Assembly: GCF_004010195.1 (NCBI RefSeq)
Contig: NC_057718.1
Coordinates: forward strand, 75,151,859-75,215,858
Length of the DNA stretch: 64,000 nt
Origin: Chiloscyllium plagiosum
Taxonomy: Eukaryota
Direction: 5' to 3'
Below are positions 1 to 64,000 of the stretch, piece after piece. The notes beneath the pieces are model-generated. The model was not told the DNA's origin. It saw only the letters and a list, made by a program, of their open reading frames with translations, and did not search any database. The translations under genes were made by a program, and so were the position numbers. Numbering within the stretch: the stretch's first letter is position 1; each line of letters starts with the position of its first letter.

Positions 1-51
1 GTTGATTCTCCTGCTCCTTGGATGCTGCCTGACCTGCTGCGCTTTTCTATC

Positions 52-1172
52 TTCCACCCTAAACATGTTAAAACAGCCATCCCCTATTCACAATCCCTAT
101 GCAGACACAAGATCTGTTCAGATGAGGAGGAACATGATGGACACCCGAAGGTGCTGAAGAGCACCCTTATAAGAATGGGATACAATGCTCAACTCATCGG
201 TTTCCAGTTTTAATGTGCCACAGCAAGAAACTGTAATTACCTCCTTAGAAGACAGACACAGGATACAACTGATAGGGTATCTTTCATCATCCAGTACTTT
301 CTGGGAGGGAAGAAACTATGCCATGTTCTTTGCAACTTGCAACACATTGTTGATGAGGATGAATACCTCACCAAGATCTTCCCTACACCTCCACTTCTTG
401 CTTTTAAACAACTGCCAATTCTTAAACAGATCATTGTTGGCAGCAAACTAGCCTTCAGGACAACATCTACCGTAACACCAGACAATCCTGTCATGGCAAC
501 CACGGCAAGACATGAGTGTGTGTGAAAGATCTCTCTTTCACACACACTCATGCGCATACCTTTTCACAGACATGTACTCTGTCACACTTGTGCGCTCACA
601 CTCAGATGCATGCACACATTCTCTGCCACACACACATTTTGCCTCTCCCTCTCTCCTACACAAGTCAGTGGGGTGAATTTGCAGTTGCAGATTTGTATTT
701 GAAGGTACATTCTATTTTGTTCAAAAAGCTATAGGTAGTCAATGTTGCATTTTATAAATTCCTACCTTGGAAATAAAATAGTCTGACTCCACGTTGGGAT
801 ACAGACAGACTCTAACCTCACACCTTTACTGTATGGTCTGAGCTGAGATGTCACTAAATCTTAAATTATCTCGAGAAGTGACTTGAAAGAAATTCTGAAA
901 TTCACATATTAATCAATCAAAACCTGCATCTCCATTCCAAGTTATTAGAGACTTAACAGCCATTAGGTTTGTCTAATATACCATATTACACTTTGATCCT
1001 TTACTTATAAATTCTGTGTTCTATATATCCTGCCCCACTAGCTACCTGATGAAGGAGCGGTGCTCTGAAAATTTGTATTTTCAAATAATCATTTGGACCA
1101 TAACCCAGTGTCATGTGTTTTTTAAACTTTGTCCACCCCAGTCCAACACCAGCATCTCCACATCATGGCTAC
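52..1172 (+). mobile_element. Penelope-like element 3' fragment (RT thumb, degraded endonuclease region, pLTR family A)
   Basis: KTAIPYSQSLCRHKICSDEEE resembles the PLE RT C-terminus. Ends in pLTR with a degenerate hammerhead (cctgatgaaggagcggtgctctgaaa, about 1045-1070) and tail cccagtccaacaccagcatctccacatcatg. A CA-rich tract interrupts it at 540-640. Confidence 0.75.
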
Positions 1173-1651
1173 CATTTGGGGAAGAAGGCCCCTTTTCACA
1201 GAATTGACAGCCAATCTAACTGGCCTCATTGTAGATGCTACATGACCTTAGTGATGCTGGAACTAGAGACAGAACTTGAAGACAAGGAGTTTTATACACT
1301 GAGAATTGCCCAGCATGGCAGAGCATCATATTAAACAGCTGGGAGGAGGGTTAAAGTGGCTTATGCTCTTGAGGGAATAGATGCCTGAAATGAGCACTAG
1401 GGGTCCTCAAAAAGAGTCACTCCATTGTCCAATACCAGCTCACTCAATTAAAACCTCCAGTCTCCATGCTAATCATGGCTGCCCCTACAATATGTAAAAT
1501 AGCACATGGTGGGTTGAGGCACCTGACCACTTATAGGCCCAAGGGTGGCAGAGCTGCTGATATCTTATACAGATAATTCTTCAATAATGCGATGGTTGTG
1601 TTCTTATGCAACCCAGCATTATATAATAAATTGTGCTTTAATATAGAGCCC

Positions 1652-1749
1652 TCCACTACCACCTGATGAAGGAGCAATTCTCCGAAAGCTAGTGTGCTTA
1701 AATTAAACCTGTTGGACTATAACCTGGTGTTGTGTATTTTTAACTTTGA
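1652..1749 (+). mobile_element. Solo PLE pLTR (family A) with hammerhead motif
   Basis: cac-ctgatga-aggagcaattctcc-gaaa-gc-ta-gtg followed by the sequence shared with 51555-51746 and 52053-52262. Confidence 0.75.
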
Positions 1750-1915
1750 GATTGTGAGAGCAAGATTTGTAGCTGGACACTGCGTGTGTTTCACAAGCAT
1801 GGTGCTATGATGTCCTCAATCTGTACTACGTGCTTGATTAATGCTATTGCCCATTGAAGTATCTTGCATTATTCACAGGCAGGATAAAAAGCTTGCAGCA
1901 CTCACACCAGGTGTG

Positions 1916-2230
1916 ATTAGATTAGATTACATTACATTACATTACAGTGTGGAAACAGGCCCTTCGGCCCAACAAGTCCACACTGACCCGCCGAAGCGCA
2001 ACCCACCCATACCCCTACATTTACCCCTTACCTAACACTACAGGCAATTTAGCATGGCCAATTCACCTAACCTACACATCTTTGGACTGTGGGAGGAAAC
2101 CGGAGCACCCGGAGAAAACCCACGCAGACACGGGGAGAATGAGCAAACTCCACACAGTCAGTCGCCTGAGGTGGGAATTGAACCCGGGTCTCTGGCGCTG
2201 TGAGGCAGCAGTGCTAACCACTGTGCCACC
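1916..2230 (-). mobile_element. HE1-type tRNA-derived SINE
   Basis: Minus strand ggtggcacagtggttagcactgctgcctcacagcgccag...gggttcaattcc (A/B boxes), conserved body, (AATCT)n tail. Confidence 0.9.
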
Positions 2231-2504
2231 TTCCACCCATTTTCCATTTGTAATGAGTACTTACAGTTTGCACAAGTACAGAAGACAACACAAACCATGC
2301 TTGGCAGAGTGAGCCGTATGCTCAGCCTGTTAGTTAATGGGCTCCCCAAACTCTCTTCCGTGCACATCCTATCAAGATCATTAGTATTGAGCTTTTACAC
2401 ATCTCTTTGATTTATGACTTAATCTCCCAACATTAGCCCCAAGACCTGACCTTCTTTGCAAGAATCTATTTCCCTCCATTTGCAATTATTGCCCCCTTTG
2501 TACT

Positions 2505-2870
2505 TTAGAATGATGCTTTCAATAGGAAGTGTTGCTGAACAAAGAGACCTTGGAGTGCAGGTTCATAGCTCTTTGACAGTGGAGTCGCAGGTAGGTATGA
2601 TAGTAAAGAAGGCGTTTGGTATGTTTTCTTTATTGGTCACAGTATTGAGTATAGGTGTTGAGAGGTCACGTTGCAGCTGTACAGGATATTGGTTAGCTCA
2701 ATTTTGGAATATTGCATGCAAATCTGGTCTCCTTACTATCAGAAAGATGGTATGAAACTTGAAAGGGTTCAGAAAATATTTACAAGAATGTTGCCAGGGT
2801 TGGAGGATTTGAGCTATAGGGCGAGGCTGAACAGGTTGGGGCTATTTTCCATGGAGCATCAGAGGCTGAG
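2505..2870 (+). mobile_element. CR1 LINE ORF2 3' fragment
   Basis: QRDLGVQV...LEYCMQIWSPY...LERVQKIFTRMLPGLEDLSYRARL; truncated by the Tx1 fragment. Confidence 0.85.
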
Positions 2871-3186
2871 GTGTCCACCAACACCCTGGAGTTGTTCAGG
2901 GAGAGGTGGGTGTCGCAGGGAGTGGAGTGCATTATTTCTCCCTCCAACTCTATTTTGATTTAGTCCCTACCCTCCCTTTCACTGTTTGATCACACAGCAT
3001 TGCCCTTTGATGTGAAGGGCACTGCTTGTCACTGGCCACTTGGGTGGTTTCTTTTCTTCCTGGTGGTGAAATTGAATAAAGACTCGTGCACCTTGTGTCT
3101 TACACCTGCACACACACAACATGGGTGTGGGAGAATAAATAAGCACTACCGCAGTTAGGCAGTAGTGTGGGGAAAGAAAAAAAAAA
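2871..3186 (+). mobile_element. Tx1 family A, 5'-truncated copy (ORF2 end, 3'UTR, polyA)
   Basis: Aligns to 9363-9693; AATAAA, terminal hairpin and A-tail. Confidence 0.9.
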
Positions 3187-3285
3187 TAGGATTGTCAAAC
3201 ATCCTCACACTCAGAGCTGGCTCTTGAGGGAGCTGGATCAGTGTCAAGGACTCTCCTTGTTTGTATCAAGAGGGGGGGGACTGAT
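3184..3285 (+). repeat. Gypsy LTR-like segment starting at the TATA-box A-run
   Basis: agagctggctcttgagggagctggatcagtgtcaaggactctccttgt aligns to the reverse complement of 25681-25760. Confidence 0.8.
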
Positions 3286-3656
3286 TCTGAACTAGCTGGC
3301 CCACAGATAATGTATGAGGAGAGGAGAGGGGGAAGGGGAAGGGGAAAGGGGAAAGGGGAAAGGGAAAAGGGAAAAAATCGAATCGAACCCTGGGCCTGCT
3401 TCTTGTGCTGCAGACTGGGCCTTGCCCACAACTGTCCCAACCGCTGCTGCCACCTGAGGCCTATCTCCACTGCCGGTCCTTGAGACCTCGCCTGAACCTG
3501 CCTCTGCTATTGCTGCTTGGGACCTGCCTCACTACTGCTGCCTGGGACTTGCCTTGGGCCCCTCCCAAGACCTCCACTGCTGCTGTGGGGCCCCACCTGG
3601 ATGTAGACTACAGCTGTTTCCTGGGGCCTACCTCCACCAGTATCCATCAGCACAGC

Positions 3657-5938
3657 ATGGCGAGCCCCAAGACCGCGGGCCCCAGTCGCACCCATGCTGG
3701 GGTAGCCGCTGCCTTAGGCTCAGCTGCTTCAGCCCCGGCTGCAACCCTGACCCCCTTCATGCACCTGACTAAACGCCTGGGGGTCAAGGCCTACCCCCAC
3801 CCGAACATGACTACTGAAGCCTGCAGTCAGGCCATGGCTAGTGTGGTCGGCCCATGGCCATCGTCGCTGCAGCCAGAATGTATGGGTAGGCCGTATTTTC
3901 CCTCCAGACCAAGGAGGCGGTCCACCTGGCCGTGGAGAGGAGGCTCATTGTGGGCAGTACACACCTACCCGTCGACCCTTTGGAGGTCACAGCCCAGAGG
4001 GTTGTGATCTCCAATGTCCCGCCCTTCATTGCCAGTGAGGTCCTTCTCCCCCACCTCAACATCTTGGGGGAAATCCGGTCGGGTGTCCAACCGCCCCTGC
4101 TCGGTCTCAAGGACCCTGCCCTCCGGCATATTTACTCCTTCTGACACCAGGTGTTTATTTGTCTGGCCCGGGAGGAGGTCATCTAGGACTCATTTACCTT
4201 CCTCCATGAGGGTGCGGCCTACCGTGTCTTCTGGACGGCGGACGGCATGCGGTGCCACCTGTGCCGTGAGGTGGGGCACATAAGAAAGAACTGCCCCACC
4301 CAGAAGGCTGCCCAACCCACGTCAACAGCTGTGGGTGGCACTGCCACACCCACTCCCCCTCCCCCAAAGTCAACACCACAAGCCCTGGCAACAGGGGCTA
4401 AGCCGGAGGCTTCCAGTGCCTTGGCCTCTGGCAGGAAGGGGGGGTGAGCATCCGGCCGGACAGAAGGCTCAAAAGAAGACACATCATGCCAAGCCTGCCC
4501 CCGTGGAGACAACCACATCACCTTCCCCAAAAATGGACCCTCGACCTGCCCCACCCTGGCATGACAATGCCCCTGCGGCCATGTCAGCGTTGTCCCGGCG
4601 CAGGAACCCTGACCCCCAACCCTCCATATCCATGCCTGATCCCTGCCCTGCTGCACCTACTGACCCCATGCCCAACCCCCGCCCCTTTACAGAACCCCCT
4701 GGGGCACCACTGCCTGATCCTGGCCCTTCAACACCTGGCTCATGGGTCCCTGAGTCCAGGCCCTGCCCCACCCAGCTAGACCCGTGCACTGACCTTGGGG
4801 AACCTGCCGCTGAGCTCCATCCAGCAGCAGCTGTGTCTCTAGGCCCTGGGCAGGAAACTGGACCCCTACCCCGCTTACCATCACCTGATAAACCAGGGGC
4901 AAGACAGGAAGTGACACAGCTGGCTCTCCCGACCCTGGTCACGTCCCCTGCCTTCCCCCAGCCAATCGTTTTCTGTCAAAAGCTGGGGGGAGGAGCCTCA
5001 GGCCCCATGACCATCAGGGCTGGTGGGGAGAGGAGAGCATTCCCCATGGGCACTGCCTCCTCGGGGAAGAGGCGCCGTCTCCTGGAGGGAGAGGACTTCC
5101 CTGTGGCCAGCTGAAGACGGTACCCCTCACACGTGGTGCACCCGTGACACCTCTCGCCTGTCTCGCATCGCGGCCTGATCCACCTGGAGCCCCGGGAGTC
5201 ACAGCAGAATCGCCTGGTGCCCCCATACCACCGGCCCCTTGGGACGAGCCTGACGGTGTGGGTCACAAGTTTGATAAATTTAATACCGCTGGATCATCGA
5301 ACGGTGGAGGGGAGGAAGGTGTTATCCTCGCTCCTCCCTCCCAGACTGTTTTTCTGGGGGCCTTGGCCCTGGGGGAAGACCATTTCCCCGAGGAGCCAGG
5401 TGTCCCGGTGTCGGGAGGGGAGCGGGGCCCTGAGCCTCTGCCACCCGACGACCCGAACTCGGGGCATTCTGGGAAGGGGTGCACTAAAGAAGTTACCGCT
5501 GGTGACCCTGGGGGTGAGGTCGCCGGGGGTTTGAGGCCAGTTGGCAGTGCCGGACCAGCCCCCACTCTCACGGTGGGGGAGGGGTCGGTGACCGAGGGCG
5601 ACTTTCCGGAGGAGGGTACAGGATCAGTGGTGGACACCGGGGACAACACGGACTCCGTCTCCAGCGAGGTTTTTGAGTCCCAGGTGCCCCACACCGATCT
5701 CCCCCTCATCCCCATTGAGGAACTCCAGGAATTTGTCGAGGAAACTCTGAGTCACCGGAATAGAGCCCAACTGGCGCACGACCGCTGGAGCTCCTTTGAG
5801 AGTAGACACTGGTCGGCCCACGCTGCTCGCCAGGTGCCTGTGCTCGACGTGAGCGAGCGAAAGTGAGTCAGGAACTTCCTGGGGGCGCTCCTGCTGAGGG
5901 CGAGGGACTTCTGTGCCCCTCCCTCGTCCTCCCAGTAA
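3657..5938 (+). pseudogene. Tx1 ORF1 (gag-like, zinc knuckle), frameshifted
   Basis: MASPKT...LTKRLGVKAYPHP, RVVISNVPPFI, RCHLCREVGHIRKNCP (about 4250-4295), long Pro-rich tail; several frameshifts and stops. Confidence 0.85.
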
Positions 5939-5988
5939 ATGTATAGAGTTTGTAACTGTACTGGTGGTGGTTGCACAGTTCTGCTGAC

Positions 5989-8900
5989 ATGAAGACAACT
6001 ATAGCCAGCCTCAACGTCAAAGGCAGCAGGGAGTCTCAGCGCAGATTCCAGACCCTCTCGGTCCTTCGGGATGGGAGGTATGCGGTGTGCTTCCTGCAAA
6101 GAACCCACACTACCCCGGGAGATGAAACCACCTGGCTCCTGGAGTGGCAAGGAGGGGTCTACATGAGTCACCTCACCCGAAGATCTGGCGGGGTGGCTAT
6201 CCTGTTGGCCCCACATTTTCAAGCGGAGATCTTGGGGGTCAGGGAGCCTGTGCCAGGCCGTTTGCTTAACTTGACGGTTCGGCTGGGGGGCGCGGTGCTT
6301 CACTTCGTGAACGTCTATGCTCCCCTGGCCGGGCCGAGGCAAGTGAGCTTCTATGGAGAAATGTCCGCTCATCTCGCCTCCATCGATAAGAGCCAGTGCA
6401 TCGTCCTCGGGGGACAGGGACCACGTTGGTGCCTGGACTGGTTGGGCGTCGGGGAGGAGGTTGGGGACTTGGTCAAGTCCTTCGACCTGGTGGACGCCTG
6501 GCGGAATCTCCATCCTGATTCCATCGCCTGGAGGCCTGGAGTCGGAGCGTCCAGAATTGATCGCCTGTACGTTTTGCGGGCGTATGCCTCCTGTTTTCCA
6601 ACGGCCTCCAAAGCAGCAGGTGTCGTGCACGGACCATCACCTGGTGTGGGCGGAACTCCTTCCGTTCGGCGCCAGGCTCGGCTCCGCGTACTGGCACTTT
6701 AACAACCTGCTGCTGGAGGACGAGCAGTTCCGGGACTCATTTCATCATTTCTGGGCCGACTGGAGAAGGAAATGGGGAAGCTTCCCCTCCCTGAGGCTTG
6801 GTGGGACATAGGCAAGGCTCATGTCCACGTTTTCTGTCAGGAGTATGTGAGCGGGTCGACAAAGAGGCAGAAATCCAGGATTGAGGAATTGGAGACCGGC
6901 TCTCGGGGGGCAAAACCCCGGGGCTGGACGGGCTGACTGTGGAGTTCTTCTGGGCGTTCTGGGACGTCCTGGGGAGCGACAACACACAGGTCCTGGGGGA
7001 GTGTCTAAATGCTGGAGAGCTGCCCCTTTTTTGGTGCAGGGCGGTCATCGTCCTGCTGCCGAAGAAGGGGGACCTTTGTTCTTTGAAGAACTGGCGTCCG
7101 GTCTCCCTCCTCAGCACGGATTACAAAATCTTTGCCAGGGTGTTGTATTCTCTCCTGGCCTCCGTGCTAGCCCACATGATTCACCCGGACCAGTCCTACA
7201 CGGCCCCGGGCCGGAGGATACACGACAACGTCCACCTGGTCCCGGACCTGATCCATTTCTGTCGACGGGCTGGTCTGCCGAGCGCCTTCCTGTCTCTCGA
7301 CCAGGAGAAGGCGTTCGACAGGGTCGATCACGAGTACCTGCTCGGGACTCTGCGGGCATTCGGGTTCGGGATGTAGTTCATCGCCCGGATCCAACTTTTG
7401 TACGCCGCCGCAGAGTGTCTGGTTAAAGTTAACGGGTCCCTGACGGCGCCCCTTCGCTTCGGGAGAGGAGTGCGTCAAGGCTGCCCCCTGTACGGCCAGC
7501 TGTATTCCCTGTGCGTGGAACCTTTCCTGGGCCTCTTGCGGAGGAGGTTGTCGGGGCTGGTTCTGCGCGGCATGGGCACGGGGGTGGTCCTCTCGGTCTA
7601 CGCCGATGACGTGCTCCTCACTTTCACCGACCCGGCTGACCTGACGTGCTCCTCACTTTCACCGACCCGGCTGACCTGGGGAGGATGTGCGAGTGCCAGG
7701 CCGTGTATCGGCGGCGTCTTCTGCCAGAATCAACTGGGCCAAGTGTTCCGGACTACTGGTCGGTCCGTGGCGGGTGGACTCCCTGCCGGAGGAGTTACGG
7801 GGGTTCAGCTGGAGTACCACCCATCTCCTCTACCTGGGGGTCTACCTCAGCCCGGCTGAGGAATCCTGGCCGGCCAACTGGCAGGAGCTGGAGGCCAAAG
7901 TCTCGGCTCGCCTAGGCCGCTGGACAGGACTGCTCCGAGTGCTATCTTACAGGAGTCGAGTGCTGGTCATAAACCAGCTGGTGGCCGCCATGCTGTGGTA
8001 CCGGCTGGTCACTTTGGTCCCTCCTCCTGGCTTTGTCGCTGACATCCAGAGAACGTTGGTCGACTTCTTCTGGGACAAAAACATGCACTGGGTCGCCGCG
8101 CAGGTTCTGAGTCTCCCTATCGCGGAGGGCGGTCAGTCGCTGGTGTGCGTCCGCACCCAGGTAACGACGTTCCGCCTTCAGACCTTGCGGCGATACCTTT
8201 ACGTCGAGCCTCCTCCTAGGTGGTGCGCCCTGGCGACGTATTTTTTCCGCCAGGTGCGTAACCTCAACTACGACACGCAGCTCCTGTTCGTCGACTGTGA
8301 CGGTTTGGAGGTCGCCCTCAAGACGCTGCCTGTCTTTTACCAGGACCTGATCACTGTCTGGAACATGGTCGAATCGCGTCGCGCCTACCCTCCGGCTGGA
8401 GTAGCGGCTGTCGTCAGGGAGCCGTTGCTCAGGAATCCGCACCTCCGTACTCGCGGGTTCGAGTGGCTGTCGGAGGGGAGGGCCGTGGCGGTGAGGGTGA
8501 CCCGGGTCGGGGACGTACTGGGGGCCGGGGGCCTGGGCTGGACGCTGCCGCAGGACATAGCGAGCAGGGCAGCGGTAGAGGTCCGGTACATGGCCACTGT
8601 CATCCGACGCCTCAAAACGGCGGTGCTCGGACCCGACGTAGTGCACCAGTTGGAGGACGCTCAGGTGTGCGGTGGGATCCCGTCCGTGCTCACCCCAGCC
8701 CGGACGGAATTTCACATTGGCCCCAAGGTCCCGTATTTCCCGCGAGAGCCTGTGCCCCACAACCTGAGCCGCCTCCGGAGTTTTAGTTTAGTCCCTTTTA
8801 AGGACATAAAAAGGAGGGCCCTGTATCGACTGCTGCTGCACACTGTCCACCTCTTCTTCCCCAGCCACTGTCCGGACACATCTTGGCATACCCATTTACC

Positions 8901-9456
8901 ACTGGGCGGTGGGGATCCCCAGTGGAGGGCTCTCTATGCGGGAGTCCTCCTCCTTTCTCTCGGGGATCTGGGGTGGAGGGTGCTGCACGCAGCAGTCCCC
9001 TGCAACCCCAGATTGCGGTGGTTCACGGACTCCCAGTCCAACTGCTTGTTCTGTGGCGCTGTGGAGTCCGTGGACCACGTGTATATTGGGTCTGGGCGTT
9101 TGCACTCCCTTTTTGATTTCCTCAAAAACCTACCTCTCTGTTTTTGGTTGCATTTCAGTCCCACGCTCCTGATCTTCGGGCACCCGGTACGGAGGAAGGA
9201 GGGCAGGTCTGAAGACCTCCTCGTGGGTCTGCTCCTGGGCCTGGCCAAACTGGCAATAAACACATCCAGGCAGCGGGCCGTGGAGGGGGTCGTTAGGGCC
9301 GACTGCCTGCCCCTCTTCCGTGGTTACGTTAGGGCCCGGGTGTCCTTGGAGAAGGAGCACGCGGTGTCGACCAACACCCTGGAGTTGTTCAGGGAGAGGT
9401 GGGCGCCGCAGGGAGTGGAGTGCATTATTTCTCCCTCCAACTCTATTTTGATTTAA
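5989..9456 (+). pseudogene. Tx1 ORF2 (APE endonuclease + reverse transcriptase), disrupted
   Basis: MKTTIASLNVKG, SRIDRLY, NWRPVSLLSTDYKIF, LDQEKAFDRVDH, GVRQGCPL, YADD, CLFCGAVESVDH. Apparent deletion near 6900, stop at 7374, 35-bp tandem duplication at 7607-7676. Confidence 0.92.
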
Positions 9457-9736
9457 TCCTTGCCCTCCCCTTCGCTCTTTGATCACACAGCATTGCCCTT
9501 TGATGTGAAGGGCACTGCTTGTCACTGGCCACCCGAGTGTTTTCCTAACTTCCTGGTGGTGGAAATTGAATAAAGATTTGTGCACCTTGTGTCTCTCACT
9601 GTGTCTCACACCTGCACACACACAACATGGGTGCTGGGGAAAATATAAGCACTACCGCAGTTCAGCGGCAGTGTGGGTGTTTTAAAAAAAAAATCAACAG
9701 GACTGTCAGTGGAAAGAAAACAAATTATAAAATGGA

Positions 9737-10066
9737 ATGTCTGGAGAAAGAGCATGCAGTGTTCACCAAAACCCTTGAGCTGTTCAGGGACATGTGGACA
9801 CCGCAGGGAGTGGAGTGTATGATTTCCCCCTCCAACTCTATTTGATTTAATCCCTGCCCCCCCCCCCCCGGTCACTGTTTGATCATGCAGCATTGCCCCC
9901 TAAGAAGGGCACTGCTTGTCAGTGGCTACTTGGGTGTTTCCTTTCTTCTTGGTGGTGGAAATTGAATAAAGATTAGTACACCTTGTGTCTCTCACTGTGT
10001 TTCACACTTGCACACACACAACATGGCTGCTAAGAAGGAAAAAAGATAAAAGGAAGGAAGAAAAAA
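9737..10066 (+). mobile_element. Tx1 family A, older 5'-truncated copy
   Basis: Aligns to 9345-9640; flanked by aaaatggaatgtc (about 9729-9741) and aaaatggagtgtc (10064-10076). Confidence 0.85.
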
Positions 10067-10181
10067 ATGGAGTGTCAGAGATACTGCCACTGACAGTTGA
10101 CACGGACTGAGGCAGTACTAAAAGTCAAGGACTATTCATTTGTAAATAAGACGGGATAGTGTCTGCTATGGAGTCATTTCA
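10064..10181 (+). repeat. 3' half of a Gypsy LTR (TATA region to ...atttCA)
   Basis: ggagtgtcagagatactgc...gtcaaggact...tgtaaataa...gggata...ctatggagtcatttca aligns to the reverse complement of 25628-25760. Confidence 0.75.
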
Positions 10182-10309
10182 ATGGGAATGCCCTATGGAG
10201 GAGAGTTTGAAGAGACTGCACCTGTATTCTCTGAAATTTAGAATGAGAGGTGCTCTCATAGAAACATTCTTAAAAGGGATAGGCACAATAGGTGCAGAAA
10301 GATGTTGCC

Positions 10310-12002
10310 TTACAGACTAATCAAGAAACAGTCTGACATCATCATACTCACAAAATCAAACCTTACCAGACAATGTCCTAGACACCAACCTCACCATCCC
10401 TTGATATGTGTCCCTCAGGAAGTTCAGACTCAGAGGTAGCAGCACAGTGAAATACAGTCAGGAGGGAGTTGTCCTGGGAGTCTTCAACATTGACTCTGGA
10501 CTTCATGAAGTCTTGTGGCTTCAGGTTAAACATGGGCAAGGAAACCTCTTGCTGATTACCACATAGTATTCCCCCTTGGCTGATGAATCAGTACTCCTCC
10601 ATGTTGAACACAACTTAGGGGAAGCTCTGAGGATGGGAAGGGAACAAAATGTATTCTGGGTAAGGGATTTTAATGTCCATCACCAAGAGTGGCTGACCAG
10701 CAGTACTACTGGTCAGGATTTAATTGACATAGTTACTAGATTGGATCTGCAACAGGTACTAAGGGAACTAACAAGAGGGAAGAACATAGTTGACCTCATC
10801 CTCACCAATCTCTTGGCTGTAGATGCATTTGTCCGTAATAGTATCGGGCAAGAGTGACCACCTCTTTGTGGAGATGAAGTCTTGCCTTCATATTGAGAAT
10901 AACCTCCATTGTGTTGTGTGGCATTATCACCATGCTAAACGGAACTGACATTGAACAGATCTAGCAACTCAAGACGGGCATCCATGAGGCACTGTAGACC
11001 ATCAACAGTACTCCAGCACAGTCTGTAACCTCATGGCCTGGTATAACCCCTATGCCAGGAGCAGCACCAGGCAATATGAAGTTAGGTGTCAACTTAGTGA
11101 AGCTACCAACAGGGCTTACTTGCATGTCAAGCAGCATAAGCAGCAAGTGATAGACAAAGTTAAACGATCCCACAACCAAAGGATCAGATGTAAGCTCTGC
11201 AGTGCTACCACATCCAGTTGTGAATGGTAGTGGTCAATTAAACAACTCATTGGAGGAGGAGGATCCACAAAGATCCACATTCTCAATGATGGAGGAGTCC
11301 AGCACATCAGTGCAAAAGTTAAGGCTGAAGCTTTCACAGCAATCTTCAGCCAGAAGTGCTGAGTGGATGATCCATCTCGGCTTCCTCCAGTGGTCCCCAG
11401 CATCACAGATACTAGTCTTCAGCCAATAGTGCTCAGGACTCATACTGCAGAATATGCAGCTCCCCGAGCAAGGCTGTTCCAGTACAGTTACAATACTGGC
11501 AACTATGTGGAATACTGCCCAGGTATGTACAAAGCAGGACAAATCCAACCCAGCCAATTACAGCCCCATTAGTCTACTCTTGACCATCAGTGGGGCGGCA
11601 CAGTGGTTCAGTGGTTAGCACTGCAGCTTCACAGCACCAGGGTCCCAAGTTTGATTCCAGTCTCGGGTAATTATCTGTGTGGAGTTTGCACATTCTCCCC
11701 ATGTCTGCATGAGTTTCCTCCAAGTGCTCCGGTTTCCTCCCACGATCCAAAGATGTGCAGGTCAGGTGAATTGGCCATGCTAACTTGCCCATAGTGTTAG
11801 ATGCATTAGTCAGAGGTGGGTTACTCTTCGGAGGGTCGGTGTGGACTGGTTGGGCCGAAGGGCCTGTTTCCACACTGTAGGGAATCTAGTCTAATCTAAA
11901 GTAATGGAAGGTGCTATCAAGCAGCACCTGTGTACAGCAATAATCTGCTCAGTGACACCAGGGCTACTCAGCTCCGGATGTCACTACAGCCTTGGTTCAA
12001 AC
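10310..12002 (+). mobile_element. L2/CR1-group LINE, endonuclease-RT fragments (old)
   Basis: RDFNVHHQEW, TRGKNIVDLILTNL and YSPISLL-like motifs; interrupted by an HE1 SINE. Confidence 0.7.
11592..11898 (+). mobile_element. HE1-type SINE
   Basis: tRNA-like head ggcggcacagtggttcagtggttagcactgc, conserved body, aatct tail. Confidence 0.88.
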
Positions 12003-12003
12003 C

Positions 12004-15000
12004 ATAAGGTATAGGAGCAGACATTACACCATTCAGCCCATCAAGTCTGCTCCACCGGTTAATCATGACTGATATGTTTCTCCCACTTCCTCCCTGTAAC
12101 CCTTGATCATCTTAATACTCAAGATCCTATCTATCTCAGTCTTAAATGTAGTCAATGACCTGGCCTCCACAGCCTTCTGTGGCAATGAATTCCATAGATT
12201 CACCACTCTCTGGCTGAAGTTTCTCCTTGTCTCCATTCTAAAAAGTCTTCCCTTCCCTCCATTTTTTACAGAGTGGTGAGGACAGGGCTGCATTGAAGGG
12301 TAAGTTATTGTTTTTTAAGTGGGTGAGATCTAAACCTGAGACCTTACACCATAGGCTCTCCCTCCCACCACTTCCTCTAACCTTAATAAGAGTCTGAAAA
12401 GCCGGTAAGTTCTTCAGTTTTTTTTTCTCTTCTTTGTTTAGTCCTATGTGGGCTTTCACATTAGTGGGATATGACTGATAGGGCAGTTGCATGTTCCTCC
12501 TGCAGTATGTGGCAGGTGAGAGACATGACACATGTCTTCACTGGCTACATTTGCGGGAAGTGCTCCCAACTCCAGCTCCTCAAAAACTGAGTTAGGGATC
12601 TGGAGCTGGATGAACTGAGGATCATCCGGGAGGCTGTGGGGAAAATTGAGAGGATGTACAAGGAGGTAGTCACTCCTCAGACATAGGATAAGGACGGCTA
12701 GGTTACAGTCAAGGGGAAGAAAGGGAGCCGACAGACAAAGCAGGGATTCCCTGTCTCTGTTCCCCTCAGCAATAAGTATACCATTTTGGATACTGCTGGT
12801 GGGGACGGCCTACCAGGGAAAACCATAGTTGTCAGGTCTCTGGCACTGAGGCTCAGAAGGGAAGGGGGGAGAATAGAAAAGTACTAGTGGTAGGGGACTC
12901 AATAGTTAGATGGATTGATAGGAGATTTCGTGGTCAGGAACGGGACTCCTGGAAGGTATGTTGCCTCCCTGGTGCCAGGGTCTGGGATGTCGCCGATCGG
13001 GTTTACAGGATTCTGAAGGGGGAAGGTGAACAGCTAGAAATTGTGGTACATATTGGCACCAATGATATAGCCAAGAAAGGGACTGAGGATCTGAAAGTGA
13101 CCACAGACAGCTAGGTTGGAAGCTGAAGAGCAAGATGAGTAATGTTCTCAGGTTTGTTATCAGTGCCACAGGGTGAGGAACAGTCAGCGAGTGCAGCTTA
13201 ACACATGGCTGCGAGGCTGGTGTAGGAGGGAGAGCTTCAGATACCTAGACCATTGGGTTACCTTCTGGGGAAGGTGGGATCTGTACATGAAGGACAGATT
13301 GCACCTGAACTGGAGGGGCACAAATGTCCTGGGTGGGAGATTTACTCGTGTGGTTCAGGAGGGTTTAAATTAGTTTGGCAGGGGGGTGGGAATCAGAGCC
13401 ACATATCTGAGAGGGGGGTAGTTAGATATGGGGAAGTAACAGGATGTAATGAATCTATCGGGAAGGTTTTTCATGTGATGAAACAAAGGGATAAGGTGTG
13501 TCTGCTTTAACGCAAGGAGTGTCAGAAATAAGAGTGACGAACTTAGAGGATGGATCAATACTTGGGACTATGATGTTGTGGCCAGAACAGAGAAGTAGGA
13601 TTTACAGGGGCAGGAATGGTTGCTAGATGTTCTAGGGTTAGGGAGAGGTGGGAAAGATGTGGGGGTATAGCATTGCTAATCAGAGAGTGCATCACAGTTA
13701 CAGAAACAAAGGGTGTTGAGGAAGGTTTGTCAACTGAGTCAGGATGGGTGGAAGTTAGGAACAGCAAGGGAGCAGCCACCTCATTGGGGGTTTTCTACAG
13801 ACCCCTAACAGCAGTATGGAGATTGAAGATTTCATCGGCCAGCAGATTTTGGAAAAATGCAGATGTAGCAGGGTTGTTGTTATGGGTGACTTCAACTTTC
13901 CCAATATTGATTGGAACCTCCTTAGTGCAGATGGTTTGGATGGAGCTGTTTTTGTCAGGTATGTTCAGGTGGGTTTCCTTACTCAGTATGTAGACAGACC
14001 AACGAGGGGAGAGGCCATTTTGGAATTGATGCTCAGCAATGAGCCAGGACAGGCGTCAGATCTCGCGGGTGGAGAACATTTTGGTGACAATGACCACAAC
14101 TGCCTTACATTTACCATAGCCATGGAGAGGGAAAGGAGCAGTTACTATGGCAAGATATTTAATTGGGGAAAAGGAAATTATGACGCTATCTGACAGGAAT
14201 TGGGAAATATAGACTGGGAGCAATTGTTCCACAGAAAGGGCAAAACAGACATGTGGAAACTGTTTAAGGAACAGTTGTTGCGAATGATGCATAAATTTGT
14301 TCCTCTGAGACAGGTAAAAAGGGATAAGGTTAAGGAGTCTTGAATAATGAGAACAGAGGAGCTTCTTGTCAACAGGAAGAAGGCAGCTTACGTAAGGTGG
14401 AGGAAGCAAGGATCTAGCACAGCGCTAGAGGATTACAGGCCTACTAGAAAGGAGTTCAAAAATGGACTGAGGAGATCCATGAGGGGCGTGAAAAAGGCTT
14501 AGCAGGAAGGATTAGGGAGAACCCAAAGGCATTTTATTCACATGTGAGGGATAAGAGAATGATCAGGGAGAAGGTAGGGTGGGTCAGGGATAATGTAGAG
14601 AACTTGTACGTGGAGTCTGAGCAGATAGGGGAAGCCCTAAATGAGTTTTTTGCTTCAGGTTTCACTATGGAAAGGGACCTTGTTATGATTGAGAACTTTG
14701 AGAAGCCAGGAAACAGGCTTGAACAGATTAAGATTGAGGAGGTTGATGTGCTGGAAATCTTGGCAAACATTAAGATTGGTAAACCCCAGGCCCAGACTAG
14801 ATTTAGCCAAGGTTGCTCTGAGAAGCAAGAAAGGAGGTTGCTAAGCCGTTGGCGAACATATTTGCTTCCTCACTCTCCACTGGAGTCATACCGGAGGATT
14901 GGAGGGAGGTGAATGTTGTTCCTCTTTTCATGAAGGGTGATAGAGAAATCCCTGGTAATTACAGACCAGTCAGTCTTATGTCTGTGGTCAGTAAGATTTT

Positions 15001-16660
15001 GGAAAGAATTTTGATTGAGAGGATTTATGACTATTTGGAAAAGCATAGCGTGATTAAAGGCAGTCAACATGGCTTTTTGGGGGGCGGGTCATGCCTCATA
15101 TATCTTATTGAGTTCTTTGAGGAGGTGACGAGGCAGGTTGATGAAGGTCAGGCAATGGATATGGTGTATATGGCCTTTAGCAAGGCTTTTGATAAGGTTC
15201 CCCATGATAGGCTAATTCATAAAGTCAGGAGGTATGGCATACAGGGAGATCTGGCTCTCTGGATTCAGAATTGGTTGGCTGACAGAAGGCAGGGAGTGAT
15301 TGTAGATAGAAAATATTCTGCCTGGAGGTCAGTGGTGAGTGATTTCCCACAGGGCTCTGTTCTTGGGCCTCTGCTCTTTGTAGTTTTAGTAAATGACTTG
15401 GATGAGGAGGTTGAGGTGTGGGTTAGTAAATTTGCCGATGACACAAAGGTTGGAGGTGCCATTGATAGTATTGAGGGCTATTGCAGGCTGCAGCGTGACA
15501 TAGACAGGATGCAGAGCTGGGCTGAGAGATGGCAGATGGAATTCAACTTGGATAAATGCGAAGTGATGCATTTTGGAAGGTCAAAATTGAATGCTGAATA
15601 TAGGATTAAAGACAGGATTCTTGGCAGTGTGGAGAAACAGAGGGATCTTGGTGTTCATGTGCATAGATCCCTCAAAGTTGCCACCCAAGTGGATAGGGTT
15701 GTTAAGAAATCATACAGTGTTTTGGCTTTCATCAACGGGGGATCGGGTTTAAGAGTCGCGAAGTTTTGCTGCAGCTCTACAAAACCCTAGTGAGACCACA
15801 CTTGGAATATTGTGTCCAATTCTGGCCGCCTATTATAGGAAAGATGCAGATGCTTATGGAGAGGGAGCAAAGAAGGTTTACCAGGATGCTGCCTGGACTG
15901 GAGGGTTTGTCTTATGAAGTGAGGTTGACTAAGCTTGGACTTTTCTCTCTGGAGAGAAGGAGGAAGAGAGGTGACCTGATCGAGGTGTACAAGGTAATGA
16001 GAAGCATAGATAAAATCGATAGCCAGAGACTTTTTGCCAGGGCAGGATTGACTGCTACGAGTGGTCATAGTTTTAAGGTGTTAGGAGGAAGGTATCAAGG
16101 AGATGTTGGAGGTAGGTTCTTTATGCCGAGTTGTGAATGCATAGAATGCGTTGCCAGCGGTGGTGGTGGAAGCAGAGTCCTTAGGGACATTTAAGCGACT
16201 GCTGGACATGCACATAGACAGCAGTGAGTTGAGGTGTGCATAGGTTAGGTTGTTTTATTTTATATTATGACTAATCCTTGGCACAACATCATGGGCCGAA
16301 GGGCCTGTTCTTGTGCTGTACTTTTCTATGTTCTATGTACTCAAAGGCTGTGCCTTTGGCTCCTTGTCTCTCCTACCAATGGAAACATCTTCTCAACATC
16401 TACTTTGTTCAGGCCATTCAGTATTCTGCATGTTTCAAATACACCTCCCCTCATCCTTCTGAACTCCAATGAGTATAGACTCAGAGTCCTTAAAATGTTC
16501 CTCATATGTTAAGCTTTTCATTCCTGGGACAATTCTTGTGAACTTCCTCTGAACACACTCCAAGGCCTGAGATATGGGACCCAAACCTGTGCACAATACT
16601 TCAAAAATGTGGTCTGACCAGAGTCTTATAGAGCTTCCGAAGTACATGGACAAAATTGTA
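12004..16660 (-). mobile_element. Older CR1 3' fragment split in two (12004-12255, 16340-16660) by a younger CR1
   Basis: FSQRVVNLWNSLPQKAVEA on the left part, ALECVQRKFTRIVPGMKSLTYEE on the right part. Confidence 0.7.
12262..16337 (+). mobile_element. Near full-length CR1 (HER1-type) LINE: ORF1 zinc finger + SGNH esterase, ORF2 EN-RT; disrupted
   Basis: ORF1 from about 12471: CSSC..CGKC, VVGDSIVR, VHIGTND, DRLHLN. ORF2: MGDFNFPNIDW, NYRPVSL, KAFDKVPH, PQGSVLGP, KFADDTK. (TTCTATG)n tail. Confidence 0.92.
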
Positions 16661-16817
16661 CTATCTATAAGATGCACTGCAGAAATTCAGAGATCTTCAG
16701 ACAAAACCTTCTAAACCATGAACACTTCCATCCAGAAGGACAAAATCAGCAGCTACCAAAAGAGAAAATGCTGGAAAATCGCAGCAGGTCTGGCAGCATC
16801 TGTAAGGAGAGAAAAGT

Positions 16818-17194
16818 TTTTTTTTATTTCAAAAGTATGCTTTATTCATAAAATATTTTGATGATCTGTACAATTGGTCATGCCATACATCCGTAAACAT
16901 TCCATTTCTTGGTATACAGAGACAGAGTAATCATTCAAATATACAGGTCTGTACAATTACATATTTTGCTGAGGGGTCAGCGGAGCCCAAATGACTGCCT
17001 GTTCTTCTTAGGCAGGCAGATGTTACACGGTGGTCTTTCTCCACTGCGCCTTGACGGCAGCTGCCCCAAGCTTCAGCGCGTCCCTCAACACGTAGTCCTG
17101 GACCTTGGAATGTGCCAGTCTGCAACACTCAGCCGGGGTCAACTCCTTCAGCTGGAAGATCAACAGGTTTCGGACCACCTAGAGAGCGTCCTTG
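16818..17194 (-). mobile_element. Tx1 family B 3' fragment
   Basis: Minus frame RNLLIFQLKELTPAECCRLAHSKVQDYVLRDALKLGAAA, AATAAA, polyA. Confidence 0.8.
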
Positions 17195-17283
17195 TGAGCC
17201 TTGGTCATTCACAACTCCTAATCTCCCTATAATCTCTCTATGCACTGTCATTATCACCTCTTTATTGCTACCTTTGCTTCTGG

Positions 17284-20200
17284 AGTCATTGTTTTTACCT
17301 AGTTGATTTTAACCCTACTGCGAATCCTCTTGCAAGGATGCCTGCCTTGAAGAAGTTCTCATCCTCTCTCTACAAGAATCTCAGGGAGTCCCTCTCCCAC
17401 TGCAACTCCCAGGTCATTTCTTCTGCCCTGAAGCTCTTCAACCATGTCGTGAAACAAACTCGCTACCACAGCCACATTTGCTTCCTCAGTGCCTGCCTCC
17501 GTAACCAACTCATCCCGCAAGGACTCCGGACCACCTTTAAACCAGCAGAGTTTGGACCCGAACAGGACAAAGTGTACAGACTACAGATTCAAAAACACCA
17601 GCAACGGTTCTCCTTCAAGCTCCTCCGCTCCACGCTTGCAGCAATGCGCTGGCACCTAACCTCTCTACAGTCAGCCCTGCCTCAGCTGAGGGCCACACTC
17701 TCTCAGAATTGCAAAGGACCCACTCTGTACTACATCCTCAGGAGAATTCATACTCTCAACAAACAGTATTTCAATTTCATCTCAAACATCAAAAACTGTA
17801 AGTACAACAAACTTTTATCTACCCACCTCCATAACCAGCAGTCCTCAAACATTCCAGAAGATTCCCCTGGCCTCTGGAACTGCTCGGACGCCATTAGCCT
17901 ACTGCCATGTCTGCCACCACTTCCACCCCCACCAACGCCACTCACTTGCATTCTGCTGACACGCCCCCCCCACAGATCCCACTGTCACCATTCCTGGCCC
18001 CCAGAACCCTGAGGAGAACACCATTCCTGGTCATGACTCCACCTCCATTCTCCCCACCATCACACCCACTCCAGTTACCGGCTCCGCCCCCACTCCCAGC
18101 TCCACACCCACACCAGATCCCAGCTCCCAGCCCGGCCGAGTTTTCACCATCCCTCCAGACCTCCCTTTCACCGAGGACAAACGATCAGTCCTCAGCAAAG
18201 GACTCACCTTCATCCCCCTCCGTCCACGCATCAATGAATTTAATACACGTCGTGACATCGAACACTTCTTCCGCTGCCTCTGCCTCCGCCTCCGAGCTTA
18301 CTTTCACAATCAGGACTCCCGCCCACCTTCCAAGGACCCCTTTGCCCACCTCCAACACATTGCATCCACCTGGACACCCCGCGCTGGCCTATTACCTGCC
18401 CTCGACCTCTTCATTTCCAACTGCCGCCGGGACATTAACCACCCCCCACCAGCGCCACATGGTCTGTGCAGGGTCCTGCAAGAGTTACAGATATTATGGT
18501 CTCTGGTCTTTGGATAAGGTGAAACCCTCACTCAAATGAATTGCAAGTGGTAGCAGCTTACCCCCTGTAATTTGGCAAGTTGGCATCTCTCCGACTATGT
18601 GAGAATACGTTCTATTAATATTTCCCAAAGGGAAGGTTGCTGCTATTTTTGTTTTGGAAATTCTAATGGCACAAGAATAACTTGCTTTGATGGACAATGT
18701 AATTCTCTCTTTCTCTTTCTGTTAATGCTACAGCTATATCTCTCCTGTTGGATTGTTGCATAATCTTGTGTACTCGGAGTTCCAAATAAATTACCTGCCA
18801 TGTCTAGAGAACACCTAGCCTGTGCATGTCTGGGGTAATTTAGTATGGCCAAACCATCTGACTTGCACATCTTTGGACTGTGGGAGGAAACTGATGCAGG
18901 CCCGGGGAGAACGTGCTAGCAACAGAAAAGGAACTAACACAAGTTAAGAAAGACATTTAAAAGTAGAGAATTGCAGTTCATCAAGACATCACAATGTACA
19001 CCCCACAGCCAGTGCAGTACATCTGGCGTGTAGCAGACATGCTGAAATTGTGAGAGATGTGATAAGATGAAATGTGATTTAGCGGCACCATTCCCCACCT
19101 CTTCCTCCGCTACATTGTTGACTGCATTGGCGCCACCTCGTGCTCCCGCGGGGAGGTTGAGCAATTCATCAACTTCACCAACACATTCCACCATGACCTT
19201 AAGTTTACCTGGACCATCTCTGACACCTCCCTCCCCTTCCTGGACCTCTCCATCTCCATTAATAATGACCGACTTGACACTGACATTTTTTACAAACCCA
19301 CCGACTCCCACAGCTACCTGGATTACACCTCTTCCCACTCTACCTCTTGCAAAAATGCCATCCCATATTCCCAATTCCTCCGCCTCCGCCGTATCTGCTC
19401 CCAGGAGGACCAGTTCCACCACAGAACACACCAGATGGCCTCCTTCTTTAGAGACCTCAATTTCCCTTCCCACATGGTTAAAGATGCCCTCCAACGCATC
19501 TTGTCCACATTCCGCACTTCCGCCCTCAGATCCCACCCTCCAACCGTAACAAGGACAGAACGCCCCTGGTGCTCACCTTCCACCCTACCAACCTTCGCAT
19601 AAACCAAATCATCCGCCGACATTTCAGCCACCTCCAAAAAGACCCCACCACCAGGGATATATTTCCCTCCCCACCCCTTTCCGCCTTCCGCAAAGACCGT
19701 ATCCTCCGTGACTACCTGGTCAGGTCCACGCTCCCCTACAACCCACCGTCCCATCCTGGTACCTTCCCCTGCCAGGAATTGCAAAACCTGTGCCCACACC
19801 TCCTCCCTCACCTCCATCCAAGGCCCTAAAAGAGCCTTCCACATCCATCAAAGTTTTACCTGCACATCCACTAATATCATTTATTGTATGCGTTGCTCCC
19901 GATGCGGTCTCATCTACATTGGGGAGACTGGACGCCTTCTAGCAGAGCGCTTTAGGGAACATCTCCGGGACACCCGCACCAATCAACCATACTGCCCTGT
20001 GGCCCAACATTTCAACTCCCCCTCCCACTCTGCCGAGGACATGGAGGTCCTGGGCCTCCTTCACCACCACTCCCTCACCACCAGACACCTGGAGGAAGAA
20101 CCGCCTCATCTTCTGCCTCGGAAAACTTCAACCCCAAGGTATCAATGTGGACTTCAAAAGTTTCCTCATTTCCCCTTCCCCCAGTTCCAAATTTACAGCT

Positions 20201-20488
20201 CAGCACTGTCCCCATGACTTGTCTGGACTTGTCCTACCTGCCTATCTTCTTTTCCACCTATCCACTCCCCCACTCAACTATTGTACTCTATGCTACTTTC
20301 TCCCCACCCCCACCCTCCTCTAGCTTATCTCTCCATCCTTCAGGCTGTCTGCCTTTATTCCTAATGAAGGGCTTTTGCCCGAAACGTTGATGTTACTGCT
20401 CCACAGATGCTGCCTGAACTGCTGTGCTCTTCCAGCACCACTAATCCAGAATCTGGTTTTCAGCATCTACAGTCATTGTTTTTAACCT
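17284..20488 (+). mobile_element. Penelope-like element family B (N-terminal region, RT, GIY-YIG, pLTR), disrupted
   Basis: ORF from 17338; SVLSKGLTF; RYI(V)D motif near 19110; IYCMRCSRCGLIYIGETGRLLAERFREH (GIY-YIG); agtcattgtttt at both ends. Confidence 0.9.
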
Positions 20489-20532
20489 TCTCTGAGCCTC
20501 GTATAAATACCTCCCTATTTCTCCCTTTTTTT

Positions 20533-20571
20533 AGCTTTGACAAAGGGTCAGTTAGACTCAAAACGTCAGCT
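20533..20571 (+). ncRNA. Minimal type I hammerhead motif, U3-A8 core variant (G12 mutated in this copy)
   Basis: agct-TTGACAA-a-gggtc-agtta-gactc-AAAA-cg-TC-agct. Confidence 0.55.
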
Positions 20572-21159
20572 CTTTTCACTCCTTACAGATGCTGCCAGGC
20601 CTGCTGAGATTTTCCAGCATTTTCTCTTTTGATTTCAGATTCCAGCAGCCGCAGTAATTTGCTTTTATCTAAGGTCAGCAGTTATTTGGGAACACCACCA
20701 AGTTCCCCTCCAAGCCACTCAGCATCCTGACTTGGAAATATATTGCTGTTCCTTCACTGTTGCCGGTTGTAAATCCAGGAATTCCCTCCCTAATGACATT
20801 GTAGGTCAATCTACCACAGGTGGACTGCAGCAGTTTAACAAGGCAGCTCACCATCACCTTCTCAAGGACAATCAGGAACAGGCAATAAATGCTGGCCAGC
20901 CAGTGACACTGCTATCCCACAAACGAATTAAAAAATATATGTTTTTCTTGGCAGTAAGTTTTCAAAGTAAAGAACCCAATTGCAGAGAAAAAGCCAAGTC
21001 ATGTAGGACTGAAATGAGGAGGAACTTCTTCACTTAGTGTGATGATCTTTAGAATTCATAGTCCAGAGGCCTGTGGAAGCTCTGACATTAAATACAAATA
21101 TAATTATCAAGATCTAGTTACTAATAACATCAAGGGATATGACATTGAATGGATTGCGA

Positions 21160-21495
21160 ACCATGTGTTAGTTTGGTGATGTCACTGCACTCGGAATCCA
21201 ATGTCCCTCATATATTTTATTTTAATATTTTAGGGACGTGGGTTTGATTCCCATCATAGTAGTTGGCGAAATTTGATTTCTTTTAAAAAAAAAGACAAAT
21301 AACAATCTGGAATTATAAGCCATGTGGCCATGTCAATTGTAAAAAGTAACCAGCTGGTTCATAAATGTCCTTTGGTGAATAAAGCCTGTGTTTCTTACCT
21401 GCCGTGGCCTGTGTGTGACTCCAGAGCCACAGAAATATGTTTGCCTCTGAAAAGGCATCGCAAACCAGTGACTTTATTGGCAATAAATATTGGCA
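21160..21495 (+). mobile_element. Degraded tRNA-headed SINE sharing the L2-group 3' tail
   Basis: tggtgatgtcactg...gggtttgattccc (A/B-box like); ends ggcaataaatattggc. Minus-strand fragments near 35400, 38600 and 41350. Confidence 0.6.
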
Positions 21496-21498
21496 GAA

Positions 21499-22887
21499 CA
21501 TTGATGATCATACTCAATTACACTCCCTGATTGTGCAAACATCCAGATATTTTAACTTACCTGCACACACCCACCAATTCTTCCAATCTCTCACTACCCA
21601 CTCATTCTACATACCATAGCTAATTAGCTGGAACTATGAGTTAACACTCAACCAATTACAGTATTACACAGTTGCCAACCTACCGTTTCTCCCTCTCCTG
21701 CAGAGAAAAGTAATACACAATAGAAGAGAGCAGAAATGAGCTGGTAGTGACAAAAAAAAGTGTGAAAGATGGAACAGGCTTCACAGGTTGAGTGGCTTAG
21801 TCCTACGCTTCTAAATCCCATTTGACATTCAGATAAGTGGAGATACCTTTTTTAAGAGCACTGCTTGAGTGTGTGGGGATGAGGGTAGGTGAAGTTACTT
21901 TTTTTAAGTTGAGCTTGCGGGAATGAAGATGTGTAAAGTATTAACTACTAAACTATAACATGAAATGTACTGTTTTGTGTTCTCTGCTGCTTTAACCATC
22001 ACAAGCCTCTGTTCCATCTGCAAGTTTTACCTTGAATATTCAGTCATTTGTCATTTTAATGTGTTTCCTCACTCGTCTCTGACTTCGGCCTCTTAGGTTT
22101 CTCAAATGAAGGTTGGTAACAGCCTGAGAAACAGCACCATATTTTTCAGTTAGACATTTACACCCTTCTGGACTCCATGCTATGTTCATCATTTCAGATC
22201 ATTGCCCTGATTCTTCAGACAGCTGTGTTTGGTAGTTATTCTGCTATTGCCATTTACATTGTCTCTGAACTACCCTTTTGCTCTTTCAATTTGTTTAATT
22301 ACTATGTAATTTACTTTGTATGATCATCCCCATTGCTATTTAAATCCCTTCTCTACCAAACCCTCTCTTACAGATTTTCCCTTTTGCTCATTTATCCCAT
22401 CTCTCCACCACTGCTTGAGTATTTGTGTAAAATCTATTACATCCGCAACTCCTTTCCAGCTCTGATGAACAATCACTGACCTGGAACGTTAACTTTCGTT
22501 ATCTCTGCAGGAATGCTGCCTGACCTGCTACATTTCCTTCTGTCGTTTCTGTTTACATGTCATTAAGTATACTTAACTAACTAAATTAAAAGTAAATGAA
22601 AGGGTCTTGGAAAAGGCAAGCCCAATCCACAACACAAACGTCATAGCCAACTCTTTTCTGCGTCCTTATATTGTGTGTTCCTTTTCCCTGCAGGAGAGGG
22701 GAGAGGCAGTAGGTTGGTGATAGTATAATACTGTGTTGGTTGAGAGTTAGCTCAGTTCCAGCTAATTAGCATGATATGTATTAATGAGTAGTCAGTGAGA
22801 GGTTGGAAGAATTGGTGGGTGTGAGAGAGTAAGGTGAAATCTCTGGATGTTAGGGTGATCAGGGTGTGTAATTGAGTATGATCCAAT
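21499..22887. mobile_element. Long-TIR (about 210 bp) foldback/MITE-like element
   Basis: 21499-21710 is an imperfect inverted repeat of 22681-22887; an old PLE 3' fragment lies inside (about 22085-22560). Confidence 0.7.
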
Positions 22888-22889
22888 GA

Positions 22890-23180
22890 ACAACATGAGA
22901 GGCTATTGGGGTAATAAATACGAGGTGCCATGTAAAGTTGCAAGCATTGGTTGACCCATGTAAGGTCATGAAACTTCTTGTAGTATTGCCTCCAGGTCTT
23001 TTGGTCTATTCTGGATGAGTTGGCCTTAAAGGCCATTCACTTCCTACTGAGGCTGTTTCTTGAGAGTCTTCAGACACCCTGCTCACTTGTCAACAATGCT
23101 TCTTCTGAAAGTGCCGGTGTTTATCTTCTAGCAATTTGCACTGCAACTGTCTTTCTCTCCTGTTTCATGACGTGATCTGT
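22890..23180 (-). pseudogene. Candidate degraded exon
   Basis: Strong acceptor ttttttcttaaag/acag; frames ITS*NRRERQLQCKLLEDKHRHFQKKHC*QVSRVSEDSQETASVGSEW and DQKTWRQYYKKFH. Confidence 0.3.
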
Positions 23181-23511
23181 CTTTAAGAAAAAAAGATGTT
23201 TCTGTACTACATGATCAGGAAGAAACATTGCTGGGACCATCTGTTGTATGTAGCAGAATTGCAAGAAAATGACAAGCAATGGGATCCAAATTCCTGTACT
23301 GGATGATTCAGATGAGATGATTACTCCACATTTGTATCTTAACCACCTCTATGTGAATAGACATGAGAATATTGCCAACTCTAGCCCTTGAAGTTCAAAT
23401 GTTACCGCAATTGAATTTGAATCCACTACTTCAGTGGTGTGTAGATTTTGTTTGTTGTTAAATAGAATATGGACAGAATTTGTATTCCTGCCATTATCAT
23501 ATTTTCACCAG

Positions 23512-23660
23512 TCTAGATTAGAGTGGTGCTGGAAAAGCACAGCAGGTCAGGCAGCATCTGAGGAGCAGGAAAAATCGACGTTTCAGGCAAAAGCCCTTCA
23601 TCTTATGTCCTGATCTAATCTGGACTCTGATTTCCAGCATCTGCAGTCCTCACTTTTGCC
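23512..23660. mobile_element. Inverted pLTR mini-PLE (family B), 15-bp TSD
   Basis: TSD tcatattttcaccag at 23497-23511 and 23661-23675. Confidence 0.8.
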
Positions 23661-24351
23661 TCATATTTTCACCAGCCTGGCAGGTGGGTGTCATGATATC
23701 TGCCCACCAGAGAATCAATCAAGGCCATTTAGTGGCTAACCGAAGCCTATCTAAAGGCTCCATCCCGCCATTGGAAAGACCTTCACCAAGTATCCAACCC
23801 GCAGACTTCACTGTGCAGGCTATTGGTCATCCTTGGGCCCATCAGTCCCTCCTGCAATTTGTTACACTGTTCCACTGGCCAACCTACCCAGACACCAGTC
23901 CACCCCTGCTCCTTACTAGGTCTTCTAGCAAAGCTGAAACATCCCATTTACCATCGTCTCTGGCACCACGCTCCCTCACCAGCAGGATTGGATATAGTTT
24001 CGGAGGTGTTGCAGACACCAAATGGTTTTGGCCAACTGAATTGCCAGCAGCTCTTGGTTCCCAGCAACTATTGTATCGTAGGGGTTGGACTGCCACAGCA
24101 CACCCACAATATGATGCTCTACTTTAAATTTGATAAAGTTTCATTTGTGATTTGGTTTTTATTACACCACCCCTTGGGGACTGAAAATTCTAGTTTGGTC
24201 AAACGTTTTACTAAGAGTAGGAAAGTGAAATGTTGTAAAAGGCATATTCTCATAGAGGGAGAGGGGCTCTGAAGGCCATTCTTGATACAGACTGAGAAGG
24301 CAATGGGGAGTATATAGCCACCATTGTTAAATGTGAGTAATATAGTTCTGT

Positions 24352-24682
24352 GCTGAAAATGTGTTGCTGGAACAGCGCAGCAGGTCAGGCAGCATCCAAG
24401 GAACAGGAGAATCGACGTTTCGGGCATAAGCCCTTCTTCAGGAATGAGGAAAGTGTGTCCAGCAGGCTAAGATAAAAAGGTAGGGAGGAGGGACTTGGGG
24501 GAGGGGCATTGGAAATGCGATAGGTGAAAGGAGGTCAAGGTGAAGGTGATAGGCCGGAGTGGGGGTGGGCACGGAGAGGTCAGGAAGAAGATTGCAGGTT
24601 AGGAAGGTGGTGCTGAGTTCAAGGGATTTGACTGAGACAAGGTGGGGGGAGGGGAAATGAGGAAACTGGAGAAATCTGAGTT
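24352..24682 (-). mobile_element. PLE family B 3' end with intact hammerhead motif
   Basis: Minus strand ctgaagaagggcttatgcccgaaacgtcgatt; homologous to 20150-20460. Confidence 0.8.
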
Positions 24683-25627
24683 TCTGAGAAATCTGAGAAA
24701 TCTGAGAACTCAGACCATATAATTCAAGATAGGAACACCTAACCAGAAAGGGATATGTATGGCTATATGTTCTCATCTCATTGAGGAGGCAGTGCTGTCA
24801 ATCGCATGACGATGAGAAACAGCCAAGACAATTGAGGATGGTTGTGACCTAATCCACCATCCTCCATCTCGCTTCCCTGCATCCCACACTCCTGTGATTT
24901 AAGAAATGCATATGGTACAAGGAGGCAGCTCTTGTTCCCAGTGTCCTTACCCACACAATTTCCCTCAATTGGCTCTCACATAATTTGGCCTTACCCTCCT
25001 GCTTTTCCTCTTCCAGAAAACCAGGCACCTGACAGGCAATGGTTCAGAACAGCAAAGCCCAAGAGGAGCAAGGGAACTGATTTGGTAAAACACTGCCATT
25101 TGTTCCCATACTTGCAGCCATCACTCCAGATACTTGGACATGTTTGAGACAGTATAAACATAGAGTATGCACATGCTGAGCCACTTGATATCAGCAGCCT
25201 GCAGTCAGGGCAGATGCCCGTTCCCTGAGGTTACACCCGTTTTCTATTGTAGCAGACTCAGATGATGAACGGGATAGTGTGGCCTTGAGAGAAAGACTGA
25301 AAGATATATACTAACATATGCTTGGTGCATTGGCAGGCCTGCATAAAGATCTTCTTCTCAATGTTAAGGAGCATGGAGTCTGTCACCAATTTGGCATAGG
25401 CCTCTATGCAGTGCTTGATATTCATCCAGATCCAGTATGATGCTACATCTAGTAAGTGGTGCCTCAGGTTTCATTTCAGCATGGACAGAAAGGTCCCACT
25501 ATCTCAGTACTACATTAAAAACTTAAATTTGGGTCATGCAATCCAAGCTTGGGGATGTCATGTCCGCCAGTGTCATATTCAAAGGAGCTGGCAGACTTTC
25601 ATGACAATGCAGCAACCTGTTAGGAGG

Positions 25628-26917
25628 GAAAATAACTCCATAGAGGTCGGTATCCCATAACCAAGTCATCATTTATTTACACAAGGAGGGTCATTGACAC
25701 TGATCCAGCTTCCTCAGAGTCAGCTCTCAGAGTGAGCAGAATCTCTGATACTCCTGTTTATATCTCCCTGATTGAAGCAAATTAAGAACCCCTATCAGAG
25801 AATTCAGATTCTATGAGATCCACTTTGCTGACCTTGTTATAATCATTGTTTCCCTTTCCCTCTGATTCTGAGGACATCGGCCTCCTCCTGCAGTGTTTTC
25901 GAACTGGGTCAGGTTCCTCCAAATCTGCTTGTGATGTGGGTACCATGTAATGCACAGTAACTCACCTGTTGTGCCCCGAGGGTCTCGGAAGAAAATCATT
26001 GTCCTCTTAAGATGGCAAAGGCATCAAGGCGATGATGTCTGCCATGTCCATCTCAGTTTCCAAGATATCTTCAGTGGTTGATGGAATAGGAGAACCCACA
26101 GGTTCTAGAACAGTTGGAAAGGCAGTTGAGGAGCTGGGCACATTTAGCTCACACATCATTTGCGAGTTTGTAACTTCCACACAGTCCACATGCTTGTTCA
26201 GGACCGTTGCTTCTACCCAAACTTTATATGCCACTGGACCTGACCTAGCATCAACCATGCCTCTTACCTATTCAGGACCATTCCGGTGGCTCCTACACCA
26301 AACTTTGTCCCCTGAAGTAAACTGTCTCTCTCATTTTGTGGAGTCTTGTGCCCAGCACTTGCATTCCTGAAGCTGTTTCCTGAACCTACCCCTTAGATCC
26401 AGGAAGATCGGATTTAACTTGGTGCAGAGTATTCTACCCATGAGAAATTCTGCTGGAGCTCTCAATAGTTGCATGAGGGGTGGTCCTATAAATCAAATAG
26501 AAACTAAGACAGTTTGGTTTCTAGTGAAGCTGTAGGCTGTTTCTTTAAGTCTGCCATCAAGGTTTGGATTGCTCTTTCTGCCAGACCATTGGATGACAGT
26601 ATGGAGCTGTCCTAATATGTCAAATACCATTTAACTTTAGGAAATACTCAAATTCTCTCAGTATCTTAAGGTTTAATCCAAAGTCACATGCCTCTGCTAG
26701 TCATCTTTATCTAAGGGCTGGTATCCCATCACAAAGTCCCTTTGTTCATTCAAGGAATGTTCTTGACTCTGATCCAGCTACCTCAGAACCAGCTCTCAGA
26801 GTGAACATGACCTCTGATACTCCCATTTATATCTGTCAGCCAGGGGAACTGTCAGACATAAGAAGGGTACTCATATTCTATGAGGTCTATCCGTCTGACC
26901 TCATTACAATCACTACA
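25628..26917 (-). mobile_element. Internally deleted Gypsy-type LTR element
   Basis: Two about 210-220 bp direct repeats (26705-26917, starting TGTAGTG on the minus strand; 25628-25850). PBS-like tagcagagg (tRNA-iMet complement) near 26691-26699, PPT agagggaaaggga at 25851-25863. Integrase remnants SSNGLAERAIQTL and GPVAYKV...KHVD. Confidence 0.8.
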
Positions 26918-27340
26918 CTAGGATTGCTAAGGTGTTGTCTCTTGGTAGTGGTAGCCCCTTCATAGAACACAAATCTACAGTGTTATCTGAGGATGACAGG
27001 GTCGTGCTCCCATTACTGGCACTCCACCAGTGGCTTTGCTATGGCCAACACAGACTGTGGTTATTTATGTTGAGATGATGCAGTCTGAAGCTGGGCCTTC
27101 CAGGCCCAGAACAGCATGATGTTGCCCCATATCACCATCTGCAATTTACCCATTTCAAGGTCAACATTCTTCCAAAATCAATGCTGCAGCCTTTAGGGTA
27201 ACACTGTGCAACAGCATTAGATCAGACAAAGGCACCTATGAAACAAACAAGGTGCTACATTGACATCTGTTTAGGATATTAGATGCTCTATTTGATAGTG
27301 GTGGTTTGTTTTGCGATAGATTTTTGTGGCCAGTATAGTA

Positions 27341-27460
27341 AAAACAATTATTGCAAATGCTGGAAACCAGATTCTAGATTAGAGTGGTGCTGGAAAAGCA
27401 GTTCAGACAGCATCCAAGGAGCAGGAAAATCGACGTTTCGGACAAAAACCCTTCATCAGT
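27341..27460 (-). mobile_element. Solo PLE pLTR (family B) with hammerhead motif
   Basis: Minus strand ctgatgaagggtttttgtccgaaacgtcgatt. Confidence 0.8.
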
Positions 27461-27539
27461 ATACGCTGTGTTGATGAGTTTCAGATGGAAGGGAAGGTAA
27501 AGTGTGGAGTTATAGAATGGGGATTTGAGATTGGATTTG

Positions 27540-27890
27540 CTGGCATTGGATGAGATAATCATGGATTATGCAGCTGAAAAAATTTCCTTTTGCTTTATCA
27601 CTTCATCTTCCTCTTTTACATCCTCTTCAGATGCTCCCCATGATCTTGATTGATGGCACTGTACTTCCACAATTGTGAGGTTGTGTAGCATACAACAAAT
27701 TGTGACAAATAGTGACATGCACCCCAGTGAAGACTAGCAGGCTACTCCGGGGTGCTCAACTCATTGAAGCTTTACTTGAAAACCTCAATGCTGTCCAGAG
27801 GGTCAGACGTTGATGATCAGGAGTGAACCTTTAGTTTGAACTGATGAAGACCAATACAGAACTGTGATTGTTGCCAAGATACTGGGCATT
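27540..27890 (-). mobile_element. PIF/Harbinger transposase remnant
   Basis: Minus frame SLFVTICCMLHNLTI followed by an acidic stretch, typical of the Harbinger DDE C-terminus. Confidence 0.55.
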
Positions 27891-27894
27891 CAAC

Positions 27895-28065
27895 TTTTTA
27901 AGAATCCCTACGTGTGGAAACAGGCCCTTCCGCCCAACGAGTTCACACTGACCCTCCAATGAGTAATCCACCCAGACCCATTCCCCTAGCCTATATTTAC
28001 CTCTGACTAATGCACCTAATACAATGCGCAATATAGCATGGCCAGTTCACCTGATCAGCACGTCT
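27895..28065 (-). mobile_element. HE1-type SINE 3' part
   Basis: Homologous to 1945-2085. Confidence 0.8.
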
Positions 28066-28066
28066 T

Positions 28067-28800
28067 TTGGGGTTGGTGATGATTCACCATGGAGGAGAAA
28101 GTGAGGTCTGCAGATGCTGGAGATCAGAGCTGAAAATGTGTTGCTGGAAAAGCGCAGCAGGTCAGGCAGCATCCAGGGAACAGGAGAATCGACGTTTCGG
28201 GCATAAGCCTGAAGAAGGGCTTATGCCCGAAATGTCGATTCTCCTGTTCCCAGGATGATTCACCATGGCAGATTTGCCGCCGATGATTAGCTACTGCCAG
28301 TTTGCCACCAGACTTTCTCCACTGGGGTCGTTTGACCTCTGGAGACTATTCGCCACCAGAAATATATATATGTACTGATTGTTTTCCCTCCCGTCTGTTC
28401 TTTCATACTTCTCAGTCCCCTTTATTTATACAACTACATACTACATATTGATAAACAAAAGAGGTAAAATAAATATCATTTTATTGGTTTATATATAAAA
28501 ATGCAGTTACAAACTTTAACCAGAAAAAGCAAATATATTTTAAAAATCTTTATAATGGCAGTAAAATCTCACATTAATATTAAACAATGAAATTTTAGTT
28601 CATTTGATAGTTATGCGCTATTCCTCTAAGATATTCCAAACAATCTCTTTCACCGTATTCAAGAACAATTTTTTGTATTCTATTGTCCAAATCTCCTATC
28701 ATTCCTTTCTCGTCAAATTATTTTCTTCCTGCTGCTTGTCATTGGTAAAGATGCTCGGACTGACTGAGGGACATCAGCTACACGTTCGTTAATAAGAAAA
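28067..28800 (-). mobile_element. Internally deleted MULE/MuDR DNA transposon
   Basis: Minus frames INERVADVPQSVRASLPMTSSRKKII*RERN joined to DLDNRIQKIVLEYGERDCLEYLRGIAHNYQMN*; terminal region with ttYgccRcc repeats. Confidence 0.65.
28093..28253. mobile_element. Palindromic pLTR mini-PLE (family B), 15-bp TSD
   Basis: TSD gatgattcaccatgg at 28078-28092 and 28254-28268; inversion point inside the hammerhead. Confidence 0.85.
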
Positions 28801-28914
28801 CTATAAGAACACAATAAGAATGTTCACATCGCCAAAACTTAATACTTGAATTATTCTTGGACAGTTTATCAAAAACATATAATTGTTTTTATCAAAAAAA
28901 CAATTTATAAACTA

Positions 28915-31272
28915 ATTGTGACCATGAAAGCACTGCCAGTTGTTGTAAAAACCTGGCTAGATAATGTCTTCTAGAGAAGGAAAGCCATCATCCTGTAGAC
29001 TGGCCTAACTGACCATTCTGTAGTTAACCCTTAGATGCTTTCTGAAAAAGCCAGCAAGCCATCATGTTGTTTATAACCACTAGAAAGCCTTATGAACAGA
29101 ACTGAATTGGATGGACTATCTGGGATCGATCAAGGTGTTGGAAGTGACAATGACGCGCACAGCCCTGCCAACCCTGCAAAGTTCTCCTTTCCAATAACTG
29201 ACGAATTGTGTCAAAATTGGGAAAGCAGTCCCACAAACTGTTTAAACAAGAACTTGAAATTTTCTGTATGGTACGATTCCTTGTGGATGACTGACCCAGA
29301 CACCAGTATCAACATCCTGAGGTGTGTCCTGTCCAATTTTTAGGTCAGACCCAAAAGAGGTAGTGGCACAATGACAGTCATGAGGGAGTTGGCCTACCAC
29401 TCCAACATCTATTCTAAATGCTATGATTTATCAGGGCAATATGGACAAAAGAGCTGAACTCAAGATAGGGAGATAGTTAGAGTTGTTGGAGGTTAATCAT
29501 CTGGCAAGGACCTCACCAAGTGTTCCTCAGCACAATATTCAAGGTTTGCATAAAGATTTGTAGCTCAGGTGCTAGTTTGCCGTGGTTGTGGGTATGTTCA
29601 CTGAGCTGGGAAGCTGATTTGCAGACATTTTGTCCCATCTGGGTGACAACTTCAGTGCTTTGGAACTTGTGAAGTACTGCTGCACTGTCTTCTGGAACTT
29701 ATTTGGTTCCATTCTTGCTGTTTCTTGTTGCTAGTTCTGGTTGTTCATCGTAGTGGCCAGTACATTGGGTCCAAATCAATGTGCTTGTTGATGGAGTTCG
29801 TGGTCGAGTGTCATGTTTCTAGGAATTCTCGGGCAGTCCTCTATCCTATGTCCTATGATCATTGTGTTGTCCAGTACAATTTGAGGTCCTTGTCATCTGT
29901 GTATGGCTACTAGGGACAGCCAGTCATGAAGTTTAGTGGCTAGTTCGTGTTCATGGATGCGGATTTCTAGTTGTCTGCCTGTTTGCCTAGTGCAGTGTTT
30001 TGTGCAGTCATTGCATGGAATCCTGTAAATTGCGTTCATCTTATACATGATAGGTATAGTGTCTTTTGTCCTGGTGGGTTGTTGTCGAAGTGTGCCTGTC
30101 GATTTATGGGCTGTCATGAATCCGAGTGGTCGAAAAGAAGTCTGGCTGTCAGTGCAGAGATATTTTTATATATAAAAGTAGAGTGGCTAGTGTGTTGAGT
30201 CATGACATGTCACATCATTTGTCTGCAAGACATCTGCATATGAATTTGTCGGGTTATCCATTCATGGTGAAGATTCTGTTTTTCTTCTCTTTGCAGGTTA
30301 GGAATGCTGCAGTGTGTTGTAGCCCTTTTTGAACAGGGTCCTAATGCAAGATCCATGACAGCCACGCTCAGACAACAGCTCACCAGAACAAAAGACCCTC
30401 TATCCATCGTGTGCAAGGCTAATGTAATCTAGCACTAATGCGTCAACACCACTGAATTCACCATATCATGAGGTTTACTTTTGACCAGAATTGGAATTGC
30501 GTCACCCATTAAACAATGAAGTTACAAGAAATGGTCAGAGGTTAGGAACTTTGGTGAGTAAATAGCCTCCTTAGTCCTCCAAGTTGTTCACTATTTACAG
30601 AGTGCGCTAGTCAAGAATATGATGGAACACTGTCTACTTACCAGGAGGAGTGCAACTCCAACAACATTCAAAGCTTTATAGCATCCAGAACAACTCAGGA
30701 GAAAGTGAGGACTGCAGATGCCTGAGATCAGAGTTGAAGAGTGTGGTGCTGGAAAAGCACAGCTGGTTGGGCAGTATCTGAGGAGCAGGAAGTCAACTCC
30801 CCTGCTCTTGGGATGCTGCCTGACTGGCTGTGCTTTTCCAGCACCACACTCTTTGACTCCAGAACAAATCAGTTTGTTTTACTGGCACTCCATTCAACAT
30901 CCTCGCATAACCACATCCCAAAGCTCAGAAGTAGTGTATAGCAACTACTACAAGATATACTTCAACTTCCTAAAACTCCTATTACAGCACTTTCCAAATC
31001 CACAACCTTTCCCAGATGCACAAGTATGGCAGATGCATGGGAATACCACAACTTATGCATCTCCTTTCAAGCCACAAACCATCCTGGCTTAAAACTGCAG
31101 TGCTATTTCCTTCTGCAGATAGGGACAATGCTTTAACCTCACAGCACAATGTATCAACACTACAAAAGCACTAATCATTCAAGACATCAACTCATCATCA
31201 TCCTCTCAAGGGCAGGTATGAATTAATGCTGGCCCATCCAGCAATACTCACATCCCATGAATGAACAATAAA
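28915..31272 (+). mobile_element. L2-group LINE fragments (5' part 28915-29460, 3' part 30520-31272)
   Basis: 5' part homologous to 10310-10530; ends aatgctggcccatccagcaatactcacatcccatgaatgaacaataaa. Interrupted by PLEs, including a mini-PLE at 30699-30858 with TSD ccagaacaaMtcag. Confidence 0.6.
29545..30430 (-). mobile_element. PLE family C 3' fragment (GIY-YIG + pLTR) with inverted 5' piece
   Basis: NAIYRIPCNDCTKHCTRQTGRQLEIRIHEH; pLTR homologous to 44590-44749. Confidence 0.8.
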
Positions 31273-31771
31273 GCCAAAATTTTCTAGCATTATAATTTTT
31301 CCTAATATGGTGCATCATTTACACGTGTCCTTTCAAATCATGTAGTTGTTTTAATGTTTCTTGCAATTTTACTCTTACATTATATTTTCTCAATCTTTTC
31401 TTGGTCTTTCTTTGCAGGCATCTTGATAGGGTCTTTCTTTACATTTAACGTAATTCTTGATTCATCTTGTTGACCATGGTTGGAACACATACCTTTGAGT
31501 TTTTGAGAGTTAAAGGAATATGTTTTTAAATGTATGTTATGCATTAGATTTTTTTAAAGTATCAGCTATTGATGGTCTGCCATACCTTTTATTGCAATTT
31601 CTCAATCTACCTTAGGCAACTTGCCTCTCATACAGTTATTGTTTTCTTTTTGTTTAATTTTATCATAATTTCTGACTGAATTACATTACTTCCAACCTTA
31701 GGTGTAAAATACTGTCAGATTGTGGTCACTAAAGGATCCTTCACAATAAGATTGGCCAATGTTGGATGCAA

Positions 31772-33345
31772 ATCGAATTGAATTGAAGTTATTGTCATGT
31801 GTACTGAGGCACAATGTAAAGCTTTGTCTTGTGAGCAATACAGGCAGATCACATAGGTAATAAATAGTAGGTAAACAACGGCAGAAATGAAAACACAGGT
31901 ACAGGCGAATGTTAAGAGTTTGTGAATCCATTCAGTATTCTAACAACTGTTACGAATCCGGCTGGTGCATGTGTTCAGGCTTCTGTACCTTCTCTCCGAT
32001 GGTGGACGTTGTAGAAAAACATTGCCAGGGTGGATTGGATCTTTAAGTTTGCCGATGGCCTTTCCTTGACAGCAGGCTTGGTAGATGGATTCTGTAGATG
32101 GTAGGTTGGCCTTTGTGATTGTTCGGGCCGAGTTCACCACTCCCTGTAACCGTCTCCGATCTTGAATGGTACAGTTGCTATATCAAGTAGCGATACATCC
32201 AGACAGAATGCTCTCAATGGCGCACCTATAAAAATTGGCAAGGACATTCACCGTCAAGCCAAATTTCCGCAGCTGCCTGAGGAAGAAGAGACGTTGTTGG
32301 GCCTTTGTAACCAGTGCGTCACATGAAGAGTCCAAGAAAGCTTGTTGTGGATGACCACTCTTGACACTCTCCACTCGTTCCACCTCTGTGCTGTTATTGT
32401 GTAGGGGGGCATGAGTAACATCCCGCCGAAAGTCAGTAATGGGTTCCTTGGTTTTGCTGGCATTGAGAGCTAAGTTGTTCTCAGTGCACCATTTTTCCAG
32501 GTCTTCCAACTCCCATCTGTAGTTTGTTTTATTGCCATCTGAGATTCGACTGACTATGGTGGTGTCATCAGCAAACTTGTAAATGGCATTTGTCCGGTAT
32601 CTGGTGACGCAGTCATGGGTATACAGTGAGTACAGTAGGGGGCTGAGTACGCACCCCCGGGGTGCTCTAGTGTTGAAGATGAAATACTGTCCTCAAACTT
32701 CACTGATTGTGGCATGTAGGTCAGGAAACTGAGGATCCAGTTGCAGAGAGTGGGGCTTAGTCTGAGATCACTAAGTTTAGTAATCCGTCTCGAGGGGATA
32801 GTAGTGTTGAAGACTGAACTGTATACAGTGAGTAGGATTCTTACGAAATGGTTCTTGGTGTCAAGATGTTCTCAGGATGAGTGAAAGGAAAGTGATACGG
32901 TACCTGACGTGGATCTGTTGGTCCGATAGGCAAATTGGAGTGGGCCAAGAGTAGTGGGGAGGCTGGAGTTGATTAATACCATGACCAGCCTTGCAAAGCA
33001 CTTCATGACCACTGAAGTTAGGGCCACTGGGCGGTAGTCATTGAGACATCCTGCATATGCCTTTTTAGGCACAGGGATGATGTTGGCCCTCTTGAAACAG
33101 ACAGGGACACTGGCCTGCTGCAGGGAGAGTTTGAAGATGTCAGAGAAGACCTCTGCCAGTTGATCTGCATACGCTCTGAATGCATGGCCTGGACTCTGTC
33201 TAGTCCCATCATTTTCCTTGGATTGACACAAAGGAAAACTGATCTGACCTCTGATGCAGTGACTATTGAGATAGAACCATCAGGACTTGTTGGAATAGGT
33301 GTTACTTCTCGCTGAACTTCTGCTCAAAGCAAGCATAGAGGCGTT
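31772..33345 (-). mobile_element. Rex1/Babar LINE RT fragment
   Basis: CLNDYRPVALTSVVMKCF, LQFAYR, KAQQRLFFLRQLRKF, FYRCAIESILSGCI; (ATTCA)n-like tail. Confidence 0.85.
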
Positions 33346-33349
33346 GAGA

Positions 33350-35030
33350 CAATTTGGGAGGGATATGTCATCGTCTGCTAAAATAGCTTATTCTTTAGTT
33401 GGTTCTTTAACATACCATTTTATAAAACCATCCTGCATACATTTTAATAATCTGTGTTCTACAACATTAGTACTCAGAAAGTTTACCCAGACTGTATGTT
33501 GTTGTACATGCTTTGGAGACTTTGACGAGTTTGTGTTAAAAGCATTTTATCCTAGCACTCTTGTCAGTGAGGTGGACAAAGGGACGTTGAACCACAAATC
33601 AAATGCTATTTGATTTTATTAACAAAACATTCCTAAAACACCATGTGACATTTCCCAAATTCCCTCAATATTTACTGTTTATCCAGCTGTATTCACCTGA
33701 GAAAGGATATTATCCACATGTTTGAGCTGGGGCATTGAAATCTCCTTCCACTCCGACATAGAGCTGGGTCTTTTCCACAAAGGTAGGTCCTGCAGACAAG
33801 TCTTAGCTGAGAAGATGGCATCCAATTGTGCATACTTATCTGTCTCACACTGGACATTCTAGAATGCTCTGTGATCTTTGACCAGTGGGGTTATGAGCTG
33901 GGTTCAAATCATCCAATGGGATCATGCTAACACCCTTTACCTTTGCCATGCTGGGAGCTATTAAGTTTAAATAACACAAGCCATCAAGATGCCAAAAAGT
34001 CTGATCAATACTTCTTCAATATACAACCCTCAGGCTGTGTGTAACTGATTCCCTTTGAACCTTTGTGACCTGTGGTCTTTGTTTCCACTGCTGTCTGTAG
34101 CTGATAGCTATGTTTATAATGACTGTGTTTATAACCTTTGAGGTCACACTTTTGAATTATCTTTTGAAGTGTCTACATACCACCTCAGATTAAGTTCTTT
34201 CATGGTCTTACCTGTATCATTGATACTTACATGGACCATGACACCAGGATCCCTGCCCTTCCATTTCAAGCTCCTCTCCAGCACTGAATAGATATCTTTA
34301 ACCCTAGCACTGGGCAGAGTTCAAGATATAGCACGTAGCCTTCTGGATTCACGCTACTGGTTCCAGAAAACATTATTTATCTCTCTTACTAGACTGTCCC
34401 CTGTAATCATGATATTTCTTTAACTGCCCATATGTGAATGGCTTCCTGTACCATGGTGCCAATTGTCATAGTGCTCATCAACACCTCAGTCCTCTGTCCC
34501 GCATCCATTCAAGCTACAATAAAATTATCCAATGGATTTGAGGGTTAAGGGCTGAGGCTCCTTCACTTCCAACATCTTGAGCTCCTTACATGCTTGACCC
34601 CCTTGGCCTTCAGTCGAGTGTGTAGTACTGGAAAAGCCCAGCAGGTCAGGCAGTATCCGAGGAGGACTTATGTCCGAAATGTCGATTCTCCTGCTCCTTG
34701 GATGTTGCTTGACCCACTGTGCTTTTCCAGCATCACACTCTCGACTCTGATCTGCAGTCCTCATTTCCTGCTCCCCCTTGTCCTTGAGCACTGACTAAAT
34801 CAGAAGACACTAACCTAAGGTGTGTAATTAACATCTGGAACAAAGAATCCAAATACATTTTGTCCTTCTTGATGCATCACAATGTCTGGAGCACAGCTTC
34901 CAACTCAAATTTCTCTGATCAGTATCTCCTCATGCTGCTGACACTTAATACTAATCCAATACCATGGCTTGTCGTGGCATCCAGAAGTGTCCACATGTTG
35001 CAGTCTGACACATTAACACAATAGGACAGG
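33350..35030 (-). mobile_element. Old CR1 ORF1/endonuclease remnants with a mini-PLE at 34612-34770
   Basis: Degraded esterase motifs (VMVHVSINDT), similar to 12470-13600. Confidence 0.5.
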
Positions 35031-35959
35031 TAATGAATTTGGTTATTTATTATTTTTCAATCAATTTACAGTTCCCCTGTTGATCTCATGCCTCTTACCC
35101 AATTCCTGGTTCACACTGCACTCAAGCAGCACTGAAAACCTTTCTATTTACATTTTTTGAAAAGCAATGAGTCAGCTATTATAAAGCAAAGAGCCTGGCT
35201 TAAGAAATCCACTTATAAATGAGTAACAGCTATCTTGGAGAACTTTTACTTGCCTGTTTAAGGCTGGAAGAAACTTAACTTATTTTAAAATGTATTTATC
35301 TCTTCTGAACAGTTATTTTTAATAAGTTTACAAACAAAAAAAAAGACTTTACAAAGAGATTCGCCTTTAAAATGGCCTTGCCCATCCAAACCCTATCTTC
35401 TCACTTAGCATTTATAGCTGATCCCTTGTTAGAAAGTGACCTGCTTGAACTGCTGTCATCTGTGTGACATCGGAACAGTTTTATATAACTGAATGGCTTC
35501 AGCAGAGGACAGTTAAAAGTCAGTCATGTGGGTGTGAGTCAGGAGATGTATAGAGCAGACCGAGTAGAACAACAATTTGCAAATTGCTTGTATTGTACTG
35601 TAAGTAAGCTTGGAAAAACATCAAGTCATTGCAATTATTCCCACACTGCCAGCAGTGTGGGAATAACACCAAATATCTTTTTTTTTAAATCAAAACTTGA
35701 AAAGATATTTGATAATCAATGTCCTTTTCAGGTCCCTGTATTGTGAATATCTATATATTAAAAAAATCAATTTTAATTAGATTGTGTTAATACCAAACAA
35801 AATGTCAAATACTCATGATAAATTTTGACATCGCTATTGACAGCAGTACTAATTTGACATGCATTTTCATGCAGAACACAAAGCTCACAAAATTTTTAAA
35901 GGATTTCTCTGCCAATACAAGCATTAGAAGATTGTAAATATCCCAGAGGCAGCATGCCA

Positions 35960-36610
35960 TCACAAGGCCTTTTTTTAGTGGGTAGGTGGTTTATTTAAGA
36001 GTATGACACAGCAATGGTCACTAAAAGAAATCTATGTGCACGACATGTAATGGGACTTTTACATTGGTATGCAGTTTGAAAAACAGCACCATTCTGAGGA
36101 GAGGTTCGAAAAATAGAGGCGTGAACCAGGAGAAGGGTTTGCAAATAGGGATGAGAATTTTAAAATCAAGTCAATATTTAACCAGGAGCCAAGCTAGATC
36201 AGTGATCATAGGTCAGTGGATCAAGTGGAACTAGTGCAAGGTAGAACACAGGATGCAGAGTTTTGAATGAACTTAAGTTATGAAAGGTGCAACTTGAGAG
36301 ATTAGCCAGAAGTGTTAGAACAATCAGGTTGAGAGGTAACAAAAGGCATGAAAGGGGGTTTCAGCAGCTGATGAACTGAGATAATTAAGGACTAAATTGG
36401 GGAATGTTACAGAGATAAAAATAGGCGAAGCAGATATGTGGAAGATGCACATCTTGGGTTGGTATATAGCTCCAAGGTAGCTCCAGTCTGATTTAGCCTT
36501 AGGCCACTGCTTGGTAGAGGGATAAAATTAATGGCTAGGGAGTGGGTTGATGGCAGGGACCAAAGACAATGCCTTCAATTTTTCAAAACATTGATTAGGA
36601 AATATTACCA
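35960..36610 (-). mobile_element. Old L2 RT C-terminal fragment
   Basis: Minus-strand remnant like HAFVTS..D.SN...IQNSA..VL. Confidence 0.55.
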
Positions 36611-37062
36611 AAACAGGATAGACCCCAGGCTTTATGCTTCAGTGCACTGCTGTATGTATTTGTTCCAATAGTCCCATTAACCCATATAACTGGCCTTGTT
36701 CCTCCTATCTATTTCTCCTATCTCCCTGTTTAGCCCAGTACACTAAAAAGACATGAGTAGTACTTCTCCATTAAAAGTCAAACTTGTTAAATTTAGAAAG
36801 AAACCCTCCTTTACAAATTCTTAACGTTCAAGACCTACACTATCCCAGATTCACTTGTTATTTTCAGAATGATGTTATAGATGTGGGCAAACATATGTAG
36901 CATTAATCCCAATCAACAAAATTACCGAGCTGAACACACAATACAGGCAAGGTTGATTTTACGTTAAGGATAAATGGATGCTAATGAATCAGCAGTCTGT
37001 GGTGTACCGCTCCTAATTGTAATTTCAATGAAGTTATTTATAGGTTGTTCATTCACTATTAC

Positions 37063-37222
37063 TTAGGTAAAAACAATGACTGCAGATGCTGGAAACCAGA
37101 TTCTGGATTAGTGGTGCTGGAAGAGCACAGCAGTTCAGACAGCATCCTAGGAACAGTAAAATCGACGTTTCGGGCAAAAGCCCTTCATCAGGAATAAAGG
37201 CAGAGAGCCTGAAGGGTGGAAG
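37063..37222 (-). mobile_element. PLE pLTR (family B)
   Basis: Full pLTR plus tail; hammerhead at 37160-37195. Confidence 0.8.
37160..37195 (-). ncRNA. Minimal type I hammerhead motif (family B)
   Basis: attc-CTGATGA-a-gggc-tttt-gccc-GAAA-cg-TC-gatt. Confidence 0.65.
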
Positions 37223-37224
37223 GA

Positions 37225-38190
37225 AGGATAATTTGATTGTGCAGGGTTGCTTCTGCGACTGGAAATCTGTTTCAGGTAGGGGGTACCTTGCTGTTTGTGA
37301 TGAACATCAATGGATTTAAACGATAGGTGGTTTGATCAAAAAACTATAGACAACATTAAAATTTGTCAGATGGCAAATAGTGAGGAGGATAACCATAAAC
37401 TGCAGAAGAATATCAATGGATTGGTCAGGAGGCAGAGTAGTGACAAATACACTTGGTGAAGGCCTAATGAGGCAAGAGATTGCACGGTGAATGGTTGGTC
37501 CCTAATAATATTGGAAATCAGATGGATCTTTGTGTGTATATCCACAGATCCCTGAAGGTTCCAGAGCAGGTACATAGGACAATACAAACGCAGGGGTATA
37601 CATACCAAGACAAGAAGGTTAGTTATGCTGGTTCGACTGTTACTGGAGTCGTGTGCACAGTTCTGGTTACCATAATATAGGAAGGATGTGATTGCAGTAG
37701 AGGGAGTGGAGAGGAGATTTACTAGGAATGATGCCTGAGCTGGAGGTCTGAGCTTTGAAGAAAGGTTGGATAGGTGGAGGTGTTTTATTTTGGAGAAGTG
37801 AAGGTTGAAAGAGAAACTGATAAAAACTGCATAAGATTATGAGGGACATAGACAAGGTGAATAGGAAAGCACTTTTTTCATTAATCAAGGTTCAATAACC
37901 AGGAAATGCAGATTTAAGGTAAGAAGTAGAAGGCTAAGAGAACAGCTGAGGAGAAATTGTTTTCACCCTGAGGAGATGGGAGCCTGAAATCACTGTCCAA
38001 AAGGATGGTTGAGTCAGAAATTTATATAACATTTGAGCAGAATCTAGATATTCATTTTGCATTACCATAGCCTTCAGGGCTAAGGGTCAAGAGCTGGAAA
38101 ATGGAATTGATGTGGTATGATCTTTGTTGACAAGTACAGACACAATAAGTGAAATGGCCTCCCTTTGTGCAGTAAACATCTATGAGTCTA
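37225..38190 (+). mobile_element. Old CR1 3' fragment
   Basis: Degraded RT C-terminus and CR1 3' tail. Confidence 0.65.
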
Positions 38191-38403
38191 TGTCTCACTT
38201 TGCTGATGCATACCAATAAGTATTCTAAGTCTGTGTTTTGCTTTTGAATGCATAACAAGTGTCCTCAGTGTTTCTTCTGTACCTTTTTCTGTGGTAGATG
38301 ATCTGTTTCTGATTGATCCACATCAAACTGAATTGGTCCAAAAATTATGCATAGCTGGATTTCCACATGTAATTATTAAGAACACGATGTCTGGGACTCT
38401 TAC

Positions 38404-38483
38404 CTTTTATCTCCTTCAGTTTCAATCATCTTCAATCATCTCACAGGTTGTTCTGCAACCATTTCTAAGTTATAGGTTATTCT
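38404..38483 (-). pseudogene. Degraded exon (phase 0 to 2)
   Basis: tttgatacag|...aaag|gtaaga; RITYNLEMVAEQPVR*LKMIETEGDK. Confidence 0.5.
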
Positions 38484-39215
38484 CTGTATCAAAGATTGTT
38501 TAGGAAAACACAGCCATAGCAATGCCTTAGAAAGTACAGTTTTACAAGCCACACATTGTTCTGACACTTGTCAGCTAAAATTGAGATAAGGGTAGTGAGT
38601 TGTCCTTCCCTATTGGGCATCAGTGAACCAAATAGATTTTTACAGTAATGGTTTCATGGTTACTAGTAGGGTTATTAATGAAATTCAGAATTTCACCATC
38701 TTCCATGATGAGATTCAAACTCACATCTCAACAGGAGACACGGATTCTGCTTTGTATGACTAAGTGTCTTTCCAGCATACCTCCAACTCTCCTACAAAAG
38801 CACTTACTAGTAGATCAATATCCCTACAAAGTACAGTTAAATGTTTAGGAACAAGAAGTATTTTATAACAAATTTAGTAACATGAAAACCAAGAAGAAAA
38901 GGTTTAAGAGGAGTTAATGAAAACATATGAACCAAACAGATAACATCTCCAAGACAATCCTGCTTTTCACTGATGGTTACACAGTATTCCTTTTTACCTT
39001 AGCACTCACACCAGTCAGGAAGCCCTTTCACCACACCTCCACAGTGCTGTCAATATTGTGTCTTGTGATATTAATTCTACATTAAGAATCATTGTGCTGC
39101 AAGATAGCATAAGAACAAACAACATTCTGGTCATGTATTCTATAACCATAAAGCTCAGTCCCTGCTAGACCTCAACTCACATTCACCAGGTCATGAAATG
39201 TTGACTACATCACAC

Positions 39216-39441
39216 CTGCATGTCTCCTTCAGTGCTCCAATGATTACTAAACTGAGCAAAAGGGTTACGTTCTCCATATTCAAAAGCATGGGAAATACAA
39301 GATATATGACCATATTAGAGTCTGACCATTTTCCCAGGTAAAAACCTTCACTCAAAGAGCTGTTCTAGGAATATTTCGCCTTGGCCTCTAGGTGTAGATC
39401 CTCATAAAGGAATATTCCCATCTTCAAATCAATCTTAAATT
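39216..39441 (-). pseudogene. Degraded exon (phase 1 to 0)
   Basis: (E)FKIDLKMGIFLYEDLHLEAKAKYS*NSSLSEGFYLGKWSDS[fs]YGHISCISHAFEYGERNPFAQFSNHWSTEGDMQ|gtgtga; the acceptor is weak (gag). Confidence 0.45.
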
Positions 39442-40463
39442 CTCTTGTGTTAACAGAATCAATAAAAGCATTGATATTTTCTCATCCATTCTTTATTTCA
39501 ACTCAAAATCAAATTATGCCTGCCATTTTATAATTAGAAAATTATCCCAAATTTAAAAATTAGTTTTATTGTTTGTTTTGTTAATGTTCAATCTATATTC
39601 CCTCAGTGGAAATGTTTTTTGAGAGTCTCGAAACAAACTAAACTGATTTTTCATTTTGAAAATGTGATTATCCCCTTAAACATCAGATACATTTTCCTGA
39701 GTACTTAAAATTGCAACTCATTGATTTATTTTATTAATTCCAATTCCAAAAACATTTATGCACTGGCTTGGTTTTGAATTGTGATTTATATCAGAGACAG
39801 AGGGCTTGCGATAAATTTAGTTCAAACCGTTATCATGCTGTGCTTTAATTTTGAAAACAGTTGGATTTCTTGACACATCATCAGTAGTCAAGCAGACCTA
39901 AAAACTACCACTCCTTGTTAACAAAAACCATAAAGGATGGAATCTACCTCTCCAAGGAAGCAGCAGGGATGTAGTGGCAGGAGAAGGTAATCGGGCAGGT
40001 AGGCATCACTACTGCAAAATACCAACACAAGAATTAATTTCTGGCAGGAAGGGTCAAGCTCAATTACCCTGCCCACTTCCAATTGAAGCCCGCAAGTGAT
40101 GAATTAATGACCATTTAAGGTCCTCATCCCACCTAGCTGCATTGACTTTATGTGCAGATGGGATAAGAAACTTACAGTCTATCTGACTGTTAACCAAGTG
40201 CTAGAAAACTGTCAGTTGTGGGCAGGTATCTCAGTCTCCATTAATTTGTCTAAGATTGAGGGACTGGACCCATTGTAGGTCAGTTGCATCTGAGAATGAC
40301 TCCCTTGTGTTGCTTCCAAACCCTCTGCACTCCTCTTCCTGCAAACATTCAACACCAGAAACTCTACTGAAACAGCACCTACCTTCTCCAATAGTGAATC
40401 ATCATGCTCAAATGCAGGGCCTATTGTCCTGGCAATCACAGCCTCTGTCATGGCATTGCTGTA

Positions 40464-40807
40464 CTTTTTCGCGGAAGAGGGGCAGGCAGTTGGTCCATGG
40501 CTCACTGCCTGGACCTTCTCCTGTTTATATATTTTTTTTCTTTTTTATCCCCTTTAACCCCCACACTACCACCTAAGTGCGGTAGTGCTTATTTTATCCC
40601 CAGCGCCCACCTCTCCCTGAACAACTCCAGGGTGTTGGTCGACGCCGCGTGCTCCTTCTCCAAGGACACCCGGGCTCTAACGTAACCGCGGAAGAGGGGC
40701 AGGCAGTCGGCCCTAACGACCCCCTCCACGGCCCGCTGCCTGGACCTGTTGATGGCCAGTTTGGCCAGGCCCAGGAGCAGACCCACGAGGAGGTCTTCAG
40801 ACCTGCC
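40464..40807 (-). mobile_element. Tx1 family A short rearranged copy, 15-bp TSD
   Basis: Near-identical to 9202-9405 plus the 3' terminus; TSD catggcattgctgta at 40449-40463 and 40808-40822. Confidence 0.9.
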
Positions 40808-43724
40808 CATGGCATTGCTGTATTCTGGAGTTGCTAGTGTCTGATTGGCCAGCAGCTTCAGGTGGGTTGGACTTTCTGTTCAAGAGTTCTAATTTCGATA
40901 GAAAGCCTACCAACAACCAATCGGCTGCCTGATTGCTAGATGATCCTTCTGGAACTACTCTCGCTTTCAGGCTTAGTCCAAAAATGGAAGACTCCTAAGA
41001 CACTGCTTAGGAACTCAATGAGTCCATTTGTCCAATCATATTTGTAGAGTCCAACTGTTAACAAACGAGATTTTCTGCCAATATGTTAATAGAATCAGAA
41101 TCACCTTGAATGTCCCAAATTCTAATTTACATATTATAATTTAAAAACTTCCACTTCCTAATACATTTCAACTTTGTTGTTGCAACTATGTGCTAATATA
41201 AACCATCACTCTCCTCCTGTCATTCATTGTTTGATTGCTGACCACCATTGATGACAGGATGTTGCACGATGTGGGATGGTTAGTCCAGAGTTATTTGCTT
41301 CTTAGTAGTGGTTAGATAAATCTGAGTGTTCTGCATTGGCACTACAGAGGGATTTCTATGAGTTTGGGGTCATGTAGAGGCTAAGTTCGGTGAGGGCAGT
41401 AGGTTTCCTTTAAAAAGACATTCGTGAACCAGATGAAGTTTTACAATTTCAGATTTATCTAACTAACTAGATTTAGATTGCACAATTTAAGACACACTTT
41501 AAAATACATTGTTTGTCATTCAAATTAGTTCTTTCTCATGTTAAGACTATCATCAACTGTATTCATCTCCTCAATAAACTCAATTGTGCATACTACGTCA
41601 GAGCAGAATCTTGCATTTCTATTTATTAGCATTGCTGTACTTTGCTAAAACTAACGAATAAATATTTGAACTTTACACAATTCTTCCAACTTTGACAGTT
41701 TTGGGCTAGAATGCCAATGAAATCGAGTCATGGATGGTTGAAGGTACAAAATTAATATATTGATCACTATGTCCCATATTTTTAGTGACATCTTGTCTAA
41801 CTGATGGCTAAATGTGCGATCTAAAACTGCAATTCATCTTTCCAGCACCAGTTTCTGGAACATAAGCATGAGAAATGTGAAGTGAATGAGTTTTAATGGG
41901 CAAAACTGTAGAAGTAATATTGCAGTGTTGGAATTGTACATTATGGTAGATCATATGTTATAGTGAGATTAATATAGAATACAGCTGCATTGTTGCTTTA
42001 TGAGCTGGATTCTTAATATTTCATTTCCAAGGCCTGCCTCATGTGTTATAAAACTCTACAGATCCTCTGTGATGAAACACGTTTGTTTTCCTGTATAAAA
42101 TTAGTTACATAATGAAACTTTTTTTTATGATTGTTGTTTAACTTAATTGTTACTGCTGCTGAGCAACAATCCTGTCAAAAGGTGGGGATATCTTCAACCA
42201 GCACCTACTTATGTAATGATCAATGTTTAATCTGGCTCAGTGATTTCATTTAGTTGGTGTCATTGCTGAACTCAAACTTTAGCTTGGTGTCAAGCTAAAA
42301 TCAAATGCTCATTCTAAATGATACGAAGATTTTCAGTGCCGCAATAAAGGCAATTATTTGCTGGAACATTTACACCAAGATTTGTCTGGTAGCGTTTAAC
42401 TGAAGCCAGCACTGAGGGAGTTACCCCTACCATGTCATTGAGCCCTGCTAATAGTTTTAATGGACTGCAGGGTGGTAGTTCAACTTCAATATTCAGACTA
42501 AAGGGATTTATAGCCCACAGGATCTTAACAGCAGTTTTTGTTTGTTTCTTCATTGCATATGGGCACACTGGACAATGGTTTATTGGCCATCCCAATTGCC
42601 CTGGAAAAGCTGGTTTTAGCTGCCTTCCTCAACCACTGCAGAATTTGAAGTGTAGACACATGCACAATGTTGTCACAAAAGGCATTCCAGGATTTTGATC
42701 CACTTACAGTTAAGGAACAGCAAATTTATTTTTCCAAAATATACTTCATACATAGTAGATGTCTTTGTATTAATACATAGTCCCAAATGCAGTTCAATTT
42801 TGTACAGTAGTATGCCAAGGAAACAAACAAATGCTGGAGTTTAATTGTATCCAAACAAACCAAAGGCATCTCTTGCTTGAATCAGACTATACTTATATGC
42901 GTTCGAGGCATGAGGAGGGTCCAATAACTGAATGATCCCCCTTTAAACGTCAGCAGAAGGACCTCAGACAGTGGTCTTTCCCCATGGTGCATTGACAACA
43001 AGCTGCCCAAGTTTTAGTGCATCCACTAGCACATAATCCTAGGCCTTGGAATGTGCTAGTCTGCAACACTCAGTCAAGATCAACTCATTGCTCTGGAAGA
43101 CCAAAAAGTTTCGGACAGACCAAAGAGTGCCATTCACCAAGTTGATGGTCCTCCAGGCTCAGTCGATGTTTGCCTCAGATCTCCAGCATCTTCAGTCCTC
43201 ACTTTCTCCTAGCAGACGGTGATACAGACTGACAGGGTGTACAAGAAAGATCTTACAGGTAGTGCCTTTCTCCCCACCAGCCAAGTGATGTCTTGGTGCT
43301 TGTTGGAAAAATTCTGGTGATGAGACATTCTGCCCAGTGACTTTGACAGTCTGCTCAGGGAACCATGTGATAGGATCCACTGCTCCTTTTCCCTCTTGGT
43401 CTTGAGAATGCTATGTGCTGACCACTTCCTGAAGGACTGGTGCTCAGAGGTGTTTTCTCCATGAAGAACGGGTGATATGGAACGGTCCAAATATTTAGAG
43501 TGTTCTGCAGAAATGAGGCCAATTCCATCCTTAGCAACACTGGGGACAGACAGAACCTTAGTACGTAATGAAACTTGGTGTTTGCATACCAAGGGTTGTT
43601 GTGGTTCTGTTCGCCGAGCTGGGAATTTGTGTTGCAGACGTTTCGTCTCCTGTCTAGGTGACATCCTCAGTGCTTGGGAGCCTCCTGTGAAGCGCTTCTG
43701 CGATCTTTCCTCCGGCATTTGTAG

Positions 43725-44414
43725 NNNNNNNNNNNNNNNNNNNNNNNNNNNNNNNNNNNNNNNNNNNNNNNNNNNNNNNNNNNNNNNNNNNNNNNNNNNN
43801 NNNNNNNNNNNNNNNNNNNNNNNNNNNNNNNNNNNNNNNNNNNNNNNNNNNNNNNNNNNNNNNNNNNNNNNNNNNNNNNNNNNNNNNNNNNNNNNNNNNN
43901 NNNNNNNNNNNNNNNNNNNNNNNNNNNNNNNNNNNNNNNNNNNNNNNNNNNNNNNNNNNNNNNNNNNNNNNNNNNNNNNNNNNNNNNNNNNNNNNNNNNN
44001 NNNNNNNNNNNNNNNNNNNNNNNNNNNNNNNNNNNNNNNNNNNNNNNNNNNNNNNNNNNNNNNNNNNNNNNNNNNNNNNNNNNNNNNNNNNNNNNNNNNN
44101 NNNNNNNNNNNNNNNNNNNNNNNNNNNNNNNNNNNNNNNNNNNNNNNNNNNNNNNNNNNNNNNNNNNNNNNNNNNNNNNNNNNNNNNNNNNNNNNNNNNN
44201 NNNNNNNNNNNNNNNNNNNNNNNNNNNNNNNNNNNNNNNNNNNNNNNNNNNNNNNNNNNNNNNNNNNNNNNNNNNNNNNNNNNNNNNNNNNNNNNNNNNN
44301 NNNNNNNNNNNNNNNNNNNNNNNNNNNNNNNNNNNNNNNNNNNNNNNNNNNNNNNNNNNNNNNNNNNNNNNNNNNNNNNNNNNNNNNNNNNNNNNNNNNN
44401 NNNNNNNNNNNNNN
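43725..44414. other. Assembly gap
   Basis: N run. Confidence 1.
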
Positions 44415-44634
44415 GACAACACTACTATTATAGGACAAGCCAAATAGAGAACAGCCAGGGAATTCCTAGAGGCATGGCATTCATCCACAGATTCAATCAA
44501 TAAGCACATCGACCTGGTCCCAATATACCGACCACTGCAACGGACAGCTGGAACTGACAACCGGAAGCTGCAGATTCAAACCACTACAAATGCCGGAAGA
44601 AAGATCACAGAAGCGCTTCACAGGAGGCTCCCAA

Positions 44635-44674
44635 GCACTGAGGATGTCACCTAGACAGGGGACGAAACGTCTGC
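44635..44674 (+). ncRNA. Minimal type I hammerhead motif (family C); mirror copy at 43634-43673 (-)
   Basis: gca-CTGAGGA-tgtcacct-agac-aggggac-GAAA-cg-TC-tgc; predicted cleavage after C44671. Confidence 0.7.
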
Positions 44675-46166
44675 AACACAAATTCCCAGCTCGGCGAACA
44701 GAACCACAACAACGAGCACCCGAGCTACAAATCTTCTCACAAACTTTGAATACCAAGGGTATATGCACAACTTGATGCAGCCTATTCCAAGCCAGGGTGT
44801 CTTGGAGGGGTTCTTGCAGCTGGTGGTTGTATTTCCATGTGTTTGCTACCTTCAACCCTCTAGATGATAGTGATAATAGATTTGGAAGATGCTGCTGAAT
44901 GAGCCTTGCTGAATTCTTACAGTTCTTCAAGATGGCTGCTGCTACTAAGTTTTGGTGGTGAAGGAAGTGAATATTAAAGATGGTAGATTGAGTACCAATC
45001 AAATGGACTTCCCTTATTTTAGATTTCTAGAAAATAAGACTTCAAATTATATGGGCAAGAAGTGTTTTAAATTTACATAGACAAGAAGTATCCACAAAAT
45101 TACCTATCTCTGCTTGCCAGCATAAATGCTATCATCTTCTCTACAATACCTCACACTGACTTTATCTTTGCTATTGTACCTACCTCCCACCAAGGTTCAT
45201 GCTCTATTACTTTCACTAATGCCTGCAACGTCTTCAACACCTACTGCCACCTATCCCAGCACCTGACACCATTCCCTCTGCATGCCCACTGTGTACCCAC
45301 TCAATCACTTAAGAAAGAGTTGTACCTGCAGCAAAGTAACAGATGTGCCACCTATTTTCATTTTCCATAATACTTGCCTCGCTCTCATTGTGGGAAGTAA
45401 ACAAACTGAAGATAGGTGATGGGCTGTTCTTTTAGCTTCTGACCCCTTATGAGGAGAGTTTCCTGACTCAGACCACCCTAAGTGACTGACTTTTACCAGC
45501 CTTTCGAATGGTTGTGGAGGCTGCCCTTAACTTACTGTGTCAGGACTCCCTGAGCAAAGGCTAACCCCTTGACTTGATTGAGACCTGCTGACAAATATGA
45601 AAAGCTTCTCTCTTGATAAACTGCTCACGAGAGCAGTGACAAGAGCCTCGTATCTCTGGCTGAGGGAGCAAAGGCAGGGATGTTGTGAACATCCAGATAG
45701 TTTCAGAGTGAGTGAGTGCAAGGAGAGCAAGTACAGGTCCAGAGATATAGCTTGGTCAAGTCCATGAACTGGGTGAGTTTGCCTGAACACCCTATGTCCT
45801 CTCTGCGGTGTTACAATGATAATGGCTGGTGCAGCATTGAAGTGTCCTGTATGTGGATAAGGGATGTGCCATGAGGTTTTTTAGTGGCTGGCACACTTTG
45901 GCTTCCAATGTCCGTGGCCATGGGGGAAAGAGGCTGGTGCCCTTGAAAAGTGCTCTGAGATGTCAGTGCTCAGTGTCTAACCTTTGGAACTAGACATGAG
46001 CTGAATTCACCAGGTGACTACTCTGACTTCCATGTCAAGCTTTTTGGTAATTTTGGTAAGATTGAAAGCTGAACATCAATGAGGTGAAGTGAGTCATTAA
46101 CATGGCGTATAACAAGCTATACTCCAACTTCATTGGTGAGTTTTTGCTGCCTTGCAAGAATCCTAC

Positions 46167-46611
46167 CTTGTCGCTCATCAAAAACATAAAAGGTGGAGTA
46201 AAATGCTCCCAAGGTTGGGATTGGCCTTGTTGGACTTCTGGCATACTTCTCACCATAGCCCATGTCACTTAGAACTCTATAAGAATTCCGCAAAATTTTT
46301 TTTTTCTTGAATTAAAGGATGTATAAGTTTTTGCAGTTCCTCCCCAGAGAAAACCTTTCCAGACTTACAGTTTATTTTAAAATCCATCAACTCTTTCATG
46401 CAAGTTGAAAAATCCTCACATAGATTTACATGGCTTCATCTTTTTGCTGAATGGCCTGGACTTTGTAGCTGCCAGTACTGCCTGCTAATGATGAATGAAC
46501 CTGAGTGAGAACTACCACAAACCTGAAGGTGAGAACTTCAGTTGCCTTAGCCCAGCTATGCTGTGTAGCTTGTGCAAAAATGAAAGTTTGTTGTTGTTAT
46601 GAATTCCATCA
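46167..46611 (-). pseudogene. Degraded exon (phase 2 to 1)
   Basis: tttttttggtgcag|...caag|gtagga; DGIHNNNKLSFLHKLH..[fs]..QVCGSSHSGSFIISRQYWQLQSPGHSAKR*SHVNLCEDFSTCMKELMDFKINCKSGKVFSGEELQKLIHPLIQEKK[fs]ILRNSYRVLSDMGYGEKYARSPTRPIPTLGAFYSTFYVFDERQ. Confidence 0.55.
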
Positions 46612-46979
46612 CTGCACCAAAAAAATATAAAACAGTCTACTATTCTGTAAATATACAGGAAAATCATATTTACCTACATGATTCATTGACAAAAAGTACA
46701 AATTATACATAATTTTTTAAAACGTACCATAAGATAAATGAATTAAATCTTTTGAAAAATGTTATTAAAAATGTTCAATAAATCATATCAAAAAGTCATG
46801 GATTTTATGTTTTTATCAAGATTTATCAGAAATATAAGAACTTTCATTTTGAAAAATCAATTCGTTTTAAATTTTATAAAATTGTTTTTCTGAAGTGGGT
46901 CTTTTTAATCAGATATTTTTGAAATGAGAGGAGGGCCCGAAAGCCTGAAAATACCAGTTCAAACGTACTTTTTTCTAAT

Positions 46980-47080
46980 CAACCTGTTCAGAGATGTTAC
47001 TAAACACTGTTGGAGCAGGTGGGACTTGAACCGAGACCTCTCAGTCCAGGGGAAGGGACACTACCACAATGCCACAAAAA
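46980..47080 (-). mobile_element. Short tRNA-derived SINE
   Basis: Minus strand gtggcattgtggtag...ggttcaagtccc (A/B boxes) without a full cloverleaf. Confidence 0.5.
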
Positions 47081-47439
47081 TGTCCTAATACCAGATTTAA
47101 TATTTTAATTTACAATTAATGAATAATTACTCCAAATTCAAGTGTTCCATATTTGTAGCCTGAAGTGGCAGAAGCAAGTGTAGGCCAATTGACCCATTAA
47201 AGCTGCACCTGACTTTCAATTAGATTATAACTGATATAATTGTCACCTTAACTCCACTTTCCTATCCATAGCCTTTCACTGCCTCATCAATCAAAAATCT
47301 GTTAACACAATCTTAAAATTATTGATAAGCCAATTTTCATTGCTCTCTGGGCAGAGAATTCTAATACTTAATGATCCTTTGAGAGAAAGACATCTTTCTT
47401 TTCTCTGTCTTGGAGCCCCCTTATTTTTAAATTTTCTGT

Positions 47440-48880
47440 TGATTTGATTTATTGATAAATGTACCCTAAGTACAGTGAAAAGCTTTGTTTATGAGCAGTA
47501 CAGATAGATCATAGTAAGCAAAGCCATACAGATCAGGGTGAAGAAACTTGGACAGAGGCAACACGTTACACCACACAGGGCATGCACGAACAACATTAAC
47601 AAGATCAATATTATCTGAAGTTACAGAGTCCATTCTTCAGTCTAATAACGATAGGAAAGAAGGTGTTCCGGAACCTGCTGGTGTGTGTATTCAAGCTTCT
47701 GTATCTTCTGCCTGACAGAAGAGGTTATAGAAGAGCATTACCAGGGTGAGAGGGATCTTTGATGATATTGACAGTCTCTGCACAGTAATGAGTCATGAAA
47801 ATGGAGTCCATAGATAGGAGGTTGGCTTCCGTGATGATTTGGGCTGTGCACATCACCTTCTCTAGTTTCCTATGGGCAGAGCAGATGCTGTACGCTGTTG
47901 TACATCTGGACAGTATGCTTTCCGTGGTGCATCTTGAAAAGCTGGTGAGGTTCCTTACAGACATGCCAAATTTCCTGAGCTGCCTGAAGAAGAAGACGTG
48001 TTGTTATGCCTTCTTGACTGTCAACGCTATGTGAGAAGTCCAGGACAGGTTGTTTGTTATCATCACTCCTAGGAACTTGACGCTCTCCACCCTCTCAACC
48101 ACAGCTCCGTTGATGTAGATGGGGGCATGTTCTTCTCCTTTCTTTCTGAAGTCAATGATCAGTTTGTTAGTTTTCCCGACATTGAAAGAGAGGCTGTTCT
48201 GCACCACATCATAAGTGCTCTATTTCCTTTCTGTATTCTGACTTGTCGCTGTTAGATATCTGTCCTACCACAGTGGTGGCATCAGCAAACTTGTAGATGG
48301 CGTTCATTTGGAATTTGGCTACACAGTTGTGGGAGGACAGGGAATACGGTAAGGGGCTAAGGTTGCATCCTTGGGGGGGGTGGGGCTCCAGTGTTGAGTG
48401 TTATTGTGGAGGGAATGTGTCTATCTTCATTGATTGCAGTTTGTGGGTCAGAAAGCTGAGGATCCAATTCCAGAGGGTGGAGCTGAGACTGAGGTCTTGG
48501 AGTTCTGAGATCAGGCTGAACGGGATAATGGTGTTGAAGGCAGAGCTGTAGTCAATGAGCAGGAGTCTGATGTAAGTGTCCTTGTTGTCCAGGTGCTCCA
48601 GGGATGAGTGCAGGGCTACAGGAAATGGTGTTTGCTGGGGTTTGTTATATTTGTAGGCAAATTGTAGGGGATTGAAGCAAGCTGGGAGACTAGAGTTGAT
48701 GTGGGCCATGACCACTATCTCGATGCACTTGGTCATAGCCACTGGGCAGTATCATTAAGGCACATTGTGTGTGCTTTCTTGGGTACTGGGATGATGGTGG
48801 TCTTCTTAAAACAGATGGGGACTTTGGCTTGTAGGAGGAAGAGGTTGAAGATATCAGTGAATACCTCTGCCAGCTGGTCC
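47440..48880 (-). mobile_element. Rex1/Babar LINE RT fragment
   Basis: PLQFAY, IRLLLIDYSSAFNTIIP, VERVESVKFLGV. Confidence 0.85.
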
Positions 48881-48889
48881 ACTGGCCTG

Positions 48890-50667
48890 TGCCTGTTAGT
48901 TCTAGATTCTTTTAAAGAGGAAACAGCAACTCCCTTGCCAAGTTCCCTCTTACATGTGTTAATAAAATCTTCTATTTATACCCAATCTGCTCGAATTCTA
49001 ATAATCACTTCAATCCAGGAATCATCTTAGTGGACTCTCTCTAAATTCCTTCCAATGCAACTACAATCCTTCCTTAAATAAGGAGATCATGACATTTATC
49101 CAGGTGTGGTCTCACCAATGCTTTGTACAGTTGTAGCAAGATGTCCCTGACTTCCTTATGTTTGTATTCCCTCCCTTTTGCAATGAAGGCCAATATTTCA
49201 TTTACATTCCTATTTACTTGCTGCACCTGCATGCTAACATTTTGTGATTAACATACAAGGATTCCCAGATGCTTCTGTACTGCAGCATTGCACAGTCTCT
49301 GACATTATTTTGCTCTTATAGACTTCCTACCTTGCATGTTCCTACATTAAACATCGCCTGCCAATCTTTGTTTGATTCACATAAACTATCTATGTCATTT
49401 TGCAGAAACTTTGCATACCCCTCACAATTTGCTTTCCTACCCATCTCTGTGTCACCAAAAAATTCTCCATTATATTCTGCCTCTTCGTCCAAGTCATTAA
49501 TATAAATTGTAAATACTTGATGCTCTGCACTCACCTCTATGCCAGTCCACAAGTTACAGTTTGCAAAGTTGAAAATAACCCACCTATCCCGATGCTTTTT
49601 CTGTTAGTTAGTCAATCCTGTAGCCATGCTAATATGTCATTCCAGCATATTGAGTTCTTATCTTGTTTTTTATGTGGCATTTTATTGAATCTCTTTTGGA
49701 AATCCAAATGCATCACATCTATTGGTTTGTTTCCCCTCCTTGCTTGTTACATCTTCAAAGATCTCAAATAGGTTTGTCAAACAGCATTTGCCCTTCATAA
49801 AACTGTGCCTATCCTTTTTACAGTTTCTTCATGTCTTACTGTTAACTCCTTTGTAAGATTCTTAAATTTTTCAAATGATCGATATTTATTTAGCTGTCCT
49901 ATAGACTTCTGCTTTCTGTCCCCTTGTTAAAGTTGTGTTTTTCCAATCCTTTGGGATCTTTGATGAATTAGGAGTATTTTTGAAGATTACCACCCATTAT
50001 CTATTATCTCTACAGCCAATTCCCAGAAAACCTAAGAACGCAGACCATCAGGTTCACAGGATTTCTCATTAGTTTTTCTAATAGTTTTTGTTTATTAATT
50101 TTGTTTGTTTGAAGTTCACCTTACCTTTTCCCTTTTGATTTTTTATTATTCTTGTGTTGCTTTTTTATATCATCTTCTGAAGACAGGTAAAGTCATCCTG
50201 TTCACATATATGCCCTTTGCAAATGTGTTTCTCTATAAGACCATGAGACCATAAGACATTGGAGCGGAAGTAAGGCCATTCGGCCCATCGAGTCCACTCC
50301 GCCATTCAATCATGGCTGATGGGCATTTCGGGTCCTAGTCTCCTTGCCTAACGGAAACAATTTCCTAGCGTCCACCCTTTCCAAGCCATGTATTATCTTG
50401 TAAGTTTCTATTAGATCTCCCCTTAATCTTCTAAACTCCAATGAATACAATCCCAGGATCCTCAGCCGTTCCTCGTATGTTAGACCTACCATTCCAGGGA
50501 TCATCCATGTGAATCTCTGCTGGATACGATCCAGTGCCAGTATGTCCTTCCTGAGGTGTGGGGTCCAAAACTGGACATAGTACTCCAAATGGGACCTAAC
50601 CAGAGCTTTATAAAGTCTCAGTAGCACAACGGTGCTTTTATATTCCAACCCTCTTGAGATAATGATA
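48890..50667 (-). mobile_element. CR1 fragments (old 48890-50230; younger 3' piece 50237-50667)
   Basis: IYINDLDEE; LYKALVRSHLEYYVQFWTPHLRKDI; (CTTATGGT)-like tail. Confidence 0.75.
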
Positions 50668-51019
50668 CCTAGTCTGCATCTTTTCATTGAAGAGTGTGTT
50701 TATTCACAATTTTCTGGCAGTAACTGTGCATACTCCATTTTTGCTGTTTTTGGAAATCATCTATGATGTTATTCACCAAGAACAAAGAAAGGTAAAGTCA
50801 CCATAATCTTACCAGACATAGGGCTGCTATCTCATTAGACAGATCATGAGAGACATCTGTTAGTGGTTTAACCTGAAGGTCACCACACCTCAAGTAAAAG
50901 GAGAGGTTGGCGGGCCAATGGGCTGAGGAATGGCAGATAGAGTTTCATTTAAATAAATGTGATGTTTTCCATTTTGGAAAAGCAAAGTAGGGTAGGACTT
51001 ATATACTTAATGGTAAGGG

Positions 51020-51800
51020 TGAATTTAATTGAATTTATTGTCACGTGTACCGAGGAACAGTGAAAAGCTTTGTCTTGCGAGTAATGCAGGCAGATCACAG
51101 AGTTAAGTAGCATAGGTAAGTAAATAATAGGTAAACAGCAACAAAAACAAAAACAGGCGAATGTTCAGAGTTTGTGAGTCCATTCAGTATTCTAACAACA
51201 GTAGGGTAGAACATGTTTCAAAACCGGCTGGTGCATGTGTTCAGGCTGCTGTACCCTCTCCACGATGGTAGAGGTTGTAGAAAAACATTGCCAGGGTGGG
51301 ATGGATCTTTGAGAATGTTGGTGGCCTGTCCTTGACAGTGGGAATAAAAGATGGAATGTATAGATGGGAGGTTGGCCTTTGTGATTGTCCGGGCTGAGTT
51401 CACCACTCTCTGTAACCGTCCCCCATCTTGAATGGTACAGTTGCCATACCAGGTAGTGATTCATCCAGACACAGAGCTCTCGATGGCACACCTATAGAAG
51501 TTCGCAAGGGTATTCGCCATCCTGCCAAATGTCCTCAGCTGCCTGAGGAAGAAGTCATGATTTGGAGATGCCAGTGTTGGGCTGGGGTGTACAAAGCTAA
51601 AAATCACACAATACCAGGTTATAGTCCAACAGGTTTAATTGGAAGCACACTAGCTTTCGAAGCGATGAAGGAGCGTTGCACCGAAAGCTAGTGTGCTTCC
51701 AATTAAACCTGTTGGACTATAACCTGGTGTTGTGTGATTTTTAACTGAAGAAGAAGGACATTATTGGGCCTTTGTAACAAGTGTGTCCACATGAAGGGTC
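51020..51800 (-). mobile_element. Rex1/Babar 3' fragment interrupted by a mini-PLE
   Basis: Homologous to 31772-32345. Confidence 0.8.
51555..51746. mobile_element. Palindromic pLTR mini-PLE (family A)
   Basis: About 65-bp inverted arms centred on hammerhead halves; TSD gaagaag. Confidence 0.85.
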
Positions 51801-52052
51801 CAAGAGAGTGTTGCCAAACAAAGGGATCTTGGAGTACAGATTCGTAGTCCTTGAAAGTACTTTTAAGTTTGTATATAATCGCCAAACATATATGACCAAA
51901 ATGATTTGCATGATTAAAAAATATTTTTTCCTTAACATAGGGTGGGCTCAATCTAATGTTCTTTGTTTGCTAAATCCAAGTTGTGTTGGGTTTTTGGAGG
52001 GCTTTTATTCCTGAAGGCTTCGTATATTTTATCACACTATCTTACCAATTAT

Positions 52053-52262
52053 GTTAAAAATCACACAACACCATGTTATAGTCCAACAGGTTTAATTGGA
52101 AGCACACTAGCTTTCGGAGCGACGCTCCTTCATCAGGTGATTGTCGGAGCATCGCTCTGAAAGCTAGTGTGCTTCCAATTAAACCTGTTGGACTATAACC
52201 TGGTGTTGTGTGATTTTTAACTTTGTACACCCCAGTCCAACACCGGCATCTCCAAATCATGA
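52053..52262. mobile_element. Palindromic pLTR mini-PLE (family A), 12-bp TSD
   Basis: TSD ttaccaaYtatg at 52042-52053 and 52263-52274; intact hammerhead on the minus strand. Confidence 0.88.
52105..52139 (-). ncRNA. Minimal type I hammerhead motif (family A)
   Basis: cac-CTGATGA-a-ggagc-gtc-gctcc-GAAA-gc-TA-gtg. Confidence 0.7.
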
Positions 52263-52749
52263 TTACCAACTATGGAGTTCCTTTGTCCAATTCTATGCCC
52301 ATCTTTTCATGTGCTGTTTCTGGAACAATTCACCTCTTACTGAATATCTGCAAAAAAAAAACAATATCCCTTGCACCTGTGCCATCTTTGAAAGGTTGCT
52401 GGTCGACTAGTAGAGTGTAGGTAAGCTGTTCCCAGCACACAGTGAGCATAGCTAACACTTCCTTGAGATGCAATCTTATCCTTTCTCTTTCGTCACTGTT
52501 TAATTACCAAGTTTACCTGTTGTTTACTTGTTGTTAGCCACATCGTCTCTGAATACTCTCTAATTTACAGCCACCCATCTCCAATGCCTATTGTAGACTT
52601 GCAGCTCATCTTTGTCCAGGAGGGGAGCATCGCATACATGCAAGCAATCAGACAATTTCAAGCATGAACATTTATTTACAGAAAGCAAAAGGGAACACAA
52701 ACAAAAGCAATAGAAGCTGAAGTTCATACTGATAATACAAGCCAAATTT

Positions 52750-53285
52750 CAGCTTTGAGACCAGGGGATATTTTACTTTAAAATAATGGTCTGTTGCACT
52801 TAGCTCTCTCCCACTGGAAATGTGTGTCAATGAGTTTCTACCAAGTGCACAGCACCAATCAGAGTCCTTGTCCATGACAGCTTCCACTTCCCCAATGTCC
52901 TTGACCTCATCCTTTGAAGACTTCTCATTCACCCAGTTTGTCAGTAACCAGCACACCGTCCCATTATCTGCTCCATTTATGTATAGCACAGCACGCCTAG
53001 ATGATGCAGAATACTTTACGGACAAATGTGTGATGACAAAGGGCATGTGTCCATCATCCATCATCAGTCAAGTGCAGCAGTTTGGTGCAAGTGCCATAAT
53101 GGCTGAGTGACCAGTCAATGGGAGTGCTTACAATGCTCTGACACTCTTCCAATCTGAGACCCACATCAAACACATAACATCTCACTGCATTCAATATAGA
53201 CCATCATTACACTTACATGATAGATGATTATGTGATCCATTGGAAAGTGGATAAATAGATGGTTCCTCCTTGATGTGCAGCAGCC
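52750..53285 (-). mobile_element. Possible highly degraded Harbinger transposase remnant
   Basis: TVCWLLTNW plus acidic stretch resembles the CCxLHN region seen at 27.7 kb. Confidence 0.3.
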
Positions 53286-53289
53286 TTTT

Positions 53290-54421
53290 AGAGTCATAGA
53301 GATGTACAGCATGGAAACAGACCTTTCGGTCCAACCAGTCCATGCCGACCAGATATCCCAACCCAATCTAGTCCCACCTGCCAGCACCCAGCCCATATCC
53401 CTCCAAACCCTTCCTATTCATGTGCCCATCCAAATGCCTTTTAAATGTTGCAATTGTACCAGTCTCCACCACTCCCTCTGGCAGCTCATTCCATACACAT
53501 CTGTGTGAAAAAGTTGCCCTGTAGGTCTGTTTTATATCTTCCCCCTCACCCTAAACCTATGGCCTCTAGTTCTGGACTCCCCGGCCCCAGGGAAAAGACT
53601 TTGCCTATTTATCCTATCCATAGAACATAGAACATAGAATAATACAGCACAGAACAGGCCCTTCGGCCCACGATGTTGTGCCGAACATTTGTCCTAGCTT
53701 AAGCACCCATCCATGTACTTAGCCAATTGCCGCTTAAAGGTCGTCAATGATTCTGACTCTGCCACTCCCACAGGCAGCGCATTCCATGCCCCCACCACTC
53801 TCTGGATAAAGAACCCACCCTTGACATCTCCCCTATACCTTCCACCGTTCACCTTAAATTTATGTACCCTTATAATACTCTGTTGCACCCGGGGAAAACG
53901 TTTCTGACTGTCTACTCTATCTATTCCTCTGATCATCTTATAAACCTCTATCAAGTCACCCCTCATCCTTCGCCGTTCCAATGAGAAAAGGCCTAGCACT
54001 CTCAACCTATCCTCGTACGACCTATTCTCCATTCCAGACAACATCCTGGTAAATCTCCTCTGCACCCTCTCCAAAGCCTCCACATCTTTCCTAAAGTGAG
54101 GCGACCAGAAATGCACACAGTACTCCAAATGTGGCCTAACCAAAGTCCTATACAGTTGCAACATCACTTCACGACTCTGGAATTNNNNNNNNNNNNNNNN
54201 NNNNNNNATAATTTTGTAAACCTCTATAGGGTCATCCCTCAGCCTCCAACGCTCCAGGGAAAACAGCCCCAGCCTGTTCAGCCTCTCCCTATAGCTCAAA
54301 TCCTCCAACCTTGGCAACATCCTTGTAAATCTTTTCTGAACCCTTTCAAGTTTCACAACATCTTTCCGATAGAAAGGAGACTAGAATTGCACGCAATATT
54401 CCAACAGTGACTTAACCAATG
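53290..54421 (-). mobile_element. Two nested CR1 3' fragments (inner 53620-54184), gap at 54185-54207
   Basis: LERVQKRFTRMLP and LYRTLVRPHLEYCVHFWSP; two distinct tails. Confidence 0.85.
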
Positions 54422-55897
54422 TTGTTCCATCATTGCTAATACCTTCTATATTACTGAGATTCCCAAGTTAATTTTGTATGCACCAATGTCATGTTGCAAA
54501 TTGCCTTTGACAAGCATCTGACCCTGAAGCTTCTTCACTGCATGCAAAGTAAATGGACAATAAAATGATTATAAATTGAAAGTAGCTGTTGCATATATTT
54601 ATTGCTACAGTGTCATAGCATTCAAGCTTTCACACATCAAGTTGAAACTGACTGCCACCCTGGGTATTATTTTAGCCTTTTCCAGTAACACTTCACATCT
54701 CGAGGACAAATGATGGCAGGTAATCTTGTAGTGGCTGCAATCAGCACCTGCCTAATCACCAGATACATCTCACTCCCTAACCGAACCTCCATCTCTGCTA
54801 TTGTCTGCACTACCTCAGCTGCACAATTCCACTTACTACTACAATGTGAAGACTCACCACATTGAACTTTGTCTATCCTCCCTGAACCATGACTTTACAC
54901 CGTAATGATGGCCACCCTTGCCCTTATACATTCCTCTGTGAATGCCATGGTAGTGGTCCCTACCAATAACATGCCCTCCTGTTGTCTACCATGCTGTCAG
55001 ATGCTATACCATATATCCCCAAAGCACTATTTTTATTCTCACCTCTATATGAAGAACTATGTTTCCCACCCTTGCTCCTAGCCTTGGCTCCCTCTGCTTC
55101 TGGCAGTGATGCGGCCTAATGACCATATAGATTCTCTTTGCTACCTTAAGTACAATTGATGGATGAATATCCAGACCTTCATTCATCCCAGGCTTCTGAA
55201 TGACTTTGACTTTGATGAGCAAGTAAGTAGATACTATGTGAGTAAGCACGAAGAGAGCAAGAAAGCAGTGCTAAGATGCAGCCTGATCCAATCTGTGAGA
55301 AGGGTGTCTGTCCCTGCTCACAGTGTTCCAGCTGGTAACTGATAGCTCTGCAAGGCAATTCTGTACTTCATGAGCAGCTTGAAAGTGTATCAGAGAGGTG
55401 CTAAGATGGTCATGATGTGTTGGCTGGTGCCAATATCCATGGACAAGGTCTGTGTGTGGCTGGTGTCCATGGATCCTGCCTGAGATACAGTTTGGTCATA
55501 GATAACATGGATGCTGTTCAGAGCAAGTGGTGAGCTAAATCTGCCAGGTACTTGTTCTCGTTTCTATTTTGAATCATCCAGCTTGTTTGGTGAGTTTGGT
55601 AACATATTAAACTAAATATTAATGAAGCAAATGTTTAACAAGCAATAATCCCCCTTAATTGACAAGTTGGTACTGCCTAGTGAGAAACTTGCTGCACCAC
55701 ATGATAAACGAATGGAGCGAGATGCTCCTAACATCAAAATAGGCCTCACCAGACTTCTCATTTGTTTCTGCGACAAATATCACCATGTCACTCAGATGCC
55801 TACAAGATTCCACCAGTTGTGTTCAACAAAATTACCATTATTTGGCAAGAACTAATGAAAAGAATAAAGTTTTTCTGTACACTTTCTATAAACCTAC

Positions 55898-56463
55898 CTG
55901 ACTTGTTTATTTTTGACCTGGGTGTCATCTTCTACTTCCATTAGCTTGACTCTGTTCTCTCAACATCACTGTGTTTAATCTGAATTTTAAATCTTTATCT
56001 ATCATCTCCACTTACTGATTATGACTCTGACATTGATTGTTTTGTCTTAATTGAAAACACTGATTCACTTTGCTCTACCAGTGGATTCTGTAATACCAGA
56101 AAACTTGCAGTTTCTTTTTGATTTTCTCTTTCACTTTGGGTCGCGGGAGGAATTTGGATGATAGGAAGTTTATCAAAGTGTCCCTCTGACAGACTGCTTT
56201 TTTCAATCAAACATGACACTGATGGAGTCTCACTTCAGCCTTCTGTAGATATGTGAATGTATCTAGCTCCTTACAACAACTCTAATCACACACTTTTCCT
56301 TATAAATTCACCAAGATATCCTGATCAGCACTGAATCCTCTGGGTTTCAAGTCTCTTAAATTATGACTCAACTTCAAGATGATTTTTTTTTCGCTTATTT
56401 TCTATTGATCTCATTTGTTTAAAATTTAGCTTGTAACTCGAGGAATGTGTTGTAGACTGTATT
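55898..56463 (-). pseudogene. Degraded large low-complexity exon (ends phase 2)
   Basis: tttctgtcctccttaag|...gtcag|gtaggt; SETPSVSCLIEKSSLSEGHFDKLPIIQIPPATQSERENQKETASF...LMEVEDDTQVKNKQV with scattered stops. Confidence 0.45.
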
Positions 56464-56924
56464 CTTAAGGAGGACAGAAAGTTATTTGGCCTGTGTTAAA
56501 AGAAACATGGAAATATACTGCCCAGTTTTGCACCTAAAAATACATCTGCAAAGATTTCTTCATAATTTGAACACTTATTTCTGCAATACTATTTACTACT
56601 GGATGACATTATGATGTTAATGTGCTTCACTCCAATCTTGCTTCAAAACATTTCAAACTCTTCTAACATAGATTGTTGACCAATATCTGACACCTATACT
56701 TTTGGCATTCAATAAATTGAAAGGCAACCTCTCAAAACATTAATAATATTGGCTTTTGATAGTGAGCATAAACTCAACATTTATCCACCTGCTATAGCTA
56801 TTGACCAAAACAATGTACTCTTACCCTTTCACTTGTCAGTGCTTTCACACGGATTATGACTGCATGCTGTGGATGAGGTTCCTCTAACAATCTCTTTCTA
56901 AATGTTGGCAGAATAGGGAAATAC

Positions 56925-59320
56925 AAACATAGAACTGTGACTTGGCACTTCAACCTATAATGCCTGTTCCATCATTCAATTCGATCATGGTTGATCATTT
57001 ATCTCACACCACATTACTGCATTATCCCCATACCCCTTGATACCATTAGAATCCAGAAATTCAGCAACTTCTGTCTTGAACCTGCTCAATACTTCAGTTT
57101 CCACAGCCCTCTAGGATGAAAAATTCCAAAGATTCACCACACTCTGGGCAAAGAAATTTCTCCTTATCTTGTTCTTAAGCAACCTGCCTCTCATTCCGAG
57201 ACTGTGTACCTTGATTCTAGATTCACCTGCCGGGGAAATATTTTATCTACATCCATATTGAAGAAATTTTATGAAATTATTTTGTTTCAAGAAGATCACT
57301 TCTTATTTTGTGAAACTCTAGAAAATACAAGCCCAGTTTTCTCAACCTCACTTCATAAAACAGTCCCACCAACTCCAAGATTAGTCTGTTGAAGTTTCAA
57401 TACACTCTCTCTATGTCAAAAACATCATTCTTCAGATAAGGAATCCAAAACACTACACAATACTATAGGTATGGTCACTCCAAGGCTATACACAATTGTA
57501 GGAAGATATCTTTACTTTGAGTCCAAACCTGATATGATGAAAATCAACAGACCATTTGACTTGGTAATTACATGATGCACCTGCATTCTAGCTTTGATGA
57601 TCAAGAACACATATATTCCTTTATACATCGACATTTTGCAAACTCTTGTTATTTTTCAAATATACCACATCCTTTTCTTTGATTTTTAAAAATTTCTTTC
57701 TTTTCATCCTCTATGGTATAAGTAACATGACAACAGGTTTGTCAAATATGAATTTCCATTCTTAAAACCATGTTGACTCTGCCCAATCATATCATTATTT
57801 TATGTGTCCAGTTATTACATCCTTTATAATGGATTCTAATATTTTTTCTATTACAGGCTAACAGATCTGTAATTCTCCATATTCTCTCTACTTCTGTTTT
57901 TAAATAGTTACCATAAGAAATAACACCAGAAGTAGATCATTCAGCCCCTTAATCCTACTCAACCATTCAATAGGATCATAGCTATTCCAACATTCCTCTT
58001 GACCACTTTTCTGCATTTTCCCAATAACCCTCCATTCCCTGCTGATCAAGAATCTATCTATCTCAGCCTTAAATACACCCAAGTATTATTCTTCCAAAGC
58101 TTTCTGTGGCAAGGTATTCCAAAGACTCTCAACCCTTTAAGGGAAGAAATTCCTCCTCATCTCAGTTTTAAATTGGAATCCCTTAATGCTGAGGCTATGT
58201 TGTCTTGTCCTAGACTCTCCCATGAGGGGAAAATCCTCTCAACATTTACCCGGTCAAGCCCATTAAGAATCCTATATGTTTCAGTGGGATCACCTCTCAT
58301 TCTTTTAAATTTCAGTGAGTCTAGGCTGTTTAGTCTTTGCTCATAAGACAATTCTTCCATATCAGGGACTACCACCAATAAAAAGATATTTTTCCTGAAA
58401 TAAAATGACCAAAACTGCTCACAGTACTCTAGACATGGTTTCACCAGGTCTTTTGAACAGTTGCAATTAGACTTCCCTATTCGTATACCCCATTTCTGTT
58501 GAAATAAGGGCAAACATTCCATTAGCAGGGTTGCATTTGGTTCTTTACTGACTGAGGGAATTTTTCCAGAATCTGTAGAGTTTTGAAAATTAACCAGCAA
58601 TGTATTTATTATCTCAATTGTCATCTCCTTCAAAATTCTGGTATGTAGCTCATTTAGTCCAGTGTATTTATCAGCTGTTCTTCTTTGATTGCTAATTCCC
58701 TTCAGTTTATCATTTTCATAAATCCCTTGGTTTCCTTGAATTTTTGGTATATTTTCTGCATTTTCTTCCATGAGTTCAAACACAAAGTAATTGTTTTGCT
58801 TCTCTTTCATTTCCATATTCTCTGCTATACATTCTCCCGTTTCTATTTATAGTGAACCCACATTCTTCCTTATTAATCATTTCCTTTACACATATCTAAA
58901 AATATATTTATTGCCCATCTTCATGTCTCTCATTAACTTGCATGCATATTTTATTTTCTTTTACTTTATCAGTTTTTTAGATATTCTTGCTGGAGACTAA
59001 ATTATCCCAATTATCAGGATTACCTAAACTTCATAAACCATTTCCTTTGATCTAATGTCAGCCGTACTTGATTCAGCTTTCATATTGGGGTTTCATGTCT
59101 GAGGGGAATGTATATTTGTTGTAGATTACCCAATACTTATTTTAAGACAAATCATTGCCAGTCTACCATTGAGTCCTCTTGTGTATTTTCCCAATACACC
59201 ATAGCCACGTTGTTTTTCATACCTTCATTGTTTTCTTTATTTAGGTTTTAGATGTTAGCTTTAAGGTAAATTGTATCACTTTCAAATTTAATACAAAATG
59301 CTCACATACTTAGGTTACTG
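56925..59320 (-). mobile_element. Old nested CR1 fragments
   Basis: LVKPCLEYCEQFWS, GLNELHTRILKE; CR1 3' tails near 56930 and 57915. Confidence 0.7.
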
Positions 59321-59399
59321 TTTATGGTCTCTATGACTCTTAACCCCCAAAGAAGGCAACTTTTATCTATAATCAATACTTTTTATATGTGTGAAATAC

Positions 59400-60301
59400 C
59401 ATTTCATTTTTTCAATATTATACTCTCTATGACAGCCATTAATGGATAGTAGTGTGTTTTACTGGGCATCAGATCATTGTGAATTTATCTTCAAATTTCC
59501 CTGGCAGACATTTATATGTCATTTGCAACTGGAAACTAATTCATATGCAACTCTGGCTAGAAATAAATCAGTTATCAAGGAATATCTCAAAAAGACATCT
59601 ACAATTGCATGATCTGTTAACTTAAGACAGTAAATATGGAACCAATAACTAATTTTATCATTTGGTCATCCTTGCTCAAAGGCCATTTTGTACTCTCATA
59701 ACAATTGCTCAAGATTAGATATTTTCTTAAATATCCCTATTGTAATTATTGTTTCTGCTATCTACACATGACATGAATAAGGTACACATGGATTTTGTTT
59801 AATAAAGATCTCTTTTGGTTGATTTATGGCTCACACTAATACATACAGAATACTGCAAACTCCAGACATTCCTTTGAGTCACTATGGCACCTGGTCATAT
59901 GATGGCATATAGGAGAGGAGTGGGTGAGATGAGGACTGCGACGGGCAGTCAATTTCACTAGGAGGACTGAGTAAAATGTGGACCCTCACAGATAGGCAGA
60001 TGATCGGTGGCGGACCTGATTTGGAATTAAACAAGAATAAGGCTTTCTCATTCAATATTCCAGCACTATTTGCTGAGGGAAGCACTGAAGCTTGGGCCAG
60101 TTGCTGCCAGGGCACATTGGAGATACACAACCATTAAAGGTGTTTCTGTCAAAGTACTATGAGGTCCGTTCAATTATCAAACTCTTTTAACACCTGAAAT
60201 GTGTATAAATATTGCCCTGAATAACTTGGAAATGCTTTGGACTTTTCTTCTTCAACTGCAAGGAGTGCCAAATTCCGATGTTTGTTTTTCATATGCAAAG
60301 G
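59400..60301 (-). pseudogene. Degraded exon interrupted by an about 275-bp insertion (59887-60161)
   Basis: cctgtacag|PLHMKNKHRNLALLAVEEEKSKAFPSYSGQYLYTFQVLKEFDN*TDLIV, resuming TQRNVWSLQYSVC after removing the insert bounded by actatg repeats; then PCVPYSCHV*IAETIITIGIFKK...ARVAYELVSSCK. Confidence 0.4.
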
Positions 60302-60394
60302 CTGTACAGGAATGTTTCAATAACTGTGTAGGTATGTAAAGACTTTTTATGAATAAAACATAATTTAGCAACAAAAAAAATTCAGTCCAATCAT

Positions 60395-60990
60395 GCCTCA
60401 CAGCGCCAGAGACCCAGGTTCAATTCCCGCCTCGGGCAACTGTCTGTGTGGAGTTTGCACATTCTCCCCATGTCTGCGTGAGTTTCCTCCGGGTGATTAG
60501 ATTAGATTACTTACAATGTGGAGATAGGCCCTTTGGCCCAACAAGTCCACGCCGAAGCGCAACCCACCCAGACCCATTCTGGTACATTTACCCCTTCACC
60601 TAACACTACGGGCAATTTAGCACGGTCAATTCACCTAACCTGCACATTTTTAGACTGTGGGAGGAAACCAGATCACCCGAAGGAAACCCACACAGACACG
60701 GGGAGAATGTGCAAACTCAATACAGACAGTCACCTGACGTGGGAATTGAACCCAGGTCTCTGGCGCTGTGAGGCTGCAGTGCTAACCACTATGCCACCCC
60801 TTGGTGCTCTGGTTTCCTCCCACAGTCCAAAGATGTGCAGGTCAGGTGAATTAGTCGTACTAAATTGCCTGTAGTGTTAGGTGAAGGGGTAAATGTAGGG
60901 GAATGGGTCTGGGTGGGTTGCTCTTCGGAGGGTCGGTGTGGACTGTTTGGGCCAAAGGGCCTGTTTCCACACTGTAGGTAATCTAATCTT
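60395..60990. mobile_element. HE1 SINE (+) interrupted by an antisense HE1 SINE (60496-60800)
   Basis: The plus copy breaks at tttcctccgggtg and resumes at ggtgctctggtttcctcc. Confidence 0.85.
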
Positions 60991-61009
60991 AAGTAGGAGT
61001 CAAACTAAA

Positions 61010-63970
61010 ATAAAAGCGAGCATGTGTATTCTATTAAGTTAAGGTATATCTGGGGAGCTCAGACCTTTGATTTCCGTATTGTACAACATGTAGGAAATCT
61101 TAGAAACCTGCAGTCTGGATGATCATGTATGCAAAAGGGTTCAACTGGTATGTGCAACTTGAGCTTTCGGATTTTTAATTTGAGGCCACTACAATACATT
61201 TACAAGGCTGAGAGGTTCACAGCTAGAAGTGTTCAGGATGTGGTAGACCCAGAGCTGAAGAAAGTGCAGGTAGAAAGAATATAAGAACGTAAGATTATAA
61301 TAAACAGGAACATTTTGTGGATTCAGCTCCACTTACTTGCCAAACTCACCATAATCCTTAAATCCTTTACTGTTTAAAAATCTATCTATCTTTGCCTTAA
61401 AAACATTTAATGAGGTAGCCTCAACAACTTAATTGGGCAGGGAATTCCACAGATTCACAACTCTTTGGGTGAAGAAGTTGCTCCTCAACTCAGTCCTGAA
61501 TCTACTCCCCTTATTTTGAGGCTATGCCCCCTCCCCATTTCTAGTTTCACCTGCCAGTGGACAAAAAAACCCTCCCTGCTTCTACCTTATTTATTTCTTT
61601 CATAGTTTTATATGTTTCTATAAGATCTCCCTCTCATTCTTCTGAATTGTAATAAGTATATTCAGGAATTGATGACTACCTACAGATGTTGAGGACCAGG
61701 CATGGGTGGTGAGAGAGTCCCCTGGATCTATCTTGCTTGCAAACTGTTTTTGGTCTGAAAAATGGTGACACTGACAGGCCTACTATTGAGACTAACCAGA
61801 GCTAAGGCCATGGTATTATGGATGGTTTAACCGCTTGGATGGAGGATGTATGAGGAGAAGTGTGGAAAGGTTACAGTGATAGTGAGGGGAGTAGACGTGT
61901 GTTTTAAGAGGGTTTTAGATTCATGATGCCTTCGGACCACTGCTGGAGGAGATGGGACTTGATCAAGTTGAACGGGTTACATATGAACAGGAACAGACCA
62001 ACACGCTCATGGGGAGGTTTGATAATGTTATTGGGTAGGTTTAAATTGAATTGGCAATCCTGACAAGTCATTCAGAGAAAAGAGAAGCTGGGATGGAATT
62101 AGAAGTTAAAATCTGAGTATTTGAGTCTACAGGCAGAGGAAATATAGACTAGATAAGAAACAAGTGAGTTTAGCAAGGCTAAATATATTTAATTGCAAGG
62201 AACCGAAGGAATAAGATAGATGAGCTGAGGGTACAGAGAAGCACATGGGAGTACGATTTCATAGTTGTGACTGAGACTTGGCTGCAAGATGGGTAGCATT
62301 GCCAGCTCAATATTCCTAGCTATAAAGTATTCAGACACAATAGAGAAGGGAATAAAAGAGGAGGGATGAGCTCTCAATACAGCAGTGAGGAGGGATGATA
62401 TCTTGCAAGAATCAATGTGCTCATAACAGGAGAAATAAAATGCACTAAATTGACCAACACCCTACTGGATATGCAGTATAGTCCCCAGACAGTCATGGAG
62501 TGATAAAGTATCAAATGTATAATAACATTTCACAGAAGTATAAGAATAATAAGGCAGTGATAGTTGGGGACTTCAGCTGACAGATATTAACTGAATCGTT
62601 TTAGTGCAAAGGAACAAAATTTTTAAATTGTAAAGAGGAGAAGCTTGTTCAGCTAGTACAAAGATGGGTGGCACGGTGGCTCAATGGTTAGCACTGCTGC
62701 CTCACAGTGTCAGGGACCCAGGTTCAATTCCCGCCTCGGGCACCTGTCTGTGTGGAGTTTGCATGTTCTCCCTCTGTCTGCATGGGTTTCTTCCCACAGT
62801 CCAAAGATGTGTAGGTTAGGTGAGTTGGCCATGCTAAATTGCCCATAGTTTTGAGGTAAATGTAGGGGAATGTGTATGGGTGGGTTGATCTTCAGAGGGT
62901 CAGTGTGGACTTGTTGGGCCAAAGGGCCTGTTTCCATACTGTAGGGAATCTAATCAAAGAGAGACACAAATTAGTTGGGCTTAGTTAGCAATGATTTGTA
63001 AAGTTTGATAAACTTTTTTGTGGAAATAATGAGGTATGTTGATGAGAGAAATGCATACAATATGATCTTTTGATAAGATCCCTCATGACAGATGGATCAA
63101 AAAAGTAAGAGTTCTTAGGATCCAAGGCAAAGTGACATGTTGGATGAAAAATTGGCTGAGAGCCAGGATGAGAAAGCGACAGTAGTGGGATATAACTGTG
63201 ACTGGAAATTTGTTTCCAGAGGGACGCCTCAGGGCTTGGTGCTGGGAATCTTGTTGCTTGCAGTGAGTAACTGAAGGGCCTGTTACCGTACTCTATGACT
63301 TTATGACTCTATTTAGACTTAAATATAAGAGTGAATAATCAAGACATTAATGGATATCAATGAACTGGTCAACTGGGCAGAACAGTGGCAAATGCAATTT
63401 GACTCAAAAAGGTGTGAGTTTACATTATTGTAGAGGGCTAACAAGGCAATAGATTACACTGGAACTGGTACAAGCCAGGAAACTATTGAAGATCCATGGG
63501 ACCTTGGTGTGCCTATGCATCGATCCCTGAAAGTAGGGTAGGTAGATAAGGTAATTCTGAAGGTATTCTTGTCATTATTAGCTGAGGCATCAAGATGGTT
63601 ATTCTGGAACAGGATGTGATAACATAAGAAAAGGTGCAGAGAAGATCTACCAGGATGCTGCCTGAGCCCCAAACTATGAGGTAAGATTGGGTGAATTGGA
63701 GTTGTTTGCCTTGAAACAAAAATGTTGAGAGGGAAGCTGACAGAGGTGTATAAAATTATGAGGAAGCGTAGATATGGTGGATAGGAAGGCTTTTTTAATT
63801 TAGTCGAGGGGTCAATAACCAGGTGCTATGGATTCAAGAGAAGAAATAGAGGCCAAGAGGAGAGTTGAGAAATATTTTTCACCCAGATGGTGTGGGAGTG
63901 TGGAACTCAATTCTTGAAAGGGTGGTTGAGTCAGAACATTGAAGCAATATTTAGACATTCATTTATGTTC
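61010..63970 (+). mobile_element. Old fragmented CR1 (ORF1, EN, RT remnants) with nested CR1 (-) at 61280-61660
   Basis: Homology to 12470-16200 (TETWL, GDF, PQG motifs), heavily mutated. Confidence 0.65.
62666..62955 (+). mobile_element. HE1-type SINE
   Basis: Full head, body and tail; caaaga flanks both sides. Confidence 0.9.
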
Positions 63971-64000
63971 TGAAAGCCTCCAGACAAATTGTTATTTGTG

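Follow-up and report, generated by a model that had tools for sequence, protein, structure and literature searches.

We identify a Tx1L-like LINE of the shark Chiloscyllium plagiosum that inserts preferentially at the TATA box of a Ty3/Gypsy LTR. In 21 of 58 genomic loci (36%; 18 called by script, with L002, L008, and L101 judged by eye), the LINE immediately follows the U3 portion of a 237-bp Gypsy LTR. The initial annotation of the window (the whole 64,000-nucleotide stretch analyzed) had proposed such a Tx1-clade family at the LTR core promoter, and the genome-wide loci bear this out: insertions are in the sense orientation, the U3 half is upstream in 21/58 loci rather than in none, and 6 of 40 LTRs are occupied. 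The targeting is real, yet it is a preference and not strict.

Preference for the LTR TATA box

A genome-wide first look with the long window copy's 3' UTR and A-tail yielded 2240 candidates. By eye count, 25 of 27 LINE/LTR joints fall within 7 bp just past the TATA box (LTR positions 113 to 119), and 44 of 45 adjoining LTR pieces are oriented like the LINE. Chance would place 0.14% of insertions at the LTR (~11,700 LTRs versus ~8 million TAAAC sites), compared with the 36% observed. The 40 LTRs were picked irrespective of occupancy; six carry a Tx1L-like LINE at the TATA site, and none carries one at other positions in the ~150 bp read. On-target insertions show a 13- to 17-bp duplication beginning within the TATA box, leaving the whole U3 and TATA box immediately upstream of the LINE. 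Target duplications of at least 11 bp are present in 12 of 19 closed loci versus 23 of 342 cross-locus pairs, and a small random background sample (20 stretches, 192 kb) contains one partial LTR and no Tx1.

The strict sequence specificity proposed initially does not hold, as at least 14 of the 58 loci are non-LTR sites with their own 13- to 15-bp duplications. In the available text of PMC4494074, a Tx1 family counts as target-specific when a single sequence type makes up over 20% of its flanks, which is the case here (21/58); stringent specificity of the Tx1L type, with nearly all copies at one site, is not seen. Separately, a second A-rich-tailed family joins at the same LTR spot (L045, L233, and L015), with no Tx1L-like coding sequence in the available loci.

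Identity of the LINE, its target, and the window copies

Tx1-clade ORF1 carries a CCHC zinc knuckle, and ORF1 of the L128 copy gives a zf-CCHC match (E value of 0.012; 16.2 bits) below the Pfam cutoff of 20.8. An Exo_endo_phos domain is found in the L132 copy (E value of 1.5e-13) and RVT_1 in ORF2 of the window copy. The translation of 7675-9453 matches Xenopus Tx1L at 45% over 97%, the best named match for the C-terminal half, and the endonuclease is 46% identical to that of Tx1L. A FastTree tree of 50 sequences, built on the endonuclease plus linker rather than the RT, places the family in a clade of seven that includes Tx1L (support of 0.999). A-tails, 5' truncation, and target duplications are all present in the Tx1L-like copies. 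Judged by sequence, the family is a Tx1L-like member of the Tx1 clade, now decayed. The target element has direct paired LTRs (L092, L094, L095, and L096), and its pol gives RT_RNaseH and RT_RNaseH_2 matches and has K02A2.6-like homologs. These homologs carry rve, the target pol being known here from non-intact copies; Ty3 RT is among its three structure matches, the best of which is another polyprotein. With LTRs and RT-RNase H both present, the target is a Ty3/Gypsy LTR retrotransposon.

In the window, a 5'-truncated Tx1 3' end with an A-tail (2870..3184, plus strand; 86% to 9363-9694) has no U3 half nearby and is joined upstream to what we take to be a CR1-like LINE. It is followed by the long copy, whose leader begins with the target motif and R of the main LTR subfamily (3185..3262, plus; 79% to approximately LTR 106-184). 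This block ends short of the poly(A) signal and also fronts other full-length copies. The ~100 bp of LTR homology initially reported at 3185 is in fact ~78 bp (3184-3262), continuing into the conserved Tx1 leader and not into U5. A second leader part (3276..3314, plus) corresponds to R of a second LTR subfamily, again lacking the poly(A) signal. Its counterpart in the leader of L169 aligns at 83 to 92% with the R regions of L170, L133, L095, and L181, where a poly(A) signal and the LTR end follow. Next come a purine-rich tract and tandem-repeat 5' UTR (3315..3656, plus), assigned from the sequence and shared with other full-length copies; ORF1 with frameshifts and stops (3657..5938, plus; bounds read from the sequence), with a putative CCHC knuckle near 4250-4300; a broken ORF2 encoding an APE endonuclease and RT (5989..9456, plus), with a gap of ~400 bp near 6895 relative to other copies; and the 3' UTR and A-tail (9457..9693, plus), also read from the sequence.

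A target-like motif at 9696..9709 (plus), read from the sequence as borne in the 3' end of the RNA, is followed by another A-rich stretch and is unlike the local target variant. The same arrangement occurs at non-LTR sites (L006, L021, L026, and L029), and the motif is probably a transduction. The local target duplication begins with its left copy at 9726..9741 (plus), sharing a rare ATGG variant with the copy at 10065; between them lies a second 5'-truncated Tx1 3' end with an A-tail (9742..10064, plus; 83% to 9347-9635). The segment 10065..10181 (plus), comprising the duplicated motif, R, and U5, is the genuine downstream half of the target LTR; the homology first noted at 10065 does reach the LTR end at 10181, with 89 of 140 aligned columns matching a natural copy. 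On the minus strand are an empty Gypsy LTR (25627..25845), a second empty LTR with an interrupted U3 (26716..26917), and between them a pol remnant (26148..26563; tblastn E value of 3e-34 to the L095 pol piece, part of an LTR-bounded element). Finally, an off-target Tx1 insertion (40449..40822, minus) has a perfect 15-bp duplication (40808-40822 and 40449-40463) and lies at a non-LTR site, with the LTR motif at 40518-40531 contained in it.

The motifs quoted in the initial annotation are all in place (3185-3197, 9696-9709, 10065-10080, and 40518-40531 on the minus strand), as are the LTR motifs (25743-25764 and 26812-26833, minus) and the duplication-like pair at 9726-9741 and 10065. Its reading of four junctions as target sites narrows to one, 9726/10065; at 9696 and at 40531 the motif was brought along within the RNA, and 3185 is the start of the element's own leader. 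No U3 half lies beside either of the window's two Tx1 clusters, the only U3 matches being the two empty LTRs. Only one of the four window junctions is a target; proof of targeting comes from other loci.

LTR-derived leader and piled copies

The LTR-derived leader had been overlooked. Of 20 near-full-length copies, 14 have an LTR R motif in the leader, versus 6 of 439 random pieces; the leader consists of R pieces from two LTR subfamilies, each ending ahead of the poly(A) signal. Three clear cases among 29 leader loci (L189, L172, and L186) show seamless U3-TATA-initiator-R-leader joints; none of the 20 near-full-length stretches has a seamless U3-to-leader joint, the leader there following pile remnants. 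In L172, two variants (LTR positions 124 and 132) are common to both sides and occur in 0 of 25 empty LTRs. A long duplication is not general and rests on L172, because the sequence preceding the leader in L174 and L168 is unlike the local downstream LTR half. We infer from these joints that some insertions may rebuild a seamless U3-TATA-initiator-R promoter ahead of the LINE, capturing it.

For RNA, 24 runs were listed, with no RNA run containing half of the words, and four runs were aligned to L168:1300-1790, where run X21 gave 188 reads (152 under 90% alike) and X22 gave 0. In X21, the sole informative raw RNA run, there is no start-site pile-up on L168:1300-1790 and no read on the unique leader part (1555-1605). 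Thirty-three RNA reads have R running into an A run, fitting an LTR poly(A) site and silent on the LINE.

Copies are often piled, and in 31 of 49 piles they have a common 5' break point (shuffle mean, 3.6; maximum, 9). Units with the same break share 5.9% of rare variants versus 1.0% for unrelated loci, an excess that also fits re-use of one RNA. These units are 8% diverged, with differing 3' ends and tails, compared with 9% between loci; over their first 30 bases divergence is 6.2% versus 8.0%, a measure biased by alignment starts. Local motif variants recur within a pile (L020, L103, and L022), L106 and L124 have identical imported joints, and 3' ends carry target motifs and R fragments.

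Competing explanations and related elements

Taken as a whole, these observations are best explained if the LINE used the Gypsy LTR as both preferred landing site and borrowed promoter, which we consider probable. Within the TATA box, ORF2p would nick the bottom strand, loosely favoring A-rich TAAAC-like sites, and a read-through RNA with the motif or R at its end could pair with the nicked LTR, raising the hit rate. The new cDNA would then join the displaced top strand via homology: from full-length RNA it would join to R, producing a long duplication and a rebuilt promoter, or alternatively it would join the start of a resident copy, giving repeated 5' break points. U3 would then drive transcription, with upstream pile remnants as a disposable leader.

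A possible, though less favored, explanation is that the endonuclease alone aims, as in Tx1L, that the R leader is a neutral read-through relic from occupied LTRs, and that the LINE has its own promoter. The Tx1L endonuclease nicks its own target almost exclusively in vitro (available text of PMC1950540), the shark enzyme is nearly half identical to it, and several off-target duplications, at L098, L110, and L006, open with a TAAAC-like or AAACAG-like sequence. However, the sites at L011, L021, L026, and L125 have little in common besides an A-rich start, and the leader retains R of two subfamilies, each without its poly(A) signal. Attraction of the LINE to active LTR promoters that are open or that TATA-binding protein has bent, or tethering by a host factor, would fit the cut inside the TATA box and the second family at the same spot; we consider this improbable, since decayed TATA variants and non-LTR sites were re-hit repeatedly, with repeats of the local duplication (L009, L029, L107, and L125), and none of the off-target flanks looked like a host promoter. 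That the motif belongs to the element's own 3' end and the piles are tandem DNA duplications is very unlikely: motifs inside inserts (40518, L006, L021, L026, and L029) and the identical imported joints would suit it, but as sole explanations both are contradicted by occupied LTRs, by the same insert flanked by U3 upstream and R-U5 downstream in many loci, and by the recurring local variants, divergence, and different 3' ends and tails of piled units.

Returning to the borrowed promoter, we hold only tentatively that the LINE was a closed-loop promoter parasite. Such an element would have no promoter of its own, cut the TATA box, rebuild the core promoter through its target-derived leader, and be partly aimed by RNA-DNA pairing at both ends; it would have exchanged its leader upon the spread of a new LTR subfamily, and would have spawned short leader-only A-tailed elements that use the same route.

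R2 has another class of endonuclease, and its target is a host RNA polymerase I gene. R2 is cotranscribed with 28S rDNA, and according to work cited in PMC4494074 this makes its aiming stronger; the likeness to the shark family would be transcription from the target, only proposed for the latter. Tx1L of Xenopus laevis, alike in protein (45 to 46%) and clade (support of 0.999), inserts at a single site within the DNA transposon Tx1D (PMC4494074 and PMC1950540, available text), whereas the shark family has an LTR core promoter as target, looser aiming, and a leader from that target. An LTR element is not a novel Tx1 target, as had been supposed: crocodilian Tx1-8_Crp and Tx1-4_AMi prefer specific LTR retrotransposons, compared here by description; the main text of PMC4494074 gives neither LTR superfamily nor site. 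Both belong to the Tx1-Mar group, whose RT clusters with Keno and Tx1-Mar; no named Keno or crocodilian sequence was among the matches obtained for the shark family. The same source describes captured RNA heads at the 5' ends of crocodilian Tx1-Mar and SINEU, as well as nested piles of crocodilian Tx1 with proposed transcription from the flanking target; the heads are U1 or U2 snRNA, whereas the shark leader is target sequence. HeT-A of Drosophila forms head-to-tail arrays in which an upstream promoter buffers 5' erosion (available text of PMC5537684); HeT-A carries its promoter within its UTRs and is added at chromosome ends, whereas the promoter of the shark LINE would be another element's. 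The literature searched, mostly at listing level, names no TATA-box target, shark Tx1 target, or LTR-derived Tx1 leader; these may be recorded in Repbase, in Dfam, or in the PMC4494074 supplements, which lie beyond its scope. Aiming at a landing site is a known habit, and LTR targeting by Tx1 is known from crocodilians; promoter rebuilding, as read from the joints, looks new but is unproven.

Most LINE insertions lose their 5' promoter, and landing behind a foreign TATA box would supply one even to truncated copies; a target-derived leader would, if true, restore that promoter exactly. With thousands of copies, two LTR subfamilies, and both on- and off-target sites, the family forms a natural series in which the shares of enzyme and RNA homology in APE-LINE aiming, and the joining of 5' ends, can be asked. 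In about 15% of these LTRs the insertion separates the rest from the R region; the Gypsy host would have been affected if this happened while it was active.

Identity of the elements and junctions in the window

The long Tx1 copy in the window, which ends at 9693, is broken in both ORF1 and ORF2, and the C-terminal half of its ORF2 shares 45% identity with Xenopus Tx1L. The endonuclease region of a better-preserved genomic copy is 46% identical to Tx1L, a tree of 50 sequences groups the family with Tx1L (support 0.999), and its closest protein is from horn shark (61 to 66%). The target is a 237-bp Gypsy LTR, as seen from its paired LTRs, Ty3-type RT-RNase H, and K02A2.6-like homologs. Numbered by one natural 237-bp copy in L049 (L-numbers denote other loci from the same assembly), it has a TATA box at LTR 103-108, the target motif AAACAGGAGTGTC at LTR 106-118, and an initiator-like A at LTR 132, 29 bases past the T of TATA. 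We assume these promoter labels from consensus and spacing as generally known.

The initial annotation proposed four window junctions at this TATA box. All of the motif coordinates it quoted were confirmed in the window sequence; as target DNA, only the pair 9726/10065 holds. At 10065 the motif is followed by R and U5 to the LTR end at 10181. At 40449-40822 the minus-strand copy is bounded by a separate 15-bp duplication, and its motif lies within the insert. The motif at 9696 was most likely brought in with the RNA, because it mismatches the local target variant and further A-rich sequence comes after it. The LTR match at 3185, previously read as a target half, proved to be the element's own leader, an LTR R-derived stretch preceding the LINE 5' UTR. 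No U3 was found adjoining either window Tx1 cluster.

The long copy also carries a 35-bp tandem duplication in its RT region (7605-7676). Another RT frame (RVT_1, 22% to Tx1L) and a GIY-YIG frame, at 14822-15790 and 19603-20217, presumably reflect CR1-like and Penelope-like repeats. AT-rich low-complexity sequence at 43209-45026 has long open frames on both strands.

Preference for the LTR TATA site

We sampled the 3.56-Gb assembly from both the LINE and the LTR side. A 3' UTR search (40 scored of 2240 candidates) and an ORF2-end search (40 of 3383) gave 30 loci each, 58 in total after removal of the window's own, all picked by similarity to the window copy with flanks ignored. A complete lack of copies with U3 upstream had been named as evidence against targeting; U3 lies immediately upstream of the LINE in 21 of the 58 (18 by script, three by eye). 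R-U5 is downstream, with U3 not in view, in four; 14 are inserted outside LTRs and bear a local duplication of ~13 to 15 bp (nine identified by script and five by eye); and the remaining 19 are ambiguous or lack a duplication. Of the 45 LTR pieces lying no more than 150 bp from a Tx1 unit, 44 share its orientation. Joints read by eye fall at LTR 113-119 in 25 of 27, the other two near 106 and 123.

On the LTR side, an exact U3-plus-TATA 22-mer occurs 1520 times in the genome, and the first 40 sites in genome order (two identical) were read. Directly after the motif, six carry the Tx1 family and one a second retroposon family; three have other breaks, and none of the 40 has the Tx1 family at any other point of the 150 bp examined per LTR (U3 excluded). 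The 22-mer is kept exactly in 10 of 77 U3-bearing copies, suggesting roughly 11,700 LTRs genome-wide, with wide error. The 438 TAAAC sites counted in 192 kb of arbitrary sequence scale to ~8 million genome-wide, so a five-letter preference would place 0.14% of copies at LTRs, against 36% observed. As a cross-check, 15% of 11,700 gives ~1,750 occupied LTRs. The 6120 exact 3' motifs of the LINE, at ~1.75 per cluster (57 clusters by eye in the first 100 matches) and corrected for motif retention in 15/29 or 26/29 loci, correspond to an estimated 3,900 to 6,800 clusters, and thus to 26 to 45% at the LTR site. We are nearly certain of a genome-wide preference; the sequence-specific targeting first proposed is real, and its strictness fails on the 14 non-LTR loci.

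The second family, whose T-rich 3' end differs from that of the Tx1 family, is also joined to the LTR at its TATA site in L045, L233, L015, L063-L067, and L143; the L045 copy (~1340-1500) lacks a long A-tail, and its duplication, up to 17 bp long, is clean. In L231 an unrelated repeat, which to us looks like a tRNA-derived SINE, splits the LTR directly after the TATA box. L201 and L228, which lie on one contig at a distance of 126 Mb, hold identical 181-bp LTR stretches, a recent duplication or an assembly artefact.

In PMC4494074, crocodilian Tx1-8_Crp and Tx1-4_AMi are already reported to prefer specific LTR retrotransposons, so an LTR target is not in itself new; the shark family exceeds the 20% taken there to mark target specificity. 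It does not reach the stringency that PMC1950540 describes for the Tx1L endonuclease.

Units stacked in piles

Tx1 units are often stacked at one locus. The local duplication version recurs between units at LTR sites (L020, L022, L103) and non-LTR sites (L009, L029, L107, L125), indicating that piles built up in place; L106 and L124, which have identical joints, show that multi-unit RNAs were exported too. Units of one pile have a common 5' break (within 2 bp) at 31 of 49 multi-unit loci, against a shuffled mean of 3.6 and maximum of 9, and the same break is found in 82 of 319 unit pairs within piles versus 166 of 21,203 between them. Repeated copying of one RNA fits these breaks and is slightly favored by shared rare variants (5.9% versus 1.0%); joining by homology to a resident copy fits them as well. 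Simple recent duplication does not fit, since same-break units have different 3' ends and are 8% diverged, close to the 9% between loci.

Two long Tx1 copies stand in tandem in L130, L134, and L144. In L112, L144, and L208, Tx1 joints lie within Tx1's own ORF1 region (around window equivalent 4950-5035). In one L003 pile a sequence that we take to be 5S rRNA-like appears twice (~2380-2480 and 3040-3140), each time with the target duplication on one side and a Tx1 3' piece on the other.

The LTR-derived leader and proposed promoter borrowing

In 14 of 20 near-full-length stretches the R motif at LTR 167-180 is present no more than 420 bp upstream of the 5' UTR, versus 6 of 439 random pieces; L129 has the adjacent R motif instead, and five of the 20 have neither by the same test. 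The window-type leader comprises LTR 106-180 and then sequence that matches the R region of a second LTR subfamily, both pieces ending upstream of the poly(A) signal.

Seams were inspected in 29 loci retrieved by leader. L189 runs seamlessly from U3 through TATA, initiator, R, and leader into ORF1. L172 and L186 run seamlessly from U3 through TATA, initiator, and R into a leader-only A-tailed insert, then R-U5; in L172, variants at LTR 124 and 132, seen in none of 25 empty LTRs, flank the insert on both sides. The ~30-bp duplication in L172 extends to the initiator, as would follow from annealing of the cDNA end to R of the target; L174 and L168 lack such a duplication, leaving L172 a single case. 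An A-tail and pile remnants precede the majority of leaders, and L195, at a non-LTR site, has pile remnants within its duplication, indicating that transcripts also began upstream and read through.

Leader-only A-tailed elements of 130 to 250 bp, made of LTR R pieces and a purine tract (L168, L172, L174, L185, L186, L195), are SINE-like by-products, inserted either at the LTR site or at other places where they have a duplication of their own. In one subfamily (L128, L131-L135, L137, L138, L144-L146) a copy of the element's 3' UTR forms the start of the leader; its junction with a shortened R piece is always at the same point (window equivalent 9545-9551), and the resulting layout resembles terminal repeats.

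The DNA itself establishes the insertion site and orientation, the length of the duplication, retention of U3-TATA, a leader derived from the target, carried motifs, and recurrent breaks. In the mechanism we propose, the nick would fall in the TATA box, RNA would aid priming, cDNA would be joined by homology, and U3 would drive LINE transcription. Borrowing of the LTR promoter by the family is somewhat probable; the full loop of targeting, promoter rebuilding, and RNA-aided aiming is a tentative and rather doubtful proposal.

PMC4494074 describes Tx1 families with U1/U2 heads, nesting of copies, and transcription that may start in the flank, and PMC5537684 an upstream promoter within HeT-A arrays. 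Literature searches, which did not extend to Repbase and Dfam, listed no work naming a target at a TATA box or a Tx1 leader derived from an LTR. Targeting itself is of an already known kind; the variant feature, as seen in DNA, is a target-derived leader that may be able to rebuild the promoter.
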